Shown here: piece by piece, positions 1 through 56,792 of the stretch
Layout of the letters: each line of letters opens with the position of its first letter
Numbering within the stretch: position 1 is the stretch's first letter
NCBI GenBank assembly: GCA_016932935.1
Contig: JAFGBX010000082.1
Location: forward strand, 1 to 56,792
Direction: 5' to 3'
Length of the DNA stretch: 56,792 nt
DNA from: Promethearchaeota archaeon
Lineage (GTDB): Archaea; Asgardarchaeota; Lokiarchaeia; Sigyniarchaeales; Sigyniarchaeaceae
Notes under the pieces: generated by a model
Seen by the model: the letters and a program-made list of their open reading frames with translations, nothing else
What the model was told of the DNA's origin: nothing
Databases searched by the model: none
Made by a program: the position numbers and the translations under genes

Positions 1-2254
1 GAGCCACCGCCGCCGTCGCAGCTCCCGTGGCCGCCGTGATCACGTGGTCCTGCGTCGCAGTCCCGCCCGCGTTAACAATGACCGCCGCCGGGTTCGGGAA
101 AGTGAGACCCGTGTACGACCCGTCGTCGACCGTCGCGTCGACCGTCGCCTGCGTACCGCCCGTGTTCAAGAACGTGACCCGCAGCGTGATCGTCTCGCCG
201 CTGATATACGGCCCGGGGTTCCAGCGCGGGGACGAGATCGACAAGCCCGTGATCGCCACGTTGGCCCGGGCCTGGATGTTCACGAGGATCGTGTCGGGGG
301 TCGGATCCCCGCTGAGCGGCCGCCCGGTGATTGCCTCGGTGCCCGTCCACGTGACCGTGAGCGTCACCGCCGCCGTCGTCGCGCCAGCCGATATGGTAAT
401 GAGATGATCTTGTGTCATTGTTGTATCCGCTGCGACCGTGACGGCCGCAGGGTCGTTGAACGAGAGCCACGTGTACGCCCCGGCGTCCAGCGTGCCGTCG
501 ACTGTCGCACCCAGGCTGCCCGTGTTAGCAAAGGTGACCCGCAGGGTGAGCGTTTCGCCGCCGACGTAGGGGCCAGGCGCCACGCGGGGCGCAATGATCG
601 CCAGGCTCGTGATCGACACGCTTCCACTACCGATTAATATGGCGATCGTGTCGGGGGGACTGTCACCGCTCATGGCTCTGCCTGAGTACGCCTCGATACC
701 GGTCCAGACCGCCGTGATGGTCACCGACCCCGACATCGCACCTGCCGCCAAGGTGAGGAGGTGTTCTTGCGTGCTCGTGCTGCCCGCGTTTATCGTGACC
801 GACGCCGGGTTGCCAAACGTGATTCCCGTGTACGCACCATCGTCCAACGTCGCGTCGACCGTCGCCCGCGTGCCGCCCGTGTTCTGGAACGTCACGCGCA
901 GCGTGAGGGTCTCGCCGCCGATGTAGGAACCTGGTGCCGGGCGTGGCGATGTGATGACCAGCGACGTGATCGACACGGCTGCCCGGGCCTGGATGTTGAT
1001 CGCCAGCGTGTCGGCCGGCGTGCCGCCGCTGATCGGGCGCCCCGTGGCAATGATGGTGCCTGTCCACGTGGCTGCGAGAGTCACCGCCGCAGTCGGCGCG
1101 CCTGTTGCGATGGTGATCGCGTGGTCTTGCGTGCTCGTGCCGCCCGCCGCGACCGTGACCGCCGCCGGGTCGCTGAACGTGAGGCCCGTGTACGTGCCGT
1201 CGTCGACCGTCGCGTCGGCCGTCACCGACGTGGGGCCAGTATTGGCGAACGTGACGCGCAGCGTGAGGGTCTCGCCGCCGACGTAGGGGCCGGGAGCTGC
1301 CCTCGGCGACATGGCCGCCAACGAAGTTATAGACACGCCGTGCCAGTAAATGTTCACGGGGATCGTGTCCGGCGGGGTGTCGCCGCTGATAGCGCGCCCG
1401 GAGATCGCCTCGGTGCCCGTCCACGTCGCCATGATGGTCACCGCTACAGCCGTGCCAGACACGACCTCGATCGTGAAGTCTTGCGAGGCCGTGCTTCCCT
1501 CGGGCACGACGACGGCGCCCGGGTCGTCCCACGAGAGGCCCGTGTAGGCGCCGTCGTCGATCGTCGCGTCGACCGTCGCTGCCGTGCCGCCGGTGTTGGC
1601 GAAGGTGGCGGTCAGCGTGAAGCTTTCGCCGTAGAAGTACGGGCCTGGCGAGGCGTGAGGTGCCAGGGCGAGGGCGACGATCGACACCGCGGAGGCAGAC
1701 TGGACGTGGATGGTTTCCGTGAGAATGGCGCCAGGAACGACGATTGGATTGCCCGTCGTGCCCTCCACGCCGGAGAACGACGCGTCGATCGTGCAGGAGC
1801 CGCTAACGGACGAGATCGAGACCATCGCGGTCACGTTCACCACGATCGAGCCGCCGGCAGGGACGGTCAAGCCCGTGACGTTGGCAGCAGTGATGGCCAC
1901 TGGCCCCGCGAACGACAGCCCGATGTCCCCGCCCTGGACGGGTAGGTCCCCGCCCGAGTTCGTCAAGGTGACTTGCACCGTGAGGCTCATGCCCGCCACG
2001 TACGTGGGAAGGCCCGAGATGTCGTTCACGCTGGAGATCTGCAGCTGGGATCCCGATGCCCGCGCGGGGGTTGCCTCGAAGCGGGGCGACTGCACGGGAT
2101 CCACGCAGCGGCTATCACCGTCCCCCATTTGCGATACAAAGGCGATGCAGATTACCGCGACGGTGCACAGTAGGCTCAGCGCGACGACCCGAAGGCCGAC
2201 ATCCGCCAGCGCCGGTTTGGAATCCCCGGCCTTGAAACCCGAGACGCGTCTCAC
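1..2254 (-). CDS. Surface/secreted repeat protein. The N-terminus is in the window and the C-terminus runs off the window start. It has a membrane/signal anchor plus tandem ~119-aa beta-sandwich (CARDB/Ig-like) repeats.
   Basis: Absent from the ORF track because it is open to the window edge. My minus-strand translation starts at GTG 2254, with GGAGG about 9 nt upstream. It reads VRRVSGFKAGDSKPALADVGLRVVALSLLCTVAVICIAFV (hydrophobic anchor). Five repeats follow with the pattern SPR.APGPY.GGETLTLRVTF.NTGGT.ATVDAT.DDG.YTG.TF.DPAAVTV.AG.T.TQDH.IT...TWTG. The frame stays open to base 1. The + strand ORFs listed here (27..407, 761..1945 and others) are R/P-rich shadow frames. Confidence 0.75.
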   Translation of the reverse strand, partial: MRRVSGFKAGDSKPALADVGLRVVALSLLCTVAVICIAFVSQMGDGDSRCVDPVQSPRFEATPARASGSQLQISSVNDISGLPTYVAGMSLTVQVTLTNSGGDLPVQGGDIGLSFAGPVAITAANVTGLTVPAGGSIVVNVTAMVSISSVSGSCTIDASFSGVEGTTGNPIVVPGAILTETIHVQSASAVSIVALALAPHASPGPYFYGESFTLTATFANTGGTAATVDATIDDGAYTGLSWDDPGAVVVPEGSTASQDFTIEVVSGTAVAVTIMATWTGTEAISGRAISGDTPPDTIPVNIYWHGVSITSLAAMSPRAAPGPYVGGETLTLRVTFANTGPTSVTADATVDDGTYTGLTFSDPAAVTVAAGGTSTQDHAITIATGAPTAAVTLAATWTGTIIATGRPISGGTPADTLAINIQARAAVSITSLVITSPRPAPGSYIGGETLTLRVTFQNTGGTRATVDATLDDGAYTGITFGNPASVTINAGSTSTQEHLLTLAAGAMSGSVTITAVWTGIEAYSGRAMSGDSPPDTIAILIGSGSVSITSLAIIAPRVAPGPYVGGETLTLRVTFANTGSLGATVDGTLDAGAYTWLSFNDPAAVTVAADTTMTQDHLITISAGATTAAVTLTVTWTGTEAITGRPLSGDPTPDTILVNIQARANVAITGLSISSPRWNPGPYISGETITLRVTFLNTGGTQATVDATVDDGSYTGLTFPNPAAVIVNAGGTATQDHVITAATGAATAAVA
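40..1700 (-). repeat. Five tandem ~357-bp coding repeats inside the surface-protein gene
   Basis: The landmark cgtcgaccgtcgcgtcgaccgtcgcc and close variants recur near 125, 487, 845, 1200 and 1555, a spacing of about 355-362 bp. This matches the ~119-aa protein repeat. Confidence 0.8.
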
Positions 2255-2444
2255 GTTTTCATTCCTCCACGAAGTCGGGATTCTCGCGGGGAAGCGAAGC
2301 CGCGCGCCCCACTGGGAGGGCGGCCTCGTCCCTACCGCGAGTGTGCCCATGTACCCATGCGCACCTTGATTAATGAGCTAGCACCCACCAAACGCGGACG
2401 GATCCGACGCGGGGCGGCGCCGGCGGTGTAGGGAGAAGCAGTGA

Positions 2445-2543
2445 TGGTGGTGGTGGCGGGGTTCGAACCCGCGAAACACCCGCGTTGTGCTCGGGATCTC
2501 GTTCCTGATAAGCACGGTGCCATGGCCGCTAGGCGACACCACC
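2445..2543 (-). tRNA. tRNA gene with an insertion (probable intron) of about 12 nt (class II fold) or 21 nt (class I fold) in the anticodon arm; isotype unresolved
   Basis: Minus strand: acceptor GGTGGTG/CACCACC; D arm GCCT-AGCGGCCA-TGGC (A14 and GG present); T arm GCGGG-TTCGAAC-CCCGC; discriminator A; encoded CCA. The gene is 99 nt. The anticodon region CCGTGCTTATCAGGAACGAGATCCCGAGCACAACGCGG is too long for a plain loop. A class I fold (stem CCGTG/CGCGG, 21-nt intron, Val-like) and a class II fold (stem GTGCT/AGCAC with variable arm AACG-CGGG-TGTT) are both imperfect. Confidence 0.6.
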
Positions 2544-2547
2544 ATGG

Positions 2548-2624
2548 TGGAGGGCAGCACGGGACTCGCACCCGTGGCCGTGCAGCTTTGCGGGCTGCTG
2601 CATCGGCTTCCCTGCCAGCTGCTC
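2548..2624 (-). tRNA. tRNA-Cys(GCA)-like gene with atypical features
   Basis: Minus strand, 77 nt: acceptor GAGCAGC/GCTGCCC (A2.C71 mismatch); anticodon stem GCAGC/GCTGC; loop CCGCAAA (GCA, but C33 instead of U33); T arm ACGGG-TGCGAGT-CCCGT (G55 instead of U55); discriminator U73, as expected for Cys; encoded CCA. Segment lengths fit a cloverleaf with a 6-nt variable loop. Confidence 0.5.
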
Positions 2625-2633
2625 GCGGGGACG

Positions 2634-2712
2634 TGGGGCCGCCGGCGGGGTTCCAACCCGCGCCCTGCCGCTTGCGAGGCGGGCGCCAGGCACGCTGCTG
2701 GACGACGGTGGC
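2634..2712 (-). tRNA. Atypical tRNA-like gene with anticodon loop CUCGCAA (CGC) and no G3:U70
   Basis: Minus strand, 79 nt; segment lengths fit a cloverleaf exactly (7/2/4/11/4/1/5/7/5/5/5/7/5/7/1 + CCA). Acceptor GCCACCG/CGGCGGC (A4.C69 mismatch); D loop AGCAGCGTGCC without GG; anticodon stem CCCGC/GCGGC (C27.C43 mismatch); T arm GCGGG-TTGGAAC-CCCGC (G56 instead of C56); discriminator C; encoded CCA. Confidence 0.45.
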
Positions 2713-2720
2713 CTGCACGA

Positions 2721-2827
2721 TGGAGGGGCCGGCGGGAGATCCTGGCGTGACGTGATCCATCCCGCCATTCGAACCCGCGTCGAGTGGGTTACAAACCCAC
2801 CGCAAACGACCGCTATGCGACGACCCC
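2721..2827 (-). tRNA. tRNA-Thr(UGU) with a 30-nt intron in the T-loop
   Basis: Minus strand: GGGGTCG TC GCAT AGCGGTCGT TTGC G GTGGG TTTGTAA CCCAC TCGAC GCGGG TTCGAAT [30 nt] CCCGC CGGCCCC T CCA. After removing 2737..2766, all stems pair apart from a T13.T22 mismatch in the D stem and a U5.G68 wobble in the acceptor stem. A14, G18G19 and U33 are present. Confidence 0.75.
2737..2766 (-). other. Non-canonical tRNA intron at position 59/60 or 60/61 of tRNA-Thr
   Basis: The insert GGCGGGATGGATCACGTCACGCCAGGATCT separates TTCGAAT from the 3' T-stem strand CCCGC. The intron 5' end GGCGGGA is complementary to TCCCGCC, which spans the 3' splice junction, as expected for an exon-intron helix. I could not verify the BHB bulges by eye. 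Confidence 0.6.
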
Positions 2828-3163
2828 GTTGGTGACCGGTGTAGGACGGTCGAGCCAGGTGCCCGGAGGGAGGCCCCGTAGGAGCAGGACGAGCGGGATC
2901 GCGGACGGGTGGAGTTGGGCGCTCCTTACCGCGCGTGCTCATGCACGCGAAACGGGACACGTGGCCTCGGCTGTCGCCATGCAGACCGTCGATATCGAAG
3001 CGGCTGTGTGTAATGCGGGGGCCATCGTGATCCACGCTCGGCAGTTAATACCTCCGGGTTCAATGTGGCGTGGCATCCTTATAAACGCTCCGGGGACGAG
3101 CGCCGCGTGCCGATGCCCCCGCGATGTCGCGGGTTCACCGTGGTGGTGGGCAATCAGACCGCA

Positions 3164-3186
3164 GAAAAAAAGGGAGAAGGGAAAAA
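3164..3186 (-). terminator. Oligo-T tract downstream of the histone gene
   Basis: The minus strand reads TTTTTCCCTTCTCCCTTTTTTTT about 45-65 nt after the histone stop codon. This is the archaeal style of oligo-T termination signal. Confidence 0.4.
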
Positions 3187-3228
3187 CTCTTCGGATCTTG
3201 ACCGGGAATCGAGCCGTGTCCGCAGAAT

Positions 3229-3444
3229 TTACTTCATCTTCAAGACAAGGTCGATGTCGTCCCGGGTGAGCTTGGTGCGCTTGGAGTGGCGCGTGAGCTT
3301 GAGGGCGGTGCTCGTGACGTCCTTCGCCTTCTCCTCGAGGAACGAGATCAGCAGGTCGACCGCGTCACGGGCGACGATTTGCGCGCCCACGCTCTTCATC
3401 AAGTCCCTCACTGGGCTCCATGCCAGGGCTTTCTTCTTTGCCAT
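3229..3444 (-). CDS. Archaeal histone (HMf-type histone fold)
   Basis: 71 aa: MAKKKALAWSPVRDLMKSVGAQIVARDAVDLLISFLEEKAKDVTSTALKLTRHSKRTKLTRDDIDLVLKM. It aligns by eye with the HMfA/B pattern (LP.AP..R..K..GA.RVS.DA......LEE....I...A..LA.HAGRKT....DI.LA). Confidence 0.85.
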   Translation of the reverse strand: MAKKKALAWSPVRDLMKSVGAQIVARDAVDLLISFLEEKAKDVTSTALKLTRHSKRTKLTRDDIDLVLKMK

Positions 3445-3553
3445 TTTTTATCATCCGCGTGTGGATTTTGTTTTCGTCGAAGCCTGGTCGACAGATACCG
3501 ATAGACACGACGCATCCAACCAAGACTTCTTAGATGCATCAACCACACATGGC

Positions 3554-3562
3554 TATTTAAAT
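3554..3562. promoter_or_regulatory. Palindromic TATA-like element TATTTAAAT
   Basis: An AT-rich element in GC-rich DNA, about 110 nt upstream of the histone ATG on the minus strand. It also faces the unassigned 3.6-4.35 kb region on the plus strand. Orientation and target are uncertain. Confidence 0.3.
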
Positions 3563-4361
3563 GTTTTGCTGGATCGAGGCAAAACCCGAGGTGCCACCCG
3601 CGATCCTCGCGCCCGCGTGATCGATCCATCGCGCACCGGCCGACAAATTACCCGAGGCAAGAGTGGCAAGACGCGCCCCCACCCGCGGCCTGGCGGGCTT
3701 CCGGCATCTCCCGATCGGCGCGATCTTGCCGACCCGCGGATCGATCCGCCCGCGTGCTCGCGCCGGCACGCGCCCAGTCCGACCGCGGATGAGCCGCCCC
3801 CGTCGCTCGATTCGGGTGCGGAATGCCGCGCCGCCGCTCCGGGTCAAGTCGGATCCACGGGAGCCGGTTCGTGTCGATCGGGCCTGGAGCGGGGGAAGAT
3901 CCCTCCCGCCAACCACGGCGAGCGCCGGCGCGCGATCGGTGCCCGAGCGGGAACCGCCGGGATCCGCGGGGAGCTGGTTCTCCGGTGCCAAGGGGTCACG
4001 ATCATCGGGCGATCCTCCGATCATGGAGGGAGATTCCAGGAGGACGCGAAAACAAGAGGATTGTTCGGCATCCTGGCGAACGGATTCGACCCGATGGGCT
4101 TCTCGGTGCCTCCTCGCGCCGCACCGCGGGGAGCTCGTGCATCGGCCTCGCGTGAGATCGCGCCAAAACGTAGATGCAAGCCGGACGAGGCATCCTACGA
4201 GCAAGTGTGATGGCCATGACGTGCCCACCTCGATGAGTTGGGCCACGGCGCAGCGTGATTACCTCATGCCCGCGTGCGGCCAACAAGCCATTGTTTTGCT
4301 GAAGATAGGCGAGGTCGATCGGCCCGTGTTTTTCTTTCCCATCAGGCGAGGCATGTCGCGC

Positions 4362-4369
4362 ATTTAAAC
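4362..4369 (+). promoter_or_regulatory. TATA box for the SPL-like radical SAM gene
   Basis: ATTTAAAC is centred about 29 nt upstream of ATG 4395. That spacing fits a leaderless or short-leader archaeal mRNA. Confidence 0.5.
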
Positions 4370-4394
4370 CGGGAACCCGCTCTAGCAACTGGAC

Positions 4395-5630
4395 ATGATA
4401 CTGCCAGGGATCGACGCGGTACACGTCGTCGACCGCGTCCACGGCGACCCCCTCGCCGAGCGGCGCCTCCAGCGCTTCGTCGCCGCGTTGAAGCCACGCG
4501 AGGTCATCGACGTCGACGACGACGGGTTGGAGCATCTCGTGCGCGAGATCGGGGGCACGCGCGGCCACGAGCTCCGCACCGGTGCGTACCGCCGCCGGGG
4601 CCCGCCGGCCATCATCTTCAACGCGTTCCGCCACGACGAAAAAGACCTCGCCAAGGCCAGGAAGGCGCACCCGTCCCTCGACACGTCCATGCTCCTCGGC
4701 CAGGGCGCGGTCACGACCCGCGCCAAGATCAACCTCCACGGCCCCGACTGGTGCGCGTGCCAGGCCGGCGTCGAGTTCCATTCCCTCTACGGTTGCCTCC
4801 ACGCGTGCGATTACTGCCACGTCGAAAACTACCTGAACGTCATGCTCGACCTCGAGTGGCTCGCCGGCGTCTTCGAGCGCGCCGTCGCCATGAACCCGGG
4901 CCAGCAGCTCTACAAGTACGACAACCATTCCGACACGATCTGCCTCGAACCCGAGTACGGCGCGTCTGAGCTGTTCGTGAACCTCTTCGCGGGGCTCCCC
5001 GGCAAGTACCTCCTCCTCTACACGAAGAGCGACAACGTCGACCACCTGCTCGGCCTCGACCACGGCGGGCACACGATCGTCAACTGGAGCTTGTCACCCC
5101 GCACCCAGAGCACGCGCGTCGAGAAGGGCACCCCGCCGGTCGCCCGCCGCATCGAGGCCATGGCGAAGTGCCAGGCCGCGGGCTACCGGGTGCGCGCCCG
5201 GTTCTCGCCCATCGTCCCCGTCGCAGGCTGGCGGGAGGATTACGCGGCGATGGCCGAGGAGCTGTACGGCAGCGCCGAGCCCGACGTGGTCACGCTCGAC
5301 GTGGTTGGCTTCATGAGCCCGACCCAGATGAAGGCCTCGCTGGACACGGCGCTGTTCGACGACAAGGCGAGGGCGTTGCTCGACGAGCAGGAACGACTCG
5401 ACAGGCCCAAGTGGGGGAAGCACGTGTTCCCGCACGCCTACCGCAAGGAGCTCTACGAGCACGTGATCGGCGAGATCCGGCGCCACCGGCCCGGCCAGGT
5501 CGTCTCCATCTGCAACGAGACGTTCGACATGTGGGATGACCTGGCGCCGCTGCTCGGCGCCAACGCGGACCCCGAGCGCTTCACGTGCTGCTGCGGGCCG
5601 AACTCGGTGCCGGGCGTGCACTTGCTCTGA
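4395..5630 (+). CDS. Radical SAM protein, spore-photoproduct-lyase (SplB)-like family
   Basis: 411 aa with CxxxCxxC in YGCLHACDYCHVENY, and an SPL-like context (LLYTKSDNVDHLL, SLSP....RVEKGTP....RIEA). High GC3 typical of real genes here. The antisense ORF 4002..5072 is a shadow. Confidence 0.65.
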   Translation: MILPGIDAVHVVDRVHGDPLAERRLQRFVAALKPREVIDVDDDGLEHLVREIGGTRGHELRTGAYRRRGPPAIIFNAFRHDEKDLAKARKAHPSLDTSMLLGQGAVTTRAKINLHGPDWCACQAGVEFHSLYGCLHACDYCHVENYLNVMLDLEWLAGVFERAVAMNPGQQLYKYDNHSDTICLEPEYGASELFVNLFAGLPGKYLLLYTKSDNVDHLLGLDHGGHTIVNWSLSPRTQSTRVEKGTPPVARRIEAMAKCQAAGYRVRARFSPIVPVAGWREDYAAMAEELYGSAEPDVVTLDVVGFMSPTQMKASLDTALFDDKARALLDEQERLDRPKWGKHVFPHAYRKELYEHVIGEIRRHRPGQVVSICNETFDMWDDLAPLLGANADPERFTCCCGPNSVPGVHLL

Positions 5631-5683
5631 CGGGAGCGGCACGGGCTGCGCGCTACCGCCCCGTTGCCACGGCCATGGGCACG

Positions 5684-6184
5684 CTACATCGCTTTGGGCC
5701 CCACCCAGAGGCTGAGCCGCAAGCTGTTGGCGCGCTTCGTGAGCTCGCACTCCTTCGAGTGCTCGCACAAGCAAAGGGGGACGTAGCACCAGCGCTTGTC
5801 GCTCTCGACCTCCTGGAGTAGGAACTGCAATCTGTTGACGAGGAAGCAGTTCTGGTTCAGGACATCGAGATCGTCACCGCAAGCCACCAGCTTGTGCCAC
5901 GGCTTCTCCAGGACCAGGCACATGCCTTCCTTGTGCTTGAAGCCAAACAGGAACTGTAACCTCGGGAGGATGAAGCTGCTGGCGATGACCTTGCGCTCGT
6001 ATAGTATCCTCGTGTTGTAGAAGTCCTCGAGCATGGATCTCATGGACTTGTAGTATGGGTTCTCCCGATCCTCGTCGGTGATCTCCATGACGATGAAGTC
6101 CGACTTGACGGCCTTGTCGACGAGATCGATCAGCCCTTCCGGCAGCGGGTCGGAATCGTCGTGGTTGTCGAGGTGGGCTGCCAT
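5684..6184 (-). CDS. Hypothetical protein (166 aa), lower GC
   Basis: Clean ATG ORF with balanced, non-shadow composition (MAAHLDNHDDSDPLPEGLIDLVDKAVKSDFIVMEITDEDRENPYYKSM...). It starts 18 nt downstream of the MBL gene stop on the same strand. I recognise no family. Confidence 0.6.
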   Translation of the reverse strand: MAAHLDNHDDSDPLPEGLIDLVDKAVKSDFIVMEITDEDRENPYYKSMRSMLEDFYNTRILYERKVIASSFILPRLQFLFGFKHKEGMCLVLEKPWHKLVACGDDLDVLNQNCFLVNRLQFLLQEVESDKRWCYVPLCLCEHSKECELTKRANSLRLSLWVGPKAM

Positions 6185-6202
6185 GCGCCGTTCACGTCCG
6201 GG

Positions 6203-6961
6203 TTATCGACACGCCGTTTCGTCCGCCTCGTCGGGCAATTCCCGTCGGCGGGTGGCCTTCTTGTAGCTCTGGAAAGGGTGCCCGTGGCCGGGGATGATCA
6301 AGTCGGCGACCCGGCTAATCTCCCTCATGGACTCGATCGCCTTCGCTTCCGAATAGAAGTCGCCGTTGTACGGCCAGACGGCGTCGTGGTCGTAGTATGA
6401 CTGCGACACGATAGCGTCGCCCGCGACGACGATGACGGTTTGCTTGTAGTGGACGAGGGCGGAATGGTGGTGTTCGTTGTGGCCTGGCGTTGGGAACACG
6501 GAGACGCCAGGCACCCATTCTGTACGTGGTTCGAGGCGCTCGAGGGGATTCTTGATGCCGAGGAACCCCGAGAGCATCGGGGGTGCCATCGCAGGTGATG
6601 ACCCGTACCTGAGCCGCGCCAAGGGAAATAGGATGGCGTTGCCGACGTGGTCATGATGCCAGTGGGTGATGAAGATCTCCTCGACGTCCTTCGTGCTGTA
6701 CCCGTGCACGGAGAGGGAGGCCTCGACGTGGCGATTGTTGAGTTCGAGGTTTTTCGAGCTCATATCCATCTCGTTACGAAATCCCGTGTCAATGAGAACG
6801 ACTCTTCCGTTCGATTCGATCAAGACGACGCTAGACTCCCCGGCCACACCCATATCCTTCTTTACCCTTGCCGTGGCACCGCCGGGTTGTTCGCCACGTT
6901 CTATGGAGAGGCTACCAGGCTGAAGGAGGAGGATCTTGTCGACGCGGTTCACGATATCCAC
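6203..6961 (-). CDS. Metallo-beta-lactamase fold hydrolase
   Basis: Contains VVLIDTGF, the HxHxDH motif as ITHWHHDHVGN, then TPGHNEHH and IIPGHGHPF. The track ORF (to 7351) has an R/P-rich N-terminus. I trimmed to GTG 6961 (VDIVNRVDKILLLQPGSLSIE...); GTG 6988 and ATG 6853 are alternatives. Confidence 0.75.
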   Translation of the reverse strand: MDIVNRVDKILLLQPGSLSIERGEQPGGATARVKKDMGVAGESSVVLIESNGRVVLIDTGFRNEMDMSSKNLELNNRHVEASLSVHGYSTKDVEEIFITHWHHDHVGNAILFPLARLRYGSSPAMAPPMLSGFLGIKNPLERLEPRTEWVPGVSVFPTPGHNEHHHSALVHYKQTVIVVAGDAIVSQSYYDHDAVWPYNGDFYSEAKAIESMREISRVADLIIPGHGHPFQSYKKATRRRELPDEADETACR

Positions 6962-7215
6962 CTTGTTGGTTCCCCATACTGCCTTCACGGCAGGCCACGC
7001 TCCCGTGCAAGCGCGGCCCAATACTCCCTCCGCGCCACACGAATTAGAAGCCTCGGGAACGATCCGTCCTTGCCCGTGCGCCCGGCGCGCCCCTGGTCGG
7101 CCCCGCTCCCGGCACGCCCGCGCGGGGCGGCCCGGCAGCTGCCGCTCACAGGCCACGCATGGCGTGGGGCGCGGTGGGGGATCTCCTTCGGCGGGACGGG
7201 GTGTTCCACCAGCCA

Positions 7216-9093
7216 TCACCCCCGATGCCGCTCGAGGAACCGCCGCAAGCCATCGACGACCCCCTCCCAGAACGACTCGGAGATGCGCGTCTCGACGAGC
7301 GCGGGGTCGGCCTCGATGTCCCGCTTCAATGACACGGCGGTGCGGAAGCATACCTCGGCCTCGGCGAGACGGCCAGCGTCCTCCTCGAAGCTACCAAGCG
7401 CCCCCCAAGCGCCGGGGTTGAACGGGTTTTCCTTGAGGGCGATCTCCACACACCGCCTCGCATCGTGCGGATCCCCGGCCTCCTCGTGGAAGATGTGCAG
7501 GTTGTACCAGGCGATGGCATGGTGTGGCTGGTGGACGATCGCAGCTCTGTAGCAGAACGCGGCATCAGGCCTCGCCTTTAACCGGTCAAGCACGCGTCCC
7601 AGGCGGAACCAGGTCGGCGCGTCTGCGATGCCTCGGGCCGCTTCGGGACGCTGACCCATCGAGTCGATCCCATCCAGCACGACGCCGAGTGCCACCGCCG
7701 ACACCCTCGTGGCCTCCACCTGGTCGAACGGGATGCGTTCAGAACCGCTCCTGGCGACCGCCTCCAGCTCCGCCTGGAACCGCGCGTCGTGGCCTTTTAT
7801 CGCATCGCTAGCTTGCCGGTCGAGCCCCAGCTTGCATGCCTCGAGGTTTGCATCGAGCAGCTTCGTCGCCACGTGCCCAGGGCCGAGCATCGACCCGGCC
7901 ATGCGCGCGGCGCGGCCGTAGACGGCCACGTAGTCGGGGTGGCGCCCGATGCCCACGAAGTCCTCCATCCCGGCGACATCCCCCTCGTCGGCGGCGCGCG
8001 CCTGGAGTATGTCGAGGATGCAGGTCGCAAAGTTCCGGGACACCCTCAAGCCCCCACGCGAGAATACCTCGAGCAGCCCGCGCAACGGGGAGTCGAGGGA
8101 TCCCTGGTCGAAGAGGAACCGCACGAAATCCGCCTTTTCGACGTGCGAGCGGATCGTGGCTTCGTGCGGCTTGATCGCGCCCGGTTCGAGGTAGCGAGAG
8201 AGCCTCCGCGAGCCGTCGGCATCCGGCGCCCCGAAGATGCACCGTGCCATGTTGACGAAGGTGCGAAGCTCGTCGTTCTTGTACATCGGATCGCCCGCGT
8301 CGAGCTTCTCGAACTGGCCCATGACCTGCTCGAACCTCCTCCCGATCGCCGCGTGGCTGATCCACCGGGGATCCGTGACCCCGGCGAGGCGCCCGAGCAG
8401 CTGGTCGTACCGCAAGTCGTCGAACGACGTGCCTCGCGGGTTCGCCTCGGCGGCGGCGACGCGGGCGACGAGCGAGTTCACGAAGAGCGCGGCGGACACC
8501 TCGTTCGCGACCGCCTTGATCCCGTCGCCCACGCCAGCATAATCCGGTGCTTCGACCGCTATCGGCCCGCAGACCCAACGCGCCAGCTTTGGTAGGAGGA
8601 GCGCTTGTTTGGCCACCTGGGCGTTCATGTACGCGTGCACGGCGAAGTAATCTTGATCCACGTCCACGGCGAACCCGGACTCGATCCCGCGCTTGCCGTC
8701 GTACAAGGCCGGGACGGGGCACAGGATGTACGGGGTGCCGGCGACCTCCTGCACCCTGAAGCCCGCTCGACCCGCGATCTCGGCCGCGCCGGCCATTATC
8801 GCAGGCCGCTCGATGCCGGCGGCGCGCATCGCATCCCCCACGACCCTGGGGTCGACCGCCATCGCCAGTATGGAGCCGAGGTAGGCCGCCCGCGAGGCGG
8901 GGTTCCGGTCGAGGTCGCTGAAGGGCCGGAGGCCCTTGCACCCTCCGGACACGGAGACGGCCCCCTCGTGAGGCTTGACGCGCCCATGCGAGAACCGCGT
9001 GCACCTGGCCATTCCCGGAACTTTACGGGCGCTCCCGGTGGGCGCGAGCCCCTTGGCCGTGGTAGCTTTCTTTCCCGCTGGCTCGTGGGTCAT
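7216..9093 (-). CDS. TPR-repeat protein with a large uncharacterised N-terminal domain (paralog A)
   Basis: The C-terminal region reads AAFCYRAAIVHQPHHAIAWYNLHIFHEEAGDPHDARRCVEIALKENPFNPGAWGALGSFEEDAGRLAEAEVCFRTAVSLK, which is three TPR motifs. It is collinear with 9172..11097 over most of its length. The start is uncertain; ATG 9012 is possible. Confidence 0.7.
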   Translation of the reverse strand: MTHEPAGKKATTAKGLAPTGSARKVPGMARCTRFSHGRVKPHEGAVSVSGGCKGLRPFSDLDRNPASRAAYLGSILAMAVDPRVVGDAMRAAGIERPAIMAGAAEIAGRAGFRVQEVAGTPYILCPVPALYDGKRGIESGFAVDVDQDYFAVHAYMNAQVAKQALLLPKLARWVCGPIAVEAPDYAGVGDGIKAVANEVSAALFVNSLVARVAAAEANPRGTSFDDLRYDQLLGRLAGVTDPRWISHAAIGRRFEQVMGQFEKLDAGDPMYKNDELRTFVNMARCIFGAPDADGSRRLSRYLEPGAIKPHEATIRSHVEKADFVRFLFDQGSLDSPLRGLLEVFSRGGLRVSRNFATCILDILQARAADEGDVAGMEDFVGIGRHPDYVAVYGRAARMAGSMLGPGHVATKLLDANLEACKLGLDRQASDAIKGHDARFQAELEAVARSGSERIPFDQVEATRVSAVALGVVLDGIDSMGQRPEAARGIADAPTWFRLGRVLDRLKARPDAAFCYRAAIVHQPHHAIAWYNLHIFHEEAGDPHDARRCVEIALKENPFNPGAWGALGSFEEDAGRLAEAEVCFRTAVSLKRDIEADPALVETRISESFWEGVVDGLRRFLERHRG

Positions 9094-9171
9094 GCTGATC
9101 GTCCCGGCGACGTGTGCCCGCGCGGATGCCAGGCCTCGTCGCTCCGGGGGTGACAGCCGGTTCCAGGCCTT

Positions 9172-11097
9172 TCAACGTGGCGGGGACTGGGCGTCCCGGC
9201 GCTCCGGTTCCTTGTCGGGCAGCCGGTGCAGGTTGTCCTCGACGATCTCCCAGAGCCTCGGGGAGACGCGTGTCTCGACGACCGCCGGATCCGCCTCGAT
9301 GTCCTCCTTCAGGGACAGCGAGGTGCGGAAGCACAACTCGGCCTCGGCGAACTTGCCCGCGTTCCTCTCGAAGACGCCGAGGGCGTTCCATGCGTGCGGG
9401 TTGAAGGGGTTTTCCCTGAGGGCGATGTCCACGCACCGCCGTGCCTCTATGAAATCCCCCGCGTCGTCGTAGGCGATGTGCAAGTTGTACCAGGCCAAGG
9501 AATGGCTTGGCCGGTGGGCGATCGCGGCCTTGTAACAGAACGCCGCATCTGGTTTGGTGCTGACGTTGTCGAAGACCCGCCCGAGCCTGAACCATTTGGA
9601 CGCGTCCCCGATCGCGAGCGCCGCTTCGGGTCGATCTGCCATCGAGTCGATCCCGTCGAGCACGATCCCGATCGCCTTGTCGGGCACGCCCATCACGTCC
9701 ACCTGGTCGAAGGGAATGCATTCCGCGCCGGCCTTCGAGACCACGTCGACCATCGCCTGGAGCCGCGCCTCGTATTCCTTCCCGGAGGCACCGGCGTGCC
9801 GTTCGATCGAGAGCTTGCACGCCTCGAGGTGGGCACGGAGCTGCTTGGTCGTCTCGTGGTTCGGCCCGAGCCGATCCGCGGCCAAGCCCGCCGCGCGCTG
9901 GTAGAGCGTCGCGTAGTCGGGATGCCGGCCGACCTCGACCACGTCCTCGAGGCCCGGAGAATAGGAGTTGCGAACTGCGCGCTCCTGGATGAAGTCGATG
10001 AGGTGGGTCCCGAACTCGCCGGAGATCCTCAGCCCGCCCCGGGCGAAGAGCTCGAGGAGGCCGCCTACCGGGGACTCTAGATACCCGCAGCCTTCCAAGA
10101 AGCGCAAAAACTCCGCAGACTCGACGTACGCGCGGATCGCGCCCTCATGCCGCTTGATGGCAGCAGGCTCCAGGAACCGCGGGAACTTGTGGCCGGTCAC
10201 GAAGCGGGTATCGCCGTAGAGGAAACGCACGAGGCCGAGGAAGGCCCGACGCTTGTTGTTCTCGTGGAGCGGGTGGGCCGCGTCGAGGGTCTCGAGCAGG
10301 CCCATGACCCGCTCGAACCGCCGCCCGATCGCCGCGCGATTGATCCACCGGGGCCCCGTGACGCTGGCGAGGCAGTCGACCAGCTGGGCGTACGGGTCAC
10401 TGGCGAATTGCCCTTGCGGGGCGTCGCTCCCGGCTGCGGCGTCGGCGACGATCGAGTTCACGAAGAGCACGGCCGACACCTCATTCGCGAGCGCCCTGAT
10501 TTTGCCGATTGACTTCGCAGGAACCGCGAGCGGCCGGCAGGCTCGGCGTGCCAGCTTGGAGGCGATGAAGTACTCGTCTGCGGCCCGGTCGTGCATGTAA
10601 GCATGCACGGCGAACCGGTGCCGGTTCACGTCCACGGCGAACCCCGACTCGACGCCGCGCTTCGGGTCGTGGAGGGACGGGACGGGGCACAGGATGTACG
10701 GTGTGCCGGCCACCTCCCGCACCCTGAAGCCCGTGCGGGCCGCGATCTCGGCCGCACCTTGCCCGAGGACGTCCCTCTCGATCCCGGCCCAGAGCACCAG
10801 GCTTTCCAGCGCCGCCGGGTCGACCGCCCTCTCGAGGATGGTCACGCGGTACCGGAATCGGGCATCCCGCAGGCTGAAATTAGCGGCGTTAGGCACGCAC
10901 GGGCCGACTTGCCGTTCCCGATCCGGCCCCGCGAGCCCTTGCACGCCTGGATCGTTCCCTGGATCCTGGATGGGGGCGCGGTTTTTGGGGGTGATCTCCT
11001 CCTTTCGTCTTAGCCCGCTTGGCATGCCGTCCACCTCGTCACGTGCTCGGTCGCGGGGGAGGAGGGCCCGGTCGCCGGTCCGGCCCTCGCCTCGCAC
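9172..11097 (-). CDS. TPR-repeat protein, tandem paralog B
   Basis: Shares long blocks with paralog A (GFRV.EVAGTPYILCPVP.L.D.KRG.ESGFAVDV, ANEVSA.LFVNS, GPRWI..AAIGRRFE.VMG, IPFDQV, VLDGIDSM..RPEAA, and a TPR tail ending EDIEADPA.VETR.S). The likely true start is ATG 11025 (MPSGLRRKEE). Confidence 0.7.
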   Translation of the reverse strand: MRGEGRTGDRALLPRDRARDEVDGMPSGLRRKEEITPKNRAPIQDPGNDPGVQGLAGPDRERQVGPCVPNAANFSLRDARFRYRVTILERAVDPAALESLVLWAGIERDVLGQGAAEIAARTGFRVREVAGTPYILCPVPSLHDPKRGVESGFAVDVNRHRFAVHAYMHDRAADEYFIASKLARRACRPLAVPAKSIGKIRALANEVSAVLFVNSIVADAAAGSDAPQGQFASDPYAQLVDCLASVTGPRWINRAAIGRRFERVMGLLETLDAAHPLHENNKRRAFLGLVRFLYGDTRFVTGHKFPRFLEPAAIKRHEGAIRAYVESAEFLRFLEGCGYLESPVGGLLELFARGGLRISGEFGTHLIDFIQERAVRNSYSPGLEDVVEVGRHPDYATLYQRAAGLAADRLGPNHETTKQLRAHLEACKLSIERHAGASGKEYEARLQAMVDVVSKAGAECIPFDQVDVMGVPDKAIGIVLDGIDSMADRPEAALAIGDASKWFRLGRVFDNVSTKPDAAFCYKAAIAHRPSHSLAWYNLHIAYDDAGDFIEARRCVDIALRENPFNPHAWNALGVFERNAGKFAEAELCFRTSLSLKEDIEADPAVVETRVSPRLWEIVEDNLHRLPDKEPERRDAQSPPR

Positions 11098-11205
11098 TCC
11101 CGCTGATCGGGCGTCGCTGGTCTAATAATGCCGCTGGGACGGGGAGTCTCCCCCGGTTGCGGGCATCCCTGCTAATACGTGGGAGTGGTGTGCTCAAGCA
11201 CGCGC

Positions 11206-11215
11206 GGTTTATAGC
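11206..11215 (+). promoter_or_regulatory. TATA-like element upstream of the STAND-GTPase gene
   Basis: GGTTTATAGC lies about 35-40 nt upstream of ATG 11248. Confidence 0.35.
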
Positions 11216-11247
11216 GGCGGGCCGCCCAGTGATCACATGACCCTTAC

Positions 11248-13677
11248 ATGACTCCTAGGCTCCCGCGAACCTCATCGTTCAATATCGAGTGCGAAGGCGC
11301 CACTGGTTCTATCAATCAATCGCGGGAGGGTGAAGTGTTTATGGGAAGCCTTCGCTTGATTCGGAAGGGGAGACTCGGCGAGCCTGGTTCGACTGGCCAA
11401 GGCGTGGAGATCATAGCGCTGAAAGCCTCGCCGGTTGAAGGCCCGACTCACCTATCGGCGGGTTATAACTGCGTTTACCTCAGGCGGAACATGGTCTATT
11501 ACCATAATCGGAAGAGGATGGATCCGGCTCTTGAGGTGCTCGACTTGTCTTGCATCTTATGCGCCCGGATAGCGAAAGTTCCCCAGGACATCGACGTCCA
11601 CGTGATAATGCAAGACGTGGACAACGGCGTAATGATGGAGTGCATCGGCCAATTCCACTTTGGCCCAGGATTACCGCCCCAAGAGACCCTCGTCGGGCTC
11701 TTCTTGAAGAAGATCAACCGGAAGCCCACCGACGCGAACTTCTGGCACATCGACAAGATCTTCGTTCCCCCGCGGGAGTACGATGCGATCAAGCAAGCCC
11801 TCGCGACCAAACGGATTGTCATCATCACCGGCACGCCGGAGTACGGCAAGACCTACGTTGCCGTCCGCCTCCTTTGGGAGTACTTCTCCCGATCCGACGG
11901 AACCCGCGGTTATAACCCCGTCATGTATTCAGGGGGGGACACATCCTTGAACAGCGCGAGGGAGCTCGCGGAACTCGAGTCGACACCCTTGCCGCGCACC
12001 ATCGCCTACTTCGAAGACCCGTTCGGCACGATCGTCTACCAGGACAACTTGTTTATCTCGCAGCTCACCCGCAGGATGGACATGATCATTGATTGGATCC
12101 AGAAGACGCAGGACACCTATGTGATCATAACGTCCCGGGAAGAGATGTTCAAGCAATTCAAGTATAACTGCACGGAAAACGCGATCGAGCTGTTCGATCA
12201 GCAGATAGAGCAACAACTCTGCATCAAGCAGGATTCCTACGACGTTGAGAGTAGGAAACACATGCTCCTGGAGTGGGCCAAGGTCTTCGGGTGCAAGTGG
12301 ACGAAAGACCCTGCATTGGCCAACGTCGTGGCCGGCTGGCTAGATATCAAGGAGAACTTACCAACGCCGTTGAACATCAAGGACTATGCCTTGAAAACTA
12401 CGCACTTATCCGACGAAGGGCAGTTGCGGGACGAGATGAAGTCGATGTCCCGCAAGACACCAGAGATCTTCGCCTCCGAGATCATCAACATGAGCCCGGA
12501 CAAGCAGCTATTCCTATCGATATTATCCTTGATCCGGCGGCCCGCCAACTACGAGTATTTCTCGAACCTGTACCACCAGGCGTTGAGGGACGTGGAAGTC
12601 ATCGCCGTCATCGGCGACGCCGGTGTTGCCAAATATTATAGCACCGACCAGATCCTAGAATGGTTCAAGAACGATAAGATCAAGATAATGAGATATATCG
12701 AGGGGGACGATGAGATCGTGCAGCTGGACTTTGCACATCCGTCGTACGACCAAGCCATCGACTACCTTATAAACAAAGGAGGGCCTTCGAACGCGATCGA
12801 GACGAAACGGTTCGCGGAGGTCTACTCGCGTGTTACTGCCCTTGTTACGGCAAACCTCGGCATTGAAAGCATTGACAAGGTGAGAATACCGATGGGGCCG
12901 ACCCGATTGACTCCGATGGCGCGTCCCGCCCCAATTGCTATCCCGCCCCATGTGCTATTAGCAGTTCGCGATCTGATGAAAGGCAGCCAGATCTACACGG
13001 GGCATGCACGCCGATCCCCGTCCCTCGAGTACCTCAGGCGGTTTTTCGTCGACACGGCGAGACCGTTTAAGGAGGGGCTTGATGATCACATCTGGAAGAT
13101 CGTCGTGGGGGGACCACCAGGATCCGGGAAAGAAGCGATACTCAAACGGAATATCCATAACGAATACATAGACGATATGAGGATGACGGTAGGGGCGCAG
13201 TTCCATACGCAATTGCTCGAGCGCGCGGGGCGGAAAATCAGCCTGGTCCTTTGGGACTTGAGCGGGCAGGATCGGTTCCGGTTCATCCACGGGGATTACG
13301 TGAAGGGGGCTGCTGGTTGCATCGTGTGCTTCGACATGAGCCTGCGTGCGATGCTCGGCGACGCCTGGCGATGGATACGGCTCTTCAAAGACAATGCCCA
13401 ACACGCCCCGATCCTCCTCGTCGGCACCAAACTCGATCTCGTGACCGACCTGGAGGAATTGAAAGCGGTCGAGGAGGAGGCGAAACAACTCGTCGAAGAG
13501 CACGGCCTAATCGGTTTCGTTCCCGTGTCGCAAAAAAGCCATATCAACGTGGATGAAGCCATCTACTTCCTGGTCGACACGCTGCTGCATTATGCATCTA
13601 TGGCAAGGGAGCTCGACCGCCACAATGATCGGGATACCATGCCCACGACCTCAATTAAGAGAAAAAAAGCCTCGTGA
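11248..13677 (+). CDS. STAND-type P-loop NTPase fused to a C-terminal Rab/Ras-like small GTPase domain
   Basis: 809 aa. NTPase: Walker A IITGTPEYGKTYVA, Walker B IAYFEDPFG, then YVIITSREE. C-terminal GTPase (about 13093..13590): G1 GGPPGSGKE (E where S/T is expected), G3 WDLSGQDRF, G4 VGTKLD, G5 VSQKS. Confidence 0.7.
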   Translation: MTPRLPRTSSFNIECEGATGSINQSREGEVFMGSLRLIRKGRLGEPGSTGQGVEIIALKASPVEGPTHLSAGYNCVYLRRNMVYYHNRKRMDPALEVLDLSCILCARIAKVPQDIDVHVIMQDVDNGVMMECIGQFHFGPGLPPQETLVGLFLKKINRKPTDANFWHIDKIFVPPREYDAIKQALATKRIVIITGTPEYGKTYVAVRLLWEYFSRSDGTRGYNPVMYSGGDTSLNSARELAELESTPLPRTIAYFEDPFGTIVYQDNLFISQLTRRMDMIIDWIQKTQDTYVIITSREEMFKQFKYNCTENAIELFDQQIEQQLCIKQDSYDVESRKHMLLEWAKVFGCKWTKDPALANVVAGWLDIKENLPTPLNIKDYALKTTHLSDEGQLRDEMKSMSRKTPEIFASEIINMSPDKQLFLSILSLIRRPANYEYFSNLYHQALRDVEVIAVIGDAGVAKYYSTDQILEWFKNDKIKIMRYIEGDDEIVQLDFAHPSYDQAIDYLINKGGPSNAIETKRFAEVYSRVTALVTANLGIESIDKVRIPMGPTRLTPMARPAPIAIPPHVLLAVRDLMKGSQIYTGHARRSPSLEYLRRFFVDTARPFKEGLDDHIWKIVVGGPPGSGKEAILKRNIHNEYIDDMRMTVGAQFHTQLLERAGRKISLVLWDLSGQDRFRFIHGDYVKGAAGCIVCFDMSLRAMLGDAWRWIRLFKDNAQHAPILLVGTKLDLVTDLEELKAVEEEAKQLVEEHGLIGFVPVSQKSHINVDEAIYFLVDTLLHYASMARELDRHNDRDTMPTTSIKRKKAS

Positions 13678-13880
13678 ATAAGCCCATTCACGTCAAACTG
13701 CTTGTCATCTTCAAGGTCGATAAGTGGAGGCCTTCCGGAAGGTTAGATGGGGCATATGAGAAGAAGATGAGATAAAAGTGAGGGCACTAGGATTCCAGTC
13801 AGAACAGAGCCCCCTCCCAGCCCCACGGTCGATCGAGAGGGATACCTGGCTACGTCCTGGATCCCTTCACGTCTTCGGAA

Positions 13881-15965
13881 TCACTTGCCCATTCGTGATT
13901 TTATTGTCTTTCGCACCCGAGCGCAGTCGCCGGAGGGGGAAGCGACCCTCAAATAGACGTGCATGGTTTCGGGGAGTTGGTCACGGGCGATCGCACGGGG
14001 ATCCAGTCGAAACACGACCCGTCCTTCTTCGACGCCTATCGGGTGAGAGAAGTAGAATAAACCCCGCCTCAGCGGAATCACGTCGGCCGAGTGGGTGAGC
14101 ACGACCCCTTGGTGGGTTTCCAAGGCGAACAGTTGTGTTTTATGAACATCCTTGTACGATGGAAGATGAATCTCGAGAATAGCCTTGCTTCCAGAAACAT
14201 TGTCAATCCAATACTCGCCAACCACTTCCACCCCGGAGGAGATGAAGCGCGTGTAGTTTGCCTTGCTCCGCTCCACGATACGAGCTTTCGTGCTGAACCA
14301 CCAATCCACCAGATGATGCATGGTGAGGGACATAGGGAAAGGATCCCTCTCGCCGCCTGGCGTCGCGTCGCCCGGATCTGCATCCACCCTTTTCATCCTC
14401 CCCCTTAACACTTCCACGATGTATCGGATTATCCCCATCTCGTTCTCTTGCAGGTCTTCCTTCTTGAAGTCGCTGAAGATGTTTACCAGGCCGCGTTTCC
14501 AGAACACGAGATCCGCGTCCAGCGCACCAAGAAAAAACACGGCGAGGAGATCAGCGTCTCGCTTTTGATTGTAGTTCATGAGGAGGAAGTACCTGTCCAC
14601 CGGGGAACCAGCGTCCCTCACGTGTTCCTCGATCGTCGCGAACAGGACTTCCAAAACGGCAGACGCCGATGCCGAATAGCTCCGGCCGATCGCGTCCTTC
14701 CCGATCAACAGCAAGTACCCGACGTATTCCGTGAAGGTGATGTCGCCCTGCTCATGCTTCCGATTGAGCCCAGATAGAATGAGCCTGACCATCCAGACGT
14801 GTTGCGGGTACGTGAGTAGAGAAGGTGCCAAGACCGCACGACGATGGATCGACCCCGTGCTGGGGGAATCGTCGTTCCACACGACTTCGAAGGCTGACGT
14901 GCAAGCGTTATACCGCGGGCCACCTAGCCTCTTGAACTCACGCATGAAATCGCTGAAATCGGCGAATTCGGGGGGCAACTTGATGGCACTCGAATACATC
15001 TCGAAATGAACGGTGTCCTCGTTTTTAGATGACAAGGCTGCGCTGCGATACGAGTCGACGATGGCGTTGAAGTCGGCCGCGGTGAACACGCGGCCGCGGG
15101 CCCGAGCGTTGACGCCCGTGAGTCGGAGAGTGTTCATATCGTCCCGAAACCGCCGCACCTCGTGATCCGATCGGAGATCCAAAAACTCGTCCGGGCTCAT
15201 GAACGCGAGACGGTTCTTGCCGATGACGAACAGGTCCATCATTTGTTCGGCGATCTCCTCATCGCTAAGGTTTCCACCGATGTTGGCCTTTTGATCTTGA
15301 AAACCAGAAATGACATGTTGGAAGCTATCCGATGGTGCTTCGACCTGGATGTTGTAGTGCTGCTGGTGCGCGTTCACATAGGCAGCGTTCAATTTTTCCA
15401 CGACGGATGCGCGCACGGGGTCGGGAACGCTGCTGCCACTTGCCCACTGCAAGATGGCCTCCCGGTTCATAACCGCATCCCTATCTGCGACCTCATAGAG
15501 CGCACGGCTATAATCTGGAAAATCGGTGGAGAATGAGATGCGAACCTGATCCAAGAAGCTTGCCTTCCCCAGGCCACCCATCTCGGCCGTGTTATACGGG
15601 ATGTAGTACCGGGCGCCCGACGCGAGCTTTTTCACGTCGCTCTTGTAAGGGATGCGTTGTGGGTACTCCTTCAGGTCGTACCCATCTATGTACTCGTCGA
15701 TCGAAGAGAACTTGTCGTCGACCGCGAGCGCCACGTAACCATCATCAAGGTAGCTGGGGTGATCCGCCAGCAACCGATGGGTGTGGGGGGACTTCAATAA
15801 GAACGACGTCGGGATGTTGACGTGGTCGTTCACGAGCAGCATCTGCCGGAAGGTAGTCACGAGGTCGATCGCGCCGAGATGGTGCGTCTGCTGGAACAAT
15901 AGATCCGCTGAAAACAAGGAAACGGTCGCTGGGGGGATTCTATCTCTCCGGAGGAGTGAACCCAT
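13881..15965 (-). CDS. Hypothetical protein (694 aa)
   Basis: Long ORF with balanced composition; the overlapping ORFs are short shadows. Convergent with 11248..13677. I recognise no motif. Confidence 0.6.
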   Translation of the reverse strand: MGSLLRRDRIPPATVSLFSADLLFQQTHHLGAIDLVTTFRQMLLVNDHVNIPTSFLLKSPHTHRLLADHPSYLDDGYVALAVDDKFSSIDEYIDGYDLKEYPQRIPYKSDVKKLASGARYYIPYNTAEMGGLGKASFLDQVRISFSTDFPDYSRALYEVADRDAVMNREAILQWASGSSVPDPVRASVVEKLNAAYVNAHQQHYNIQVEAPSDSFQHVISGFQDQKANIGGNLSDEEIAEQMMDLFVIGKNRLAFMSPDEFLDLRSDHEVRRFRDDMNTLRLTGVNARARGRVFTAADFNAIVDSYRSAALSSKNEDTVHFEMYSSAIKLPPEFADFSDFMREFKRLGGPRYNACTSAFEVVWNDDSPSTGSIHRRAVLAPSLLTYPQHVWMVRLILSGLNRKHEQGDITFTEYVGYLLLIGKDAIGRSYSASASAVLEVLFATIEEHVRDAGSPVDRYFLLMNYNQKRDADLLAVFFLGALDADLVFWKRGLVNIFSDFKKEDLQENEMGIIRYIVEVLRGRMKRVDADPGDATPGGERDPFPMSLTMHHLVDWWFSTKARIVERSKANYTRFISSGVEVVGEYWIDNVSGSKAILEIHLPSYKDVHKTQLFALETHQGVVLTHSADVIPLRRGLFYFSHPIGVEEGRVVFRLDPRAIARDQLPETMHVYLRVASPSGDCARVRKTIKSRMGK

Positions 15966-16316
15966 AATATCACCTTGTATTGCACGAATTCACCTTTGCC
16001 AATCATCGCCTTTGCAGGCTTAAAAGACTGCCTTGAATAACGGCTCGGACAGCGGCAGCTATGAACAAACCATGCTTCGGACTCGTGGTAGATCCCGGAT
16101 TGTCCCGAGCGATCGATCCACCAGCTGCGGCTATAAAAGCTTGGGGGGCGAGAGGTATCTTGTTTTACGTATTCGATCGGGAGGAAAGCACCGATGGGGA
16201 ATCGGTCGAGCCCGGGTCATCGCGCTCCCATAACTTCAATACCCCAAAAGGATGAAAAGGAAGTTACTACGGTAGCCGGTCCGGCGCCGAGAACACGACG
16301 AGGGATTGAATAAGCC

Positions 16317-17135
16317 ATGGCCCGTGTCGAAAACAAGAACCCCACGCATCTCAAGATGAAGCTCGAAGAAACCAGGAAAAGGATCGAAGAGCTTAGAGGC
16401 TTGGTCAACGCGCACAAGAAAAAGGGATCCATAAAGGAACTCTCTGATACTTACGCCTTCCAGCTCGACCAAGCCGAGCGCGAGGAGGAAGCGATCCTCT
16501 TGGAGCTCCAGGGAGGCCCGCTATCAGACGAGTTCACGATAATGGCTCGCTCCGAGTCAGAAGAGAGGAAGGAGCCCCGAAGCAAGACGGATTACCGGAT
16601 CAACAACGTCGTCGCGACTGCTCAACTGAAGATCAACGAGGGAGACAAGATCGATCTCAGCAAGGCGGCAAGAGCGATAGAGACGGCGGAATACGTCCCC
16701 GATGATTTCCCCGCGATGACCGTGCAAATGGTGGATCCCCCGTGCACGGTTCTGGTGTTCGACAACGCGAAGATCGTGATGTCGGGATTGAAGGATCCGA
16801 AGGCCGTTGACACGGTTCCTACCGCTACTGTTAGAGAACTAAAGAAAGCTGGTTTGGACGTCGAGCAAGGTGGGGGAGCGACCATAACGAACGTCGTGGC
16901 TGGCGGGGAATTCGGCTTCGAGGTCGACTTGGAAGCGGTTTCAGAGTGCATCGCAAACGCGGTCTACGATACCGAGGTCTTTCCGGGCCTGACCTTGTAC
17001 CATCAAGATGCAGTAACATTCTTGATCTTCAAAAACGGGAAGTTCGTCTGCACAGGCGCAACCGTTGAAGCGGATATCGAGCGATCAATCACCGATGTCT
17101 CGAAGATGATCAAGGAATACGACTATGCGAAGTAA
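16317..17135 (+). CDS. TATA-box-binding protein (TBP) fold paralog with a ~95-aa charged/coiled N-terminal extension
   Basis: Two TBP repeats: INNVVATAQLKINEGDKIDLSKAARAIETAEYVPDDFPAMTVQMVDPPCTVLVFDNAKIVMSGLKD and ITNVVAGGEFGFEVDLEAVSECIANAVYDTEVFPGLTLYHQDAVTFLIFKNGKFVCTGATVEADIE. Both match the archaeal TBP pattern (IENIVAS..L...LDL..V......EY.PE.FPG...R...P....L.F.SGK.V.TGAKS). The N-terminus MARVENKNPTHLKMKLEETRKRIEELRGLVNAHKKKG... is not found in canonical TBPs. Confidence 0.75.
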   Translation: MARVENKNPTHLKMKLEETRKRIEELRGLVNAHKKKGSIKELSDTYAFQLDQAEREEEAILLELQGGPLSDEFTIMARSESEERKEPRSKTDYRINNVVATAQLKINEGDKIDLSKAARAIETAEYVPDDFPAMTVQMVDPPCTVLVFDNAKIVMSGLKDPKAVDTVPTATVRELKKAGLDVEQGGGATITNVVAGGEFGFEVDLEAVSECIANAVYDTEVFPGLTLYHQDAVTFLIFKNGKFVCTGATVEADIERSITDVSKMIKEYDYAK

Positions 17136-17188
17136 GCATGATTCGCTTTAATCACCGCTTTCAATAGAAAGCAAGAGCTGTAAATAAC

Positions 17189-18613
17189 ATGATGGATATT
17201 ATCGACGCGGAATTCCTCGAAGAGAACGCCCCTTGTGGCCATTGGACGTACCGGGCCACCATCGACGCCAAATCGGAAGGAGGGGTACAACTGTTAGAGA
17301 TAGTGGAGCCTGGGATCATCGTCCACGCGAAGCCGGAACCTGCCTACTTGAGGAAGAATCTCCTCGGATTCAAGTCGTTCCAGGGGACGATCGAACTCAC
17401 GATCACGATACCTGTACCACCTTCGAAGGAGATGCCGAATGCAATCCAGGTCGCGGTGACCCTCAAGCAGAGGACGCCATCGCCACAAGTATCTGTCGTG
17501 GTCAAGAAATTGACAATCCGGATTCCGCGCTTGGTCGTCAAGTCATTCTGGAACCGCGCGAAGATGATCATCCCTGTCTTCCGGGAGATCTACGGGAGCC
17601 TCACCAAGTGGAATGACAGAGGGCCGACCCCAGCAGCGGATGAAAAGAAGATGATCGAACGCTTCCCCCTGTTCTACTACGAGATCCAGAACGTGGCTCC
17701 AAATCACGTCGTGGGGACGACGGCACGCATCGAGGTGAACGTGGGCGGGAGAAGGATCGCGGAGGGGCACGCGAGGCTTGGCGATCTCGCGCCCGCCGAG
17801 ACCCAAGAACGCCAGATGTGGGTCGCGTTCCTCCCCGACATCCTGGAAGGGTGCCCGACGGGAACCGCCGAAGCGACGCTCGCCGTCCAGGCGGGCAATT
17901 CCGCCAGCGCCACCGCGAGCATCCAAGGCATACAGATAGCCGGCATCGACGACATGGCCTGGATCTCTTCCGTGATAAATGGAAACCTCGCCGCACCAGG
18001 ATCAAACCTCGGATTGAAGGATCTCGACCTCCTCGACTATGCGGCGATCTGGATCGCCACTACAGATGATAGGTTGATAACCAGCAAGTTAACGAGATAT
18101 CGCGGTGAACGCGATTCCTTTCTAGCGTTCGTGAGGGGCATAAAGGGGAACGTGGGCGTGGTGCCAGACCCCGACCGGATCGTAGAGGCGATCTTCCGAG
18201 AATTGCGTGAGGTTGATTTCAAACCGAGCCAGCAAGTCTACCTCTTCCCAGCGCTACAAAACCTCCAGAAGGTCTTCCCCCCAGAGATCCTTCTGGAAAT
18301 TAAGGAGGGCAACTGCATCAACTTGTCCATCCTTTTTTGTACCGTCGCCGAATTGTGCGGGATGGCAGACGAGCTGGCCACCGGGTTATGCTTCGTCGAG
18401 AAGGGGGGCGGTGTTCTCCATGCCATGCCGTGCCTTTGCAACAGATACGGGCGGAGATCGATCTACGACGTCGCCAATCCTGTCTTCTGGCAAGGGCCGA
18501 TCGGCAACCGGATCACGGCTGATATGGAAGCCGAGGCCGCCGAGGTCATGAAGGGGGCAAACGGACGCACGAGGTGCATCATGACCTGGGAAGTCCATAA
18601 AAGGTTTATCTGA
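17189..18613 (+). CDS. Hypothetical protein with a C-terminal transglutaminase-like cysteine protease core
   Basis: 474 aa. The C-terminus KEGNCINLSILFCTVAELCGMADELATGLCFVEKGGGVLHAMPCL...SIYDVAN fits the G.C...(25-35)..HAW...D Cys-His-Asp pattern. The N-terminal half looks beta-rich. Confidence 0.5.
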   Translation: MMDIIDAEFLEENAPCGHWTYRATIDAKSEGGVQLLEIVEPGIIVHAKPEPAYLRKNLLGFKSFQGTIELTITIPVPPSKEMPNAIQVAVTLKQRTPSPQVSVVVKKLTIRIPRLVVKSFWNRAKMIIPVFREIYGSLTKWNDRGPTPAADEKKMIERFPLFYYEIQNVAPNHVVGTTARIEVNVGGRRIAEGHARLGDLAPAETQERQMWVAFLPDILEGCPTGTAEATLAVQAGNSASATASIQGIQIAGIDDMAWISSVINGNLAAPGSNLGLKDLDLLDYAAIWIATTDDRLITSKLTRYRGERDSFLAFVRGIKGNVGVVPDPDRIVEAIFRELREVDFKPSQQVYLFPALQNLQKVFPPEILLEIKEGNCINLSILFCTVAELCGMADELATGLCFVEKGGGVLHAMPCLCNRYGRRSIYDVANPVFWQGPIGNRITADMEAEAAEVMKGANGRTRCIMTWEVHKRFI

Positions 18614-18635
18614 ACCAACCAGCGGATGATGTAAT

Positions 18636-19541
18636 ATGGAACGTGATGAGAAAGCTTTGATCTTGGTGAGGCTGCATCGCAAGGATCCCCTCGCGGACTC
18701 CTTGGACCTGCGAGCCACGGGCAGAGTCGGAGTCGTGCTGTATTATCTGGAGGGAGAACCCTCGAAGATATATGCGGTTGCTCGGAAGGAGGCGGGATAC
18801 CTGCTCAAATACATGAACTTCGGCGGCTTGGACGGCGTCAAGTCCAAGATCACGGTACAGCGGATCGGTAACCTTAGGACGCGGTTCCTCTTTGAGAACA
18901 AGCAACGCGTCGCTTGCACCAAGAATCTCAGACCAAGGCTGTTGGAACACGTGAAGCTCGCCATCGGCTGGAGGGAACACGCGTTCTTCTATCTCTTGAC
19001 CTTCGGGAGGCTCACGACGACCGATTTCTATGATTACATGAAGTATAGGCTCTGCATCCTCAACATGAAAGGGCGGAAAGTCTTTTTTAAACACATAAAG
19101 CCAATTTTCAAGGCTCTGCTAAAAGCGGGCCACCTCCAAGTGACCGAGAGGGCCTGGTGCGCACAGCGTGGTGCGGCCTTCACGATAACGATCACACGCC
19201 AAGGTGGAAAATACCGTTGCACGTGGATGGACAAAGACGGGAAAGAAGTTGGCACGAACGACCTCGACGACGTCGAAGAGGTGGTCGATCCCAAAGGTGG
19301 GAGGGCGTGCACCGATCCTGACGGCGCCGCGCAGCAAATAGAGGCTAACGTGGTAGAGCACGCGTACTCCCTCACAAGCCCCGGAGAGGCTTTCTGCTTC
19401 GGCCAGCTCGAGAACATGAACAGCAACGGCCCCATCAAGGAGTACCTCAAGGCCGTCTACGAGTCGTGCCACCAAGAGGTAGAGAAGCAGTTCTTCGACC
19501 ACATGGCGAATTACTACAAGATGGAGGCGCTTTTCCTATGA
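18636..19541 (+). CDS. Hypothetical protein carrying module B (wHTH-like + Cys-containing segment)
   Basis: 301 aa. HAFFYLLTFGRLTTTDFYDYMKYRL...FFKHIKPIFKALLKAGHLQVTERAWC...EHAYSLTSPGEAFCFGQL...IKEYLKAVYESCHQEVEKQFFDHMANYY is collinear with the C-terminal half of the next gene. Confidence 0.6.
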   Translation: MERDEKALILVRLHRKDPLADSLDLRATGRVGVVLYYLEGEPSKIYAVARKEAGYLLKYMNFGGLDGVKSKITVQRIGNLRTRFLFENKQRVACTKNLRPRLLEHVKLAIGWREHAFFYLLTFGRLTTTDFYDYMKYRLCILNMKGRKVFFKHIKPIFKALLKAGHLQVTERAWCAQRGAAFTITITRQGGKYRCTWMDKDGKEVGTNDLDDVEEVVDPKGGRACTDPDGAAQQIEANVVEHAYSLTSPGEAFCFGQLENMNSNGPIKEYLKAVYESCHQEVEKQFFDHMANYYKMEALFL

Positions 19542-20551
19542 TGACGAGGGTGCACTTACCGGGTATCTTCGAGAGGGGCTTGCTCCTCTGCATCAAAAAG
19601 ATCTACGGACGCTCGCCGTTCGCGCTCGATGACGACGAGGTGGAGGCGATCCGAAACGAGTTCATGGATCTGTTTTCCGGCCTGAAGGGCGAGAACAATG
19701 ACCTAGGCTTCTTCGAGGATTTCCCCTTGCTGACCAGGGACATCGACTTGCGTATCGTGAAGATGGTCGAGATGGGGTTGATCGACGTCGACGAGGGGGC
19801 GGGAGACGATCCAGACGGGAAGCCATTCAAGATCTCGGAAAAAGGATGGACACTCGTCCGGGAGGAACTGGACGATCCTGCCCTCGGCCGCGGTGTTGCA
19901 AACACATACCAAGGCCCTGACGCAGCCGCCCGGGTTCCGATCTTCCCACCCATCTCGCCACAGATAACGGGTGCAGGTTGGAAAGGCATTGGTTGGCGAG
20001 ATCTCACCTACTTCTACCTCCTCACGTTTGGGAAGCTCACGACGTCCGGCTTCTACGATTTCTTGCAATGGCACCTCAAGGTGCCCGATCCGGACACGTA
20101 TAGGAGGCTCTTCTTTAAACACGTCAAGCCCGATATTGAGGCGCGAATGGCTGCAGGGCACCTCCGGGTGACCGAGAAGGCCTGGTGCGGCGGATGCAAT
20201 AAGACCTTCGACGTATCGACCACGAAACAAGGTGAAGTCTACCAGCGAAAGTGGATCGACAACACGGGAAGAGAGCACGTGGAGGGTCTCGCCTCTGCGA
20301 AGGATGCCGTGAGACAAGAATGCAAGAGGAAGTGCCCGGCCCATGCCCAGCCGCCATTAGCGAGCGTGACGGAGCACGTGTACACCCTGACGGCCGCTGG
20401 TGAGGCGTTCTGCTCGGCCGAGCTCAAGCGCCTCTTCGAAGACCGGGCCATCAAGGCCTATCTAAAGAAGGTATACGAGTACTGCCACGCCGAGTTAAAA
20501 TCTCGGTTCTACGGCCACGCGGCGTATTACCGAAGGATGGCGGAACCCTAA
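19538..20551 (+). CDS. Hypothetical protein carrying module A + module B (paralog array member 2)
   Basis: The start was moved to ATG 19538 because the ATGATGA overlap with the upstream stop (19539..19541) suggests translational coupling. Module A: GLLLCIKKIYGRSPFALDDDEVEAIRNEFMDL...DIDLRIVKMVEMGLIDVDEGAGDDPDGKPFKISEKGWTLV. Module B: FYLLTFGKLTTSGFYDFLQWHL... Confidence 0.65.
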   Translation: MMTRVHLPGIFERGLLLCIKKIYGRSPFALDDDEVEAIRNEFMDLFSGLKGENNDLGFFEDFPLLTRDIDLRIVKMVEMGLIDVDEGAGDDPDGKPFKISEKGWTLVREELDDPALGRGVANTYQGPDAAARVPIFPPISPQITGAGWKGIGWRDLTYFYLLTFGKLTTSGFYDFLQWHLKVPDPDTYRRLFFKHVKPDIEARMAAGHLRVTEKAWCGGCNKTFDVSTTKQGEVYQRKWIDNTGREHVEGLASAKDAVRQECKRKCPAHAQPPLASVTEHVYTLTAAGEAFCSAELKRLFEDRAIKAYLKKVYEYCHAELKSRFYGHAAYYRRMAEP

Positions 20552-20553
20552 CC

Positions 20554-21123
20554 ATGAGGTTGGACGAAGTTGGACACCTCGCCAAGCGGGTCGTAAGGGG
20601 AAACCCGCATCCCACCCTTGTGGGTGGCTTCGAGATCGGGTTGCTCCTCTGCATCGAGAAGAGGCACGGGCGCTCGCCGTTCGAGCTCGATGACGACGAG
20701 GTCGAGGCGATCCGAGGCGAGTTCATGGATCTGGTGGCCAGTCGGAAGGACGAGGATAGCGACCTATGCTTCTTCGAAAATTCCCCCCCGCTGCCCAGGG
20801 ACGTCGATTTACGCATCGTGAAGATGGTCGAGATGGGACTGATCGACGTCGACGAGGGGGCGGAAGCTGATCCCGACGGGAAGCCCTTCACGATCTCGGA
20901 GGGCGGCTGGGCACTCGTCCTTAAAGAAATGAAGGATTCCAACCGTGGCCGCGCTGTGGACGAGATGGATCCAGGCCCTCAGGAGACCACCAGGGCTGCG
21001 ATCTTCCCGCCCATCTTGCCTCAGATTACTGGCGCCATGCGGGAGGACGGGCCGAAGCCGGTAGCGCGTGGAAAAGGGGGGGGACGGTCAAAGAAGCGCT
21101 CGGAGAACCGTTCGTTGAAGTGA
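20554..21123 (+). CDS. Hypothetical protein carrying module A only (array member 3)
   Basis: The ATG lies 2 nt after the previous stop. GLLLCIEKRHGRSPFELDDDEVEAIRGEFMDL...DVDLRIVKMVEMGLIDVDEGAEADPDGKPFTISEGGWALV, followed by a basic tail. Confidence 0.65.
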   Translation: MRLDEVGHLAKRVVRGNPHPTLVGGFEIGLLLCIEKRHGRSPFELDDDEVEAIRGEFMDLVASRKDEDSDLCFFENSPPLPRDVDLRIVKMVEMGLIDVDEGAEADPDGKPFTISEGGWALVLKEMKDSNRGRAVDEMDPGPQETTRAAIFPPILPQITGAMREDGPKPVARGKGGGRSKKRSENRSLK

Positions 21124-21243
21124 GGAATCATGCCGCGGGAATGAGTTTGCCCCCCTCCCATTTGAGCCTTAACATAATTGTTCCCCAAGAATGAACGCCG
21201 CGTCCACCACGCATATTTCTATTCGATCCGCCAGTACTAGGAC

Positions 21244-21756
21244 ATGGGAAGAGCGATCGCAGCAGAGGTCGGAGGACGCAAACTCATGAAGCATCGCACC
21301 AAGGCGCCATCGGTAATGGCCGCGGTAAAGCCCGACCGGCGCGGGGCGCCCGCACGGGGGGCAAACGCGAGCAAGCACTACCGCGCCCCATGCACGAGAA
21401 CGGAGCGGCTAGCGGGGGATTTCGAGGCGTCCTTGCTATCCAGTATCGCTCTCACGCACGGCTGCTCGCCGTTCTCGCTCGATGAAGAGGCGCTCGAGGC
21501 GATCCACGGTGGCTTCGTTGACTTGGCCGCCAGGTCGGAGGGTGTCAAGGACGACCCCGGCTTCTTCGATGTGTTCCCCGCGCTGCCCAGGGACGTCGAC
21601 TTGCGCATCATAAGGATGGTCGAGATGGGTTTCATCGACGTCGACGAAGGGATGGAGGACGGCCCCGGCGGGGAGCCCTTCTCGATCTCGGCGAAGGGAT
21701 GGGCGCTCGTCGACAAGGCGAAAGCGGCCCGGAAGGAGCACGCGTGGGGGGCATGA
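21244..21756 (+). CDS. Hypothetical protein carrying module A only (array member 4)
   Basis: SLLSSIALTHGCSPFSLDEEALEAIHGGFVDL...DVDLRIIRMVEMGFIDVDEGMEDGPGGEPFSISAKGWALV. This is a more diverged copy of module A. Confidence 0.6.
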   Translation: MGRAIAAEVGGRKLMKHRTKAPSVMAAVKPDRRGAPARGANASKHYRAPCTRTERLAGDFEASLLSSIALTHGCSPFSLDEEALEAIHGGFVDLAARSEGVKDDPGFFDVFPALPRDVDLRIIRMVEMGFIDVDEGMEDGPGGEPFSISAKGWALVDKAKAARKEHAWGA

Positions 21757-21828
21757 GGAACCGCGGGTTTCCGAATCGAGCGACCCTCACGATCGAACCC
21801 ACCACGCCAACTCGTCTTCGGTGATTCG

Positions 21829-23070
21829 TTAAAAGACCAATTTGAAGAGTGACGCGACCAGGCCACCGATCGAGAGCGAGAGCCCCGGCGTGAACAAGCT
21901 GACGAGACCAAGCAGGCCGTTCACGATCGTGTAGGCGTTGATCCCCTTCCGCAGCTTAGAGAGCGATTTGTGTAGCTTTCCCTCCTTTTTCTCGTCCACC
22001 TTGGACAAGCTCTTTTCGACCTCCTGGCCCAAGCTGGCGCGGGCGGCCGGGGCCCCGTCGAGCCGCTCCTCGATCCTGTCCATCTCGGCCGGGTCCTGCT
22101 GGATTTGCACGAGGCGCTGCTTGATGGTCTCCCTGTTCAGCTCGATGAGCTGGTTCAGCCGGTCGCCGAGCGCCTCGGCGGTTAGCTGCGTCTTCGCCGT
22201 TGAGAAGTCGATCTTCTTGATGTAGTTGATGATCTCCGCCGTGTACTGCGCCTGCTGCTCCGTGTCGGAGAAGTGCTTCTTGCTCTTCACGATCAGATCC
22301 TTGAGCCGGCCGTTGATGGCGCGCGCGTAGCTGTTCACCTCGTTCTCCAGCTCCAGGATGGACGAGATACCCGCGTTCGAGATGCCCTGGTCGACGATGA
22401 TCCCGGAGATCTTCGTGGCGAGCGAGCCCAGCCGCTCCTTCGAGATCTCGAGGATCTCCTGGGCGTTCGCGGCCATCACGTCCCAGAAGTCGTCGATGTA
22501 GTGCTGCAAGCCGACCTGCCCGGCTTCCAGATCCTCGCTGAGGGAGTCCATCTGGGACTCCTGCCGCTTCAGCGAGCCGGCGAGGCGATCGAGGAAACCC
22601 ATGACGTTGATGATGGACTCGCGGATGCCCTGCACGTCCTCGATGATGTACTTGTGATCCTCGTGAATCTTTCCAATCCCGAGCTCCTCGCGCAGTTTCT
22701 TGATGACCTCGGTGAAGTCGCCCTCCACGCGTGCCAGGTTCCGATCCGCGTCACCACCCTCCGTGGAACCCCCATCGACCACCTCGATCTGGTTCCATCC
22801 GGTGGAGTAACAGGCCTTGTCCACGGTCTCCACCTCTATCGAGATCTTGTATTGTCCAGGTTGGGCCTTCGGGATGAAGGTGATCTGCAATGCCTGCTCT
22901 GAGGGTGGGGTGTTGAAGACGATGACGTTGTCTTGCTGGTTGTAAGCCGTGCCCCCGGGCAAGATCCTCAAGATGTCGGGGAACGCCTTGATTCTTTTCA
23001 CCCGCGGGAGGGGCTGGTCGCGTGGAGCATCGGTTTCAATCACCAGCCGGTTCTTTTTCCCCAGCAGCAC
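21829..23070 (-). CDS. Tail-anchored coiled-coil protein with an N-terminal beta domain
   Basis: 413 aa with a GTG start. The N-terminus is beta-rich (QITFIPKAQPGQYKISIEVETVDKACYSTGWNQIEVVD). A long helical middle follows. The C-terminal hydrophobic segment INAYTIVNGLLGLVSLFTPGLSLSIGGLVASLFKLVF sits at the very end of the protein. Confidence 0.6.
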   Translation of the reverse strand: MLLGKKNRLVIETDAPRDQPLPRVKRIKAFPDILRILPGGTAYNQQDNVIVFNTPPSEQALQITFIPKAQPGQYKISIEVETVDKACYSTGWNQIEVVDGGSTEGGDADRNLARVEGDFTEVIKKLREELGIGKIHEDHKYIIEDVQGIRESIINVMGFLDRLAGSLKRQESQMDSLSEDLEAGQVGLQHYIDDFWDVMAANAQEILEISKERLGSLATKISGIIVDQGISNAGISSILELENEVNSYARAINGRLKDLIVKSKKHFSDTEQQAQYTAEIINYIKKIDFSTAKTQLTAEALGDRLNQLIELNRETIKQRLVQIQQDPAEMDRIEERLDGAPAARASLGQEVEKSLSKVDEKKEGKLHKSLSKLRKGINAYTIVNGLLGLVSLFTPGLSLSIGGLVASLFKLVF

Positions 23071-23347
23071 GGTGCCGGGAACGTTCGCTGTGTAGTTCGT
23101 GCCATTTCACCCGTCGATGGTCGTTGGTGGATTGGGGTAGTAATTCGTGTTACTCTTGTTTTTTGCCGAGTATATCGCTTGCGCGACGACTCGTCCACCA
23201 CACGCATAAACCGACGTGAATGCAAAGTGTATTCGATGGAAAAAAAATATTTAAACTCTACGGGAAACCCCCGGCTGGGAACTCGGGAACGGCCGGCTGG
23301 AAACCCTCCAACGATACCAACGACAGCAATAGCCGGAGAATAGCCAC

Positions 23348-24139
23348 ATGATCGACATCATCTACCTCGTCATCAACACCGTCGCGATGAACAGCTTCGT
23401 GCTCAACCCCAAGGCGGAAGAGACCTACAACTTGCTCAACGGCCAGTCCATCGGCGGCCATTGGGCGATCGTGCAGCGGATCTTCAAGAATGCGCAGGTC
23501 AGCGAGGAGAACATCGTCCTCTCGGACAAGGATCTCTCTTACAACCTGACCCTGTCGAACGGCAACTACCTCATCACGTTCAAGGAGGTGCAGCCGGGCG
23601 CGTTCCTGGTCTTCGTCTCGAACCTGTCGACCCCGTTGGCAGGGCTGAAGCTGCTGTGCGAAAGGGTCGGTAAGGCCTTCAACGAGCAGTACCCCGAGGT
23701 CGCCAAGAACCAGCCGTCGCCCGACTTGTACGAGGCATTCACGGAAACCGCGAGGAAGGCCATCCGAGCGTGGATCGAGGAACAGGAGGGCGATCTCGAG
23801 CACGACGTCCAGGTGGAGCCGTGCATGAAGCGCCGGTTCCACGTCACGCTGACGAACAGGTTCGGGGAACGCGTCAAGATATTGCGCGTCGACGCGAGCT
23901 CGACCCCCGACAACGGCCAAACCCTAGCCGTCGTCGACAACGTTAAGGCCTACTTCCCGGTCGGTATGATAATCGACGCCCGCGGCGAGGTGGTGGAGCC
24001 AGGGAGTGCGTTCTCCGTTTCCTTCGACGTGTCGTTCCCCGCGCGTGCCACGTACACGATGATGATCGTGGTCTACTACGGCTTCAAGGGGATCGAACGG
24101 TCGAAGACGATCTACTTCACTGACCAACTCGTGGTGTGA
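23348..24139 (+). CDS. Hypothetical protein: tentative Roadblock/LC7 (MglB)-like N-terminal domain + beta-sandwich
   Basis: 263 aa. The segment ...NLTLSNGNYLITFKEVQPGAFLVFVSNLSTPLAGLKLLCERVGKAFNEQY resembles the core strand-strand-helix of Roadblock/LC7 domains. The C-terminus (RFHVTLTNRFGERVKILRVDASS...TYTMMIVVYYGF) looks like an Ig/CARDB-like sandwich. Domain calls come from pattern only. Confidence 0.55.
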   Translation: MIDIIYLVINTVAMNSFVLNPKAEETYNLLNGQSIGGHWAIVQRIFKNAQVSEENIVLSDKDLSYNLTLSNGNYLITFKEVQPGAFLVFVSNLSTPLAGLKLLCERVGKAFNEQYPEVAKNQPSPDLYEAFTETARKAIRAWIEEQEGDLEHDVQVEPCMKRRFHVTLTNRFGERVKILRVDASSTPDNGQTLAVVDNVKAYFPVGMIIDARGEVVEPGSAFSVSFDVSFPARATYTMMIVVYYGFKGIERSKTIYFTDQLVV

Positions 24140-24158
24140 AGAACCAGGAGGAAAAAAA

Positions 24159-25337
24159 ATGACCATCTCATTCGATTACAAGATCTTCCAAAAAGACGGC
24201 GACGAATGGAAGCCTCAAGCCCCGGGCGCTGTGCCGATATACCGGCTCGACACGGGAACCTATAGGCTCGAATTCAGGATCTCCAATCCCGACGGTATCG
24301 GGACGGTTCACCTGGTCGGACACAAGCTCGCGGGTAAGACGATCCAGTTCGGCGGTGCTATAACCACAGTGCCAAAGGTCACTTACAATGTCCAGTCTGA
24401 TGGTGACGCCCTGGAACTCGTCTGCTCGGATAAAAAGGAACTCGTCGTCACGATCGACATTGACATCGTGGATGGTTACGGCGAGCCGATAGTCTACCAG
24501 CCAGAGGTCACCACCGCGGCCGGCAGTCCCGGGACGAGGGCGCAGCTGCGAATCGTCGCACCGGCGGAGTGCCACCTCCCCGCGGAGATCCACTGCGACC
24601 CGGTATTCGGTAACAACGGCGACGGGAACGCCTTCTTGATCCACATCGCCTTCACGAACAATCTCGTCGACAACGCGACGATCCACGTTACGGATTTCCC
24701 AGGCTGCAATGTGGTAAGGTTCGCAGGCCCCCCACCTGGAGCGGGTTATGCAATCGTAAATGATGTAAAAGGCAATAAGGTCTTGTTTAGTAACATCGCC
24801 AAGGGCGCGAAGGTCGACATCTGCGTGGCGGCCAGCAGGGTAGGCGGCGTCTCTCAAGGCGACTGGGATGCCCTCTTCAACTGTCCATGGAAATTGGGGT
24901 TTTTCCTTCCCAACTACGCCTTCCAAGGGAAATTGCCCCCATTCGATCCCTTGAACTACCGGTACATCGAAGGATCCTATAAAGATCTACCCGATTCCCT
25001 CGAGATTTCCCTCAAAGGCACGCCAGGCTCGCCGCGGGCCATCAAGCTCCAATCTCTCTGGTTCCACAAACACCGGCTTGGAGGAATCAAACCGGCCCAA
25101 GTTTTCCAACCAGGAAACGTGTTAGTATACGCTATGGAAGATGGGATGGGAAATTACTATTATGCGTTCAACCCGGCTAACAACCAAATCGCGCTCCCGA
25201 ATGTGCTGGAGATCCCGTTCCTAATAGGAGGCCGAAATCATTTCAACAGCAATCCGAATGTGAAAGTCAGCCTCACTTATACGTTCGACGCATGCGGGGC
25301 AGAACCCGCTGAGGTCGAACTAAAGCTTAGTCCATAG
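24159..25337 (+). CDS. Hypothetical beta-rich protein (392 aa)
   Basis: GGAGG lies 13 nt upstream of the ATG, and the gene starts 19 nt after the previous gene, so it is probably co-transcribed. Composition is balanced. I recognise no motif. Confidence 0.6.
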   Translation: MTISFDYKIFQKDGDEWKPQAPGAVPIYRLDTGTYRLEFRISNPDGIGTVHLVGHKLAGKTIQFGGAITTVPKVTYNVQSDGDALELVCSDKKELVVTIDIDIVDGYGEPIVYQPEVTTAAGSPGTRAQLRIVAPAECHLPAEIHCDPVFGNNGDGNAFLIHIAFTNNLVDNATIHVTDFPGCNVVRFAGPPPGAGYAIVNDVKGNKVLFSNIAKGAKVDICVAASRVGGVSQGDWDALFNCPWKLGFFLPNYAFQGKLPPFDPLNYRYIEGSYKDLPDSLEISLKGTPGSPRAIKLQSLWFHKHRLGGIKPAQVFQPGNVLVYAMEDGMGNYYYAFNPANNQIALPNVLEIPFLIGGRNHFNSNPNVKVSLTYTFDACGAEPAEVELKLSP

Positions 25338-25362
25338 GGGCGACAGCCCCCATCTATTCCAA

Positions 25363-25367
25363 TTTTT
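25363..25367 (+). terminator. Short oligo-T tract after the 23348-25337 gene pair
   Basis: TTTTT begins about 26 nt downstream of the stop at 25335..25337. Confidence 0.25.
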
Positions 25368-25429
25368 CGCGCCCATAGTCCGAAACCCGGGCTCGGCAAA
25401 GGCCCTCGCGATCCCCCTACTATACCCTA

Positions 25430-26101
25430 TTACAACCGTGAGCGCAATCTCCCCTTGAAATCGCTGAATACCCCGACCCTGCCGTCGAAGGCCTCCAGAT
25501 CCTTCTCGTGATCCCGCTCGTATTCGTTCAAGAAGCCCTGGAGCCGGTTTATCATCGCCTCTCCCGGTTCCCTCGTGGCGAGTATGATTAGCGAGCTCCA
25601 TTTCCCGGAAAGCAAGACCACGTGCATCCCGTCGAAGTGGATTGATCGAAAGGATGTCCCTCCCGTGGGATTCAACTCGTTCCCGAAGCCGCTAACCGCG
25701 CTGCAGAACCCCGTTATCAGGTTGGCGTCGTCGGGCTTGGTCGCACTGCCGAGGGAGAACCACGATGCCAGGTTGATGCCGCTCTTGTTCTCCTGCAAGA
25801 GAACCCATCTCAAGCCCTCGACGTCCTTTTCATACTCGGCACGGCTAGGAACCCACGGCTGCTCCCAGACGGCGTTCGTGACCTCGGGCTCCATTGTGCC
25901 CTCCTTGAAGCTCAAGTTGAAGACGAGGCTCTGGCCAGCCTTGACGGATACGCCACCCTTCAGGCCGTACACGCCCTTCCGCAACACGCGGAGGTAGTCC
26001 GTGCCGCCAGTCTCGGTGAACCCGTCCCTGTTCGTCTCTATCCTCAACAGTCTGTTGTCCTCAGTCGAATAATTGCGCAAGGAGAACCGCTTCGTGATCA
26101 T
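25430..26101 (-). CDS. Hypothetical protein: beta-sandwich + tentative roadblock/longin-like C-terminal domain
   Basis: 223 aa. The C-terminal half LRWVLLQENKSGINLASWF...ANLITGFCSAVSGFGNEL....FRSIHFDGMHVVLLSGKWSSLIILATRE...MINRLQGFLNEY has the alternating strand/helix signature of small-GTPase regulatory alpha/beta domains. The domain order is the reverse of that in 23348..24139. Confidence 0.5.
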   Translation of the reverse strand: MITKRFSLRNYSTEDNRLLRIETNRDGFTETGGTDYLRVLRKGVYGLKGGVSVKAGQSLVFNLSFKEGTMEPEVTNAVWEQPWVPSRAEYEKDVEGLRWVLLQENKSGINLASWFSLGSATKPDDANLITGFCSAVSGFGNELNPTGGTSFRSIHFDGMHVVLLSGKWSSLIILATREPGEAMINRLQGFLNEYERDHEKDLEAFDGRVGVFSDFKGRLRSRL

Positions 26102-26445
26102 TATTTACATCCCTCTCTGAATTTTGTCGCACAATGCTTCCAGGCCCAGTCTCTTGCCGACACACCGCTTCAGAAGGCGGCCCTTGGCTTTCAATAGTGC
26201 CCTCAGCAGTTATAAAGAATGCTTCGATTATGAAGAAAGCTCGTCTATTCGACGGGACATCATCTCCTCAAAAGCTATATCCCTCCTGCAACGATCCGTC
26301 AGCCAGCAATCGAAGTATTATCCCTCCCCAGCCCCTATAATAAGAAGGATGCCAGCTTGACCTTCAACGACGATGATTATCCTCCCAGCCCATCTCCGCG
26401 ATGCAGCTGTTCTCCACTTTTTATTCTGTCGATGTTTATTATGTC

Positions 26446-29400
26446 TTATTTCTTCAAACCGACCATTCGTTCAGTGATCTCGAGAAATGCTTCATGTACA
26501 TTCTCACCACTAAGCGCACTGGTCTCGATGTATAACGTATTATTTTTGGTGGCCCAGTTGGCTGCCTCATCTGGGTCAATGGTGCGACCAAGCTTCTCAA
26601 TGAGGTCGACCTTGTTTCCGATTAGTATATAGGGGATATTGCCACAATTGCGGATTACCTCCTCCACCCATTTAATCGTCACCTCTTGGTAGGTTTCGGG
26701 CCGGGTCAGATCAAAGATAAAAATTACGCCACTAGCGCCCTTATAAAATGTCGTGCGAACGAATTCAAAACGTTTTTGGCTTCCAATATCGAAAATGCTT
26801 AGCGTGGCTATTTCTTGATTTCTAAGCCCCACGTCTTTCGTGAGAATGTCGACGCCGATGGTCAATTTGTAATCAGCTTGAAACTCATCTTTTATGAACC
26901 GCTTTATAATACTTGATGATCCAACAGCAGAAGCTCCGCAAACAAGAAGCTTCAATTTATACGAGCTTTGCCTTTTCAAATCACTGCTCGATTGCTCCTT
27001 GATTAATCGATCCTTATTATCTATATCACTCAATTTAGACAATTCAGCGATGCTATTTGGGAGAACTCTCAGCGATTCAAGCTGCCCGATCGACTCGGGA
27101 AGCGAAGCAATCCGATTGTTATCGAGGTGCAGCTCTCTAAGGTTCTTGAGCAGCCCGATCGACGCAGGCAGGTGGGACAAATTGTTGCCGTTCAAACCCA
27201 GCACCCTGAGCTTTTTGAGCTGCCCGATCGATTCAGGAAGCGAGTCCAACTGGTTACCGTCTAGATAGAGTTCTTCCAGGCTGGTGAGCCCCCCTATCGA
27301 CGCGGGAAGCTTTTTTAACTGGTTATTTGCACAATACAACCGCTTCAAGCCTATGAGCTGCCCGATCGAATCAGGTAAATCAGACACAAGGTTGTTGTTT
27401 AGGTTTAACTCCTTGAGCCATTTGAGCCGCTCGATCGACGGCGGTAGGATATTCAATGCTTGGGATGGATCTCCGATGAGTCTGAGTATGATCACGTGTC
27501 CTCGTGGAGAAGCGGAGAAACCGAACGAGTACCTTTGTTCAGCTCGCCACGCTGGAATGGCCTTCCCACCTAGCGCTCGCTGCAATTCCATCATCGCCAT
27601 CAACTCGCTCGGTTTTAGCTTAATTCCTTGATATAGGCCATTCTCATCGTGCTCGATGATGGCTTCGATGAGGTGCATTACCGCGTCCTCAACCCCCTCC
27701 CCGGTCTTGGCGCTCGTCTCGTGGTACCCGATCAGGCCGTGTTTCTCCATGATTTGCTTAAAGAAATCCGGGTCGTAGGCTGGAGGCCCTTGATTCGGGT
27801 CGACCTGGTCTTTCTTGTTCCCAACGAGGATGATGGGTAAGGAGGGATCCTCGGAGCGCAGCAGCGGTAACCAGCGGTCCTCCAAGGAGAAGGTCGATTG
27901 TGGCTGAGTTAGGCTGAACATCAAGATGGCGCCTTTGGAGCCCTTGACGAAGTCCTCTTGGAGTTTTTTGATGATGAAGCGGTCTTGCTTCCCCATGCTC
28001 CAGAAAACGAGGCTGTAATCCACCCCACCATGGTTCAGCTCCTTCACGAAAATGTTCGAAAAACACATCGATGTGTCGGCAACGAAGCGATCTGAAACGA
28101 TCCTGTGGGCGAGCGTGCATCCACCAACGCCACCGTCGCAGGCGATGAATATCTTAAGCGTAACGGGGGCGTTCTTCTTCGGTTGTGGAACCTCCAATTT
28201 ATCGACAAGGCGGATCAGGCGGTTTTTATCGGGAATCGGGCCGAGCTTGTTGTCATATATGGTGAGATCCGTCAGATTGGGCAATTCATAGAGAGAGTCT
28301 GGTAGACTAGTGATCGCATTATCCTGGAGTTTGAGAACCTTTAGCTTGTGGAGCCGCCCGATGCTGTCGGGGATCCGGTCAATCCTGTTACTGAACAACG
28401 TGAGGTGTCCCAGCGAGGTCAGATCCCCGATGGAATCGGGAAGTCGTTCCAGTTCGTTCCCGTGCAGCTCAAGGCGGGTCAATTGGTTCAATTTTGAGAT
28501 TCCTGGGGGTATTTCCTTTAGCTTGTTTCCAAAGAGCGATAAAAGCGAGAGACTATGCAAGTTGCATAGAGCTGTGGGAATTTCCACTATGTTGTTATTG
28601 CCTAGTAGCAAAACAACGAGGTTTGTTAGCCTTTCAATCGTGCTCGGAAGCACCTTAGCACCCGAGTTGACGAGGTTCAAGGCGACGACGTGATGGTTAA
28701 GCAGTACACACGAGGGCATACTGGGCACGAGAATGAGTGCCTCCCGTGCAGCGTCGATTTTATCACGGCCACTTTTCAAGGAAAAGAAGTCTAATAATGT
28801 GATGGGTTTGCCCAATACCTTCTCGAGATCCTCGAGGGAGGTTCGCTCCGGCTCCACGATGGGCAGGTCGTGGAAATAAACGACTCGTTGAAGCGGGGAA
28901 GCGCTCACACGTGTGTTGGATCCCGGCATCTGTTTTCTGATGAGAATAGCGATGAGTGGATCCTCGACCAAGACGAGCTTCAATTTCCCGAGAGTATGAA
29001 AGATATCAGGGACTGTCTGGATCGCGTTGCAACGGATGTAGAGTTCTCGGAGTGTGACGAGTTCCCCGAGCGTTTCAGGCAATCGAGTGAGCTTGTTTCC
29101 ACTGAGACCCAAGACCTCGAGGTTCCTCAGGTTTCCGATCGATTCTGGGAGCGCGGCCACGTCGTTCATGGCCAATTTCAGCTCGCGCAAGTCGGCCAAC
29201 CCTCCAATCTCGTTCGGGAGGGCGGACAGCCGGTTTTGCCACAACCAGAGCTCGACCAATGCTTTTAAATTCCCGATAGAAGCCGGTAACTTCTCTATAT
29301 CGTTTCTCGACGCCCAAAGTCTCTTCAAGGACGAAAGATCACCGAGCCCGTCGGGGAAGCCCTTCAGCCGGTTACCTTGCGTGTCTAGAGCGACCAGATT

Positions 29401-31296
29401 TTTCATTTGGCAGACCGCATCGGGCAAAGATTCGAGGCGATTTTCAGAAAGAACCAATTCCCTCAAGGAGCGCAAGTCTCCAATGCTCGAGGGGAGCCTT
29501 GTTAACTCGTTGCCGTAGAGATCGAGTACCTCGAGCGAGACGAGGCCGCCGAAGGATTCGGGCAGTGATTCTAGAGAGTTCTTCCTTAACGTTAGCGTCT
29601 TCAAGTTTTTCAAATCCCCGATGGTATGAGGGAGGGTTCCGAGCCTGTTCTCGTTCAACTTGAGCGCCTCTAGCGACCGCATTGAACCGATCTTGTCGGG
29701 TAGTTGCCTCAACCCATTACTGAAGAGCGAAAGCACCCTTAATCGTGAGAGATCGCAAACAGAATCGGGGATTTCTTGCAGGTAGTTGCCGGCAAGGTAC
29801 AAGGCCTCTAAGGAGGCCAGCTTTCCAACGTCTCGGGGCAGCTCTTGGAGATGATTCCAAGATGCGTACAATTCCCTTAAAAGCTTTAATGAGCAGATTT
29901 CGTTTGGTATATGGTTTATGTTGTTGTTATCGATCTTCAATGCTTCTAAGCCTTCCAATTGACCCAAGTCGCTTGGTAAACTGGTCAACCGGTTTCGCCC
30001 AACATACAGAAATTTCAGCTTATTGAGTTTTCCGAGGGGTGAAGGCAAGTCCCGCAGCTGGTTGCCATCCAGATCGAGCCTTTTTAAAGAAACAAGGTCG
30101 CAGAGAGAGTTGGGAAGTCGTTTAATCTCGTTCTCGCTCAGATCGAGAGACTCTAAGGATAGTGGGGTCGTGAAGACGTCGGTGAGGTCCTGTAACTTGT
30201 TGTTCTTCAATTCTACTTTTCTCAACGCCTTTAGATCTGGCAGTTTGCACATGCGCTCCAATTTATTGTTGGACAGGCGAAGGTGTCGTAATTTTTTCAA
30301 TTCCTTCAAGGAATCGGGCACGCTTTTTAAAACGTTACTGGCTGCTGAGAGATGTTCCAACGAACCAAGGCCTCCTATCGAGGCGGGCAACTCGTTCAGG
30401 TTATTATTGTCCAGCACGAGCGATTTCAAGCCATTCCCTCGTGGCATCTCCACCGAGATCGACTCGAGACGGTTGAACCCCAGATCGAGCCCTTCAAGGT
30501 TTTCCAACCCACGGAATGTGAAAGCCTTCAATTTATTCTGGGACACCATCAAGGTCTTCAACCTTTTCAACTCGTTGATGCATGCAGGGAGATCCTCGAA
30601 GATGTTATCATCGATCGATAATTTCTCCAATTTTTGCAATTTTTCAAGGGATCCAGGCAGCGAGGACAAGCGGTTGGATGATAACCGCAATTCAATTAGC
30701 TTTTCGAGGTCGCCAATCGAACCGGGTAGCCCTTGTATTTTCAAGCCCGAGATGACCAGGCCAATCACGTGGGTGTCCTTCGGGACGAAGCCGCATTCAT
30801 CAATGTCAACACGCTCCAGCTTGGGAATAGCCCTTCCGATAACCTTTTCCAGCTCTATCAATGCTCGACATTCGTTCTCTTCGAGCAAGACGCCTTGATA
30901 GATGTTCTTCGTGAGCTCTAGGTCGCACCTAGCAACCATGGCTCCTGCATCCGACTGTCGCTTCTGCCACCCCCGCCTCTTGCATAATGCTACGATCTTC
31001 TCCGATTCGGCGCGTGCTTCCATCCATTTCTTCCCGTTAATGAATCCCTCCGCCCTATCGATTGATCCTTTGTATTCCTCTCTCGCATCTATCTCCGCTT
31101 GAATCGCGAGAGTGAGCACCTCACGTAGTCTCTTGTCGCTTGCGGACTTGAGAAGGACTTTCACTTGATCCTCATCTACAATGCCCCCGGCGGCGAGGAT
31201 CACGTCCTTGACCGCGCCTTCATCGATCGCCTTTTCGAAGGCCTGGAGTACGAGGGCCGAGTAGACGTAGATTAATTTCAAGTCCTTGGAACTCAT
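26446..31296 (-). CDS. 1616-aa multidomain protein: P1/L12-stalk-like N-terminal module, three LRR blocks and two Ras/Roc-like domains with degenerate P-loops
   Basis: N-terminus: LIYVYSALVLQAFEKAIDEGAVKDVILAAGGIVDEDQVKVLLKS. There are about 40 LRRs of the type L..L.L..N.L..LP.SIG.L. Ras-like domain 1 (about 27649..28158): G1 CDGGVGGCT (no Lys), G3-equivalent FWSMGKQ, G4 VGNKKD, G5 ETSAK. Ras-like domain 2 (26449..26961): G1 GASAVGSSS (no Lys), G3 FDIGSQ, G4 IGNKVD, G5 ETSAL. No COR-sized domain follows either one. Confidence 0.85.
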   Translation of the reverse strand: MSSKDLKLIYVYSALVLQAFEKAIDEGAVKDVILAAGGIVDEDQVKVLLKSASDKRLREVLTLAIQAEIDAREEYKGSIDRAEGFINGKKWMEARAESEKIVALCKRRGWQKRQSDAGAMVARCDLELTKNIYQGVLLEENECRALIELEKVIGRAIPKLERVDIDECGFVPKDTHVIGLVISGLKIQGLPGSIGDLEKLIELRLSSNRLSSLPGSLEKLQKLEKLSIDDNIFEDLPACINELKRLKTLMVSQNKLKAFTFRGLENLEGLDLGFNRLESISVEMPRGNGLKSLVLDNNNLNELPASIGGLGSLEHLSAASNVLKSVPDSLKELKKLRHLRLSNNKLERMCKLPDLKALRKVELKNNKLQDLTDVFTTPLSLESLDLSENEIKRLPNSLCDLVSLKRLDLDGNQLRDLPSPLGKLNKLKFLYVGRNRLTSLPSDLGQLEGLEALKIDNNNINHIPNEICSLKLLRELYASWNHLQELPRDVGKLASLEALYLAGNYLQEIPDSVCDLSRLRVLSLFSNGLRQLPDKIGSMRSLEALKLNENRLGTLPHTIGDLKNLKTLTLRKNSLESLPESFGGLVSLEVLDLYGNELTRLPSSIGDLRSLRELVLSENRLESLPDAVCQMKNLVALDTQGNRLKGFPDGLGDLSSLKRLWASRNDIEKLPASIGNLKALVELWLWQNRLSALPNEIGGLADLRELKLAMNDVAALPESIGNLRNLEVLGLSGNKLTRLPETLGELVTLRELYIRCNAIQTVPDIFHTLGKLKLVLVEDPLIAILIRKQMPGSNTRVSASPLQRVVYFHDLPIVEPERTSLEDLEKVLGKPITLLDFFSLKSGRDKIDAAREALILVPSMPSCVLLNHHVVALNLVNSGAKVLPSTIERLTNLVVLLLGNNNIVEIPTALCNLHSLSLLSLFGNKLKEIPPGISKLNQLTRLELHGNELERLPDSIGDLTSLGHLTLFSNRIDRIPDSIGRLHKLKVLKLQDNAITSLPDSLYELPNLTDLTIYDNKLGPIPDKNRLIRLVDKLEVPQPKKNAPVTLKIFIACDGGVGGCTLAHRIVSDRFVADTSMCFSNIFVKELNHGGVDYSLVFWSMGKQDRFIIKKLQEDFVKGSKGAILMFSLTQPQSTFSLEDRWLPLLRSEDPSLPIILVGNKKDQVDPNQGPPAYDPDFFKQIMEKHGLIGYHETSAKTGEGVEDAVMHLIEAIIEHDENGLYQGIKLKPSELMAMMELQRALGGKAIPAWRAEQRYSFGFSASPRGHVIILRLIGDPSQALNILPPSIERLKWLKELNLNNNLVSDLPDSIGQLIGLKRLYCANNQLKKLPASIGGLTSLEELYLDGNQLDSLPESIGQLKKLRVLGLNGNNLSHLPASIGLLKNLRELHLDNNRIASLPESIGQLESLRVLPNSIAELSKLSDIDNKDRLIKEQSSSDLKRQSSYKLKLLVCGASAVGSSSIIKRFIKDEFQADYKLTIGVDILTKDVGLRNQEIATLSIFDIGSQKRFEFVRTTFYKGASGVIFIFDLTRPETYQEVTIKWVEEVIRNCGNIPYILIGNKVDLIEKLGRTIDPDEAANWATKNNTLYIETSALSGENVHEAFLEITERMVGLKK

Positions 31297-31350
31297 CCAA
31301 TCCTCATCTCTGTCATTGTTCTTTTTTTGGATGCACCGCTATCCGCACAT

Positions 31351-33894
31351 CTATGGCGTGGGAGGATATGTAGCCTCCACATATTCGATCAAGGCTCTGA
31401 AATCTTCATGCCCGATCGTTTTAACGATCCTCTTGATTTTTTCCATGTCTGCCTTGCCGCCGGCCGCATCGATTACTTTCTTGATGGCATCCTCGTTGAT
31501 CTTTATATCAAACGCGTTGAGCAGCAGCGCTGAATAGTAAATCCCCTTTTGTATGGACATCTCTCTCTTGACGTCGTTGAGTTTTTTTCTGGCCGCATCG
31601 CCCTCTTTCTTCCATCCCTCCCTCTCGCACGTTCTAAGTGCTCCGATGAGCAGATCCCTCGCCCCGTCCAGATCGCTCGACGACACGCGGCTCTCAGCAT
31701 CTTCCATCCCGCGGGTGTAGCTCTCGTATGCAGCTAGCTTCGAATCAATCGCCGCGATGGCGGCCCTGGCCGCTTCGCTTCTTTCCTCCAACCCGAATCG
31801 ACGGCATTGCCTCTGTAGCTTTTGCCATTCCAGCTTGATATCCATCCATTTCTGGTGATCTGTCGAAGCCAAGTCCTCGGCGAGAAGAGCTATATATTCC
31901 GAATTCGACCTATCCAGCGCTAGGCACGTCCGGGTTTTTTTATCCGCATCGAGCTGGCCCGCGCGCCAGCCGTTTTCCTTACAAAGCAGTCCGATCTGTG
32001 CCCACGTGCGGGCCGCTTGATCCCACGTCGCCATACCCATCCGCTCGTGTGCAACGTGCCTTAACCGTAAGTATTCCTTGAACGATCGATATCTTGGGGG
32101 CTCCTTACCAGCCTTGTACACGTTGCTCAGCGGCACCCCCATCGCTTCCATACATACAAGGATGGAAAAACTATCCCGTTCGTCCAGCTTGTTGATAACC
32201 CTCTTGAAATCCGACCATTCCGCGTTTGCTTTTTTCTTTGCTTCCACTGTAGGTGCATTCTTCGAGCGATCATTGTGATGCACGCCGAACGTCGCTGCGC
32301 CGAACCAACCGAATATAATCTCCGCCAACTGGTTCTCCTCATTACCTCTCGCACTTTTTCTAGACTCCAACAACCCGGCCGAGACGAGTGCGTCGACGGG
32401 ATCTGTACTCCACGATATCCGGCCCACCCATCCGCGAAAATCCCTCATGGCCATCAAACTCTTGCAGAAGGTACTGAAGTGGAGCAACTTATTCTCGTCG
32501 ATATCCATCCGGTTCAAGTATTCCCTCAGCAATTGGTGATCATCGTCGCAAGGCAGCACCGCATGCTCCTTATGCCATGCCGAGACGAGCCTTATCCACA
32601 AGGGATGGCGGGCAAGGGGCTGGAATTCGAGGCTCCAGAACTTCGGCGCTGGAACCTTGTAGCTCTTGATGGCGGCATCCGTTTCCTTTCCCGTGAGGCG
32701 AGAAAGGACGAAACTGGCACCGATTTTACCCGGATCCCACGTGATAGGAGAGATTATTGTTAGGTTGTGTTTGACAGCCGTGCAAGAATTCCACTCGTGG
32801 AACCGGCTTGAAAGGACGATGAGCTGCTTTTGGCTCCTGCCTAGCGACCTCAAGAAATCGGTGATGATCCACTTGCGATCCTTTTCCCCGATCTCATCGT
32901 ACCCGTCCAGGATCCAATATATTTTTTCCCTCCTTTTACCCAATGCCTGGGATAGACGAATTATATCGGCTATCGCCGCATCCCTACTTGTACCCATTTC
33001 GAGGGAAAAGAAATTGTCGATCCCGTCCCGCAATCGCACGAAAAACACGACGTGGCCGTCCGCAACGAGCCGGTTGCTCCAATGGGCGAGCAGCCAGGTC
33101 TTCCCAAAGCCCGCTTGCCCGAGCAGCAAGAACAAGCGGCAGCCACTGCCAGCACCTGCCTGCTGGAATTGTTCGAACCTCTCGTCAGCATCTTTCCTCG
33201 TGATGAACCGCGACGGATCGTATTGAATGTCGTTCCGGCTGCAGAAGACCGTGTTGGCCATATGGATCCTGGCGATCTCTCGTAATTCTTCGTAGGAGAG
33301 GCCATTCACAAAGAATACATTCTGGCAACCATTGCATTGAAAGTTGCCTGGGGGTATTGAGCCGCGATCGTGGATCTTTTTGCATATAGGGCATGAGACC
33401 AAGCGTTTCTCTCGTAGTATAACCTCCAAGTCAGCAGCGCTGCATTCGGTCGCACCCGTGATGACCGGCTTTGGTTCGACCGTAGTAGAGCCCGTTATAA
33501 CAACGAGTACCTTGATCTCCTGTCCCGTGATGGGATATCCGCGCTTTATCAAGAACGCGAGCTGCGGGATCGCCACGAGTGAGAGCTTGTTGATGGGTTT
33601 GATCCGCTCCTTCAAGAGATAGAGCCCCTTCCGCAGTGGCCTGAAGTATGCGTCCCACTTGAGCCAGACCGATCGCTGGCTCCCCTCCGATATCGAGCAG
33701 CCGGCGACCTCGAACCCCGCCTCGCTACCCTCCACCACGGCGACCGCGTGGAACGGCACCGCGTCCCGGAACTCCCAAGGGATCTTATCGGTGCTTCCAC
33801 GCGTCGTGGTGCCCAGCTCGAACCGCACGAGGGTCATGCTTGCCAGCTCCGGTGTATAACATGTCTTTAAGTGGTAAAAAGGACGCTGCCTCAT
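31351..33894 (-). CDS. NACHT/STAND NTPase with N-terminal beta domain + zinc ribbon and a C-terminal P1/L12-stalk-like module
   Basis: The start was moved to ATG 33894 because it forms an ATGA overlap with the upstream stop at 33891..33893. The upstream 211 aa of the track ORF is R/G-rich shadow overlapping the vWA gene. Zinc ribbon: CPICKKIHDRG...FQCNGCQNVF. Walker A: FLLLGQAGFGKTWLL. NACHT Walker B: IYWILDGYDEI, then LIVLSSRFHE. C-terminus: IYYSALLLNAFDIKINEDAIKKVIDAAGGKADMEKIKRIVKTI. Confidence 0.8.
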   Translation of the reverse strand: MRQRPFYHLKTCYTPELASMTLVRFELGTTTRGSTDKIPWEFRDAVPFHAVAVVEGSEAGFEVAGCSISEGSQRSVWLKWDAYFRPLRKGLYLLKERIKPINKLSLVAIPQLAFLIKRGYPITGQEIKVLVVITGSTTVEPKPVITGATECSAADLEVILREKRLVSCPICKKIHDRGSIPPGNFQCNGCQNVFFVNGLSYEELREIARIHMANTVFCSRNDIQYDPSRFITRKDADERFEQFQQAGAGSGCRLFLLLGQAGFGKTWLLAHWSNRLVADGHVVFFVRLRDGIDNFFSLEMGTSRDAAIADIIRLSQALGKRREKIYWILDGYDEIGEKDRKWIITDFLRSLGRSQKQLIVLSSRFHEWNSCTAVKHNLTIISPITWDPGKIGASFVLSRLTGKETDAAIKSYKVPAPKFWSLEFQPLARHPLWIRLVSAWHKEHAVLPCDDDHQLLREYLNRMDIDENKLLHFSTFCKSLMAMRDFRGWVGRISWSTDPVDALVSAGLLESRKSARGNEENQLAEIIFGWFGAATFGVHHNDRSKNAPTVEAKKKANAEWSDFKRVINKLDERDSFSILVCMEAMGVPLSNVYKAGKEPPRYRSFKEYLRLRHVAHERMGMATWDQAARTWAQIGLLCKENGWRAGQLDADKKTRTCLALDRSNSEYIALLAEDLASTDHQKWMDIKLEWQKLQRQCRRFGLEERSEAARAAIAAIDSKLAAYESYTRGMEDAESRVSSSDLDGARDLLIGALRTCEREGWKKEGDAARKKLNDVKREMSIQKGIYYSALLLNAFDIKINEDAIKKVIDAAGGKADMEKIKRIVKTIGHEDFRALIEYVEATYPPTP

Positions 33895-35738
33895 CCCCGG
33901 TTCTCGGTCGCCTTCCAGTACGTTCGCCAGAAGGCGACCAGCCGCGCCCAGCGCGCGTCGGAGACCGGGTTCCCCGCCGCGTTCCTCGTGTACGACTCGC
34001 CCATGGCCACGTCGATGAGCACCGGCTTGTTGTCGACGAACAGCCCCACGCACGCGTGCCGCACGCGCACTTGCTCGATGTACTTGACCTCGATGACGCC
34101 GCAAGGTATCCCGAAGTGGCGCAGGATGCCGATGATCAGGTTCGAATGCTCGCCACAGCAGCCGTTTCCCGCGTCGAACACCTCCATGGCAGTGCGGTAT
34201 GGCCGGCCCTTCGGGAACGTGTACTTGAACCGTTCCGTGACCCAGGCCCGGACGCGGTCGACGGTGGCGGCCTGGTTGCCGGGAACGAGCAAGCCTGCCA
34301 CCGCGTCCTTGCACCGCTGTTCTATCGCGAACGGGAACGACTGGTCGGTGTTGTACGCCCGCGGCGCCCGGGCTTTCTGCGGGGGCATCTGCCAGACCTG
34401 GCTCGCGTGCCGCGTGAACAAGGCGAACGACCGGACGTTGACGACGTGCGCCTTCTCCAGCTCCCTCTCGCACCTGTCGAAGAAAAACTGGTCGTCCTCG
34501 GGCTTGTTGTTGGGGCTGCTGGCCCAAAAGACGAACACCTCGTGGCCTTCCTCGAGCTTCCTGAGTTGCGTCACGACGTCTTGCTGGATCTGGTCGTCCT
34601 CGTCAGCCCGGAGCTTGCCGCCCGTCGGGGCCCCGTCCAGGAAGATGAACACGACGTTGTTGCCGGTCTTGGCGTCCAAACCCGCGACCAGGGGGAGGGC
34701 CTCGTCGAGCCGGGTCGCCCCCGTGCATTGCATGGAGAGCAGGTCCCGGATCGCGCCCCGGCGGGTTCCCTCGCCGTACTCGTGCACCTTGCGGTGGTTC
34801 GGGTTCCGCTGGTCGGAGAACGGGACGACACGCGCTTGCCCGCCGAGCTCCACGACGGTCTCCGCGATGCTCAGGGCGGCCAGCAGCAGCGTCGTCCGCA
34901 CCTTGGTCGTGCCCCCGCCCGGGCTCGGGGTGGACTGCTCGGTCGACGCCGAGATGTCGACGAACACGACGCAATGCCTCGGCAGCTCCCGCTTGCTCAG
35001 GTTGCGGTACACGAACTTCGGGTTCCCCGTGGCCAGCGTCCGCATCGTGTGCGGGAGGGACACCCGCCCCCGTCGCTGGGTCGTGTACTCGATCGTGGGC
35101 GTCCCCCTGATGCGCTGCTGGAGCTCTTTGTTGAGGACCTTGGCGAGGGAGGAGACGGTGGCCACGACCTTCCCCACGTCGAACCGGGACATGTTGGTCA
35201 GCCCCTCCGTGACGAGGTCGTACTTGTGCGCCTCCTCGATGTTCTTGAACGCCGCACGGAGGTCTTCCATGGGATCCACGACCACGTCCTCGTTCTTGGC
35301 CAGCTCGATCACCAGCTCGCTGTCCTGGGTCGGGTCGTACTCGACCTCCTTCCTCACCTCCACGTGCTCCCTCCTGACTTCGACGCGCCTCGGCGGGGGC
35401 GGCGGGACCCGCGAGTCCGTTTCCCGCTCCCGAACGGGCGGCGGCGGGGCCTTCTCGACCCTGACGACGACCCTCTCCGGGTTGTTCGATGGTCGGAACC
35501 GCACGGTCTTGCCGGCGGCGCTGACGGCGACCTCGAGCTCAGGCAGGTCGTACTCCACGGGGAATGGGAACGAGACCGAGTAGCCCGAGTCGGAGTAGGA
35601 CTGGCCGTCGACGCTCACCGTCACCCGGCCATAGACGTATAGGCCGTCCTGGTCGACGATGTCGACCTGGAACTTGAACGGGGGTTCTCCTTCGAAGAGA
35701 CGGCCGTAGCTCTCGTGCGCCCTCAAGGCATGCGTCAC
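33891..35738 (-). CDS. von Willebrand factor A (vWA) domain protein with a C-terminal transglutaminase-like core
   Basis: 615 aa. MIDAS elements: VVFVDISAS, GATRLDEAL, FIFLDGAPTGG. C-terminus: GNGCCGEHSNLIIGILRHFGIPCGVIEV...VRHACVGLFVDNKPVLIDVA (Cys-His-Asp pattern). The + strand ORFs 33840..35642 and 33871..35583 are shadows. Confidence 0.8.
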   Translation of the reverse strand: MTHALRAHESYGRLFEGEPPFKFQVDIVDQDGLYVYGRVTVSVDGQSYSDSGYSVSFPFPVEYDLPELEVAVSAAGKTVRFRPSNNPERVVVRVEKAPPPPVRERETDSRVPPPPPRRVEVRREHVEVRKEVEYDPTQDSELVIELAKNEDVVVDPMEDLRAAFKNIEEAHKYDLVTEGLTNMSRFDVGKVVATVSSLAKVLNKELQQRIRGTPTIEYTTQRRGRVSLPHTMRTLATGNPKFVYRNLSKRELPRHCVVFVDISASTEQSTPSPGGGTTKVRTTLLLAALSIAETVVELGGQARVVPFSDQRNPNHRKVHEYGEGTRRGAIRDLLSMQCTGATRLDEALPLVAGLDAKTGNNVVFIFLDGAPTGGKLRADEDDQIQQDVVTQLRKLEEGHEVFVFWASSPNNKPEDDQFFFDRCERELEKAHVVNVRSFALFTRHASQVWQMPPQKARAPRAYNTDQSFPFAIEQRCKDAVAGLLVPGNQAATVDRVRAWVTERFKYTFPKGRPYRTAMEVFDAGNGCCGEHSNLIIGILRHFGIPCGVIEVKYIEQVRVRHACVGLFVDNKPVLIDVAMGESYTRNAAGNPVSDARWARLVAFWRTYWKATENRG

Positions 35739-35744
35739 CCATCA

Positions 35745-38700
35745 TCATCTTATGCGTGTCAGCGCCGTTTTCAGCAGGTTCTTGATGCACTCGCGCTCTT
35801 GCTCGAGGCCGTGGGTCATGAGCGTCCCCTCGATGACCGAGAACGCGCGCGTGAAGGCCTCCTTCTTGTCCTTGGAGATGTCGTAGTACGTGTTGAACGC
35901 GTCGCCGAAACCCTTCAGCACGCGTATGCTGATCGCGTTGAGCCTCACGTCCTCGGAACCCTTCTTCTCCTCGGCCTCGATGAAGTGGTAGTCCATGTCG
36001 AGCGGGGAATACTTCATAGTCTCGTGGCGGAGTTGGACGAACGCGTCGATCACGTCGGCGAAATCGTGCTTTCCACCTTGGCCCGGGGACGACGACTGTC
36101 CCGGCTGCTTGATGATGCCTTCCAACACGTCCCGGGCAGCGGCGTCGTCCGCGTAGGGAACCTTCAAGGTCATCAAGCGGTTCTTCAGCGCGTCGGAGAA
36201 CGCGAACGTCCCGATCAAGTCCCACGGGTTCATGGTCAGCAGGATCTTCCAGTCGCGCGGCGCCTGGACGACCTGGCCGCCCGGCATCGAGACGAACCGG
36301 CCTGCCAGCGCGTCGAGCATAGGGCCGCCCCAGAGCTGCTGGGAGGCACGGTTTGCCTCGTCGATGATCGGGAAGGTCTTGTGGGCGAGCGACATGCAGA
36401 CCACGCCCAGGTTGTACACGGGCTGATCCTTGTTGCCGAACGCCCCTGGGCCCAGCTCGTGGAAGATCTCGCCGATCACCGTCCCCTCGCTGACCGAGAT
36501 GAAGGCCTTCGTGCCGCCGATGCAGATGCCGTCGACGAGGGCGCGGGCGAGCTGCGTCTTCCCCTCGCCGCTTGGCCCGACGACGACGATCCCGATCGAG
36601 CTCTCTGACCGCAAGGCCACGGCGAAGTCCTCGATGACCTTCTTGTAATGCGAGCCGACGAGGCCGTGCTTGCGCAGCTCCCCTTGCATCACGCGGAGGA
36701 GCTCGTGCGTGCTGACATCGAGGACGGACTTGCCGTTGATGTTGGTCACGTGCGGTGCCATGAGGTTGTTCATGCCGATTTCCTTCAAGAAATCAGCCGC
36801 GTCGAACTTCGGCCGCGACTCGTCAGCACTCTCCTTCTTGATGATGGGCGGGACAGCGACGTCGACGGGCTTCCTCACGGCCACGCCTTGCTCCTTTGCA
36901 GCCCTTTCGATCGCCTCGCTGTACAGGCTCTTCGCCACGGCCGGGTCGCAGTGCAGGAACACGGGGGGCACGACGCGCATCTCCGCGGACGACCTGTTCC
37001 TCAAGTTCGTCGCGGAGAACACGACCGCGACGCCGGGCGTCAAGTTCGCGAGGAGGGACTGGGAGAGCGCGTCGAGCTTCATGCTCACCATGTCCTTCTT
37101 CGCCAGCTTGAACAAGATCCTCGTCTGGGCGTTCTGCTCGACGACCGTGTTCAAGTCGGTGATCTGTTGCGTGGCCACTAGCAGGGAGATCGCGTGCTTC
37201 CTTCCCTCCTTGGCGATGATGTCGAACTCTTGTTCGATGTACTTGGAGAAGTCCTTGGACAGGCCGGAAAGGCGGGGCTTGGCAGGCAAGAGCTCGTGCG
37301 CCTCGTCGATCACGATGAGGTTGTTGACGACGCTGTCCTCGTCGGCCGTTGCCACCTGGCCCTGCCCTTGCTGTGACGGGGGCATTGGCACCGGGGGAGG
37401 CTGCCCGGCTGCTGCCCCGCCGACCGTGGGCTTCACAGCCCCGGGCTCCTGTTCATCGCTGCTGTGGGACGGCGCCGGTGCGGCGAGCACGGTGTACCCC
37501 TCGACGACCTTCTTCTGGTAGATCCGCTTGAGGATCTCCATCAAGAAGATGGACCTCAAAGTCTCGTAGCCCCCCATCCGCGGGAACAGGATGAACACCA
37601 GCTTCTTGTTGAGCATCAACTCCGTGTCGATCTCCTCGACGGTATCGAAGACGCCGAGGCTCCGGAGTGCCTTGAGCCGCTGGGATATCGCGTCGGCGAT
37701 GCCGGGGTTCCCTTCCACGGTCTCGACCGAGTTGGGGACGAACCACTTGATGTTCTTGCCCTTCTTCTCCGTGATGCGGTTGTTGTCGAACCACTGGCAG
37801 AACGCCTCGAAGTTGAAGAAGGAGACGCAAGAGGAGAAGAGCTTGAAGAGCGAGAGCAGCAACTCGTGCCCCTTGGCCGTGAGCAGGGGCATGAAGCTCG
37901 CGAGCTGCTCCCCGGTCTGGATGCGATAAGAACGGAACCCGAAGTCCTTCCAATCGAACAGCTGTTGGAACCCCGTGGGTGTCACGTAGAACGGCTTCAA
38001 GAAGAGGACGTCGTCAGGCTTTATCGCTGCCTCGAGCCCCCGATCCTTCAAGCCGAGGTCGTCCTTGATCTTCTTCGACTGGTCGGCGAGCCTGAGCATG
38101 CCCGACTCTCGCCACGGCTTCATCACCTGGACGAGGTCGCCTTGCGAGTCGAACACGATGGCGTGGACGTGGGAACCCAGCTCGTCCGATCTCGTGACCA
38201 GGTCGTATATAACGTTCTTGAGCAGGACGGTCTTCCCCTGGCCAGGTACCCCGCCGATGTACGTGTGGGTCTTCAGCAGCTCCGGGTTGAGGCGGTAGAA
38301 GATGCTCCTATCGTTCAGCTGCATCGGGACGCCCGCCTGGGAGAGCAGGCCCAGGTTCAGCCCCTCCTTGGGGATGCCGTAGATCTCCTGGATCTCGCCG
38401 ACGGTGGCCGGGAAGACCAACGACTCCTCGCTGATGATCTGCGTGACCGGGCACGACTCCTTGAGGTCCATCCCGTGGCGGGCGAGCAACTGGATGCCGA
38501 ACAGTAAGGTGGCGGCGTTGGGCTGCCCCTTCTGGGCGGTACCCTTCTTCAGCTTCAGCTCCTGGGATATGACGACGCCGGAATACACGACGTCGGCCGG
38601 GCAATCGAACACCAGGACGACCTGGTTCTGTTCAGGTTTTCGGTCGTTGGGATCGCCACCCGCATAACAGAAATCGGGCTGCGGGATGGGGACGATCACC

Positions 38701-39020
38701 TTCCCGAGCGGTTCCCTCAGGTAAAAGCGGCCAGCGTTCGACTTCTTCGATCCACGCATATCTTCCCTGAGCCGCCTCAGTTGGTCGAGCATGTCCAGCT
38801 GCAGGGTTCGCTTGTCGAACCCCCTCGGCTGGAAGTCCTCTCCGTCGTTCTCTAGTTTCATCGCTGCGTCTCCCTCCGTGAGCACTCGATCGGCAGATCC
38901 TACGAGATCTGACACCCCGTGTGGCCTTATCAGTGTTTGCTCCTCGTCGTGGGGCGTGATGCTTCCGCGACGGGGGCACGGCCGAGGTATCCGGTTTTCG
39001 GCTTCGACGAGTTCTTGCAT
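35745..39020 (-). CDS. Double ATPase: HerA/FtsK-like (DUF87-type) P-loop ATPase fused to a MoxR/AAA_5-like AAA+ module
   Basis: 1091 aa. Module 1: HTYIGGVPGQGKTVLLKNV, AIVFDSQGDL, LIVIDEAHELLP, SLLVATQQITDL (HerA-like signatures). Module 2: IVVVGPSGEGKTQLARAL, FPIIDEANRASQQL, ILLTMNPWD (MoxR/McrB-type AAA). The gene ends 7 nt before the start of the vWA gene. Confidence 0.75.
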   Translation of the reverse strand: MQELVEAENRIPRPCPRRGSITPHDEEQTLIRPHGVSDLVGSADRVLTEGDAAMKLENDGEDFQPRGFDKRTLQLDMLDQLRRLREDMRGSKKSNAGRFYLREPLGKVIVPIPQPDFCYAGGDPNDRKPEQNQVVLVFDCPADVVYSGVVISQELKLKKGTAQKGQPNAATLLFGIQLLARHGMDLKESCPVTQIISEESLVFPATVGEIQEIYGIPKEGLNLGLLSQAGVPMQLNDRSIFYRLNPELLKTHTYIGGVPGQGKTVLLKNVIYDLVTRSDELGSHVHAIVFDSQGDLVQVMKPWRESGMLRLADQSKKIKDDLGLKDRGLEAAIKPDDVLFLKPFYVTPTGFQQLFDWKDFGFRSYRIQTGEQLASFMPLLTAKGHELLLSLFKLFSSCVSFFNFEAFCQWFDNNRITEKKGKNIKWFVPNSVETVEGNPGIADAISQRLKALRSLGVFDTVEEIDTELMLNKKLVFILFPRMGGYETLRSIFLMEILKRIYQKKVVEGYTVLAAPAPSHSSDEQEPGAVKPTVGGAAAGQPPPVPMPPSQQGQGQVATADEDSVVNNLIVIDEAHELLPAKPRLSGLSKDFSKYIEQEFDIIAKEGRKHAISLLVATQQITDLNTVVEQNAQTRILFKLAKKDMVSMKLDALSQSLLANLTPGVAVVFSATNLRNRSSAEMRVVPPVFLHCDPAVAKSLYSEAIERAAKEQGVAVRKPVDVAVPPIIKKESADESRPKFDAADFLKEIGMNNLMAPHVTNINGKSVLDVSTHELLRVMQGELRKHGLVGSHYKKVIEDFAVALRSESSIGIVVVGPSGEGKTQLARALVDGICIGGTKAFISVSEGTVIGEIFHELGPGAFGNKDQPVYNLGVVCMSLAHKTFPIIDEANRASQQLWGGPMLDALAGRFVSMPGGQVVQAPRDWKILLTMNPWDLIGTFAFSDALKNRLMTLKVPYADDAAARDVLEGIIKQPGQSSSPGQGGKHDFADVIDAFVQLRHETMKYSPLDMDYHFIEAEEKKGSEDVRLNAISIRVLKGFGDAFNTYYDISKDKKEAFTRAFSVIEGTLMTHGLEQERECIKNLLKTALTRIR

Positions 39021-39040
39021 GGATGGATCAGCGGAGGAAT

Positions 39041-39050
39041 GTCATATAAG
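39041..39050 (-). promoter_or_regulatory. TATA box for the 39020->26446 operon
   Basis: The minus strand reads CTTATATGAC about 22-31 nt upstream of ATG 39020, consistent with a leaderless first gene. Confidence 0.5.
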
Positions 39051-39168
39051 ACTAGGGGGAACATGCCGTTCCCCGACCACCATGAAAGCAAGGGAACTCG
39101 TGAAGGGCCTCGTGGAGCGTGGAGACGGCCCCGGCCTCAAGCACCTCCCCGTGAACCTGGAAGGTGGT

Positions 39169-39807
39169 TCAATTTTGCCGCAGCTTGAAGGATATCTGCC
39201 CCACCACCCCGTCCTTGCCGATTTGAACCACGGGTGCTTCGTACGTGGCGGTGTATGGCTGCTCCAGGATCCCCTCGAGCGCGTTGGCAAGCACGCTGAA
39301 TATCTGAAACAACAGCTGGGGGATCGCCTTTTCCAGCTCGTGGACGGTCGCACCAGGCATGCGGACGGCGTCGGCGAGGGCGCCGGCCTCCGCGTCGTTG
39401 AAGGCATACCGCAACAGGCCGTTGTAGTCCGATTCACCGCGCCCGGGCAGCTCCTCGAAGGAAAGGCGCCTCGGGTCGAACCGGAACATGCACGTGAACC
39501 ACGTCATGAACAAGTGCTGGTCGTTCGCGGCGATGAAGTCCGCCGCCGGCAGCGGGTTCTGCTCCGAGGGGGCGAACCCGGCGGCCATCCTCGCCGCCTT
39601 GTAGCTGGCCCACTCGCCTCGCAGGGTAGCCAGCAGCCGGGGGTAGGCCTTCCTCTTGCGCGTGGCTTCCGCCCTCAGGCGGTTGAAGAGCACTTCGCCG
39701 TAGGTGTAGAAGCCCGGCTCGCGGCCCGCGCCCTTGCGCGCCAGCCGCGAGATCATGGCCGGGAACAGGTATCGACCCGGCCGCCTCAAGGACCCTTCCG
39801 CGTCCAT
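39169..39807 (-). CDS. Hypothetical protein (212 aa) immediately upstream of the operon
   Basis: Balanced composition (MDAEGSLRRPGRYLFPAMISRLARKG...FMTWFTCMFRFDPRRLSFEELPGRGESDYNGLLRYAFNDAEAG...). The antisense ORF 38791..39849 is R-rich shadow. GGTATAAGG (39861..39869, minus strand) lies about 55 nt upstream. Confidence 0.6.
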   Translation of the reverse strand: MDAEGSLRRPGRYLFPAMISRLARKGAGREPGFYTYGEVLFNRLRAEATRKRKAYPRLLATLRGEWASYKAARMAAGFAPSEQNPLPAADFIAANDQHLFMTWFTCMFRFDPRRLSFEELPGRGESDYNGLLRYAFNDAEAGALADAVRMPGATVHELEKAIPQLLFQIFSVLANALEGILEQPYTATYEAPVVQIGKDGVVGQISFKLRQN

Positions 39808-40170
39808 AAGGGATCACCACACGTATGTTTAGCCTCGATCACCACCTAGTACTCGCCCTACCTTATACCCGCCGGAACGACCCGTGCCGGCACCGTCGGG
39901 AGCGAGCGACCTGGCGTTCCTCGAACCCGCGGGCGCGGGGGGAATGAAAAAAATGCCCGCCCCCTCCCGAGTTCCTGGCGGGCAAAAGAACGCCCCCCGG
40001 TGCATTGACCGTTCCTGGCGGGGGTGCGCCGCGTGGTGCGGGGAGCACCCGCGATGTACCCTTCCCGTCCGTTCCGATTATATGGCGCGGGGACGGGGCG
40101 TCCCGTCGTCGGCCTATCGGTGCGATCGGGCTTGCAAGGTCGCCCGCCCGGGCTCGCCCAGGCAGCCCAC

Positions 40171-41211
40171 TCAGCGCAGCGTCGCGGTCACGAGGAAGTC
40201 CTGCGTGACGTCGAACCGGGCCGCGGGGATCGCCAGCCGGGGCCGCCTCGCCGGGTCGACGGCCGCGCCCGAGAAGTTTAGCACCTTCACGCCCCAGCCG
40301 AGCGCCGTCCCTATCGACTCCCGCCCGTTCCTGCCCGGCGCGACGACCTCGACCTCGACGGCGCGCTTCTTCAACTTCGCCTGGTATATCGCCGCGACGA
40401 GGTCGCTGGGATACGCTGGCGCGGGGTGGATGCCGAAGTCCCGGGCGCTGAGCACGAGCTTCGTGCCGTGCTTCTTTTCAAGTGCCCGAAGCTGCGAGTA
40501 GAAGTGACCAAACTCCCGCTCCTTCACCTTGCCGAGCTTTCGCCCCGTGCGGTAGGCCAGGTAATTCTGGATGCCGACCCGCACCCGGCCCGGCTCCGGG
40601 TGGACCTCCTTGAGCCCCTTGTAGAACTCGACGATGCGCCCGATCTCGGCGTCGTTGACGCCGAAGAACCAGACCGGCGCGATCACGAGATCCATACCGC
40701 TCCCTGGGACGGCCTCGATGGCGCGGAGCACCGCATCGAGGTTGTAGTCGTCCCGGCACGAAATCTTCCTCGCTTGGCCTGGATCCATCGTGTTCAGCGT
40801 GACGTTGATCTGGTCGAGCCCGGCAGCCCGCAGCTCGCCGATGCGGCCGCCCCCGAGCATCGTGCCGTTGCTCTGCATGCTCGCCCGGCGCACGCCGGGG
40901 ACCCCGCGAAGCCCCTTGATGAGGCCGGGGAGATCCTTGTAGAGCAGGCCCTCGCCGTACGGGTCGACGTGTGCCTCGATGTCGTCCAGACCCTTGAACC
41001 GGACGACGCGCTCGAATGCTTCGATCAAGTAGGGGGCATCCACGATGAAATCATTCTCTTGGCCGCCGGCGTTGGCATAACAATACGCACAACGCAGGTT
41101 GCACAGCGTCGTCGGCCGCACCTCGACGAGGTTCGTGCCCCGGTCGATCACGCCGACGAAATCGAGGCCGTGCAGGGGGATGCGCGTCTCCCGTGTGACC
41201 TTGACCAACAT
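40171..41211 (-). CDS. Radical SAM protein (MoaA/NifB-related, uncharacterised archaeal type)
   Basis: 346 aa with the CxxxCxxC motif in RPTTLCNLRCAYCYANAGG, followed by the radical SAM barrel pattern (GEGLLYKDL, SNGTML, INVTLN). Confidence 0.7.
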   Translation of the reverse strand: MLVKVTRETRIPLHGLDFVGVIDRGTNLVEVRPTTLCNLRCAYCYANAGGQENDFIVDAPYLIEAFERVVRFKGLDDIEAHVDPYGEGLLYKDLPGLIKGLRGVPGVRRASMQSNGTMLGGGRIGELRAAGLDQINVTLNTMDPGQARKISCRDDYNLDAVLRAIEAVPGSGMDLVIAPVWFFGVNDAEIGRIVEFYKGLKEVHPEPGRVRVGIQNYLAYRTGRKLGKVKEREFGHFYSQLRALEKKHGTKLVLSARDFGIHPAPAYPSDLVAAIYQAKLKKRAVEVEVVAPGRNGRESIGTALGWGVKVLNFSGAAVDPARRPRLAIPAARFDVTQDFLVTATLR

Positions 41212-41218
41212 GTGCCGA

Positions 41219-42091
41219 TCACGGGTGCGGGTGGATGGAGAACTCGATCTGCCTGTCCGGGAAGAGCGTCCTTATGAGCCCCTCGATCTGCTCCATCTTC
41301 TCGTGCGCGACCTTGAGCGACACCGCCTCGTCCATGAGGATGTCCATCGTGATGAACACGACGTCGCCGACCTTCTTCACGCGCACGCTCGTCACCGCCA
41401 TGATGTCCGGTATCACGTGCGGAACCTCGTCGTAGATCATGATCAGCTCCTCGGGGGCGAGTGGGTTCCGTTCCACGAGGTTGTCGAGGGCGCCCCGGCA
41501 GGAGCGGAGCGTCATGAGGATCACGAAGGCGGAGATGCAGATCGCGAAGATGGGATCTGCGAGGGGGGCACCAGCGATTGATAGAACCGTGGCGGCGAGC
41601 ACGAGGAGGCTCCGCAGCCCGTCCATCGAGTACCCGAGTCCCTGGATCTTGATGGCCTCGCTGTCGAGCCGGGCGCCCTTCCGCCGGAGGTACGTGCCGA
41701 AAAGGATGTTGGACGCGGCGAACCCGACGAACGTGGCCGCCGCGACGGCGCCGTTCCCGACACCGCCCGCGCTCCCCGTGGCGATCGCCCCGATGGCGCT
41801 GTAGACGATGATCGCGTAGATGACCGTGACGACGACGAACTGGATGATCGCCCCGAGCGACTCGTACTTGCCCTTGCCGTAGGGGTGCTCGGAGTCCACC
41901 GGCTCGGTGCTCTTCTGTATGATCCGCTTGAGGAGCACGAGCAGGACGATGTCGCTCATCGCGTCGATGGAATCGCTGACGACGGAAAGGCCACCTGAGA
42001 CGAAGATGATCGCGATCTTGACGACGAGCACGACCAGGCTGTAGAGCATGGCCAGATTCGCCGCGCCGGACTTCCCGTTTATCGATTCCAT
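41219..42091 (-). CDS. Cation diffusion facilitator (CDF) family metal efflux transporter
   Basis: Trimmed to ATG 42091 (MESINGKSGAANLAMLYSLVV...), because the track N-terminus overlaps cutA in another frame. CDF motifs: SVVSDSIDAMSDIV, HPYGKGKYESLGA, and the C-terminal cytoplasmic domain VRVKKVGDVVFITMDILMD. Confidence 0.8.
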   Translation of the reverse strand: MESINGKSGAANLAMLYSLVVLVVKIAIIFVSGGLSVVSDSIDAMSDIVLLVLLKRIIQKSTEPVDSEHPYGKGKYESLGAIIQFVVVTVIYAIIVYSAIGAIATGSAGGVGNGAVAAATFVGFAASNILFGTYLRRKGARLDSEAIKIQGLGYSMDGLRSLLVLAATVLSIAGAPLADPIFAICISAFVILMTLRSCRGALDNLVERNPLAPEELIMIYDEVPHVIPDIMAVTSVRVKKVGDVVFITMDILMDEAVSLKVAHEKMEQIEGLIRTLFPDRQIEFSIHPHP

Positions 42092-42183
42092 CTGCCTCGC
42101 CGAGGGAAAACACCACGCTGATCGATAACAAGCACGCGAGCCTTTTATGCGCGCCGCACGGCCGCGGGGGCGGGCTCCCCAGT

Positions 42184-42510
42184 TCAGTCGAACGTGTTCT
42201 CCTGTATCCAGTCGAGGTACGGCTGGTAGGCGGCGAGTACCGGGAGCGCCAGGATCTCGGGGCACTCGTACGGGTGGTTGGCCTTGATCTCGTCCTTGAG
42301 GGTGTCGAACAGCGACGCGCGGGTCTTCATGACCATGAGCAATTCGGCCTCGTCGCGGATCTCGCCCTTCCACGTGTAGATGGAGCGCACGTTTGGTAAA
42401 ATGTTCACGCACGGGACGAGTTTCTTTTCGAGCAGGACGGACGCCAGCTTCTTGCCGACCTCCTCGCTCGGCACCGTGCTCAGCACGACGATGTACTTGT
42501 TCTGTGGCAT
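42184..42510 (-). CDS. cutA: Divalent-cation tolerance protein CutA
   Basis: 108 aa: VVLSTVPSEEVGKKLASVLLEKKLVPCVNILPNVRSIYTWKGEI..DAELLMVMKT......L...I...HPYECPEILALPV. This is the canonical CutA1 pattern. Confidence 0.85.
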   Translation of the reverse strand: MPQNKYIVVLSTVPSEEVGKKLASVLLEKKLVPCVNILPNVRSIYTWKGEIRDEAELLMVMKTRASLFDTLKDEIKANHPYECPEILALPVLAAYQPYLDWIQENTFD

Positions 42511-42565
42511 ACTCCAATCCTAGCCTATCCACTTTTTATGGGTTCGTCCAGAGGGAGGACACATC

Positions 42566-43708
42566 ATGAACAGCAAGGAACGCGTCCTGGCGGCGTTCGA
42601 CCACGAGGAGCCCGACCGCGTGCCGATCTTCGTCCAATCGATCATGCCGGTGTTCTACTCGCGGATGGAGCAGCTATGGGCCGAGGAGGAGGACATCGAC
42701 GTCATCTTCCTGGGGAAGGACTTCACCTTGTACAAGCGCATGGGCTTCGACATGTCTTGGGGCGGCGCGGGGCTCGGCGCGTCGCCAGCCGTCAACCGCA
42801 TCGACGAGCACCCGCTCCCCGCCATGAAGGAACCGGGCGTGACCATCGACATTACCGGCCGCCTGCACAAGACCACCGTGATGAACGGCCACCCGTACAC
42901 GTGGTACCTCGGCCCGTACCTGGCGACGGAGGAGGCGGTCGACGAGTGGTATGAGAACTACTTTTTCGGCGTGGAATTCGTTCCCCCGTCCGACGACATC
43001 GTCAAGAACTTGAACGACCACATCAAGCAGACCGTCGGCGACGGGCGGTTCGTCCCGACGTGCGGCTTAAGGGGCGTGTTCGAGGGCGTCTTCGAGGGCA
43101 TGACGCCCCAGCTGTTCTCCCGGCTGCTGATCAAGAAGCCCCAGAAGCTCAAGCGGATATACGAGGCCTACGCGGCGCAGTCGATCGAGAACGCAAAGGT
43201 CGTCGCCCGCTTGGACTACGACGTCTACAACCTGGCCGACGACCAGGCATACAAGGGCAGTACGTACATCTCCCCGAAGGCGCACCGCGAGATCATCATC
43301 CCTCTCTACAAGAGAATCGTCGGCGAGATCCACAAGGTGAGCAAGGAGAAGCGGGTCTTCTTCCACTCGGACGGCTTCACCGAGCCGCTGTTCCCAGGCC
43401 TCATCGAGGCGGGCTTCGACGGCGTGGAGAGCCTCGAGCCCGGTGCGGGGATGGACCTCAAGCACCTGAAGGAGGCCTACGGCGGCAAGCTCACGCTCAT
43501 CGGCAACGTCGACTGCTCCCGGCTGCTCCCCTTCGGCACGCCGGCCGACGTGGAGGCTGCGGTCAAGCAGATGATACGGGACGCGGGGCACGGCGGCGGG
43601 TACATCGTGAGCCCTTGCACCGACCTCACCGACTCGTGCAAGTTCGAGAACGGCGTGGCCATGGTCGAGGCCGTGAGGAAATGGGGCCAGTACCCGCTGA
43701 AAGCCTAA
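42566..43708 (+). CDS. Uroporphyrinogen decarboxylase (URO-D) family protein, MtaA/MtbA-like methyltransferase type
   Basis: 380 aa. The N-terminus MNSKERVLAAFDHEEPDRVPIF and the C-terminus HSDG....L.P.LIEAGFDGV..LEP.AGMDL..LKE.YG.KL.LIGN.D fit the URO-D fold family. Confidence 0.65.
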   Translation: MNSKERVLAAFDHEEPDRVPIFVQSIMPVFYSRMEQLWAEEEDIDVIFLGKDFTLYKRMGFDMSWGGAGLGASPAVNRIDEHPLPAMKEPGVTIDITGRLHKTTVMNGHPYTWYLGPYLATEEAVDEWYENYFFGVEFVPPSDDIVKNLNDHIKQTVGDGRFVPTCGLRGVFEGVFEGMTPQLFSRLLIKKPQKLKRIYEAYAAQSIENAKVVARLDYDVYNLADDQAYKGSTYISPKAHREIIIPLYKRIVGEIHKVSKEKRVFFHSDGFTEPLFPGLIEAGFDGVESLEPGAGMDLKHLKEAYGGKLTLIGNVDCSRLLPFGTPADVEAAVKQMIRDAGHGGGYIVSPCTDLTDSCKFENGVAMVEAVRKWGQYPLKA

Positions 43709-43757
43709 ACCCACTCTTCCTCCTTCCGCAGCCCGAGGAGGCGACTTGCCCGTCGAC

Positions 43758-44867
43758 TCACGTGATGGGATAAACGCCGTGCTTCTTGTTCGTCTCGATC
43801 ATGGCGTGGACGTTCTCTATCCTCGTTGTCGCGAGGATGTTGGCGCCCGGCGCGAGGATGAAACCGCCACCCACCGCCGCGTCCTTGATGCATTGCTTCG
43901 TGATCTCGACCGTGAACTCGACCGACCCCACGCACAGCGCGTCCGACGACGGGACGTTCCCGATGAGGGCGATCTTGTCGCCGTGCTGCTCCTTGAGCGG
44001 CTTCAGCCGCATGCCGGCCTCGTACTCGAGCGGCTCCGCGGCGTCGACCCCGGCACGGCACATTCCGGGGAACGACTCGTTCAGGTTTCCGTCCGTGTGG
44101 ACGAGGAACTTAGCGCCGCGTTCATGCGCGTTGTCGGCGAGCCGCTTGTACACGGGCTCGACGAACCGTTCCCAGTCCGCCGGGCTCATCATGAGCCTGT
44201 CCTTCTGCGCGTGGTCGTCGCATATGAACGCGTATGGTATCCCCGCCTCGAATATCCGCTTGTGTTCCTCGATGGTTACGTCGCACCACGCGTTGATGAG
44301 CCCGTGGACGAGTTCTGGGTGCTTGCGGGTCATGTACGAGAAGCGCCGCATCCCGATGGACGCCCACGTGTCCATGGTCGGTCCACCGGCGGTCGGGATC
44401 GGGACGATGTCCTTCGCGCAGCCGACGTCCCACATATTCTTGATGCCCTTGTAGTAGCCATCGTCAGGCGGGACGAAGTCCCTCACGTAGGGGATCCACG
44501 CCTTGACGAGCTCGGGCGTCTTGAGCGCCCCGTCGTAGTACCACGACTTCGTGCCGTCATCGCTGCGGACGTGGATCACGCCCGTCTTGCCGACGACTTG
44601 ACCTTCGGGCAGCGGGGGCAGCTCGGCGGGCAATTCCCTCGCCGGTGCCGAGGAGCCGTGCAGGTGGATCCACTTCGAATCGAACCCGAGCTGCCGGGCC
44701 AGGATCATGTCCATGGTCATGTCCGGAAACAGTCCCGCCTCGTCTTCGATGCCGACTTGCTCGTCGAACCGCCGGACGAACGGGTCCTCGATGGACTGGG
44801 TGAAAGTGGGGACTCGGTCGGGCTCCTCGTGGCAGAGCGCCTTCCAGATGCGTTCGTGGGCCTTCAT
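43758..44867 (-). CDS. URO-D family protein (second, convergent paralog)
   Basis: 369 aa: MKAHERIWKALCHEEPDRVPTFTQSI..., later HTDGNLNESFPGMCRAGVDAAEPLEYEAGMRLKPLKEQHGDKIALIGNV. Confidence 0.65.
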   Translation of the reverse strand: MKAHERIWKALCHEEPDRVPTFTQSIEDPFVRRFDEQVGIEDEAGLFPDMTMDMILARQLGFDSKWIHLHGSSAPARELPAELPPLPEGQVVGKTGVIHVRSDDGTKSWYYDGALKTPELVKAWIPYVRDFVPPDDGYYKGIKNMWDVGCAKDIVPIPTAGGPTMDTWASIGMRRFSYMTRKHPELVHGLINAWCDVTIEEHKRIFEAGIPYAFICDDHAQKDRLMMSPADWERFVEPVYKRLADNAHERGAKFLVHTDGNLNESFPGMCRAGVDAAEPLEYEAGMRLKPLKEQHGDKIALIGNVPSSDALCVGSVEFTVEITKQCIKDAAVGGGFILAPGANILATTRIENVHAMIETNKKHGVYPIT

Positions 44868-44912
44868 CTGTCGTTCCTTGGCAGCTATGCGGGTTGAAGC
44901 TTTTTAAGGGGC

Positions 44913-44954
44913 CTAGTCAATGTGTAGTTGACTAGTCAAAGGAACATTGACTAG
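44913..44954. promoter_or_regulatory. Operator-like triple inverted repeat (TTGACTAG half-sites)
   Basis: CTAGTCAA-tgtgtag-TTGACTAGTCAA-aggaaca-TTGACTAG. The centre is a perfect 12-bp palindrome at 44928..44939, flanked at 7-nt spacing by matching half-sites. It lies between a TATA-like TTTTTAAG (about 44901) and ATG 44973, in the divergent intergenic region. Confidence 0.55.
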
Positions 44955-44972
44955 CTGGGCATGTGATTCGAG

Positions 44973-45704
44973 ATGAACGAGACCCCCTCTAGAAGTATTA
45001 CACTTTGGATCGCCCTCGCGGGCATCTTCACGGCGCTGACCACGGTCGCCACGGTGGTATTGTCTCCCCCGCTCCCGGCCGGTTTCTTCAACTTCGGCGA
45101 GGCAGTGATATACCTCGCCGCGATGCTGCTGGGCCCCGTCAACTTGCGCGGGACACGTGTCCCCTTGGGTGCGTTGGTCACCGGCTTTGCCGGAAGCATC
45201 GGTGCCATGCTCGGGGACGCCATCCTCGGGTACCCGCAGTACATCCCCGCGACCCTTGTCTTGAAGTTCTTCGAGGGCCTCGTCGCCGGACTTCTGTTTA
45301 AGGGTCTCAAGGCTCGCATGAACGAGGAAACCCTGGCAAGTGGGAGAACCACGGTACGCGTTCTCATGAGCGGCTTCTTGATCGCCGCGGCCGTCATCAT
45401 CATCGGCGTGAATTACGACCCGGGTGCCACGGCCCTCTGGATCACCATCGGATCCTTCTTCATCGTCATCGTCTGTATTTCCATCGTCCGGGGGAAGATC
45501 CCGGTCTATTACATGGTGATGGCGATGCTCGCCGGTGGCATCATCATGGTCGTTGGGTATTTCGTGTACGAGCTCTACGTTCTGAAGGTCGCGACCGCCT
45601 TCATGACCCTGCCGTGGAACACGGTACAGGCGCTGGTGGGCATCATCGTCGCCGTTCCCGTGTACCAGGCCGCGCAAAGGGCGAGAGTCTTGAATGCGCT
45701 GTAG
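44973..45704 (+). CDS. Polytopic membrane protein (possibly an ECF-transporter S-component-like substrate binder)
   Basis: 243 aa with about 6 hydrophobic segments (LWIALAGIFTALTTVATVVL, AVIYLAAMLLGP, LVTGFAGSIGAMLGDAILG, LVLKFFEGLVAGLLF, ...). The family assignment is tentative. The 700-aa antisense ORF 44913..47015 is a shadow. Confidence 0.55.
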   Translation: MNETPSRSITLWIALAGIFTALTTVATVVLSPPLPAGFFNFGEAVIYLAAMLLGPVNLRGTRVPLGALVTGFAGSIGAMLGDAILGYPQYIPATLVLKFFEGLVAGLLFKGLKARMNEETLASGRTTVRVLMSGFLIAAAVIIIGVNYDPGATALWITIGSFFIVIVCISIVRGKIPVYYMVMAMLAGGIIMVVGYFVYELYVLKVATAFMTLPWNTVQALVGIIVAVPVYQAAQRARVLNAL

Positions 45705-45746
45705 AGGATCCAGGACGGGAACCTGAACGACCCCCGCAGCGAGCCG

Positions 45747-47147
45747 GTGCTGAAACCCATGGACACGCTCGAGATGCGTTGCTGGGACGGGCACGTCCTC
45801 CCGGGCGAGAGGATCAACTCGCCGGATCCGCTGTTCAAGTGCCCGGCCTGCGACAAGAACCTCTTCATCCAGGAAACGTCGGGATCCCTGGCACGGGATG
45901 GCGGCGTGAGAGCCAAGCTCGATTTCTGGAACTACTTGAAGCGGGTGCTGCCAGCGGCCTTCTTCGAGGAGCGCGTCAGTATGGGCGAGGGCGGCACGAA
46001 GCTGGTCGATTCCACCGTGAACCAGGGCGATGCCGGGGAGCGGGCCTGCTTCAAGGACGAGTCCCAGAACCCCACACGCTCCTATAGGGATCGCGCCGCT
46101 GCCTTGCTCGTCACCCACGCGAGGATCCTTCACTGCAAGGAGGTGTTCTGCGCCAGCACGGGGAACATGGGGGCGTCCGTTTCCGCTTACGCCGCCCGGG
46201 CCGGCCTCGTCGCAAGGATTTTCAGCGACAGGAGCATCGACATTGGCAAGAAGGCCCAGATCAAGACCTACGGTGGCGTGCTGTTCGACTCCTACCCGTC
46301 GATGAACGACGGCATGGACGACTGCCTCAAGCACCAGATGGCGGAGGGCGGGTACCAGGCCACGGCCGAGTTTAACCCCCTCTCGATGCTGGCCCAGAAG
46401 TCGATCGCGTACGAGATCGTGTCCGATGGGTTCGTACCTGACGAGGTATACATCTCTATAGGTAATGGCGGCACGTTGTTCTCGCTGTGGCAGGGATTCG
46501 ATGACCTCCGCGCGAGCGGGGCAATCCCATCGACGCCGAGGATGATCGGGGCGAGCCTTTCGACCGAGGGCCCGCGGATATCGCCGCTGAAGGAATCGAA
46601 GTACTCGCAGCGGGACTTGATGGAGAACGCGATCAAGGAATCCGGCGGGGATCAGATAACGATAACGGAGGGCGAGATCACCGGCGCGATCTCCACGCTC
46701 GCCCGAGCGGAAGGGCTCTTCGTGGAGCCGGCCACGGCCGCCGCGTATGCCGCTCTGAAGAAGCGCGCGAACCGCGAGTCCGGCCTGAAGCGCGTCGTGA
46801 TCCTCACCGGCACCGGCCTGAAGGCGCCCAGCGTCATCGACGCGCTGATCAGCAAGGCGCCCAACTCGGACCTGTTCGTCCAGACGAAGATGAATTTGCG
46901 GCTGAAGATCCTCGAGCAGTTGCAGCACGCCGGGCCGGCGGGCTTGCACGGGTACAGGATCCACGCGTCCATTCTCGAGGACATCCAGTGCACGAAACAA
47001 GCGGTTTACCACCACCTGAAACAGATGGAGGAGAAGAACTTCGTCGTCGTCATCGCGAGGGACGAGCAGGGCCGCACGATCTACCAGCTCACCGAGAAAG
47101 GGAAAGAGGTGCTCGACCTGCTGAGCAGGCTCGTCGACCTCTTCTAG
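45747..47147 (+). CDS. Threonine-synthase-like fold-type II PLP-family protein with an N-terminal zinc ribbon, a Lys-to-Arg change at the Schiff-base position and a C-terminal wHTH
   Basis: 466 aa. ThrC-like blocks: FKDESQNPTRSYRDRAA (canonical NPTGSFKDRG; the Lys codon position is AGG at 46086..46088), CASTGNMGASVSAYAARAGL, GNGGTLFSLWQGF, FVEPATAAAYAAL. The C-terminus HGYRIHASILEDIQCTKQAVYHHLKQMEEKNFVVVIARDEQGRTIYQLTEKGKEVLDLL looks like an ArsR/MarR-type winged helix. Confidence 0.7.
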   Translation: MLKPMDTLEMRCWDGHVLPGERINSPDPLFKCPACDKNLFIQETSGSLARDGGVRAKLDFWNYLKRVLPAAFFEERVSMGEGGTKLVDSTVNQGDAGERACFKDESQNPTRSYRDRAAALLVTHARILHCKEVFCASTGNMGASVSAYAARAGLVARIFSDRSIDIGKKAQIKTYGGVLFDSYPSMNDGMDDCLKHQMAEGGYQATAEFNPLSMLAQKSIAYEIVSDGFVPDEVYISIGNGGTLFSLWQGFDDLRASGAIPSTPRMIGASLSTEGPRISPLKESKYSQRDLMENAIKESGGDQITITEGEITGAISTLARAEGLFVEPATAAAYAALKKRANRESGLKRVVILTGTGLKAPSVIDALISKAPNSDLFVQTKMNLRLKILEQLQHAGPAGLHGYRIHASILEDIQCTKQAVYHHLKQMEEKNFVVVIARDEQGRTIYQLTEKGKEVLDLLSRLVDLF

Positions 47148-47160
47148 CAGCGGCTCGCCC

Positions 47161-48231
47161 TCAGAACTTCCAGAAGGGCTTCAAGTGCTCCTGCAGCTTC
47201 TTGGCCAGGTTCCCGTGGTACTCCAGGATGCTCTCCCCGGACTCGTGCTCGGCCTCCACGAAGGGCATCTTCTTTCCAGCGAGAACGTTCAAGATGTTCA
47301 CGATGCTCTGCGCGAGGATCTTCACCCGGTAGCCGCCCTCCAGCAGGAGCACCATCTTGCCGCCGCAGCACTTGTCCGCGATGCGCTTGAAGCCCTCGAC
47401 GTAGTGCCCGTACCCTTGCGTCGTGAAGGAGAGGCCCGACAAGGGGTCGGAGTAGTGCGCGTCGCCGCCGAAGCTGCAGAGGATGATGTCGGGCTCGTAC
47501 TGCTCGAAGACTGGCTTGATCACCTGTGAGAAGATCAGCTGGACGACGTCGTCGCCCGCGCCGGGCGCGAGTGGGGCGTTCATGTTGTAGCCCTTCCCCG
47601 GCCCCTCGCCGATCTCCGACGGGAACCCGGTGCCGGGGTACTGCGTCCGTGGATCCTGGTGGCTGCTGAAGAAGAGCACGTCGTTCCGGCCGTAGAACAG
47701 CTCCGACGTGCCGTTCCCGTGGTGCAAGTCGATGTCGAAGATGGCGACCTTCTTCAACCCCTTTTTCTTGAGGAGGTACTCGACCAGGATGGCCATGTTG
47801 TTGAAGATGCAGAAACCAGATGAACGGCTCGCGTTCGCATGGTGCCCCGGTGGCCTGACCAGCGCGAACGCGCTCGAGACCTCGCCGCTCAAGACGGCAT
47901 CGGCCGCGGCCATCGCCCCGCCCGCCGCGAGCAGCGCGACATCGAACGACTTGCCGCAGACCACGGTATCGCCGCCGTCGAGGTACTCGAGCGAGCGTCC
48001 CGTCGCCTGGAGGGACTTCGCGCGGGCGTACTCGATCATGTCCGCGTGGTGGATCATCTTGATCTCCTCGATGGTGGCGGGCCTCGGCGCGATCAACTTG
48101 AAGTCGGGGGATTCGAGCATATTCTCGCTCTTGATGAGATCCATGGTCGCGACGAGGCGCTCCGGCGATTCCACGTGGGAGCCGGTTTGATGCTGCAGAT
48201 ACATCGGATCGTATACTATGCCGACAGCCAT
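47161..48231 (-). CDS. Class I/II histone deacetylase family protein (AcuC/HDAC-like deacetylase)
   Basis: Trimmed to ATG 48231 (MAVGIVYDPMYLQHQTGSHVESPERL). Motifs: RPPGHHA, FDIDLHHGNGT, GGDAHYSDPL, LEGGY. Confidence 0.85.
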   Translation of the reverse strand: MAVGIVYDPMYLQHQTGSHVESPERLVATMDLIKSENMLESPDFKLIAPRPATIEEIKMIHHADMIEYARAKSLQATGRSLEYLDGGDTVVCGKSFDVALLAAGGAMAAADAVLSGEVSSAFALVRPPGHHANASRSSGFCIFNNMAILVEYLLKKKGLKKVAIFDIDLHHGNGTSELFYGRNDVLFFSSHQDPRTQYPGTGFPSEIGEGPGKGYNMNAPLAPGAGDDVVQLIFSQVIKPVFEQYEPDIILCSFGGDAHYSDPLSGLSFTTQGYGHYVEGFKRIADKCCGGKMVLLLEGGYRVKILAQSIVNILNVLAGKKMPFVEAEHESGESILEYHGNLAKKLQEHLKPFWKF

Positions 48232-48365
48232 GTGCTCTCTTTCGTGGAGGGAGTTAATATAATTGACCTCGAAAAACCTCGCACTGGGGCAATCTGCCCC
48301 GCCGGGAGCGCCAGCATCTCGTTGTCGCGGAGACAAATCGGGAATGTTGAAAAACCAGAAGCTGC

Positions 48366-48373
48366 TATTTAAA
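48366..48373 (+). promoter_or_regulatory. TATA box for nop56/58-fibrillarin
   Basis: TATTTAAA lies 18-27 nt upstream of the candidate starts TTG 48391 and GTG 48400. Confidence 0.5.
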
Positions 48374-48390
48374 CCATCACGATCGGATGG

Positions 48391-49887
48391 TTGGCCAACG
48401 TGAGTCACTCACTCATTTGCACCGCGTGCTGCATCGCCGTGACGGACGGGCAAGGGAACGTCGTCGTCCGCCACGAGTTACCGAGAGATGCCGAAAAGGT
48501 CGCGCGCGTGATGCTCGCCTTGAAAACTGCGACACCCAGCACTGACCTCGAGGAGATCGTCGCCAAGATCACGGACTACATGAAAGGTGCACCTGGCAGG
48601 GACATCCTCGAGGCCGAGGACGAGTACCTCTACCAGCTGCTCGACGGGAAAGTTCCGGGGCGCCTCTTCGCGGTGAAGTCGACCGGGGCAGGCGCTGCCT
48701 ACCGGCAGGACGTCGTTTCGTTCCTCGCGAAGCTTGGGAGCACCTGGAACGCCGGGGAATTCTACGCGTTCAACCGCGCGGTCAACGTGGAACTCACGAA
48801 GCTACAGATCAAGTCTGTCTCGGAGCAAAACGACCGTCTCATCATGCAGGCCGTGAACTCGATCGACGACATCAACAAGAGCACGAACATCTTCTCCGAG
48901 CGCATCCGCGAGTGGTACGGCTATCACTTCCCCGAGTTGACCGACCAGCTCGTCGCCGACCACGAGTTTTTCCTCGAGATCATCACCAGCATCGGCACCC
49001 GGGGCGAGTTCGCGCCCGACCGGATCAAGGCCCTCCGGCCCGTCCAGGACAGGACCGTCGAGGTCATGGTCAAGCGGGCCAGTGAATCCATGGGTGGCGA
49101 CTTCTCTCCCTTCGACATCAAGACCGTGCAAGCGTTCGCCAGCAGCGTGCTCGACCTGTACAAGGCACGGGTAAAGATCGAGAATTATGTCGAGTCCTTG
49201 ATGGAGCAGACGTGCCCGAACTTGTCGGTCATCGTCGGTTCTCTGCTCGGTGCACGGCTCATATGCCTTGCAGGTGGCCTCGAAGCCCTTGCCAAGAAAC
49301 CCAGCTCCACGATCCAGGTTCTCGGCGCGGAAAAGGCGCTGTTCCGGGCGATCAAGACCAAGGGTGAGCCGCCCAAGCATGGCATTCTTTTCCAAGCGAA
49401 AGAGGTTCGATCCGCCCCGTACTGGCAGCGCGGGAAGGTCGCGCGCCTGCTCGCGGGCAAGATCTCGATCGCGGCCAGGGTCGACCAGGTCAGCAAGCGG
49501 TACATCGCCGACGAGCTGCTCGCGGACATCCGCAGCAAGCTCGCGGAGATACAGCGGAAGTACCCGGACAAGCCGCCACAAGTGAAGGAACGATCATCTC
49601 CTTCCCGGCCAGAGGAATGGAAGAGAAAAACTAGGCCTGGCGGGTTGCAGCGCGACCGGGGGCCTGGAGGCTTCAAGTCTCGGCAAGGGGGTACCGGCTC
49701 GCGGCCTCCCAAACGAGGCGGAACCCGAGCCGATCACACGTGGCCTTCCGGGTCGAAGGGCGGTGAAAGGCCCCGGCCGTACAAGTCGGCGGGTTCCGGG
49801 AACAAGTCGTTCAAGCAAGGAGGCGGCGGGGCGAATGCCGCCAGGAAGTATCCCTCCAAGGGGAAGCCGAGAACGGGCAGGGAGTGA
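48391..49887 (+). CDS. nop5: Nop56/58 (Nop5) C/D box sRNP core protein with a long Gly/Arg/Lys-rich C-terminal tail
   Basis: NOSIC/Nop blocks: AVNSIDDINKSTNIFSERIREWYGYHFPEL, LLGARLICLAGGLEALAKKPSSTIQVLGAEKALFRA, PKHGILFQ, GKVARLLAGKISIAARVD. The start is TTG in the track; GTG 48400 is an alternative. Confidence 0.9.
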   Translation: MANVSHSLICTACCIAVTDGQGNVVVRHELPRDAEKVARVMLALKTATPSTDLEEIVAKITDYMKGAPGRDILEAEDEYLYQLLDGKVPGRLFAVKSTGAGAAYRQDVVSFLAKLGSTWNAGEFYAFNRAVNVELTKLQIKSVSEQNDRLIMQAVNSIDDINKSTNIFSERIREWYGYHFPELTDQLVADHEFFLEIITSIGTRGEFAPDRIKALRPVQDRTVEVMVKRASESMGGDFSPFDIKTVQAFASSVLDLYKARVKIENYVESLMEQTCPNLSVIVGSLLGARLICLAGGLEALAKKPSSTIQVLGAEKALFRAIKTKGEPPKHGILFQAKEVRSAPYWQRGKVARLLAGKISIAARVDQVSKRYIADELLADIRSKLAEIQRKYPDKPPQVKERSSPSRPEEWKRKTRPGGLQRDRGPGGFKSRQGGTGSRPPKRGGTRADHTWPSGSKGGERPRPYKSAGSGNKSFKQGGGGANAARKYPSKGKPRTGRE

Positions 49888-49917
49888 TGTCAGACGTCGA
49901 GAAACGACTCGTATTCC

Positions 49918-50601
49918 GTGAAAGCGCATAACAAGTTCGAAGGCATCTTCGCGATCACCGTGGATGGCAACGAGATCCTCGGGACGAGGAACATGACCCC
50001 CGGCACGAGCGTGTACGGCGAGCGCCTCTTCAAGGGAAGCGGCCAGGATGAGTACCGGGAGTGGAACCCGAACCGGAGCAAGCTGTGCGCGTACCTCCGC
50101 AAGAACGGCAAGGAGTACTACTTAAAGGAGGGCGCTGTCGTCCTGTACCTCGGCGCGGCCAGCGGCACCACGGTCTCCCACCTGTCCGACATCGTCGGAA
50201 CCCGGGGCCGGATCTACGCGGTCGAGTTCTCCGCCCGCAGCTTGCGGGAGCTCGTCCAGCGGCTGTCGAGCCGGGAGAACGTGATCCCGGTCTTCGCCGA
50301 CGCGACGAAGCCGGCCCAGTACCGCTCCTTGATCCCGGAGCAGGTCGACATCATCTACCAGGACGTGGCGCAACCCGAGCAGGCCAAGTTGCTTATCGAC
50401 AACGCACAGACGTTCCTCAAGCCAGGGGGAGGCTTCTACATCGCGATCAAGTCCCGCTCGATCGACGTCACGGTCGAGCCGGAGATCATCTTCCAGAAGG
50501 AGAGGGCGATCCTGGCGAAGGCCGGTTACGACGTCACGGACATGCGCGACATCGCCCCGTTCAGCGACGATCATGTCGTGATCGCTGGCAAGACGGGTTA
50601 G
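49918..50601 (+). CDS. flpA: Fibrillarin (rRNA/tRNA 2'-O-methyltransferase)
   Basis: 227 aa: YREWNPNRSKL, VLYLGAASGTTVSHLSDIVG..G.IYAVEFS.R..REL, NVIPVFADA..P..Y, VDIIYQDVAQP.QA. Confidence 0.92.
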   Translation: MKAHNKFEGIFAITVDGNEILGTRNMTPGTSVYGERLFKGSGQDEYREWNPNRSKLCAYLRKNGKEYYLKEGAVVLYLGAASGTTVSHLSDIVGTRGRIYAVEFSARSLRELVQRLSSRENVIPVFADATKPAQYRSLIPEQVDIIYQDVAQPEQAKLLIDNAQTFLKPGGGFYIAIKSRSIDVTVEPEIIFQKERAILAKAGYDVTDMRDIAPFSDDHVVIAGKTG

Positions 50602-50605
50602 CGGC

Positions 50606-51295
50606 TCAGAACAGGCGGGTCTGCCCCGCCGGCGGCGCCCCCATCTCCTTCCTCAGCGCGTCCAGCGTCTTCCATTCCGCCCGCGCAAAGGGCGGGAAGC
50701 CACCGTGGTCGTGGTAGTACGCCTTGAGGAACGCGCGGGTCTTGGGATCCGACGGGTACCCCGACCCGAAGTCGCCGTGCTGGGCGGCCAGGTCGCGGAC
50801 GAGCCTGTCGCGAGTCACTTTTGCGAGGATCGAGGCCGCCCCGACGGCCGTGTAGGTGGCATCGGCATTGTGGCTGGCGTTGACTGCCACGCGAGCGCAT
50901 AGTAATCTCCGGATCCGCTCGCCGAACCGGTTGGGCTTCACGTCGGCCGAGTCGACCCACATCGTGTGGGGGATGGTGCCACGCCGGATCATCGCGTTGA
51001 TGGCCCTCGCGAACGCGGCCACCTCGATGTCGTTCAGGTTCGTGCCGGCGGCCATCCCCTCGTTGATCTCCACGGCCGATAGAACGACTAGCTCGAAACC
51101 GCAGGCCACGCGGGCGATCACGTCGCAGAGCTCCTCCCGGCGCTTCGGGCTGAGCCGCTTCGAGTCGGTCACGCCTTGCTCCTGCAGGCCGGGCACGTCG
51201 CCCTCGCGAAAGCACGCGGCGCAGACGACCATCGGGCCGAGCACCGGCCCGCGCCCCGCCTCGTCGGCACCCCCCACTATCGCGTCCACGGGCAC
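50606..51295 (-). CDS. rnhB: Ribonuclease HII
   Basis: 229 aa: VGGADEAGRGPVLGPMVVCA, DSKRLSPKRREEL, VDSADV, ASILAKVTRD, GSGYPSD. Confidence 0.9.
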   Translation of the reverse strand: MPVDAIVGGADEAGRGPVLGPMVVCAACFREGDVPGLQEQGVTDSKRLSPKRREELCDVIARVACGFELVVLSAVEINEGMAAGTNLNDIEVAAFARAINAMIRRGTIPHTMWVDSADVKPNRFGERIRRLLCARVAVNASHNADATYTAVGAASILAKVTRDRLVRDLAAQHGDFGSGYPSDPKTRAFLKAYYHDHGGFPPFARAEWKTLDALRKEMGAPPAGQTRLF

Positions 51296-52414
51296 TCAAC
51301 TTGAGTGATTTCGATCGAGGATGATTTTTTTCAATTTATCCGCGTTCGACGGTATCTCGTTCTCGTGGATGATGGGGATGCCATGAACGTGGCTCATATC
51401 CTGGAACAGCTTGTCATCGAGCATCACGACCATATTACACTTGGTTTCCAGCACCTTGTTGAACTCCTTCAGGAAGATCACCTGCTTCTCCAGCTTATTC
51501 TCTGCGTTCTGTATCAACTTGGAAAGGTCGCTAGTTCCTGCCTCCTTGATCGACGATATCTCAGAGATGAACACGTTCCTCGGCCTGGCGATCGATTGGT
51601 TCCTGTCACTTGGTTGCCCGCTCGCCTCGTCGGACGTCGCGTCCTCGAACGTCATGTCGATCGGCGCCTTGTTGAACCAGTAGGTGATGAACCCGAGCTC
51701 GGTCAGGCGCCGGTCGATCTCCCGCTGGAAGCCCGCCAGGTTCCTGATCGTCTCGTAGTTGGTCTTGTAGAGCTTGACGAAGATGTCGATCGTCTCGGAG
51801 AACTGGCGCAAGAACTCTTGCTGGCTGAACCTGAAGATCCGGGACATCTCCTCGAAGTGGGCGAGGCGGGTCTTCATGTTGCTCGACTCGTACTCGTACA
51901 CGGCCTTCGGGGTGAGCGCGAGCTTTTTCGCGATGTCCGCGAGCGACAAGTTCCGGGACTGGCGCAGTTCCTTGAACTCCCTGGTCTTGATCTGCACGAA
52001 GTACCCGCCCCGCTGGCTGTACACGCGCGGGAAGTCCTTCCTCTCAAGGACGCCCGTGAAGGTCGTGAAGTTGAGCGCGTTGATGTTGTACCGGCTGTAC
52101 AAGATGTTGTCATCGAGCGCCCCGTTCCGGTTCCTCTCCCCTATGATTATCGGCACGGAGTTGAAGATGTGGGCGATGTTGAGCAGTTCCTCCGATTTCT
52201 CTTTACTGAAGTTGTCGATGTTGTCGATGTATTTGATGATGAGGGTTATGTCCTGGTGCCTCGCGATCAAGTCGAAGCACTTCGCGCTCACGTCGATCTC
52301 GAGGACCTGCTCCACGTCCTTGTTGCCCACTATGCGGATCGTAGCGTCGTTGCTGGAAAAATCGACGATTACCCAGCCAGTTCGCTGCATTGACGAGATG
52401 ATCTGTTGGATCAT
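51296..52414 (-). CDS. Archaeal XRE-type HTH transcriptional regulator (COG1395-like)
   Basis: Trimmed to ATG 52414 (MIQQIISSMQRTGW). A central HTH reads ELRQSRNLSLADIAKKLALTPKAVYEYESSN. The stop abuts the rnhB start, so the two are probably one operon. GC is lower than in the neighbours. Confidence 0.65.
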   Translation of the reverse strand: MIQQIISSMQRTGWVIVDFSSNDATIRIVGNKDVEQVLEIDVSAKCFDLIARHQDITLIIKYIDNIDNFSKEKSEELLNIAHIFNSVPIIIGERNRNGALDDNILYSRYNINALNFTTFTGVLERKDFPRVYSQRGGYFVQIKTREFKELRQSRNLSLADIAKKLALTPKAVYEYESSNMKTRLAHFEEMSRIFRFSQQEFLRQFSETIDIFVKLYKTNYETIRNLAGFQREIDRRLTELGFITYWFNKAPIDMTFEDATSDEASGQPSDRNQSIARPRNVFISEISSIKEAGTSDLSKLIQNAENKLEKQVIFLKEFNKVLETKCNMVVMLDDKLFQDMSHVHGIPIIHENEIPSNADKLKKIILDRNHSS

Positions 52415-52516
52415 GACCCTTCGTGTCTGTCTAGTGCTGGGATGAGATACCCAATTCGCCAACAAATATTTTTGCGTTAAACAAAACATTCAAGGAATCG
52501 TTTTGCCTCGAATATA

Positions 52517-53422
52517 GTGATGCCCTCGATCGATGTGGATTTCTGCAAGCTGCACTTCCCCAACCCGGTCATCCTGGCCTCCGGGATCCTCGGGGTGACC
52601 GGGGCGGTCCTGTCGCGGCTGGTGAAGGAGTCGGGAGTCGGTGGGCTCACCACGAAGTCAATCGGGCCTGAACCCCGAGCCGGCTACGCGAACCCCTCGA
52701 TCATTGAGATCGAGCCAGGCACGTGCTTGAACGCCGTGGGGCTTGCGAACCCGGGTGTCGACGAGTTCGTCAAGGAGATCCCCGAGATCCACCATGACGG
52801 CGTGCCCTTGATCGCGAGCATCTTCGGCGACGCGGAGGATCAATACCCGGCGATGGCCCGCAAGGTGGAGCGGGCTGGCGTGGACGCGGTCGAGCTCAAC
52901 ATCTCCTGCCCCCATGCCAAGGTCTCCAGCATCGGGGCTGACCCGGATCTCACCGCGAGCGTGGTGGCCAAGGTCAAGGCATCTGTCAAGATCCCGGTCC
53001 TCGTGAAACTCAACCCGAACGTCACCAGTATGGTGGAAATCGGCCGAGCGGCAGAGAAAGCCGGCGCGGACGCCCTGGTGGCGATCAACACGATCCGCGG
53101 GATGGCGATCGACATCGACGTCATGAAGCCCGTCCTCGCCAACAAGTCGGGCGGGGTCTCCGGGAAGGCCATCAAACCCATAGCCGTCAAGGCAGTCTAC
53201 GACCTATATGACAGCGTTCACATCCCCATCATCGGCTGTGGTGGCGTCTCCACGGGTCACGACGCGATCGAGTTCGTGCTGGCCGGCGCGAGGGCGGTTC
53301 AGGTCGGAACCGCTTTTCTCAACGGTTTCGGTATCGTCGAAGAGATGAAGCAAGACATCCTGGAATACATGAAACGGCACGCGGTAGACAAGCTGGCCGA
53401 CATCGTCGGGAAAGCGCATTGA
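52517..53422 (+). CDS. pyrD: Dihydroorotate dehydrogenase, catalytic subunit (class 1B)
   Basis: 301 aa: FPNPVILASG, TTKSI...R.G...P, GLANPG, ELNISCPH, VKL.PNV, LVAINT, GGVSG.AIKPIA. Confidence 0.9.
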   Translation: MMPSIDVDFCKLHFPNPVILASGILGVTGAVLSRLVKESGVGGLTTKSIGPEPRAGYANPSIIEIEPGTCLNAVGLANPGVDEFVKEIPEIHHDGVPLIASIFGDAEDQYPAMARKVERAGVDAVELNISCPHAKVSSIGADPDLTASVVAKVKASVKIPVLVKLNPNVTSMVEIGRAAEKAGADALVAINTIRGMAIDIDVMKPVLANKSGGVSGKAIKPIAVKAVYDLYDSVHIPIIGCGGVSTGHDAIEFVLAGARAVQVGTAFLNGFGIVEEMKQDILEYMKRHAVDKLADIVGKAH

Positions 53423-53426
53423 ACTG

Positions 53427-54281
53427 GTGAGCTGGATGGCCGCCAAGAGTCCCTCGATCAACAAGCCCTTGCCGGTGAGGATCACCGGGAGGATCCAGGA
53501 AACCCCGAGGATCGCCACGTTGGAATTCGCCGTCCCCGGCGTGCGGCCTGTCCCCGGCCAGTTCTTCATGGTGTGGATCCCCGGGGTCGACGAGATCCCA
53601 ATGAGCGTTGCCTCGATCGACAACGACAGGGGCATCTACGCGGTTTCTGTCGCAGCGGTCGGCGAGGCGACGGCAGCGCTCTTCGCGAAGGATGTTGGCG
53701 ACAAGATAGGCATTCGCGGCCCGTTCGGCAACGGGTTCGACGTCTCGGTCGGGGACGGCGGCGCTTGCATCATCGGCGGCGGGGTCGGCATGGCTGCCTT
53801 GAAGCCGCTCGTCTCTGTACTCCTGGAACAGCGCAAAAACCTTATTGTCATCAACGCCGCGCGGACGAAAAGCGAGTTGCTCTACCACGAATCCTTCGAG
53901 AAGAGTATCGCTCCTGGAATGACGTATTTCATCTCCACGGACGACGGAACTTGTGGGGAGAAGTGTTTGGGTCACGAGCTGCTCGTGAGCCTCCTCGGGC
54001 AAGGGAAGATAAGGGCCGACAAGGTGTACACCTGCGGGCCCGAGTTGATGATGCGCCAGGTGTTCTTGGCTTGCAAGGAACGGGCGATGCGGGTCGAAGC
54101 ATCCTTGGAACGCATGATGCGGTGCGGCAGCGGGTTGTGCGGGCTCTGCGCTCTGGACCCAGGGGGATTGCTCGTATGCAAGGACGGGCCCGTGTTCTCG
54201 GGCGACCAGCTGGGAGGGGTAACGGAGTTCGGGAACTACAAGAGGGATCTCTCCGGCAAGAGGATCCCCCTCAAGAAATGA
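53427..54281 (+). CDS. pyrK: Dihydroorotate dehydrogenase electron-transfer subunit
   Basis: 284 aa. FAD/NAD-binding pattern (GQFFMVWIPGVDEIPMSV, GPFGNGF, GGGVGMAAL) and the C-terminal 2Fe-2S motif MRCGSGLCGLCAL....LVCKDGPVF. Confidence 0.85.
   Translation: MSWMAAKSPSINKPLPVRITGRIQETPRIATLEFAVPGVRPVPGQFFMVWIPGVDEIPMSVASIDNDRGIYAVSVAAVGEATAALFAKDVGDKIGIRGPFGNGFDVSVGDGGACIIGGGVGMAALKPLVSVLLEQRKNLIVINAARTKSELLYHESFEKSIAPGMTYFISTDDGTCGEKCLGHELLVSLLGQGKIRADKVYTCGPELMMRQVFLACKERAMRVEASLERMMRCGSGLCGLCALDPGGLLVCKDGPVFSGDQLGGVTEFGNYKRDLSGKRIPLKK

Positions 54282-56792: not shown

Follow-up and report, generated by a model that had tools for sequence, protein, structure and literature searches.

A conserved four-tRNA cluster of an Asgard archaeon contains a variant tRNA-Cys gene and a probably decaying tRNA-Thr copy

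Introduction

Few nucleotides in biology are conserved as strongly as U33 and U55, and software for gene finding and annotation relies on both. Two neighboring tRNA-like genes on the minus strand of the window, by which we mean the whole stretch of 56,792 nucleotides analyzed here, raise the question of whether tRNA genes that break such rules are dead, repaired or working. One of them has the cysteine anticodon GCA together with C33 and G55 (the Cys gene), and the other has the alanine anticodon CGC but not the alanine identity set (the CGC gene). An initial annotation had offered three explanations, namely decaying pseudo-tRNAs, edited tRNAs, and tRNAs of non-standard identity that could be relevant to recoding. 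The window is contig C186 of a metagenome-assembled genome (G000; 5.1 Mb, 61% G+C, 82% complete), and the closest named relatives of one window protein are Candidatus Lokiarchaeota (76%) and Candidatus Sigynarchaeota (65%).

Results

Organization of the tRNA cluster

Every odd feature that the initial annotation had listed for the two genes was borne out when the minus strand was read. Their location in a tightly packed cluster of CCA-encoding tRNA genes was also verified: the cluster at 2445-2830 holds four tRNA-shaped genes on the minus strand, separated by gaps of 4 to 9 nt, and CCA is encoded in all four (Table 1). The choice of strand was backed by orthology and by the covariance model, while the plus strand gave only poor, overlapping ARAGORN calls at low threshold. 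A conserved CTTAT...AA reading suggests that the 99-nt gene is a tRNA-Ile(UAU). The order Thr-UGU, Thr-CGU type, Cys-GCA, Ile-UAU type is conserved, and the four genes are probably co-transcribed.

Table 1. Features of the tRNA cluster and its upstream region in the window, with DNA identity to the orthologous contig L013
Feature	Position	Strand	Basis	Identity, window vs L013
tRNA-Thr(UGU); 30-nt T-loop insert (2737-2766), CCA encoded	2721..2830	-	read from sequence	72-88% (exons)
tRNA-Thr(CGU)-derived gene; anticodon CGC, C73, CCA, non-pairs 4-69, 13-22, 27-43	2634..2712	-	RF00005 24.7 bits; L013 orthologue	65%
tRNA-Cys(GCA) variant; C33, AG for GG in D-loop, G55, A2.C71, U73, CCA	2548..2624	-	ARAGORN, RF00005, L013 orthologue	78%
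99-nt tRNA gene; anticodon-loop insert, CCA encoded	2445..2543	-	RF00005 41.6 bits	68%
Spacers between the genes				25-53%
Conserved non-coding leader upstream of the cluster	2831..3059	-	conserved at L013:5895-6130	78%, above the spacers between tRNA genes
TATA-like TTTATAA preceding the leader	3079-3085
Small gene, kept in G001	about 3230-3445

RNA contigs of four public sediment metatranscriptomes covered 3173-3491 (the small gene) only and not the tRNA cluster, and small structured RNAs are rarely assembled.

An orthologous cluster on contig L013

Metagenome contigs were scanned with a pattern derived from the Cys gene, and contig L013 (26 kb, 57% G+C) was found in this way. L013 is about 80% identical in DNA to G000 in the other genes that they have in common, and it carries the same four-gene cluster in identical order with the conserved leader ahead of it. 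Each of the two genes in question has a positional orthologue on L013 with compensatory stem changes, and both are therefore beyond chance. The L013 orthologue of tRNA-Thr(UGU) has its insert at the same site, and the 4-69 pair is compensated. The orthologue of the 99-nt gene (L013:6530-6633) scored 42.8 bits; its acceptor stem is fully compensated and its insert differs in length.

When 100 relatives (G001 and 99 more) were searched at the DNA level with either cluster, that of the window or that of L013, no copy other than that of G000 was found. Since G001, which is of the same genus, is without the cluster, the cluster is by this comparison dispensable or mobile. G001 has kept the small gene and the SPL gene, and the DNA to their left is unrelated to the window; contigs L172 and L173 of two other relatives end at the cluster region or are without it. 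Short-word BLAST searches of the genome and the arrays (see below) found no paralogues of the window genes. With one orthologous cluster and no outgroup, the direction of the changes discussed below (CGU to CGC, G2 to A2) would follow from general tRNA rules.

The Cys gene is a structurally constrained tRNA-Cys

The Cys gene reads as a cloverleaf of 77 nt with anticodon loop CCGCAAA and T-loop TGCGAGT, and it was called by ARAGORN at default settings. The Rfam tRNA model RF00005 did not report it in searches of the 57-kb window or of a 0.9-kb piece. When an 87-nt stretch was searched alone, the gene scored 31.9 bits (E 1.3e-5) and passed the gathering score of 29, so the earlier miss was a filter effect. 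A family covariance model, R1, gave 80.5 bits, the gene itself being a member of the R1 training set.

The orthologue at L013:6444-6521 scored 47.7 bits on RF00005. Between the two copies, pairs 6-67, 27-43, 29-41, and 31-39 have changed on both sides with pairing kept, while no change is seen in the anticodon loop, the T-stem, U73, or CCA. One mismatch occurs in each copy, but not at the same site: A2.C71 in the window and C12.A23 on L013. Because L013 has G2-C71, the A2 of the window is, by this comparison, a derived G-to-A change private to the window copy. The tRNA-Cys identity elements, GCA and U73, were present in the window gene, in its orthologue, and in all 17 aligned members of the family described below. 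The D-loop of the gene, GGGAAGCCGA, aligns to the invariant AG of that family, and its T-loop fits U-G-C-R-A. G55 with AG in place of G18G19 would form an alternative D-loop/T-loop elbow and would not be a defect.

Thermodynamic folding of the two genes gave z scores of -0.5 and -0.1 and minimum-energy folds that were not cloverleaves, a result that is uninformative for G+C-rich tRNAs. A weak local Rfam match to a cobalamin riboswitch at 2548-2575 (11.5 and 8.2 bits) was rejected as a shared T-loop-like motif, GGUGCNANUCC.

Taken from its sequence and orthology, the Cys gene is a real tRNA-Cys(GCA) under structural constraint, and it is probably functional, that is, expressed and charged. The window copy could be in early decay, as it scored 16 bits below its orthologue and its 2-71 mismatch lies close to the acceptor end.

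The AG/G55 elbow in tRNA-Cys of other lineages

Pattern scans detected many cloverleaf tRNA-Cys genes with the same anticodon loop, the same type of T-loop, U73, and AG where GG is expected. Some of them lie in dense Verrucomicrobiota arrays in which every tRNA has G55, and others are single genes on Patescibacteria contigs. Seventeen distinct C33/G55 tRNA-Cys sequences from unrelated contigs were aligned; the constancy of their anticodon loop and T-loop was set by the search pattern and is no evidence. The alignment folded into a single cloverleaf, 16 of whose 20 pairs showed compensatory change, and AG was invariant in the D-loop. As a side observation, many non-tRNA matches of the pattern search looked, by eye, like cobalamin riboswitch cores.

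The association between the two loops was counted in 282 tRNAs from the pattern-scan loci and the Asgard arrays. A D-loop without GG was associated with G55: tRNAs without GG had G55 in 147 cases and U55 in 6, and those with GG had G55 in 16 cases and U55 in 111.

The covariance model of the Cys family matched 97 of the 101 genomes of the order to which the window belongs. Among its matches, the best 19, from four families, were inspected and represented one type of tRNA-Cys, with acceptor strand GCCAGCG, D-loop GAGTAGTTAA, and T-loop TGCAA[AT]T. All of these had AG and G55, but they had U33. These matches indicate that G55 with AG is the normal state of tRNA-Cys in this Asgard order and a trait of the lineage. 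By the pattern scans, the G55 elbow is widespread in bacterial spare-tRNA arrays and in some Patescibacteria too. What distinguishes the window gene and its L013 orthologue from the tRNA-Cys of the order is C33, as in the second tRNA set described below. The breakage of near-universal rules that had been noted for both genes is therefore real as far as the features go, but in the Cys gene G55 and C33 are recurrent traits of the lineage and of spare arrays and not defects.

A literature search found no paper describing a G55/A18 elbow or frequent C33 in tRNA arrays. The Asgard setting and the high frequency of C33 appear to be new.

The CGC gene derives from a tRNA-Thr

The CGC gene reads as a cloverleaf of 79 nt with anticodon loop CTCGCAA, C3-G70, an A4.C69 mismatch, C73, and CCA. 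Its D-loop, AGCAGCGTGCC, is without GG, and its T-loop is TTGGAAC (G56). Beyond A4.C69, it has the non-pairs C13.U22 and C27.C43. The gene scored 24.7 bits on RF00005, below the gathering score of 29, and ARAGORN found it only at a lowered threshold. With U55 and G56, it does not fit the alternative AG/G55 elbow class.

The orthologue on L013 (about 6243-6318) is a tRNA-Thr(CGU) with loop CCCGTAA, A4-U69, and U73, which scored 43.8 bits. The 5' acceptor strand GCCACCG is identical in both copies, the full stem being GCCACCG/CGGCGGC in the window and GCCACCG/CGGTGGC on L013. The L013 T-loop, ATCGAAG, is close to the ATCAAAG of the housekeeping tRNA-Thr(GGU) of G001. G1-C72 and C2-G71 are known threonine identity pairs of bacteria, yeast, and archaea. 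Both pairs are present in the CGC gene, although its anticodon is CGC and not NGU, while the G3:U70 and A73 of tRNA-Ala are missing (C3-G70, C73). Descent from a tRNA-Thr explains this lack of an alanine identity set, and a U-to-C change at anticodon position 36 would turn tRNA-Thr(CGU) into an Ala(CGC) lookalike. Comparison by overall similarity with 320 tRNAs left the isotype of the gene ambiguous. A His-like G-1:C73 reading was rejected, because the preceding base is G in the window but T on L013.

Pairs 10-25 and 50-64 are doubly compensated between the two copies, which shows that the fold was selected during much of their divergence. With these two compensated pairs and the kept CCA, the gene may still be at work. 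However, there are three non-pairs in the window gene and one in the L013 copy. The T-loop of the window gene has changed at 54, 56, and 60 with respect to the orthologue, and the gene has C for U at 36, 69, and 73. Most likely, this copy of a tRNA-Thr gene is inactive or dying. Its loss would be tolerable, as the adjacent tRNA-Thr(UGU) could read ACG.

The scoring that the initial annotation had proposed separated the two genes, placing the CGC gene below the RF00005 threshold (24.7 bits) and the Cys gene above it (31.9 bits). Canonical copies were found elsewhere in the genome: tRNA-Ala(CGC) on contig C66 (74.7 bits), with G3:U70 and A73, and tRNA-Cys on contig C126 (52.9 bits). A low score together with canonical isoacceptors elsewhere, the proposed mark of a plain pseudogene, was found for the CGC gene and not for the Cys gene. 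The suggestion of decaying pseudo-tRNAs fits the former, which is below threshold with three broken pairs and a changed position 36, but not the latter, which passes the model and has four compensatory changes.

A second tRNA set with frequent C33

The scattered tRNA genes of G000 all had U33, U55, and GG in the D-loop (16 of 16). Only 3 of the 16 encode CCA, and their RF00005 scores reached 74.7 bits. Contig C193 (8.6 kb) carries 20-21 co-oriented tRNA genes within 4.7 kb (3665-8376), with CCA mostly encoded. The sister species G001 has the C193 array in the same order, with at least 30 genes split over two contig ends, and G002 has a smaller array. The array tRNAs are of archaeal type, with A1:U72 in the initiator, C1:G72 and a short variable arm in tRNA-Tyr, and G3:U70 in tRNA-Ala. 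The Ala-CGC gene of C193 has G3:U70 and A73 along with an A.C mismatch at 4-69. Neither in nor beside the arrays was an HNH, integrase, or transposase gene found; only GNAT, DUF5678, URO-D, and amidohydrolase genes were present. The GNAT-family acetyltransferase genes lie between array tRNAs on C193 and are missing from the same gaps in G001.

C33 was seen in none of the 16 scattered genes, in 10 of 20 genes of C193, and in 15 of 30 genes of the G001 arrays. Orthologous array genes of G000 and G001 are 85-99% identical. C33 is kept in 8 of these pairs, and 2 pairs are polymorphic for U33/C33. In both species, two array genes, Val-CAC and Met, show a T-loop with G55. C33 and G55 are, by these comparisons, recurring inherited features of the array gene population and not random damage. 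One pair of orthologous array genes, 90% identical, has switched position 36, being Val-UAC in G001 and Ile-UAU in G000. Together with the CGC gene, this indicates that anticodon drift recurs in the population of array and cluster genes.

The window cluster resembles this large second archaeal-type set of the genus in its tight packing, encoded CCA, and C33. We infer from these common features that it is a functional part of that set, whose main array lies on another contig. The isoacceptors Cys and Thr-UGU are present in the window cluster and missing from the assembled arrays. Redundancy with the scattered set was seen for Cys and Ala(CGC) only, and no other Thr-UGU, Thr-CGU, or Ile-UAU gene was found in the 82%-complete assembly.

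Discussion

The data are best accounted for by a conserved four-tRNA cluster in which the Cys gene is probably a functional tRNA-Cys of the type of its lineage and the CGC gene is probably a decaying tRNA-Thr; judged from sequence comparison, we give this reading a probability of about 0.6. There may be editing or recoding, but nothing was found in support of either.

It is rather unlikely that the cluster is a redundant relic and both genes just decaying pseudo-tRNAs. Such decay is consistent with scores well under those of the L013 orthologues (31.9 vs 47.7 and 24.7 vs 43.8 bits), with the A.C mismatch in the acceptor stem of each gene, with the missing cluster in the sister species G001, with the canonical Cys and Ala(CGC) genes elsewhere in the genome, and with the many pseudogenes of published tRNA clusters (PMC6333295, PMC8421152). 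The Cys gene does not behave in this way, since it is 78% identical to its orthologue against 25-53% for the spacers, with four doubly compensated pairs and with loop, T-stem, U73, and CCA unchanged; moreover, what had looked like defects in it, G55 and C33, are traits that the lineage conserves. For the CGC gene the opposite case can be made, that it is a working tRNA with a Thr-type body (G1-C72, C2-G71, C3-G70), charged by ThrRS or another synthetase blind to position 36, which would place a residue other than alanine at GCG codons in a deliberate or conditional mistranslation. Its 5' acceptor strand is that of the Thr(CGU) orthologue, CCA is kept, two pairs were compensated during divergence, and C73 with a GCC... 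acceptor also occurs in array tRNA-Thr genes of other organisms. Some archaeal ThrRS enzymes reportedly have no need for the anticodon, and natural mistranslating tRNAs exist, such as those of the tRNA-ProA/ProX type of Streptomyces. We consider this quite improbable, because 3 of its 21 stem pairs no longer form, 27-43 adjoining the core among them, the score is only 24.7 bits, the T-loop has changed at three positions, the CGC form was seen in one genome only, and its surroundings contain no dedicated synthetase gene.

The cluster and the arrays might also serve mainly for something other than decoding, as stand-by or decoy tRNAs against tRNA-targeting nucleases or as aminoacyl donors to transferases. 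C33 in half of the second set and its polymorphism with U33 between orthologues look as if the U-turn rule were relaxed, and GNAT-family genes lie among the array tRNAs of C193. Staphylococcal tRNA-Gly without G18, G19, U55, and C56 work in cell-wall synthesis and have a weak affinity for EF-Tu (PMC4574755), and long bacterial arrays have been suggested to act as sponges or under stress (PMC8421152). The array nevertheless spans nearly all amino acids with standard identity elements (Ala G3:U70, initiator A1:U72, Tyr C1:G72), the GNAT genes are missing from the same gaps in G001, and the ordinary tRNA-Cys of the order also has G55, which is thus compatible with translation. We therefore hold such a role to be doubtful in high degree, and there is as slim a chance that C33 and the altered elbow make these tRNAs poor nuclease substrates and hence decoys. 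A repair of the genes by C-to-U RNA editing would restore the Thr anticodon at C36 and A-U pairs at C69 and C71. All acceptor-stem mismatches in this population of genes are indeed A.C (2-71 and 4-69 in the window, 4-69 in Ala-CGC of C193), and at positions 36, 69, and 73 the CGC gene has C against T in the orthologue. In plant mitochondrial tRNAs, C.A mismatches are repaired by C-to-U editing, and Archaea have a known tRNA cytidine deaminase that works on position 8. Editing is nonetheless extremely improbable here: C13.U22 and C27.C43 could not be fixed by C-to-U changes, T-to-C drift in a G+C-rich genome gives the same pattern, and what separates the Cys gene from its orthologue is a change of G2 to A rather than of T71 to C. 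A more far-reaching proposal is that the lineage keeps a second archaeal-type decoding set in which U33 goes freely to C33 and the G18-U55 elbow to A-G, that this set is expressed and charged, for example as a stress or nuclease-proof reserve, and that the CGC gene is a live Thr-bodied reader of GCG; this too would be a long shot.

Under the preferred reading, the flagged pair consists of a legitimate variant tRNA-Cys and what is most likely a dying tRNA-Thr, with no evidence for recoding. The ordinary tRNA-Cys of one archaeal order violates the U55/G18 rule, and the spare set of one genus violates the U33 rule in half of its members and yet is conserved. Genes for C33/G55 tRNAs are liable to be missed or labelled as pseudogenes by standard tools, an example being the Cys gene, which was dropped by the Rfam filters in the 57-kb search. 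Long spare-tRNA arrays, known in bacteria, haloarchaea, and methanogens, are now extended to the Asgard archaea, which are the closest prokaryotic relatives of eukaryotes. Two clean cases of position-36 anticodon switching between close relatives are added.

Several known systems can be compared with these genes. Anticodon-shifted or chimeric tRNAs (recruitment; tRNA-ProA/ProX mistranslators) arise by a one-base change, and in the functional cases known the fold is intact, often with a dedicated synthetase. The CGC gene is like them in having the body of one identity and the anticodon of another amino acid, but it has three broken pairs and no partner enzyme.

Translational stress induces the long array of Anabaena PCC 7120, in which 23 of 26 tRNAs are charged and the other 3 are pseudogenes (Santamaria-Gomez et al., 2021, PMC8421152). 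The sets described here are like that array (PMC8421152) in that co-oriented, tight tRNA genes duplicate the housekeeping set, here for Cys and Ala(CGC), probably include some pseudogenes, and are patchy among close relatives. In contrast, the tRNAs here are of archaeal type, some genes bear inserts, no homing endonuclease or mobility gene lies beside the arrays, half of the tRNAs have C33, and the window has only a satellite cluster of four genes. The main text of that paper (PMC8421152) makes no mention of U33 or the T-loop. Archaeal tRNA clusters have 10-29 genes, which are largely redundant with the tRNA set of the genome itself, with many annotated pseudogenes and some introns (Morgado and Vicente, 2019, PMC6333295); the same survey (PMC6333295) reported clusters only in Halobacteria and in the methanogens Methanobrevibacter and Methanosarcina, the remaining archaeal supergroups having none. 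The present arrays are like those clusters (PMC6333295) in having archaeal-type tRNA genes, but they belong to an Asgard archaeon, and at least 30 genes make up the main array across two contigs of G001.

The non-proteinogenic tRNA-Gly of Staphylococcus are charged, are without G18, G19, U55, and C56, carry U18/U19 or C18/U19 instead, and have their function away from the ribosome (PMC4574755). As in the present case, the "universal" elbow has been replaced there in a working tRNA (PMC4574755). Unlike in those tRNAs, the replacement here combines a D-loop AG with a T-loop UGC, and its carrier is the apparently ordinary tRNA-Cys of a whole archaeal order.

A second tRNA gene set in the genus

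The long tRNA arrays of the window's genome (G000) and of its sister species in the same genus (G001) constitute a second, archaeal-type tRNA set. Comparison of the two arrays showed that gene order was conserved and that CCA was encoded in most of the genes; half of the array tRNA genes in both genomes carried C33. The anticodons differed in one pair of orthologous array genes, 90% identical: the G000 copy had UAU (Ile) and the G001 copy UAC (Val), which is an anticodon switch at position 36.

An array tRNA-Thr with C33 and the anticodon AGU was also conserved in both species, and its anticodon stem contained a compensated pair. A34 is unusual in archaea. Both arrays further shared a 96-nt tRNA-like gene, a putative tRNA with CCA and a normal acceptor stem.

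On contig C193, two genes for GNAT-family acetyltransferases and one DUF5678 gene lay in the gaps separating the tRNA genes; the matching gaps in the G001 array gave no Pfam hit.

Coordinates of tRNA genes, arrays and associated features
Feature	Location	Counterpart	Details
tRNA array, G000	L005 (contig C193) 3665-8376		20-21 genes
tRNA array, G001	L002 2602-8720 and L003 46-1816		at least 30 genes
Array Ile/Val orthologues	L005:5328-5399	L003:1388-1464	
Array tRNA-Thr(AGU)	L005:8193-8266	L002:8106-8179	
96-nt tRNA-like gene	L005:7870-7965	L002:8554-8649	
Two GNAT genes, DUF5678 gene	L005:4188-5162 and L005:5880-6380		minus strand
Non-coding leader upstream of tRNA cluster, with TATA-like box	window 2831-3085	L013:5870-6130	leader ~230 nt; minus strand
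99-nt gene	window 2445-2543	L013:6530-6633	
Canonical tRNA-Cys	G000:C126:11068-11142 (L163)	G001:C127:14998-15063	
Housekeeping tRNA-His, G000	C388:6236-6306		

Leader and inserts of the window cluster

The leader of the window cluster, which is preceded by a conserved TATA-like box, was 78% identical to its counterpart on the metagenome contig L013; the corresponding values were 65% for the CGC gene, 68% for the 99-nt gene, 78% for the Cys gene and 72-88% for the Thr-UGU exons. The word TGGATCACG occurred both in the leader and in the insert located in the T-loop of the Thr-UGU gene.

In the 99-nt gene and its L013 orthologue, the anticodon-stem strands were separated by CTTAT[insert]AA, the inserts being 21 and 30 nt long. 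This reading suggests that both are tRNA-Ile(UAU) genes with an insert after position 36. A housekeeping Ile(UAU) gene of G001 (L137, contig C97) likewise bears an insert.

tRNA-Cys designs and G55 tRNAs

A tRNA-Cys with U33, D-loop AG in place of GG and the T-loop TGCAA[AT]T (G55) was conserved across the window's order (19 genomes, L144-L162; e.g. L144:1501-1576), and the family model of G55 tRNA-Cys matched 97 of 101 genomes in that order. The two species of the genus also share a tRNA-Cys built on the canonical plan (U33, U55, GG, CCA encoded); therefore, the genus has up to three different tRNA-Cys designs.

G55 was also found in bacteria. In the dense tRNA arrays L082, L091, L109, L111 (Verrucomicrobiota), L117 (uncultured marine bacterium), L010 and L052, essentially all tRNAs had G55 and a D-loop without GG; of the 38 tRNA genes that L117 packs into 8 kb, 36 had G55. 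The contigs L085 (Ca. Amesbacteria), L092 (Ca. Paceibacterota) and L099 bore single tRNA-Cys genes that combine C33 with G55 and do not encode CCA; each may be the sole tRNA-Cys of its organism.

Housekeeping tRNA-His

The housekeeping tRNA-His of G000 has A73 and no encoded G-1, a eukaryote-like arrangement in which post-transcriptional addition of G-1 is needed.

Follow-up and report, generated by a model that had tools for sequence, protein, structure and literature searches.

A STAND NTPase fused to a Rab-like G domain with glutamate at the magnesium-ligand position, at the edge of an Asgard archaeal island

STAND and NLR proteins are modular, and a new C-terminal domain in one of them is by itself unsurprising. 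Ras-like G domains likewise occur within large multidomain signalling and conflict proteins, such as ROCO (LRR-Roc-COR) and AP-GTPase, where the G domain replaces the STAND ATPase as the central switch. In ROCO proteins the Roc domain keeps a canonical P-loop and COR comes right after it. G folds with altered G motifs also sit within larger proteins as pseudoGTPases, for example p190RhoGAP pG1/pG2, whose altered motifs predict the loss of normal nucleotide cycling (PMC5593906). Finally, NTPase-centred conflict systems have been described as using inactive versions of cellular domains as decoys or dominant-negatives (Kaur et al. 2020, PMC7159879).

Here we describe a gene from a Sigynarchaeota-like Asgard archaeon, placed by its Nop56, which shares 81% identity with the Nop56 of a Sigynarchaeota MAG. 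This placement rejects a methanogen or another euryarchaeon as host, as the GC of 65% might have suggested. The gene lies in a stretch of DNA of 56,792 nucleotides (the window) and joins an nSTAND3 NTPase to a Rab-like G domain in one open reading frame on the + strand (11248..13677; 809 codons without interruption, giving 809 aa when counted from the longest N-terminus; stop codon at 13675-13677). In contrast to AP-GTPase and ROCO, the G domain is added to the STAND rather than put in its place; the protein has no COR match or LRR and ends about 25 aa past the G domain. Compared with the p190RhoGAP pseudoGTPases, only G1 and, in part, G5 and switch I are altered, whereas the P-loop Lys, G3 and G4 are kept, a mixture that makes the domain a candidate pseudoGTPase at most. 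The layout resembles in concept that of prokaryotic NTPase conflict decoys, namely a STAND that carries what is probably an inactive version of a cellular protein with active counterparts in the lineage (PMC7159879). What is notable is that the captured domain comes from the Asgard family of Rab-like GTPases and is altered exactly at the catalytic Mg ligand. This family is discussed as a forerunner of the eukaryotic membrane-traffic switches. The plant NLR 'integrated decoy' receptors have conceptually the same layout, although they belong to the NB-ARC clade whereas the window protein belongs to the nSTAND3 clade and its decoy role is putative.

The nSTAND3 module and its family architecture

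The NTPase core (aa 172-341, 11761..12270) matches Pfam PF20720 with an E-value of 3.3e-22 (79.3 bits against a cut-off of 27.2). Its Walker A is GTPEYGKT (aa 195-202, 11830-11853), and the Walker B strand with its acidic pair, TIAYFED, is found within AYFEDPFG (aa 253-260, 12004-12027). A further strand, YVIITSREE, contains IITSREE (aa 293-299, 12124-12144). All three conform to the family, in which the latter two have the consensus xIxYFEDPFG and YVIITSREE. AF2 predicts the core with pLDDT mostly 75-98 and places strands at 190-194, 251-256 and 290-296. A sequence-only reading of the window had taken AYFEDPFG and IITSREE together as a STAND-like Walker B. The first assignment stands, but IITSREE is the next strand (290-296 in the AF2 model), which we take, from what is known of STAND/NB-ARC motifs, to be the sensor-1 'TTR/TSR' motif. 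By its motifs, the predicted ATPase core, comprising Walker A, Walker B and a sensor-1-like strand, is intact.

The core is followed by a helical region (aa 342-540, 12271..12867) that carries the family motifs LPTPLN and HPSY (aa 497). AF2 is confident to about aa 430 and low after, and the region has no matches among Pfam and PDB sequences. BLAST alignments to 15 homologs cover aa ~150-530 of the query. Relatives, such as those of Methanophagales, Ca. Argoarchaeum and Ca. Atabeyarchaeum (P0002-P0120), share 31-43% identity with the window protein over aa ~150-540 and have GTxEYGKT, YFEDPFG, VIITSREE, LPTPL and HPSY in common with it. The NTPase half nevertheless diverges strongly from the rest of its family: it deviates at about 30 conserved columns (aa ~150-420), compared to a homolog median of 6, which was counted over the whole alignment. 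PADLOC gave no above-threshold match to any validated defence family; its weak matches, to the candidate PDC-S73 (3.8e-8, 30.6 bits) and to mad8 (3.8e-5), fall in the P-loop region.

The usual relatives are tripartite, with a cyclase-like effector, the nSTAND3 module and then C-terminal HEAT-like repeats of ~38 aa, and of these parts the window protein shares only the NTPase and helical module. The family N-domain (DILGF...DDW...PLEIAIG) is predicted to have a class III cyclase fold (AF2 pLDDT 84; Foldseek E ~1e-6). This relationship is seen at the level of the fold, as a sequence-profile search against the PDB returned only spurious designed-repeat matches. Some relatives have trypsin or TIR N-domains instead, and the N-terminal D[IV][LIV]GF motif occurs in 93 of 119 listed homologs. 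Walker A lies at a median position of 241 in the homologs and at 195 in the window protein.

What the window protein retains of the N-domain is a remnant of its C-terminal third (aa 79-148, 11482..11691), recognised by alignment to the family. The remnant keeps the conserved residues Y85, L95, D99, C105 and I108. The query is gapped at the columns D/L/G of DILGF, D of DDW and E/G of PLEIAIG, the putative catalytic residues, so that the alignment shows the predicted catalytic part of the cyclase-like effector to be missing. Some homologs align by BLAST back to aa 59-64. The preceding region (aa 1-78, 11248..11481) is an orphan with no Pfam match, no match to the family N-domain profile and no confident fold (AF2 pLDDT 22-31). 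The AF2 prediction is of low confidence throughout the first ~145 aa, and the N-terminal 170 aa have no matches among Pfam and PDB sequences.

There are three candidate starts. M1 (11248) is preceded, 40 nt upstream, by the hexamer TTTATA (11208..11213, + strand, identified by pattern only), a possible archaeal promoter that would give a near-leaderless mRNA. M32 has a GGAGG-like site, and if it is the true start then aa 1-78 may be partly untranslated. The public gene call begins at M91 (nt 11518) and gives 719 aa, but a start upstream of M91 is favoured by the family-conserved residues at aa 79-119. Because its upstream neighbour is divergent and its downstream neighbour convergent, we regard the fusion gene as a single-gene unit. 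An Rfam search of 10800-16400 found no matches. Scans for sigma-70 promoters and intrinsic terminators gave nothing decisive, and their models are not meaningful for an archaeon.

At the other end of the module, homology to the nSTAND3 relatives stops at about aa 525-551, the exact onset of their HEAT-like repeats. The array, taken to be a sensor or autoinhibitory part, is by these alignments replaced at the domain boundary by the Rab-like G domain. Between the two lies a Pro/Arg/Ala-rich linker (aa 541-612, 12868..13083) with a GARP fraction of 0.39, a GC3 of 0.67 (0.79 for the NTPase part), a pLDDT of 26-42 and no homologs or matches among Pfam and PDB sequences. It may be recruited non-coding sequence. 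Although the assembly derives from one source sample with a coverage of about 7-9x, Logan contigs from a public sediment-metagenome run match 12062-13152 and 13125-14200 with zero mismatches. They reproduce both the junction and the GAA codon in the P-loop described below, so neither is peculiar to one assembly. The full-length AF2 model has a pTM of 0.48, and the mutual placement of the NTPase and G domains is therefore not readable from it.

The G domain, its relatives and its P-loop

The G domain (aa 613-785, 13084..13602) matches Pfam Ras over aa 617-779 (E 1.1e-27, 97 bits against a cut-off of 21.6), and Roc (1e-19), Arf and the NCBIfam model small_GTP (TIGR00231, 1.8e-17) also match. Its best PDB sequence matches are Rab11A, Rab14 and Ypt31 (E ~1e-24). 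AF2 predicts it with pLDDT 90-98, and Foldseek superposes the model on Rabs (Rab11/Rab4) with TM ~0.9 and rmsd ~2 A. With the Ras and nSTAND3 profiles both far past chance in a single reading frame, and with their motifs located, the covalent STAND-Rab fusion proposed by the sequence-only reading holds.

So does its P-loop. G1 is GGPPGSGKE (aa 621-629, 13108-13134), and its last residue, Glu629 (GAA, 13132-13134), aligns with Rab11A Ser25, the equivalent of Ras Ser17. The earlier coordinates, 13108..13134, are right for these nine residues but not for GPPGSGKE, which begins at 13111. G1 therefore departs from the consensus GxxxxGK[S/T] with its Mg-ligand Ser/Thr, whereas the remaining elements conform: the G2 Thr647 (13186-13188), the G3 WDLSGQ including its catalytic Gln (aa 669-674, 13252-13269), the G4 TKLD in its family-typical form (aa 727-730, 13426-13437) and the G5 SQK (aa 761-763, 13528-13536), for which the family form is SSK or SAK.

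The closest relatives are stand-alone GTPases of Sigynarchaeum, Lokiarchaeota and Promethearchaeota (for example the 'Rab family GTPase' of Ca. Sigynarchaeum springense, P0122, locus L004), which are 55-60% identical over the whole G domain. These proteins of ~186 aa consist of one domain, lie in housekeeping contexts, have the P-loop GGxGGVGKT and are 71-76% identical to each other; at least 11 paralogs of the family occur in one Sigynarchaeum MAG. Like the window domain, they have the family-specific TKLD G4, a WDL[GS]GQ G3 and the switch I Thr of TVG, and they lack a prenylation Cys. The window copy differs in being fused, in its P-loop and in its diverged switch I and G5. These comparisons show, at the level of sequence, that the G domain derives from a conserved family of stand-alone Asgard small GTPases.

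Relative to this family, G1 has changed from G to P (at the position aligned with Ras Gly12), from V to S and from T to E, the last requiring two nucleotide substitutions. The fraction of residues identical to the family consensus is 0.50 for G1, 0.46 for switch I and 0.38 for G5, where the family averages 0.97, 0.86 and 0.80, whereas b1, the interswitch and b5-G4 match the consensus as well as family members do. Judged by this alignment, the predicted nucleotide-contacting elements have diverged far more than the fold core. The domain is off-consensus at 5 of 46 highly conserved columns, compared to 0-2 in the closest 20 relatives, and its terminal branch is ~3.7 times the median.

Conservation of the Glu in orthologs, which the sequence-only reading had proposed to check and whose absence from relatives it had named in advance as refuting, is contradicted by the relatives. 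Among 43 that were aligned, 42 read GK[S/T] and one GKR, and GKE does not occur. In a GTDB survey the 79 best genomic relatives are all stand-alone ORFs of about 175-190 aa, and none has the Glu: 77 loci read GxxxxGK[T/S], and the other two matches start past the Gly run and show KTT. The fusion is similarly private, and its suggested recurrence was not borne out beyond the window. The best 150 matches from 1.84 billion protein representatives include no second nSTAND3+Ras fusion, a Ras domain is missing from all 119 listed nSTAND3 homologs, and full-length, exhaustive representative and GTDB protein searches for orthologs returned nothing above ~44% identity and nothing with both domains. P0166, which ranked just below the window protein with two matched stretches, was rejected as a second fusion: it consists of trypsin and two tandem nSTAND3 modules.

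P-loop NTPases strictly conserve the Ser/Thr that follows the Walker A Lys as a Mg ligand; the exceptions listed in the literature, Gly and Asn, come with hydrolysis that is lost or very low or with ligation through water, and do not include Glu (bioRxiv 10.1101/2022.06.23.497301). A Glu at this site probably means that the normal Mg-dependent GTPase cycle is gone, and that the domain is hydrolysis-dead, with nucleotide binding weakened or altered, in the manner of a pseudoGTPase.

The protein ends in a polybasic tail, ...RDTMPTTSIKRKKAS (13633..13674), without Cys and unlike the ...QGATAQQ tails of the stand-alone relatives. The Cys prenylation motif of eukaryotic Rabs is missing from the tail, as it is from the Asgard relatives. 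A role of the tail in membrane or nucleic-acid contact is speculation.

Readings of the fusion

The gene itself is real, and what the fusion does is a matter of hypothesis. We lean, at somewhat short of even chances, towards a lineage-specific, remodelled conflict-type nSTAND3 STAND in which the captured GTPase domain is hydrolysis-impaired and serves as a binding or sensor module. Lacking a normal GTPase cycle, the G domain would act as a protein-binding module in the sensor position, and a partner, once bound, would set off the ATP-dependent oligomerisation that STAND proteins typically undergo. Candidate partners are regulators of the cellular Rab-like GTPases and invader proteins directed against these GTPases. 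Given the loss of the cyclase part, the output would not be nucleotide signalling; it could be sequestration or scaffolding by the oligomer, or recruitment via the G domain.

Arguing for this reading are the retained NTPase motifs, the usual architecture of the family from which the fusion departs, the origin of the G domain in the native Asgard family, the concentration of its divergence on the nucleotide pocket, the strict conservation of the Mg ligand elsewhere, the decoy theme of NTPase conflict systems (PMC7159879) and the further STAND, HerA-like and AAA genes nearby; the other two Ras domains of the island are also P-loop-degenerate. Several observations count against it. The fusion is a singleton without an ortholog, neither it nor the Glu shows evidence of purifying selection, and the metatranscriptome runs described below contain no transcript. 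The G2 Thr, the G3 DxxGQ and the G4 TKLD are kept, so nucleotide binding may persist. Switch I, a main partner-binding surface, is strongly diverged, which makes the domain a poor fit to a bait that faithfully mimics a cellular GTPase. The N-terminal effector is truncated and there is no recognisable output domain; the NTPase half, too, is divergent and outside the validated PADLOC families.

Alternatively, the gene could be a neutral or decaying fusion without a selected function, in which the P-loop changes are due to drift. A rearrangement at the island edge would have truncated the 5' part of an nSTAND3 gene, and a deletion would have joined its 3' part to a neighbouring small-GTPase gene via formerly non-coding sequence. 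Consistent with this, the protein is a singleton with private substitutions and long branches for both halves, the family architecture is lost at both ends, the ORF begins exactly at the fall in GC, and the linker is compositionally biased, of lower GC3 and without predicted structure. Three metatranscriptome runs listed from the study of the sediment metagenome (other samples, contigs only) contained no transcript of the gene. Counter to this, all 809 codons are open with no frameshift, whereas an unselected frame at ~55% GC would close sooner. Walker A and B, the sensor-1-like strand, LPTPLN, HPSY, G2, G3 and G4 are all kept, and the breakpoint falls on the boundary between the NTPase module and the repeats. 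Furthermore, both domains are predicted with high AF2 confidence, and the G domain equals its stand-alone relatives in the conservation of its fold core, although uniform decay would hit all regions. We think such a history unlikely, but it carries considerable weight.

A working GTPase switch is improbable. The Rab-like domain would bind and hydrolyse GTP and regulate the STAND in the same polypeptide, much as Roc does in ROCO, with Glu629 either taking over Mg coordination or permitting a Mg-independent mode. A carboxylate could in principle ligate Mg2+, and the G2 Thr, the G3 DxxGQ with its catalytic Gln, TKLD and the Ser and Lys of G5 are kept. The P-loop Lys, which both Ras domains of the LRR protein described below lack, is present, and Ras-like G domains are central switches of some prokaryotic conflict systems, such as AP-GTPase. 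Against this stand the strict conservation of the Ser/Thr, to which Glu is not among the described exceptions (bioRxiv 10.1101/2022.06.23.497301), and the absence of Glu from all relatives surveyed. The position aligned with Ras Gly12 is Pro, G5 and switch I are strongly diverged, and Pfam detects no COR or other known GTPase-coupling domain.

More speculative still, and to our minds a long shot, is an NLR-like receptor that guards Rab-like trafficking GTPases by means of an integrated decoy mimicking the GDP-bound or empty state. The T-to-E change would then act like the classic dominant-negative Ser-to-Asn, and the STAND would fire once the decoy is engaged by a protein of a virus or mobile element or by a hijacked exchange factor. 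We know of no invader factor that targets Asgard small GTPases. If this were true, invaders of Asgard archaea would already target small GTPases, and guard/decoy immunity would predate eukaryotes.

An assembly chimera, or a G domain made as a separate product from an internal Met (for instance Met ~590), is very hard to credit: the single source sample, its coverage and the in-frame Met codons within the linker could be cited in favour, but the reading frame is continuous without a stop codon, the relatives start about 8 residues before the IWK strand at a place where the window protein has no start codon, and one Logan contig, assembled independently, runs from the end of the STAND module through the whole linker and the P-loop while a second continues from 13125, such that the mismatch-free contigs and the two base changes behind Thr-to-Glu rule out chimera or sequencing error as the main explanation.

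The island and its other Ras-like domains

The fusion gene sits at the left edge of a variable low-GC island. GC drops from ~0.68 to ~0.56 at 11100-11200, exactly where the ORF begins, and the GC3 of the ORF is 0.73 (0.86 in the high-GC flank; 0.62-0.73 in most other island genes). The neighbourhood contains further STAND, HerA-like and AAA genes. As for integration of the island as an element, no direct repeats or tRNA flank its boundaries, the only tRNAs being at 2445-2624, and no integrase was found in the subset of island ORFs scanned with Pfam.

A multidomain LRR protein (26446-31296), encoded immediately downstream of a NACHT-like STAND gene, has two Ras domains with the degenerate P-loops CDGGVGGC and GASAVGSS. 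With the fusion, the Ras-like domains of the window that have a non-canonical P-loop number three and the STAND NTPases linked to such a domain two, as the sequence-only reading had counted. Its wider claim of a 'STAND plus small-GTPase logic' survives as a local pattern of two instances rather than as a type of system. The fusion, together with the P-loop-dead Ras domains of the NACHT/LRR gene pair, suggests that disabled small-GTPase domains are recruited by the conflict islands of Asgard archaea. If general, this would offer an entry point to the partners of Asgard small GTPases and to guard/decoy-type immunity before eukaryotes. As a single example from an uncultured genome, the gene is a lead for systematic survey and simple biochemistry, not an established system.

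The three Ras domains of the window are 27-29% identical to one another, which rules out a recent duplication of one Ras module inside the island and indicates separate acquisitions, not one reused module. P0147, an N-terminally extended relative, likewise has a degenerate P-loop.

The fused gene and its STAND family

ORF 11248-13677 (+) runs uninterrupted for 809 codons from the first ATG and joins a STAND NTPase to a Rab-like GTPase, as a sequence-only reading had proposed; all motifs quoted there from this ORF are present and in place. Pfam locates nSTAND3 at aa 172-341 (E 3.3e-22) and Ras at aa 617-779 (E 1.1e-27), with Roc and Arf likewise matching the latter stretch and the NCBIfam small-GTP-binding model in agreement. 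One motif has to be reassigned. IITSREE had been counted as Walker B; that role falls to the strand TIAYFED (AF2 model, 251-256), and YVIITSREE forms the following strand (290-296), which we take to be a sensor-1 motif of the 'TTR/TSR' type known from STAND ATPases. The gene is a single-gene unit, because it sits between a divergent TPR gene (9172-11097, −) and a convergent ORF with no assigned function (13881-15965, −).

We compared the full-length protein with its 119 other listed homologs (P0002-P0120, nSTAND3 proteins). All 119 align with aa ~150-540 only, at 31-43% identity, and carry PF20720; a Ras domain occurs in none of them. Methanophagales, Argoarchaeum, Methanofastidiosia and Atabeyarchaeum are represented, besides many unnamed metagenomic archaea. 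In the usual arrangement, some 200 N-terminal residues form one domain, followed by the NTPase and a helical module and then by a C-terminal array of ~38-aa HEAT-like repeats. The N-terminal domain has invariant DILGF, DDW and PLEIAIG motifs (DILGF in 93 of the 119) and, as represented in the alignment of these homologs (A3), gives neither a Pfam nor a PDB sequence match. Its AF2 model (pLDDT 84) matches class III adenylyl/guanylyl cyclases in Foldseek (E ~1e-6, probability 1.0), and its invariant aspartates presumably stand at the positions expected of the cyclase metal ligands. With a cyclase-fold domain, NTPase and repeats, the subfamily thus resembles the classical STAND order of effector, switch and sensor, the effector here being of cyclase type, and the model suggests a widespread archaeal family with the order cyclase, nSTAND3, HEAT-like repeats.

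The window's protein retains the NTPase switch (Walker A, YFEDPFG, ITSREE, LPTPLN, HPSY). Its NTPase module (aa ~150-420) departs from the family at ~30 conserved columns, compared with a median of 6 for the homologs over the whole alignment, and, judged by its sequence, this half is a divergent outlier of the nSTAND3 family. What is left of the cyclase-like domain is a remnant of its last third (Y85, L95, D99, C105, I108); the DILGF, DDW and PLEIAIG columns are absent, and a confident fold is missing from the AF2 model over aa 1-145. Because the retained residues lie partly upstream of M91, the start of the public gene call, that 719-aa call probably misses part of the N-terminus. Better start candidates are probably M1, which TTTATA precedes by 40 nt, or M32, which has a GGAGG-like site.

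Origin of the G domain and the fusion junction

Used as sole query, the C-terminal part retrieved 45 proteins, with lengths of 178-205 aa in almost all cases. The best matches, at 55-60% identity, belong to Sigynarchaeum, Lokiarchaeota and Promethearchaeota, where their annotation is Rab-family or small GTP-binding protein. The label 'Rab-like' is justified, since the best solved-structure matches by sequence are Rab11A, Rab14 and Ypt31 and the fold matches are Rab11, Rab4, Rab8 and Rab1 (TM ~0.9). A eukaryotic-type prenylation Cys is missing from the fused G domain, as it is from the stand-alone Asgard relatives. These relatives lie in housekeeping neighbourhoods, adjoined by gyrase, aminotransferase, PAN, TFIIB and PFOR genes. 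Their mutual identity is 71-76%; the fused copy averages 55%, and a neighbour-joining tree places it within the family, with a terminal branch ~3.7 times as long as the median one.

A GTDB survey, with one genome per species and the family alignment as query, shows how exceptional the fusion is. The 79 best loci, which we examined, are all stand-alone ORFs, none longer than 260 aa (with lengths counted from the first start codon, the median is 175 aa), and all come from Asgard MAGs save one MAG labelled Bathyarchaeota; at least 11 are paralogs from the Sigynarchaeum springense MAG. An exhaustive HMMER search of 1.84e9 cluster representatives gave 26,949 matches, and among the best 150, all >134 bits, the window's protein alone has both domains. 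Any fusion with a G domain of the same family would exceed this 134-bit bar on the G domain alone. Long Ras matches among these 150 are multi-Ras proteins. The top match, P0166, was considered as a second fusion and rejected; it consists of a trypsin domain and two nSTAND3 modules. NLR-type systems have already been recorded in Asgard archaea, in a survey without mention of GTPases, and published Asgard small-GTPase architectures include longin and roadblock fusions, with STAND not mentioned.

Similarity to the nSTAND3 relatives ends at aa ~525-551, where the relatives' repeat arrays start, and the G domain begins at aa ~613, near the start-codon position of its stand-alone relatives. Between them lies a 72-residue linker rich in Pro, Arg and Ala, with lower GC3, for which neither a homolog nor a predicted structure was found. 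This is as expected if former non-coding sequence has turned into linker. The length after HPSY is 312 aa, not far from the family median of 279 aa. The G domain stands where the sensor of a STAND protein is normally found and, by its domain content, the protein represents a known kind of event, domain shuffling in a STAND NTPase, here with a putatively pseudoGTPase-like Rab domain.

The altered P-loop and competing interpretations

The G-domain P-loop, GGPPGSGKE (nt 13108-13134), ends in Glu629 (GAA, 13132-13134), which aligns to the Mg-coordinating Ser25 of human Rab11A, equivalent to Ras Ser17. Across P-loop NTPases, the Ser/Thr after the Walker A Lys is a strictly conserved Mg ligand; the listed exceptions are NMP kinases, with Gly, and torsinA and DnaC, with Asn and very low ATPase activity, and Glu is absent from them (bioRxiv 10.1101/2022.06.23.497301). 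Among the 43 aligned relatives, G1 reads GGxGGVGK[T/S] in 42 and GKR in the most distant one, and GKE in none. GxxxxGK[T/S] is present in 77 of the 79 best GTDB loci, and the remaining two matches start after the Gly run and show KTT. The Glu singled out by the sequence-only reading is thus private to this protein rather than conserved. Further changes in G1 replace the Ras Gly12-equivalent by Pro and the conserved Val before GK by Ser. Measured against the family consensus, the fused copy has an identity of 0.50 in G1, where the family averages 0.97; the corresponding pairs of values are 0.46 and 0.86 for switch I, 0.38 and 0.80 for G5, and 0.44 and 0.76 for b4-a3. For b1, b5-G4 and the interswitch strands its identity coincides with the family average, and the G2 Thr, DxxGQ and TKLD are retained. 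The divergence is therefore uneven and concentrated on nucleotide-contacting elements.

The other Ras domains in the window are degenerate as well. A 1616-aa LRR protein (26446-31296, −), 54 nt downstream of a NACHT-like STAND gene in the island (31351-34527), combines long LRR arrays with two Ras/Roc domains and has no COR domain. Both of its P-loops, CDGGVGGC and GASAVGSS, are without Lys, and its G3 motifs are altered (FWSMGKQ and FDIGSQ). The three Ras domains have 27-29% mutual identity and are related to different branches of the Asgard family, which indicates three independent captures, each without a canonical P-loop. In a rough comparison, P-loops are non-canonical in 3/3 fused domains of the window versus 1/43 stand-alone relatives, a contrast that chance would rarely produce (hypergeometric ~3e-4). 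The recurring STAND plus small-GTPase logic proposed earlier is real inside the window, with only two instances; the underlying observation is confirmed and its interpretation partly supported.

Two segments of the NACHT-like and LRR region, 31354-31599 (−) and 31051-31296 (−), match Pfam Ribosomal_60s just below threshold (E 0.015 and 0.05). This family covers the N-terminal part through which stalk proteins P1/P2 dimerise, and the copies may be a heterodimerisation handle between the two gene products. Separately, a JGI metagenome protein of 299 aa (P0147) belongs to the same Rab-like family and has an N-terminal extension with CxxC pairs; its G1 (GGVDKS), G4 (TDFD) and G5 (STR) motifs are degenerate, a hint that fused copies of this family may tend to lose canonical G motifs.

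Tentatively, we read the fused protein as a remodelled conflict-type STAND. In place of the sensor repeats it would have acquired the lineage's own Rab-like GTPase as a captured copy, which would have lost normal Mg-dependent GTP hydrolysis and would now act as a binding module controlling ATP-driven oligomerisation. Given loss of the family's cyclase output, any effect would be exerted via sequestration or scaffolding. Counter to this, homolog searches and RNA runs gave neither conservation nor expression evidence for the fusion, and an output domain is not recognisable in the protein. The gene is absent from all RNA runs, which carry little weight because the metatranscriptomes are from other samples and consist of contigs only. 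The divergence of switch I itself, unexpected in a faithful bait, further weakens the binding-module reading, as does the retention of G3 and G4, with which the domain may still be active or bind nucleotide. The lead is attractive in a group of organisms for which small GTPases matter, yet it concerns a singleton with a non-conserved Glu.

The main rival, which we consider somewhat unlikely, is a neutral, possibly decaying fusion arising from rearrangements at the island edge. Arguing against it, the frame stays open over a long stretch, the breakpoint respects a domain boundary and the divergence is non-uniform. An active ROCO-like GTPase switch seems improbable to us. An artefact, or separate translation of the G domain, is highly improbable. 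As to an artefact, one public sediment-metagenome run contains 99% of sampled words from this region, and two of its Logan contigs, assembled independently, agree with the window at every position over 12062-13152 and 13125-14200; the first runs from the end of the STAND module through the entire linker into the P-loop. GAA is, moreover, unreachable from a Thr codon (ACN) by one substitution, so that the fusion and the Glu are real DNA of that sample.

Host and island setting

Among the core genes of the high-GC flank are those for Nop56, an Elp3-like protein and a histone deacetylase, with a fibrillarin gene presumably 3' of Nop56. The closest Nop56 match is in a Candidatus Sigynarchaeota MAG (81% identity), and the next are in other Asgard archaea. 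GC falls from ~0.68 to ~0.56 exactly at the start of ORF 11248-13677, which lies on the left edge of a lower-GC stretch at 12-34 kb. GC3 is 0.62-0.73 in most island genes versus 0.81-0.88 in most measured flank genes. Neither a tRNA nor a flanking repeat was found that would define mobile-element borders, and the scanned part of the island ORFs contains no integrase. One island protein weakly matches MotA/ZorA, and for several ORFs a family match was not found. At or just past the right edge, a 1091-aa HerA/AAA protein with two P-loop modules (35745-39020, −) matches HerA-like and mad8-like in PADLOC (E 1e-16) and an AAA_5/AAA_22 module in Pfam, which supports a defence or conflict character of the neighbourhood.

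A TATA-binding-protein paralog (16317-17135, +; Pfam TBP 4.7e-35) with an N-terminal extension of ~90 aa is situated in this low-GC variable island, not in a housekeeping context. Directly upstream of the island edge are two tandem paralogous genes (7216-9093 and 9172-11097, −; blocks of 70-86% nucleotide identity at a spacing of ~1980 nt) for ~630-aa proteins with C-terminal TPR repeats. Tandem repeats of 357-360 nt at the window's left end (5-1669; 4-5 copies, 62-78% identity) and three ~300-nt repeats in the island around ORF 19466-20551 (19561-21713; 70-83% identity) represent protein-coding sequence of a repetitive kind. The intergenic segment 13727-13778, with the palindrome CCTTCCGGAAGG and no Rfam match, is a short dispersed repeat; three other contigs from the same metagenome run carry it at their ends with 2 mismatches.

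Follow-up and report, generated by a model that had tools for sequence, protein, structure and literature searches.

A 1,616-aa archaeal LRR protein is probably an accessory scaffold, carried on a lineage-specific insertion, in which two Rab-derived G domains have become pseudoGTPases. Alignment with Rab relatives shows that both domains have lost residues expected to bind the beta- and gamma-phosphates and Mg2+, and that both have kept the guanine-pocket motifs G4 and G5, the roles of G1-G3 being distinct from those of G4/G5 (PMC4316618). Because the phosphate and Mg residues are lost while the G fold and guanine-pocket motifs are kept, both domains are most likely non-catalytic pseudoGTPase modules. 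Each has a GTPase fold that lacks catalytic G-motif residues, in keeping with how the term pseudoGTPase is used (PMC5593906, PMC12490416).

The window, by which we mean the whole stretch of 56,792 nucleotides that was analysed, is a MAG contig, and the host is an Asgard (Sigynarchaeota) archaeon. The coordinates of all features are collected in Table 1. The LRR gene is one reading frame, open throughout its 4.85 kb, and both G1 motifs lie within it on the minus strand, where the first-pass annotation had placed them. From the N-terminus, the protein consists of a P1-like domain, LRR blocks A and B, Rab-like domain 1, LRR block C, and Rab-like domain 2. Both G domains had been described as embedded between LRR blocks; this holds for domain 1, but domain 2 ends the protein, which stops 5 aa past it. 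Pfam matches comprised LRR_14, LRR_8, and LRR_4, as well as Ras and Roc twice each (Ras PF00071, E 4.8e-59, two stretches; Roc PF08477, E 2.9e-34), in agreement with the earlier assignment of two Ras/Roc-like domains. Significant full-length profile matches for both domains, together with the predicted G fold of domain 1, place them in the Ras superfamily.

Table 1. Positions in the window of the LRR gene, its domains and G motifs, and the adjacent genes (substitutions in Ras numbering)
Feature	Residues (aa)	Position (nt)	Strand	Basis or remarks
Whole gene, 1,616-aa LRR protein		26446..31296	-	One intact ORF
P1-like N-terminal domain	7-61	31114..31278	-	TIGR03685, 3A1Y, likeness to STAND C-terminus
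Cap motif and LRR block A	~140-775	28972..30879	-	~25 repeats; regex repeat count and Pfam
Cap motif and LRR block B	~818-1030	28207..28845	-	~6 repeats; regex repeat count and Pfam
Rab-like domain 1	1046-1213	27658..28161	-	phmmer, AF2, Foldseek
Domain 1 G1, CDGGVGGCT	1053-1061	28114..28140	-	G10 to Cys1053, K16 to Gly1059, S17 to Cys1060
Domain 1 switch I, TSMCF		28060..28074	-	T35 to Cys1078
Domain 1 G3, FWSMGKQ		27985..28005	-	D57 to Ser1100, G60 to Lys1103; Q61 kept
Domain 1 G4, NKKD		27808..27819	-	Canonical
Domain 1 G5, ETSAK		27706..27720	-	Canonical
Cap motif and LRR block C	~1228-1425	27022..27615	-	~6 repeats; regex repeat count and Pfam
Rab-like domain 2	1449-1611	26464..26952	-	Pfam Ras, phmmer, BLASTP
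Domain 2 G1, GASAVGSSS	1454-1462	26911..26937	-	K16 to Ser1460; Ser1461 at S/T position
Domain 2 switch I, YKLTIG		26854..26871	-	Thr kept; identical to family consensus
Domain 2 G3, FDIGSQ		26776..26793	-	Family WD[IV]GGQ; W to Phe, G60 to Ser1506
Domain 2 G4, NKVD		26605..26616	-	
Domain 2 G5, ETSAL		26512..26526	-	
Upstream gene, 848-aa NACHT-like STAND NTPase		31351..33897	-	Intact GKT Walker A; weak Pfam matches and NCBIfam
C-terminal P1-like domain of STAND protein	788-836	31390..31536	-	TIGR03685, E 1.4e-6
Downstream gene, 223-aa orphan protein		25430..26101	-	Same strand; possible roadblock/longin-type domain (weak hint)

The protein resembles ROCO proteins (LRR-Roc-COR; LRRK2 and bacterial Roco) in that it is large and multidomain, with LRRs N-terminal to a Ras-like domain. 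However, it has two G domains, and Pfam found no COR domain (PF16095, PF25497) in it, only ~75 aa separating domain 1 from LRR block C; it is therefore not a classical ROCO protein, as the first-pass annotation had held. The first protein search, with a query comprising domain 1, LRR, and domain 2, returned mostly LRR proteins, many of which had LRRs N-terminal to Roc and many of which were noted to carry COR. The P-loop Lys was kept in all 15 G-domain-bearing matches from this search: the 13 LRR-Roc/Ras homologues examined, every one with GK[ST], and two tandem-Ras proteins, P0004 and P0005, with P-loops GKT and GKR. All matches were at most 1,021 aa long and no full-length orthologue of the 1,616-aa protein was found among them, which is uninformative since the database may hold no long proteins; the exact sequence was absent from the database records and from all match lists.

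The motif register was fixed by residue-by-residue phmmer alignments, covering the full domain in each case, of domain 1 to Rab14 (E 5.9e-16) and of domain 2 to the Thorarchaeota Rab 7EZB (E 4.1e-32). There is no other register that would bring a Lys/Ser pair into the P-loop of domain 1 or domain 2. The central claim of the first-pass annotation, that P-loop residues are lost and G4/G5 retained in true G-domain homologues, was thus upheld for both domains by profile and alignment. Domain 1 lacks K16, S17, T35, D57, and G60, among them all three Mg-site residues (S17, T35, and D57). It matches neither GxxxxGK[ST] in G1 nor DxxG(Q) in G3, while G4 and G5 (NKKD/ETSAK) are present as had been described. 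The statement that Cys replaces the P-loop Lys proved to be one residue off, as Gly1059 stands at the Lys position and Cys1060 at the Ser/Thr position; FWSMGKQ in place of DxxGQ was described correctly, and the switch-I Thr is lost as well. The three cysteines of domain 1 occupy Ras positions 10, 17, and 35. The AF2 model of domain 1 is confident (pLDDT 84.3, pTM 0.82), and its best Foldseek matches are RhoA, KRAS, and Rab, with target-normalised TM mostly 0.8-0.9.

In domain 2, K16 and G60 are gone, and Ser17, Thr35, Asp57, and Gln61 are kept. Like domain 1, it departs from GxxxxGK[ST] and DxxG(Q) and retains G4/G5, with NKVD/ETSAL where they had been reported. Alignment confirmed Ser1460 in place of the P-loop Lys; FDIGSQ, the G3 motif first listed for this domain, is indeed present but is itself non-canonical. 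Domain 2 is 57-75% identical, over aligned positions, to stand-alone Asgard Rab family members, and 77% identical by BLASTP to the Ca. Sigynarchaeum springense Rab family GTPase P0121; by sequence it belongs to this conserved stand-alone family, from which it derives. It resembles the stand-alone proteins, which include the solved Thorarchaeota Rab (PDB 7EZB, PMC10933270), in length, switch I, and G4/G5: its 18-residue switch I segment equals the family consensus exactly, and 19 positions match in the 22-residue segment from G3 on. In contrast to the P0121 type, a single domain of ~175 aa with AAVGKT and WDxGGQ, domain 2 is a C-terminal fusion to an LRR protein and reads SAVGSS and FDIGSQ. AAVGKT was present in 20/20 aligned homologues, and GxxxxGK[ST] in 119 of the 120 best homologues, the remaining one having GKR; none of these 120 has lost the P-loop Lys, and none has K16 to Ser or G60 to Ser.

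No relative of domain 1 exceeds 54% identity to it, and the closest ones are canonical. An exhaustive HMMER search recovered P0310, a 1,030-aa protein of the Promethearchaeota MAG PPR_0005 (GCA_041305945.1), which ends in a G domain with 44-47% identity to domain 1. Its motifs are GVGACT, KLCLS, and WRMGAQ, with TKMD and TSAK kept. Both this domain and domain 1 lack K16, D57, and G60, and both carry Cys in place of S17 and T35; P0310 has Ala at both the K16 and G60 positions. Lys1103 of domain 1 (SMGKQ) was entertained as a 'migrated lysine' and down-weighted, given this Ala at the G60 position. Unlike the LRR protein, P0310 has no LRRs, and its N-terminal region, which it has in common with the canonical-P-loop protein P0307, is different and contains one more G domain, a canonical one. 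The genome of P0310 is independent of that of the window and is represented by two assemblies. In the NJ tree, domain 1 groups with the canonical P0307 and P0308 rather than with P0310, and bootstrap support for domain 1 with P0310 was 35%, or 3% once the shared deviant columns were removed. As read from these alignments, the common pattern rests on two lineages, whose kinship the NJ tree does not settle. When genomes and metagenomes were scanned, domain 1 by itself gave no matches, and an alignment of domain 1 and P0310 returned only P0310's own genome among genomes and nothing among metagenomes, so that the Cys-pair subtype is known from two lineages only.

Loss of the P-loop Lys in this clade is not confined to these two domains. 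Among 170 aligned sequences, the Walker A position is Lys in 151, Arg in 10, and some other residue in 6 database domains; in the examined set of Rab-like relatives of domain 1, about one in ten (Arg plus other, of ~167) thus carries a non-Lys residue. Lys loss arises repeatedly in the clade, chiefly in multidomain proteins. In the cousins with a canonical P-loop, P0307 (LKKD/ASC) and P0308 (LKLD/GSC), the G4/G5 motifs are weaker, and G4/G5 are accordingly better kept in the P-loop-dead domain 1 and P0310 than in these P-loop-intact cousins.

This last observation bears on the question of whether the domains bind nucleotide. It is possible, but doubtful, that they are class-i pseudoGTPases, binding no nucleotide and serving as rigid interaction modules or LRR spacers, with G4/G5 kept for fold stability only. 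Five key phosphate/Mg residues are gone from domain 1, and the known pseudoGTPase domains, the tandem pG1/pG2 of p190RhoGAP and that of AAGAB, which are likewise G folds with defective nucleotide motifs set within a larger protein, are nucleotide-free interaction modules (PMC5593906, PMC12490416). Those domains, however, are eukaryotic, and their nucleotide binding is reported to be impaired or absent, whereas here G4/G5 are canonical and just a few substitutions set domain 2 apart from an active family. Moreover, fold stability alone is a poor explanation for a full [NT]KxD and TSAK in domain 1 and P0310 when both motifs are relaxed in the canonical cousins, and domain 2 keeps most of its Mg/phosphate ligands.

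The converse proposal, that these are non-canonical active GTPases or true nucleotide-binding switches, is unlikely. The missing Lys would be supplied from elsewhere, for instance by Lys1103 in domain 1 or by a Lys/Arg finger that a partner, an LRR block, or the second G domain contributes; either cycling would continue, or the GTP/GDP ratio would be sensed by low-affinity, fast exchange. The canonical G4 and G5 of both domains would fit such a role, as would the better preservation of these motifs in domain 1 and P0310 than in the P-loop-intact cousins, the four residues kept by domain 2 (Ser17, Thr35, Asp57, and Gln61), and the Lys of domain 1 at the gamma-phosphate-proximal G60 position. 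Migration of catalytic residues within apparent pseudoenzymes is an idea found in the literature (PMC10211241). Against this, the Ala of P0310 indicates that the migrated lysine is not conserved, S17, T35, and D57 are all missing from domain 1, and Gly60 is replaced in both domains. The backbone amide of Gly60 contacts the gamma-phosphate, and no Ras-superfamily GTPase is known to be active without the Walker A lysine.

Simple decay, in which the G domains are neutrally drifting relics within an LRR protein and G4/G5 have merely not yet eroded, is very improbable. Such decay would be compatible with an accessory gene of atypical codon usage, with the canonical GKT and WDxGGQ of all close relatives of domain 2, and with our having found no orthologue that shows long-term keeping of its substitutions. 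However, the ORF is intact, and in an alignment with 20 family members domain 2 keeps 73 of 83 family-conserved columns (88%) but is identical to its nearest homologue at only 60 of 95 variable columns (63%; Fisher p 1.4e-4), differing at 12% and 37%, respectively. The changes at conserved columns (10/83) are concentrated in the phosphate/Mg site, with 5/14 there and 5/69 elsewhere (Fisher p 0.010), and the lowest-scoring among them (BLOSUM62 = 0) are K16 to Ser in G1 and G60 to Ser in G3, along with an A to V in G4. Relative to a stand-alone Rab gene, domain 2 has a dN of 0.18 and a dS of 2.4, an average over both lineages; given that dS is saturated, only the low dN was used as evidence. Domain 2 is clearly under purifying constraint, although no orthologue of the fused protein was found. 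Domain 1, for its part, combines at most 54% identity to its relatives with perfect NKKD/ETSAK and a confidently predicted full G fold, and P0310 has its pattern at 44-47% identity. The first-pass annotation had tied simple decay to canonical motifs in orthologues, which applies only in part: the GKT-bearing relatives of domain 2 are paralogues, not orthologues, domain 2 is constrained, and P0310 carries the substitutions of domain 1. Taken together, the column test, the low dN, and the P0310 pattern lead us to the verdict that both pseudoGTPase domains appear to be maintained by selection rather than simply decaying. Finally, although the window is a MAG contig, a sequencing, assembly, or frame artefact can be dismissed, as several independent codons are altered per domain, the Lys to Ser codon of domain 2 (TCA) is at least two base changes from AAA/AAG and hence not a single-base error, the frame is open throughout, and an independent genome with two assemblies carries the pattern of domain 1.

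The LRR gene is accessory. It lies inside a ~37-kb insertion that is lineage-specific relative to related Sigynarchaeota MAGs, and it has low GC3 (0.62, with whole-gene GC of 0.50) compared to genes outside the low-GC stretch (0.74-0.93); for domain 2 the GC3 is 0.47, compared to 0.80 for the P0121 gene. Ten ORFs of the island yielded 0 PHROG matches as a provirus signal. PADLOC gave no match on the STAND protein or the other neighbours of the LRR gene, the only matches being weak ones on other island genes (HerA-like, PDC-S73, and ZorA-like), and Pfam at E<=10 returned nothing for the 223-, 263-, and 392-aa neighbours.

A gap of 54 nt separates the LRR gene from the gene directly upstream, which has the same orientation and encodes an 848-aa protein with weak Pfam matches to NACHT, NPHP3_N, and nSTAND5 and weak NCBIfam matches to HyoA/EruA NACHT. 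The N-terminal domain of the LRR protein (NCBIfam TIGR03685, E 1e-7; P1 N-terminal domain in PDB 3A1Y, E 0.0035) resembles the dimerisation domain of the archaeal ribosomal stalk protein P1, and it is 44% identical to the C-terminus of the STAND protein (BLASTP E 2e-11). By tblastn, these two are the only P1-like copies in the window, and they flank the junction of the two genes. The STAND protein and the product of the adjacent gene thus each carry the same domain at one end, which at this one locus suggests that the matching P1-like domains form a homotypic adaptor pair linking the STAND NTPase and the LRR protein. The logic of reading the same terminal domain in adjacent genes as a homotypic coupler comes from work on prokaryotic STAND/NTPase conflict systems (PMC7159879), whose effector-associated-domain (EAD) adaptor pairs are likewise a small helical domain at protein termini in adjacent genes; in contrast with those, the adaptor here resembles the ribosomal stalk P1 dimerisation domain and is seen at one locus only. 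A full-text literature search found no paper joining P1/Ribosomal_60s with NACHT/STAND.

The 223-aa protein encoded downstream had no Pfam, NCBIfam, PADLOC, or PHROG match. Its AF2 single-sequence model is poor (pLDDT 45), with the order alpha-beta-beta-alpha-beta-beta-beta-alpha over aa 87-204, and nearly all of the top Foldseek matches were LAMTOR, roadblock/LC7, MglB, or TRAPP/longin (E 3e-3 to 5e-2, low TM). This low-confidence model gives a weak hint that the protein may be of roadblock/longin type.

If both domains are pseudoGTPases, neither would run a canonical Mg-GTP hydrolysis cycle, and they would act as constitutive binding modules or, at most, as weak-binding, fast-exchanging nucleotide sensors. 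In Ras, mutation of K16 or G60 weakens nucleotide binding or blocks the switch, and the engineered or oncology-era mutants K16N, S17N, and G60A are dominant-negative and sequester GEFs. Domain 2 is altered at K16 and G60, and domain 1 at these two positions and at S17, the substitutions here being natural, fixed, and within a fusion protein, in contrast with those of the Ras mutants. By analogy, domain 2, being naturally altered at K16 and G60, is probably best read as a permanently open Rab mimic; no GEF is known for its parent Rab family. It could still engage the proteins with which the stand-alone Asgard Rab interacts, such as roadblock/longin-type regulators, one of which may be encoded just downstream of the LRR gene. 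Since small GTPases bind nucleotide with pM-nM affinity, domain 2 could also stay nucleotide-bound in vivo despite the loss of K16, given that Ser17, Thr35, and Asp57 are retained. The LRR protein is probably coupled to the NACHT-like STAND NTPase via the P1-like domains at the STAND C-terminus and the LRR N-terminus, and such coupling would yield a split NLR-like assembly of NTPase, LRRs, and pseudoGTPases.

A more specific joint reading, which we regard as quite improbable, is that of a two-gene archaeal NLR-like system with a P1-derived adaptor, in which domain 2 is an integrated bait or decoy of the host Rab and domain 1, like P0310, has exchanged the Mg-GTP switch for a thiol-based one. 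With its switch surfaces intact and its P-loop disabled, domain 2 would mimic the host's conserved Rab. As for domain 1, the two Mg ligands that the protein itself supplies, at positions 17 and 35, are both Cys, as in P0310, so that a soft metal or disulfide could conceivably clamp switch I onto the P-loop.

Asgard archaea have the largest prokaryotic repertoires of Ras-superfamily GTPases, which have been used in arguments on the origin of eukaryotic membrane traffic. Our full-text literature search found no paper linking Asgard GTPases with pseudoGTPases, and the LRR protein offers an unusual archaeal example of an already known kind of pseudoGTPase domain. Domain 2 is up to 75% identical, over aligned positions, to a conserved Asgard Rab, having lost phosphate-binding residues and kept the partner-binding surface, and domain 1 is a second, older case, the Mg-site Cys pair of which recurs in another phylum-level lineage. 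The P1-like pairing with a STAND NTPase, if true, would represent a new adaptor type for prokaryotic NLR-like systems, with Rab-like modules linked in. More broadly, neither Pfam matches nor names such as 'Rab family GTPase' and 'small GTP-binding protein' separate working switches from dead ones, and with the Walker A Lys lacking in about one in ten of the Rab-like relatives of domain 1 that were examined, a tally of Asgard 'GTPases' may come out higher than the number of real switches.

The open reading frame of the 1,616-aa leucine-rich-repeat (LRR) protein is intact, and Pfam assigned to it two Ras/Roc domains (PF00071, E 4.8e-59 over two stretches; PF08477, E 2.9e-34) in addition to strongly matching LRR families. 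Its architecture, defined from a repeat scan together with sequence inspection, places one Rab-like domain between LRR blocks B and C and the other at the C-terminus, each LRR block being accompanied by a cap motif. In contrast with ROCO proteins, the LRR protein has no COR domain in the Pfam scan, and therefore, as the first-pass annotation had concluded, it is not a ROCO protein. The two Rab-like domains are just 28% identical to each other, which rules out a recent internal duplication as their origin. The searches made retrieved no orthologue of the fused protein. Long proteins may be missing from the word-indexed protein database, in which no match of the first search was longer than 1,021 aa and the 1,616-aa protein itself is absent, and the reach of the genome and metagenome scans is limited to close relatives.

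Features of the LRR protein, its genomic surroundings and the relatives of domain 1 (window coordinates unless a contig is named)
Feature	Residues	Position	Strand	Remarks
Two tRNA calls		2445..2624	-	immediately left of the insertion
Histone gene		3201..3484		
nSTAND3-Ras fusion		11248..13677	+	
TATA-binding-protein paralogue		16317..17135	+	
413-aa orphan		21829..23070	-	
223-aa orphan		25430..26101	-	directly downstream of LRR gene, same strand
LRR protein	1-1616	26446..31296	-	
Small helical N-terminal domain	7-61	31114..31278	-	
Cap motif and LRR block A	~140-775			~25 repeats
Cap motif and LRR block B	~818-1030			~6 repeats
Rab-like domain 1	1046-1213			
Cap motif and LRR block C	~1228-1425			~6 repeats
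Rab-like domain 2	1449-1611			stop codon five residues further
STAND NTPase		31351..33897	-	848 aa
Transglutaminase-core gene		33891..35738	-	directly upstream of STAND gene, same strand
1,091-aa P-loop protein		35745..39020	-	
P0307				54% to domain 1; multidomain, 599 aa; canonical GKT
P0308				50% to domain 1; multidomain, 565 aa; canonical GKT
P0309				45% to domain 1; stand-alone, 174 aa; canonical GKT
P0310		L001 (JBGLND010000001.1) 8001..11093		47% to domain 1 (44% in pairwise alignment); 1,030 aa, C-terminal G domain; degenerate P-loop

Rechecking of the DNA and translation found the motif strings and coordinates of the first-pass annotation to be exact, and residue-by-residue phmmer alignments to solved Rabs confirmed that the P-loops of both domains lack lysine, with no alternative register bringing one back. 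In domain 1, ACDGGVGGC aligned with IGDMGVGKS of Rab14, placing Gly1059 at the Walker A lysine position and Cys1060 at that of the Ser/Thr Mg ligand; the substitution originally described as Cys for Lys was thus one residue off. Domain 1 has additionally lost the switch-I Thr (Cys1078), Asp57 (Ser1100) and Gly60 (Lys1103; Ras numbering), and retains Gln61 and, as claimed, the guanine motifs NKKD and ETSAK. For domain 2, GASAVGSS aligned with GDGAVGKT of a Thorarchaeota Rab, with Ser1460 in place of K16 and Ser1461 at the Ser/Thr position, and the codon for the Lys-to-Ser replacement, TCA, is at least two changes away from any Lys codon. This domain retains the switch-I Thr as well as Asp57. 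Its G3 string had been correctly read as FDIGSQ, but comparison with the family motif WD[IV]GGQ indicates that Gly60 is lost too, which had been missed.

Searching with domain 2 retrieved stand-alone 'Rab family GTPases' of ~175 aa, at BLASTP identities from 77% downward, from Sigyn-, Loki/Prometh-, Hod-, Thor-, Hermod- and Heimdallarchaeota. By sequence domain 2 is a member of this Asgard family, but it departs from it in both motifs and architecture: AAVGKT and WD[IV]GGQ are present in all 20 homologues of a 21-sequence alignment, and GxxxxGK[ST] in 119 of the 120 best matches (GKR in the other one). At the 83 family-conserved columns, where at least 19 of the 20 homologues agree, domain 2 deviates 10 times, with five deviations among the 14 phosphate/Mg-site columns and five among the other 69 (Fisher p 0.010). 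Those outside the phosphate/Mg site are L to V, L to I, I to V, V to I and A to V; the changes predicted to be functionally severe are K to S and G to S. Domain 2 agrees with the family consensus throughout the 18-residue switch-I segment FQADYKLTIGVDILTKDV and at 19 positions of the 22-residue segment from G3 onward. Neutral decay of domain 2 was rejected, since differences from the nearest homologue fall at 12% of conserved compared to 37% of variable columns (p 1.4e-4), and since dN is low (0.18) at a saturated dS (2.4) against the gene for P0121, the 77%-identical stand-alone Rab of Ca. Sigynarchaeum springense. The pattern looks like a targeted disabling of phosphate binding with preservation of the partner-binding surface. 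Two tandem two-Ras proteins among JGI metagenome sequences (P0004 and P0005) were also observed, the first domain of which is 52-55% identical to domain 2 and displays the opposite motif loss, with a canonical GKT and a degenerate G4 (GNGLE/GNGLD for NKxD).

For domain 1, the word-indexed search retrieved no relative above 37% identity, and the relatives listed in the table come from an exhaustive HMMER search of 1.84 billion representatives. Successive motifs of the P0310 G domain are GDGGVGACT, KLCLS, WRMGAQ, TKMD and TSAK. As in domain 1, the lysine is missing, both Mg ligands (Ras 17 and 35) are replaced by Cys, D57 and G60 are gone, and G4 and G5 are intact. P0310 is encoded on a 3.7-Mb contig of the Promethearchaeota MAG PPR_0005, and another assembly carries it too. 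P0310 also contains a canonical N-terminal G-like P-loop and a large middle region of no known type, shared with P0307, and the genes around it encode large unannotated proteins.

Lysine loss is recurrent in the clade of domain 1. An alignment of 170 sequences, made up of 167 database domains taken from the 150 best representatives plus both window domains and H-Ras, has K at the K16 position in 151 cases and R in 10; one truncated domain has a gap there, and the remaining eight, which include both window domains, have some other residue. The non-K cases occur mostly in multidomain proteins. The only three cysteines of domain 1 are those at Ras positions 10, 17 and 35; within the aligned set, P0310 alone has the 17/35 pair in common with it. 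Both of these P-loop-dead domains keep [NT]KxD and TSAK, whereas G4/G5 are relaxed in the canonical-P-loop cousins P0307 (LKKD/ASC) and P0308 (LKLD/GSC), a hint that the guanine pocket of the former may still be under selection. In a neighbor-joining tree, domain 1 groups with P0307 and P0308; bootstrap support for domain 1 with P0310 is 35%, and 3% without the eight shared deviant columns, so that their common pattern may reflect either shared descent or convergence. Domain 1 is an older and more radical version of P-loop loss than domain 2. Its AF2 model, from a 29-sequence MSA, has a pLDDT of 84.3 and a pTM of 0.82, and matches RhoA, KRAS and Rab structures in Foldseek at target-normalised TM mostly of 0.8-0.9; the G fold as modeled is complete.

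The window is an entire NCBI contig (56,792 bp), and its gene of the uroporphyrinogen-decarboxylase family falls into a cluster (>=90% identity) with proteins assigned to Candidatus Sigynarchaeota / Sigynarchaeum springense, an affiliation consistent with the TBP gene and with numerous best matches to Asgard archaea. The stretch 40181..52489 is essentially colinear, in three aligned blocks with short gaps between, with related Sigynarchaeota MAGs (~80% nucleotide identity), in which the histone gene is likewise matched. The distance from the histone gene to the radical-SAM gene is 1.3 kb in these relatives compared to ~36.7 kb in the window (~3485..40180), indicating that the LRR gene lies within a lineage-specific insertion. 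GC drops from 0.62-0.68 to 0.49-0.56 over ~12-34 kb of the window, and GC3 is 0.62 for the LRR gene and 0.47 for domain 2, compared to 0.74-0.93 for genes outside the low-GC stretch. Besides TPR proteins and numerous orphans, the insertion encodes an nSTAND3-Ras fusion, a NACHT-like STAND NTPase and a HerA-like double-P-loop protein, and ten of its ORFs compared with PHROG gave no match that would signal a provirus.

Several of its genes, and the tRNAs beside it, are of interest in their own right. The nSTAND3-Ras fusion has a canonical GKT in its NTPase and a C-terminal Ras domain with the P-loop GGPPGSGKE, in which Lys is kept and the Ser/Thr Mg ligand is Glu, a canonical G3 (WDLSGQ), G4 TKLD and an atypical G5 (VSQKS). 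The TATA-binding-protein paralogue, in the low-GC part (Pfam TBP E 4.7e-35, two repeats), has an ~88-aa N-terminal extension and is a singleton at 90% clustering. The 413-aa orphan matches MotA/ExbB/ZorA-like proteins weakly (PADLOC ZorA E 4.2e-5). The 1,091-aa protein has two P-loop regions (PADLOC HerA-like and mad8; Pfam AAA_5/AAA_22), is followed by the transglutaminase-core gene, and may with it belong to the same accessory module as the STAND gene. Of the two tRNA calls, one is a 99-nt ARAGORN 'tRNA-Asp' whose anticodon, ATC, is unusual; Rfam confirms it as a tRNA at 2448..2543, and its length suggests an intron; the adjoining tRNA-Cys (2548..2624) is below the Rfam gathering score.

Upstream of the LRR gene, the listed start of ORF 31351..34527 (-) is over-extended. 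From the TTG at 34527, ~210 Arg/Gly/Ala-rich codons are out-of-frame read-through of the transglutaminase-like gene, and the protein read from the real Met start at 33895-33897 is a NACHT-like STAND NTPase whose Walker A motif (GKT) is intact. The last ~55 residues of this protein and the first ~60 of the LRR protein both resemble the N-terminal dimerisation domain of the archaeal ribosomal stalk protein P1. TIGR03685 matched the STAND copy at E 1.4e-6 (whole protein) or 3.8e-8 (C-terminal 83 aa) and the LRR-protein copy at E 1e-7, the latter also matching PDB 3A1Y (E 0.0035). The two copies, which are 44% identical (BLASTP E 2e-11), flank a 54-nt intergenic gap, and the window holds no third. 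P1 N-terminal domains are dimerisation modules, and these two look like a homotypic adaptor pair. The same signature characterizes EAD homotypic adaptor coupling in prokaryotic conflict systems, where the core NTPase and the product of the adjacent gene bear the same terminal domain (PMC7159879).

The 223-aa orphan has no family match. Its single-sequence AF2 model is poor (pLDDT 45), its secondary-structure order is roadblock-like, and Foldseek returned nearly all LAMTOR, roadblock, MglB or longin structures (E 3e-3 to 5e-2, low TM), hinting that it may be a small-GTPase platform protein. The hint is noteworthy, as small GTPases usually have roadblock/longin dimers as their platforms (PMC10933270).

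Both G-domain homologues of the LRR protein are complete, lack the phosphate/Mg residues, retain an intact G4/G5 and are under constraint. G1-G3 bind the beta/gamma-phosphates and Mg, guanine specificity comes from G4/G5 (PMC4316618), and pseudo-GTPase domains form a recognized group with a role as interaction modules (PMC5593906, PMC12490416). It is probable that both domains are maintained pseudoGTPase domains, neither of which would be expected to run a normal GTPase cycle. The closest concepts, the tandem pseudoGTPase domains of p190RhoGAP and the pseudoGTPase domain of AAGAB, are by comparison eukaryotic and nucleotide-free. Limited full-text literature searches found no paper linking Asgard GTPases with pseudoGTPases, or P1/Ribosomal_60s with NACHT, negatives that do not prove novelty.

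All that is said here on nucleotide binding, metal binding and protein-protein contacts is inferred, and the specific model for partner and coupling, combining Rab mimicry with a tie to the STAND NTPase, is offered as a tentative, even doubtful, one. Ras mutants altered at K16 and G60 bind nucleotide more weakly, have a blocked switch and trap exchange factors, and domain 2 would be their natural counterpart. Given these equivalents and the unchanged switch I segment, the best reading of domain 2 is that it mimics the stand-alone Rab in a permanently open state and could still bind that Rab's partners. Domain 1, with its Mg site gone, would bind a guanine compound non-canonically or none. The LRR blocks would offer large binding surfaces, and the P1-like pair probably ties the LRR protein to the STAND NTPase, which would create a split NLR-like assembly.

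Follow-up and report, generated by a model that had tools for sequence, protein, structure and literature searches.

Altogether, our analysis supports a model whereby the gene at 45759..47147 on the forward strand of the window (the whole stretch of DNA that was analyzed, 56,792 nucleotides from a Promethearchaeota archaeon) probably encodes a ligand-sensing repressor that autoregulates an importer operon and is built from a threonine synthase (ThrC)-fold sensor dead for PLP chemistry and a PadR-type winged helix (wHTH), with vitamin B6 as the best-guess ligand. Regulation of the adjacent importer is the firmer part of this reading and appears likely, while the assignment of a B6 vitamer as the ligand is tentative, if quite possibly correct. 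The features on which the model is built are the following.

44901..44907, forward strand: TATA-like box TTTTTAA, read from the sequence as the putative promoter of the importer/regulator operon.
44914..44953, no strand assigned: candidate operator TAGTCAA-N7-TTGACTAGTCAA-N7-TTGACTA, recognized by its inverted repeats and conserved across loci.
44973..45704, forward strand: gene for an ECF S-component-like membrane protein of 243 aa (PF07155/COG4720, HmpT/PdxU2-like), assigned by Pfam and profile search.
45759..47147, forward strand: gene for the ThrC-fold pseudoenzyme/PadR regulator, 462 aa from the ATG, with a GTG at 45747 also allowed by the frame.
45777..45851, forward strand: N-terminal zinc-ribbon-like motif C11-x3-H15 ... 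C32-x2-C35, identified in alignments and presumed to bind metal.
45975..46805, forward strand: PALP domain, fold-type II, ThrC-like, residues 77-353 (PF00291, E 4.7e-47).
46086..46088, forward strand: Arg114 codon (AGG), aligned with the lysine that forms the PLP Schiff base, from codon reading and alignments.
46869..47144, forward strand: PadR-type wHTH plus C-terminal helix, residues 375-466, from Pfam, the AF2 model and a profile search.

A full-length gene distinct from canonical thrC

The reading frame at 45747..47147 on the forward strand is open across 466 codons counted from the GTG, which is the residue numbering used here. The likelier start is the ATG at 45759, since orthologs start there and the database entry for this protein has 462 aa. 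In the zinc-ribbon-like motif close to the N-terminus, C32 and C35 are near-invariant in family alignments, and archaeal ThrC relatives carry a four-cysteine version of it. The same genome contains a canonical thrC on a different contig (C417; 244 bits with the TIGR00260 profile), and the gene studied here is therefore not the housekeeping threonine synthase. Among sequencing runs, the sequence occurs only in one DNA run, which may be its source sample, and two metatranscriptomes of that study contain next to none of its words.

Loss of the Schiff-base lysine and of the substrate-phosphate site

The initial annotation had read NPTRSYRDRA in place of the ThrC hallmark NPTGSFKDRG, with AGG at 46086..46088 standing for the catalytic lysine. 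This text is present, the AGG is codon 114, and HMMER alignments to solved ThrC proteins (2d1f, 2zsj and 1uim) place Arg114 exactly on the catalytic lysine of that motif, which confirms the registration. Arginine occupies this position in all 20 orthologs compared, at 48-83% identity. The overall fold is that of ThrC: the best Foldseek matches of the AF2 model (pLDDT 83) are the ThrC structures 2d1f, 1v7c and 2zsj, with E about 1e-20 for 2d1f and 1v7c and TM-scores, normalized by target length, of up to 0.79. The protein thus has the fold-type II, tryptophan-synthase beta-like fold of ThrC (TIGR00260) and lacks its Schiff-base lysine, and on the TIGR00260 profile it remains below the 167.1-bit cut-off, whether scored over its full length by hmmscan (90.3 bits) or by its top stretch when the genome was searched (64.1 bits).

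The accompanying claim that the other ThrC blocks are intact holds only for part of the pocket. The Gly-rich loop GNGGT, Asn140, Thr354 of TGTGLK and EPA, which we read as the motifs that hold PLP, are retained and invariant within the clade, and the carboxylate-binding S-x-G-N loop is retained as well. By contrast, the positions aligned with T88, N154, S155 and R160 of Thermus ThrC, which we take to be the residues binding the phosphate of O-phosphohomoserine, read M141, A207, E208 and S213, and the clade holds other conserved residues at these sites (M/L141, E208 and S/T213). Judged from the alignments, the ThrC substrate-phosphate site is lost in this protein. Residue 141 co-varies with residue 114, such that Lys114 is found with Gln or His and Arg114 with Met or Leu.

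A C-terminal winged helix of the PadR type

An appended wHTH of about 70 aa had been described as ArsR/MarR-like; a C-terminal wHTH exists, but it is of the PadR type and comprises about 90 aa. Pfam PadR (PF03551) matches residues 396-456 (E 2e-6, 28.0 bits against a gathering threshold of 27), and a profile built from the C-terminal 95 residues matches the solved PadR proteins 5dym (E 1.8e-9), 3l7w (1e-6) and 6abq (7e-6). The motifs G-Y and Y-x-H-L, the latter within the recognition helix, through which PadR proteins contact DNA, are invariant, and we infer that the protein binds DNA.

Lysine loss accompanies the winged-helix fusion across the family

Among the best-scoring 150 representatives of 50%-identity clusters, 145 were long enough to classify, and in this set the lysine is absent from 86 of the 89 wHTH-fused proteins and from none of the 56 unfused ones. 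This association supports the earlier suggestion that a non-catalytic fold-type II domain serves as the sensor of a transcription factor, and the transcription-factor reading gains further support from the PadR-type C-terminal domain together with the conserved dyad operator in the promoter of the protein's own operon. In the 86 lysine-less fused proteins the position is taken by Arg (27), Ile (18), Leu (18), Val (6), Met (5) or other residues (12), and across the family as a whole R, I, L, V, M, F, T, S, Y, N, H and A are seen there. The presence of Leu or Ile in many members says little on PLP binding. An Asgard sub-clade of the fused family, with 18 loci, retains the lysine; lysine loss is therefore not needed for pairing with the importer. 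A quick tree of the Lys and Arg forms did not resolve one origin of the arginine from several.

The architecture has an entry in NCBIfam. Model NF004170 (PRK05638), a "threonine synthase" equivalog of 442 positions, spans the ThrC-like domain and the wHTH; the window protein matches its positions 42-441 with 191.9 bits, below the cut-off of 421, and a lysine-less Arg-form relative (P0025) reaches 514.7 bits, above that cut-off, so that the model catalogs the ThrC-like plus wHTH architecture. The gene is thus one member of a large, already cataloged archaeal family labeled as an enzyme, and the functional name of NF004170 is probably wrong for the lysine-less members. Within the texts that it covered, a full-text literature search found no papers on the ThrC-like/wHTH fusion or its family.

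A conserved candidate operator at the importer promoter

The candidate operator is situated downstream of the TATA box and ahead of the importer's start codon and consists of two overlapping perfect 21-bp inverted repeats with a common 12-bp palindrome (44928..44939), giving four half-sites. With zero mismatches, the 21-bp repeat and the 12-mer each occur only within 44914..44953 in the 5.1-Mb assembly; with up to two mismatches, the 21-bp repeat has four matches elsewhere against three for a reversed-pattern control and hence no excess. The loci L015, L001, L003, L055 and L016 show the same architecture, again downstream of the TATA box and ahead of the importer gene, and L007 shows part of it; its position and arrangement are kept in six to seven loci whose flanks are unalignable. 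An A/T-rich box lies in the equivalent position at orthologous loci.

Other clades carry a different dyad, AAGTT-N2-5-AACTT, usually twice, at the importer promoter, and dyad operators were found at this promoter in every clade examined. The AAGTT-N2-5-AACTT pattern has 20 matches in 2,583 bp, where 0.28 would be expected, a figure to be read with the pattern being derived from the counted loci themselves and with the genomes being related and hence not independent samples. A near-palindrome on contig C211, GTGACTAGTCAA, is treated as a chance match because it lacks flanking half-sites and the adjacent ORFs have no Pfam family. A scan for sigma-70-type promoters, a type not relevant to an archaeon, gave 0 matches.

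The candidate importer and its possible link to vitamin B6

The gene upstream of the regulator matches PF07155 with E 4.9e-20 (72.7 bits against 26.7), and a profile made from seven orthologs of its product identifies HmpT/PdxU2 (PDB 4HZU chain S, E 4.9e-18) as the closest solved relative. HmpT/PdxU2 binds pyridoxamine through a pocket with the conserved residues E41, H84, Q87, Y120, N140 and Q143 (PMC4860826), and both PdxU and PdxU2 belong to PF07155 (PMC9997740). Four of the six pocket residues (E41, Y120, N140 and Q143) are matched in the S-component-like protein, whereas H84 and Q87 are replaced by the invariant K98 and E101; it further differs from HmpT/PdxU2 by about 67 inserted residues that probably form two more membrane helices.

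In 26 of 30 Asgard loci, the regulator gene has a PF07155 gene at most 1.5 kb away, be it upstream, downstream or convergent, and the pairing recurs in three of four distant loci with the Ile, Tyr or Ser form. At the distant locus L065, the operon also contains an ABC ATPase gene. The family PF07155/COG4720 is broad and covers several substrates.

In one relative, G006, the S-component gene is located directly upstream of pdxS with the same dyads in front. Among four of the five genomes that carry both the module and PdxS (G006, G117, G114 and G115), this arrangement is found only in G006, and no clear dyad shared with the regulator locus was seen at the pdxS promoters of the other three. The 82%-complete genome studied here yielded no match for PdxS or PdxJ, and 350 of 400 Asgard genomes searched have no PdxS match. 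The module does not correlate with PdxS absence across these 400 genomes, since PdxS is present in five of the 40 genomes with the module and in 45 of the 360 without it (12.5% each).

A model for control of the importer operon and its alternatives

In our model, the ThrC-fold domain, in which PLP catalysis would have been lost through the Lys-to-Arg exchange and the dismantling of the phosphate site, would function as a ligand sensor and the C-terminal PadR-type winged helix as the DNA binder, with the protein probably being dimeric or assembled from two dimers, like ThrC and PadR proteins. The regulator would sit on the four-half-site operator, over the predicted transcription start and upstream of the S-component-like gene, and occupancy of the operator would repress, rather than activate, the two-gene operon of importer and regulator. 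Occupancy of the sensor pocket by a ligand, which we guess to be a non-covalently held B6 form (PLP or another vitamer), would set the affinity for DNA. The importer/regulator pair would thereby constitute a feedback-controlled B6-uptake module and an archaeal counterpart of the bacterial PdxR-pdxU pair.

Rather less likely than control by B6 itself is the same regulator with another ligand, either an amino acid bound as an external aldimine on non-covalent PLP, following a GabR-like logic, or a different imported micronutrient such as hydroxymethylpyrimidine, a thiamine precursor. The first assignment of HmpT was in fact a prediction for hydroxymethylpyrimidine (PMC4860826). Consistently, two pocket residues of the S-component are unlike those of HmpT, and an AIRS-family gene, which might encode the thiamine-monophosphate kinase ThiL, is close by in two distant loci. 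An aldimine ligand would fit the retained S-x-G-N loop and the Foldseek matches to 3vsc and 3x44, Lys-to-Ala mutants of fold-type II enzymes in which PLP-substrate aldimines are still bound. Yet none of the genes conserved beside the module belongs to amino-acid metabolism, an Rfam search of 44600..47400 returned no TPP riboswitch or other element (one sub-threshold snoRNA match being due to chance), and the linkage of the S-component to pdxS in G006 points to B6.

Enzyme-repressor fusions exist, and the strong conservation of the pocket, including NPT-x-S-Y-R-DR, would also be expected of a bifunctional, BirA-like "trigger enzyme" in which Arg114 and non-covalent PLP act on the imported compound and the wHTH autoregulates the operon; the lysine-retaining fused sub-clade could be catalytic. 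We regard this as improbable because no common chemistry fits the twelve residues seen at the lysine position, the ThrC substrate-phosphate site is gone, and in all characterized fold-type II enzymes, to our knowledge, the Schiff-base lysine serves both as general base and for transaldimination.

A still smaller probability falls to a protein that does not bind DNA and uses its winged helix for protein contacts, for instance docking on the S-component as a trap or gate for substrate on the cytoplasmic side, with the promoter dyads read by another factor. Winged helices are protein-interaction modules in some cases, and EcfT (PF02361) has no match in this 82%-complete genome, so that the S-component may need another partner; the invariant PadR DNA-contact motifs, the importer-promoter dyads in all clades examined and the lack of any other regulator gene conserved beside the pair argue against it. 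Finally, a decaying pseudogene or an annotation artifact of a real threonine synthase, for which the loss of a catalytic residue would be expected, is effectively refuted by the full-length open frame, the arginine and many further invariant residues common to 20 orthologs, the kept synteny and the canonical thrC elsewhere in the genome.

Comparison with known systems

The autoregulatory repressor that we favor resembles the MocR subfamily (PdxR, GabR, TauR and PtsJ), whose members are likewise one-component regulators with a PLP-enzyme-fold sensor and a winged helix that acts on repeated boxes. Among the genes under PdxR control are pdxST, pdxK and the gene for the PF07155 importer, pdxU (PMC5320631; PMC11619246). 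MocR proteins combine an N-terminal GntR-type wHTH with a lysine-bearing fold-type I aminotransferase domain, whereas the window protein has a C-terminal PadR-type wHTH and a fold-type II (ThrC) domain from which the lysine is gone; it falls outside MocR, and the two are convergent, not homologous. The remark in the initial annotation that a fold-type II domain would be unusual in this role is borne out, as MocR uses fold type I and is reported absent from Archaea (PMC5320631).

With ThrC proteins (TIGR00260; 2d1f, 1uim/1v7c, 2zsj and 6cgq), the window protein shares the fold, about 30% identity over ~300 residues, and the motifs NPT-x-S-aromatic-x-DR, S-x-G-N, the Gly-rich loop and TG-x-GLK, and with archaeal ThrC also the N-terminal zinc-ribbon-like segment. 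It differs in having arginine for the Schiff-base lysine, replaced phosphate-ligand positions and an extra DNA-binding domain. Similarly to the small PadR subtype (5dym, 3l7w, 6abq and LmrR), it combines a wHTH with a single C-terminal helix and keeps the G-Y motif as well as the recognition-helix Tyr, and it is predicted to share the dimeric binding of inverted repeats. Classical PadR proteins stand alone, measure about 110-180 aa and bind their ligands at the dimer interface, whereas here the PadR domain is appended to an enzyme-derived sensor of 370 aa.

For Archaea, we know of no factor that regulates the uptake or synthesis of vitamin B6. If our reading is correct, the module would be the first B6 regulon from an archaeon, its regulator would be the first transcription factor with a fold-type II PLP domain at its core, and the family would provide a natural series from Lys through Arg to fully hydrophobic pockets that displays a route from enzyme to sensor. 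We speculate, with less assurance than for the single locus, that Archaea, without MocR, independently built a widespread B6-sensor family in which a killed ThrC domain joined to PadR would bind PLP reversibly and switch the importer and sometimes pdxS. The S-component-like protein would then be a candidate B6 importer in Asgard lineages, many of which have no PdxS match, with a bearing on the vitamin dependencies of organisms that are hard to culture. Many database proteins named "threonine synthase", together with the NCBIfam equivalog model, would need re-annotation, and the present label would inflate the threonine biosynthesis predicted when the metabolism of Asgard archaea, Bathyarchaeia and other uncultured archaea is reconstructed.

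A ThrC paralog fused to a PadR domain

By its sequence, the protein encoded at 45747..47147 (+) is a threonine synthase (ThrC) paralog by descent whose C-terminus is a PadR-family domain, and it would belong among enzyme-derived one-component regulators. The frame is open throughout (466 codons counted from GTG), and we take ATG 45759 as the likely start codon because the ortholog N-termini match it and the database protein for the window, at 462 aa, agrees. The protein has two Pfam domains:

Residues 77-353: PALP domain (E 4.7e-47)
Residues 396-456: PadR domain (28 bits; cut-off 27)

In agreement with the initial annotation, which had called the protein threonine-synthase-like, HMMER aligns it to the solved threonine synthases of Mycobacterium tuberculosis (2d1f), Aquifex (2zsj) and Thermus (1uim) at E 3e-34 to 4e-31, and the best Foldseek matches of an AlphaFold2 model (input 19 orthologs, pLDDT 83.1) are ThrC structures (E about 1e-20). 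In the three HMMER alignments Arg114 (codon 114, AGG, 46086..46088; peptide context NPTRSYRDRA) superposes on the Schiff-base lysine of NPTGSFKDRG, bearing out the proposed replacement of the PLP lysine by arginine, and this Arg is present in 20/20 orthologs of 48-83% identity. The claim that the other ThrC blocks are intact stands for the motifs that would hold PLP in a fold-type II enzyme: the Gly-rich phosphate loop (GNGGT here versus GNAGN in ThrC) is invariant in the clade, and N140 (the Asn of S-x-G-N), T354 (the Thr of TG-x-GLK) and EPA are both unchanged and invariant. It fails at the presumed ligands of the O-phosphohomoserine phosphate in Thermus ThrC, all of which are altered in the alignments (T88 to Met/Leu, N154/S155 to Ala/Glu and R160 to Ser/Thr), with the replacements themselves conserved. 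Residues 141 and 114 co-vary, Gln/His accompanying Lys and Met/Leu accompanying Arg. Judged from these positions, the pocket looks like one remodelled under selection, not one that is decaying. Identity as ThrC itself is rejected, as the Schiff-base Lys, the phosphate site and the TIGR00260 model score all fail; a canonical thrC is present on another contig of the same genome (TIGR00260, 244 bits versus 64 bits for the gene in the window).

For the C-terminus, the predicted winged helix was confirmed, but its type is PadR and not ArsR/MarR: a profile built from the final 95 residues in 14 members of the family matches PadR regulators of solved structure (best 5dym, E 1.8e-9, followed by 3l7w, 3elk and 6abq), in line with Pfam, and in the AlphaFold2 model the domain is arranged as in small PadR proteins, with three helices, a beta wing and one helix at the C-terminus.

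Lysine loss accompanies the winged helix

The strongest comparative result is that, across aligned sequences, Lys loss is tied to fusion with the winged helix-turn-helix (wHTH). When 1.84 billion representative proteins were searched with a profile, the 145 nearest of sufficient length divided sharply: Lys is retained in 56/56 without the C-terminal domain and lost in 86/89 that bear the wHTH. Lys gives way to Arg (27), Ile (18), Leu (18), Val (6), Met (5), Phe (3) and Thr (3), with Ala, His, Asn, Ser and Tyr seen once each. This spread agrees with no single chemistry; it does agree with the non-catalytic, ligand-binding role that had been proposed for the ThrC domain. The window comes from an Asgard archaeon: the best database matches carry the source names Sigynarchaeota and Lokiarchaeia, and 40 of 400 genomes of the Asgard phylum hold a full-length relative; one large sub-clade retains Lys (NPTNSFKDR) and several others carry Arg.

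A second ThrC-like paralog of the same genome (contig C396, 4434-5591 (-)), with Ile at the Schiff-base position (NPTGSYIDRQ), is a 443-aa open frame without winged helix, that is, a Lys-less ThrC fold of a different sub-group; its sister on contig C96 retains Lys.

Proteins of the family from Bathyarchaeia, Nitrososphaerales, Helarchaeota and Lokiarchaeota are labelled "threonine synthase". An equivalog model that covers both domains, NCBIfam NF004170 (PRK05638), bears the same name. The window protein scores 192 bits on it, and P0025, a relative in which Arg occupies the catalytic Lys position and an HTH follows at the C-terminus, scores 515 bits (cut-off 421); for Arg-form, HTH-bearing members such as P0025 the model probably names the wrong function. 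In the literature searched we found no description of the ThrC-fold plus PadR architecture, which databases catalogue only as an enzyme.

Pairing with an importer gene and a candidate operator

The gene of the ThrC-like protein, the proposed regulator, is preceded by the following features:

44901..44907: TATA-like box, 7 bp upstream of the candidate operator
44914..44953: candidate operator, TAGTCAA-N7-TTGACTAGTCAA-N7-TTGACTA, two overlapping perfect 21-bp inverted repeats
44973..45704 (+): gene for a PF07155 ECF S-component-like membrane protein (the presumed importer), directly upstream of the regulator gene

The 54-bp gap between importer and regulator genes is without TATA-like sequence. 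In orthologous loci the two are always together in varying order: importer first (in one case with a 4-bp overlap), regulator first, or regulator followed by two importer copies. More widely, an importer homolog lies beside the ThrC-like gene in 26 of 30 Asgard loci (with flanks of only 1.5 kb), usually convergent with it in the Lys-bearing clade, and of four very distant members, which have Ile, Tyr or Ser in place of the Lys, three have a PF07155 gene adjacent or two genes away. That the pairing outlasts so much rearrangement argues for a functional link between importer and regulator.

The candidate operator ends 20 bp before the importer ATG. Archaeal transcription usually starts ~25 bp from the TATA box, a spacing that would place the central palindrome about at the transcription start. 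Loci with proteins of 81%, 62%, 51%, 50% and 49% identity keep the four-half-site layout in the corresponding position, and one at 48% keeps part of it, the surrounding intergenic DNA being unalignable between loci; in some of these loci several copies of the half-site have shifted to TTGCCTA. In other clades the importer promoter carries a different dyad, AAGTT-N2-5-AACTT, usually twice, with 20 matches in 2,583 bp where the remainder of the loci would predict 0.28, for a pattern derived from the same data and in mutually related genomes. No DNA-binding domain is conserved beside these promoters other than the PadR domain in the ThrC-like protein. Neither the 12-mer nor the 21-bp repeats have a further perfect copy in the 5.1-Mb assembly, where looser matches are not commoner than a reversed-pattern control. 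The near-palindrome GTGACTAGTCAA (C211:4021-4032; locus L010, 1501-1512), in intergenic DNA downstream of a TATA-like run, has no flanking half-sites and neighbour ORFs without Pfam family, and is probably a chance match.

In an alignment of family C-termini (A3), the residue that follows an invariant Tyr of the recognition helix (window sequence Y-H-H-L) is His in combination with TTGACTA half-sites, and is Gln, Met or Leu in loci with several TTGCCTA copies; this could be protein-operator co-variation, in a pattern that is not clean across seven related loci.

Further upstream lie two URO-D/MtaA-CmuA-like methyltransferase paralogs, 42566..43708 (+) and 43758..44867 (-), one of which is transcribed divergently from the importer gene, and the two may use a single TATA-like box in common; several orthologous loci also have URO-D-like genes upstream of the gene pair. 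On the other side, a block kept across Asgard lineages (window 47161..50601; loci L001, L003, L007 and L055) comprises histone-deacetylase-like (convergent), Nop56/58, fibrillarin, RNase HII and PDDEXK_19/HTH_3 protein genes.

Ligand and proposed mechanism

Our best single guess for the ligand, a guess and not a finding, is vitamin B6, which we hold at slightly below an even chance. The sole clear solved relative of the importer-ortholog profile (4HZU chain S, E 4.9e-18) is HmpT/PdxU2, for which pyridoxamine binding was demonstrated (PMC4860826). Four of six conserved HmpT pocket residues are matched in the importer (E41, Y120, N140, Q143), and H84 and Q87 correspond to invariant Lys98 and Glu101; the importer has 243 aa versus 166 aa in HmpT, and the ~67-residue insertion between the HmpT-aligned parts probably forms two extra membrane helices. 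Of three B6/PLP transporters called characterised in prokaryotes, PF07155/COG4720 includes two, PdxU and PdxU2/HmpT, and of this pair only PdxU2/HmpT has a verified substrate (PMC9997740); the bacterial PLP-sensing regulator PdxR controls pdxU (PMC5320631; PMC11619246). In one Asgard genome (G006, locus L072, contig C242) a PF07155 importer homolog (1350-2129 (-)) lies directly upstream of pdxS (PF01680, 374-1288 (-)), and two AAGTT-N-AACTT dyads precede the pair; the Arg-form regulator is on a different contig. PdxS was not found in 350 of 400 Asgard genomes searched. Several results count against the B6 reading: the PF07155 family is broad, the regulator-importer module is not commoner in PdxS-less genomes (12.5% have PdxS both with and without it), and in three further genomes no clear dyad was seen at the pdxS promoter.

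PdxS, PdxJ and EcfT (PF02361) were not found in the window's own genome (82% complete); with no EcfT found, the importer may work without an ECF module. At the locus of a distant Tyr-form member (L065, 5327-8058 (-)), a PF07155 gene followed by an ABC ATPase gene and a family-less 230-aa gene, convergent with the ThrC-like gene, may constitute a complete dedicated ECF-type transporter.

Domains, pairing and operator are conserved, and from them we infer every later step of a model whereby the ligand-loaded regulator would sit on the operator, covering the transcription start, and repress the importer-regulator operon, while scarcity of the ligand would release it from DNA and raise uptake. The regulator would probably be a dimer of dimers because ThrC is dimeric, PadR is dimeric and there are four half-sites. 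A pocket that lacks the lysine would hold PLP reversibly, as would suit a sensor of the free pool. A PLP-amino-acid adduct stays a rival ligand because solved Lys-to-Ala mutants of related enzymes (3vsc, 3x44) still hold PLP-substrate aldimines. The functionally closest known system to the ThrC-like regulator is PdxR/MocR, a family reported absent from Archaea (PMC5320631). While MocR proteins combine a fold-type I domain that retains Lys with an N-terminal GntR wHTH, the ThrC-like regulator is Lys-less and carries its PadR domain at the C-terminus.
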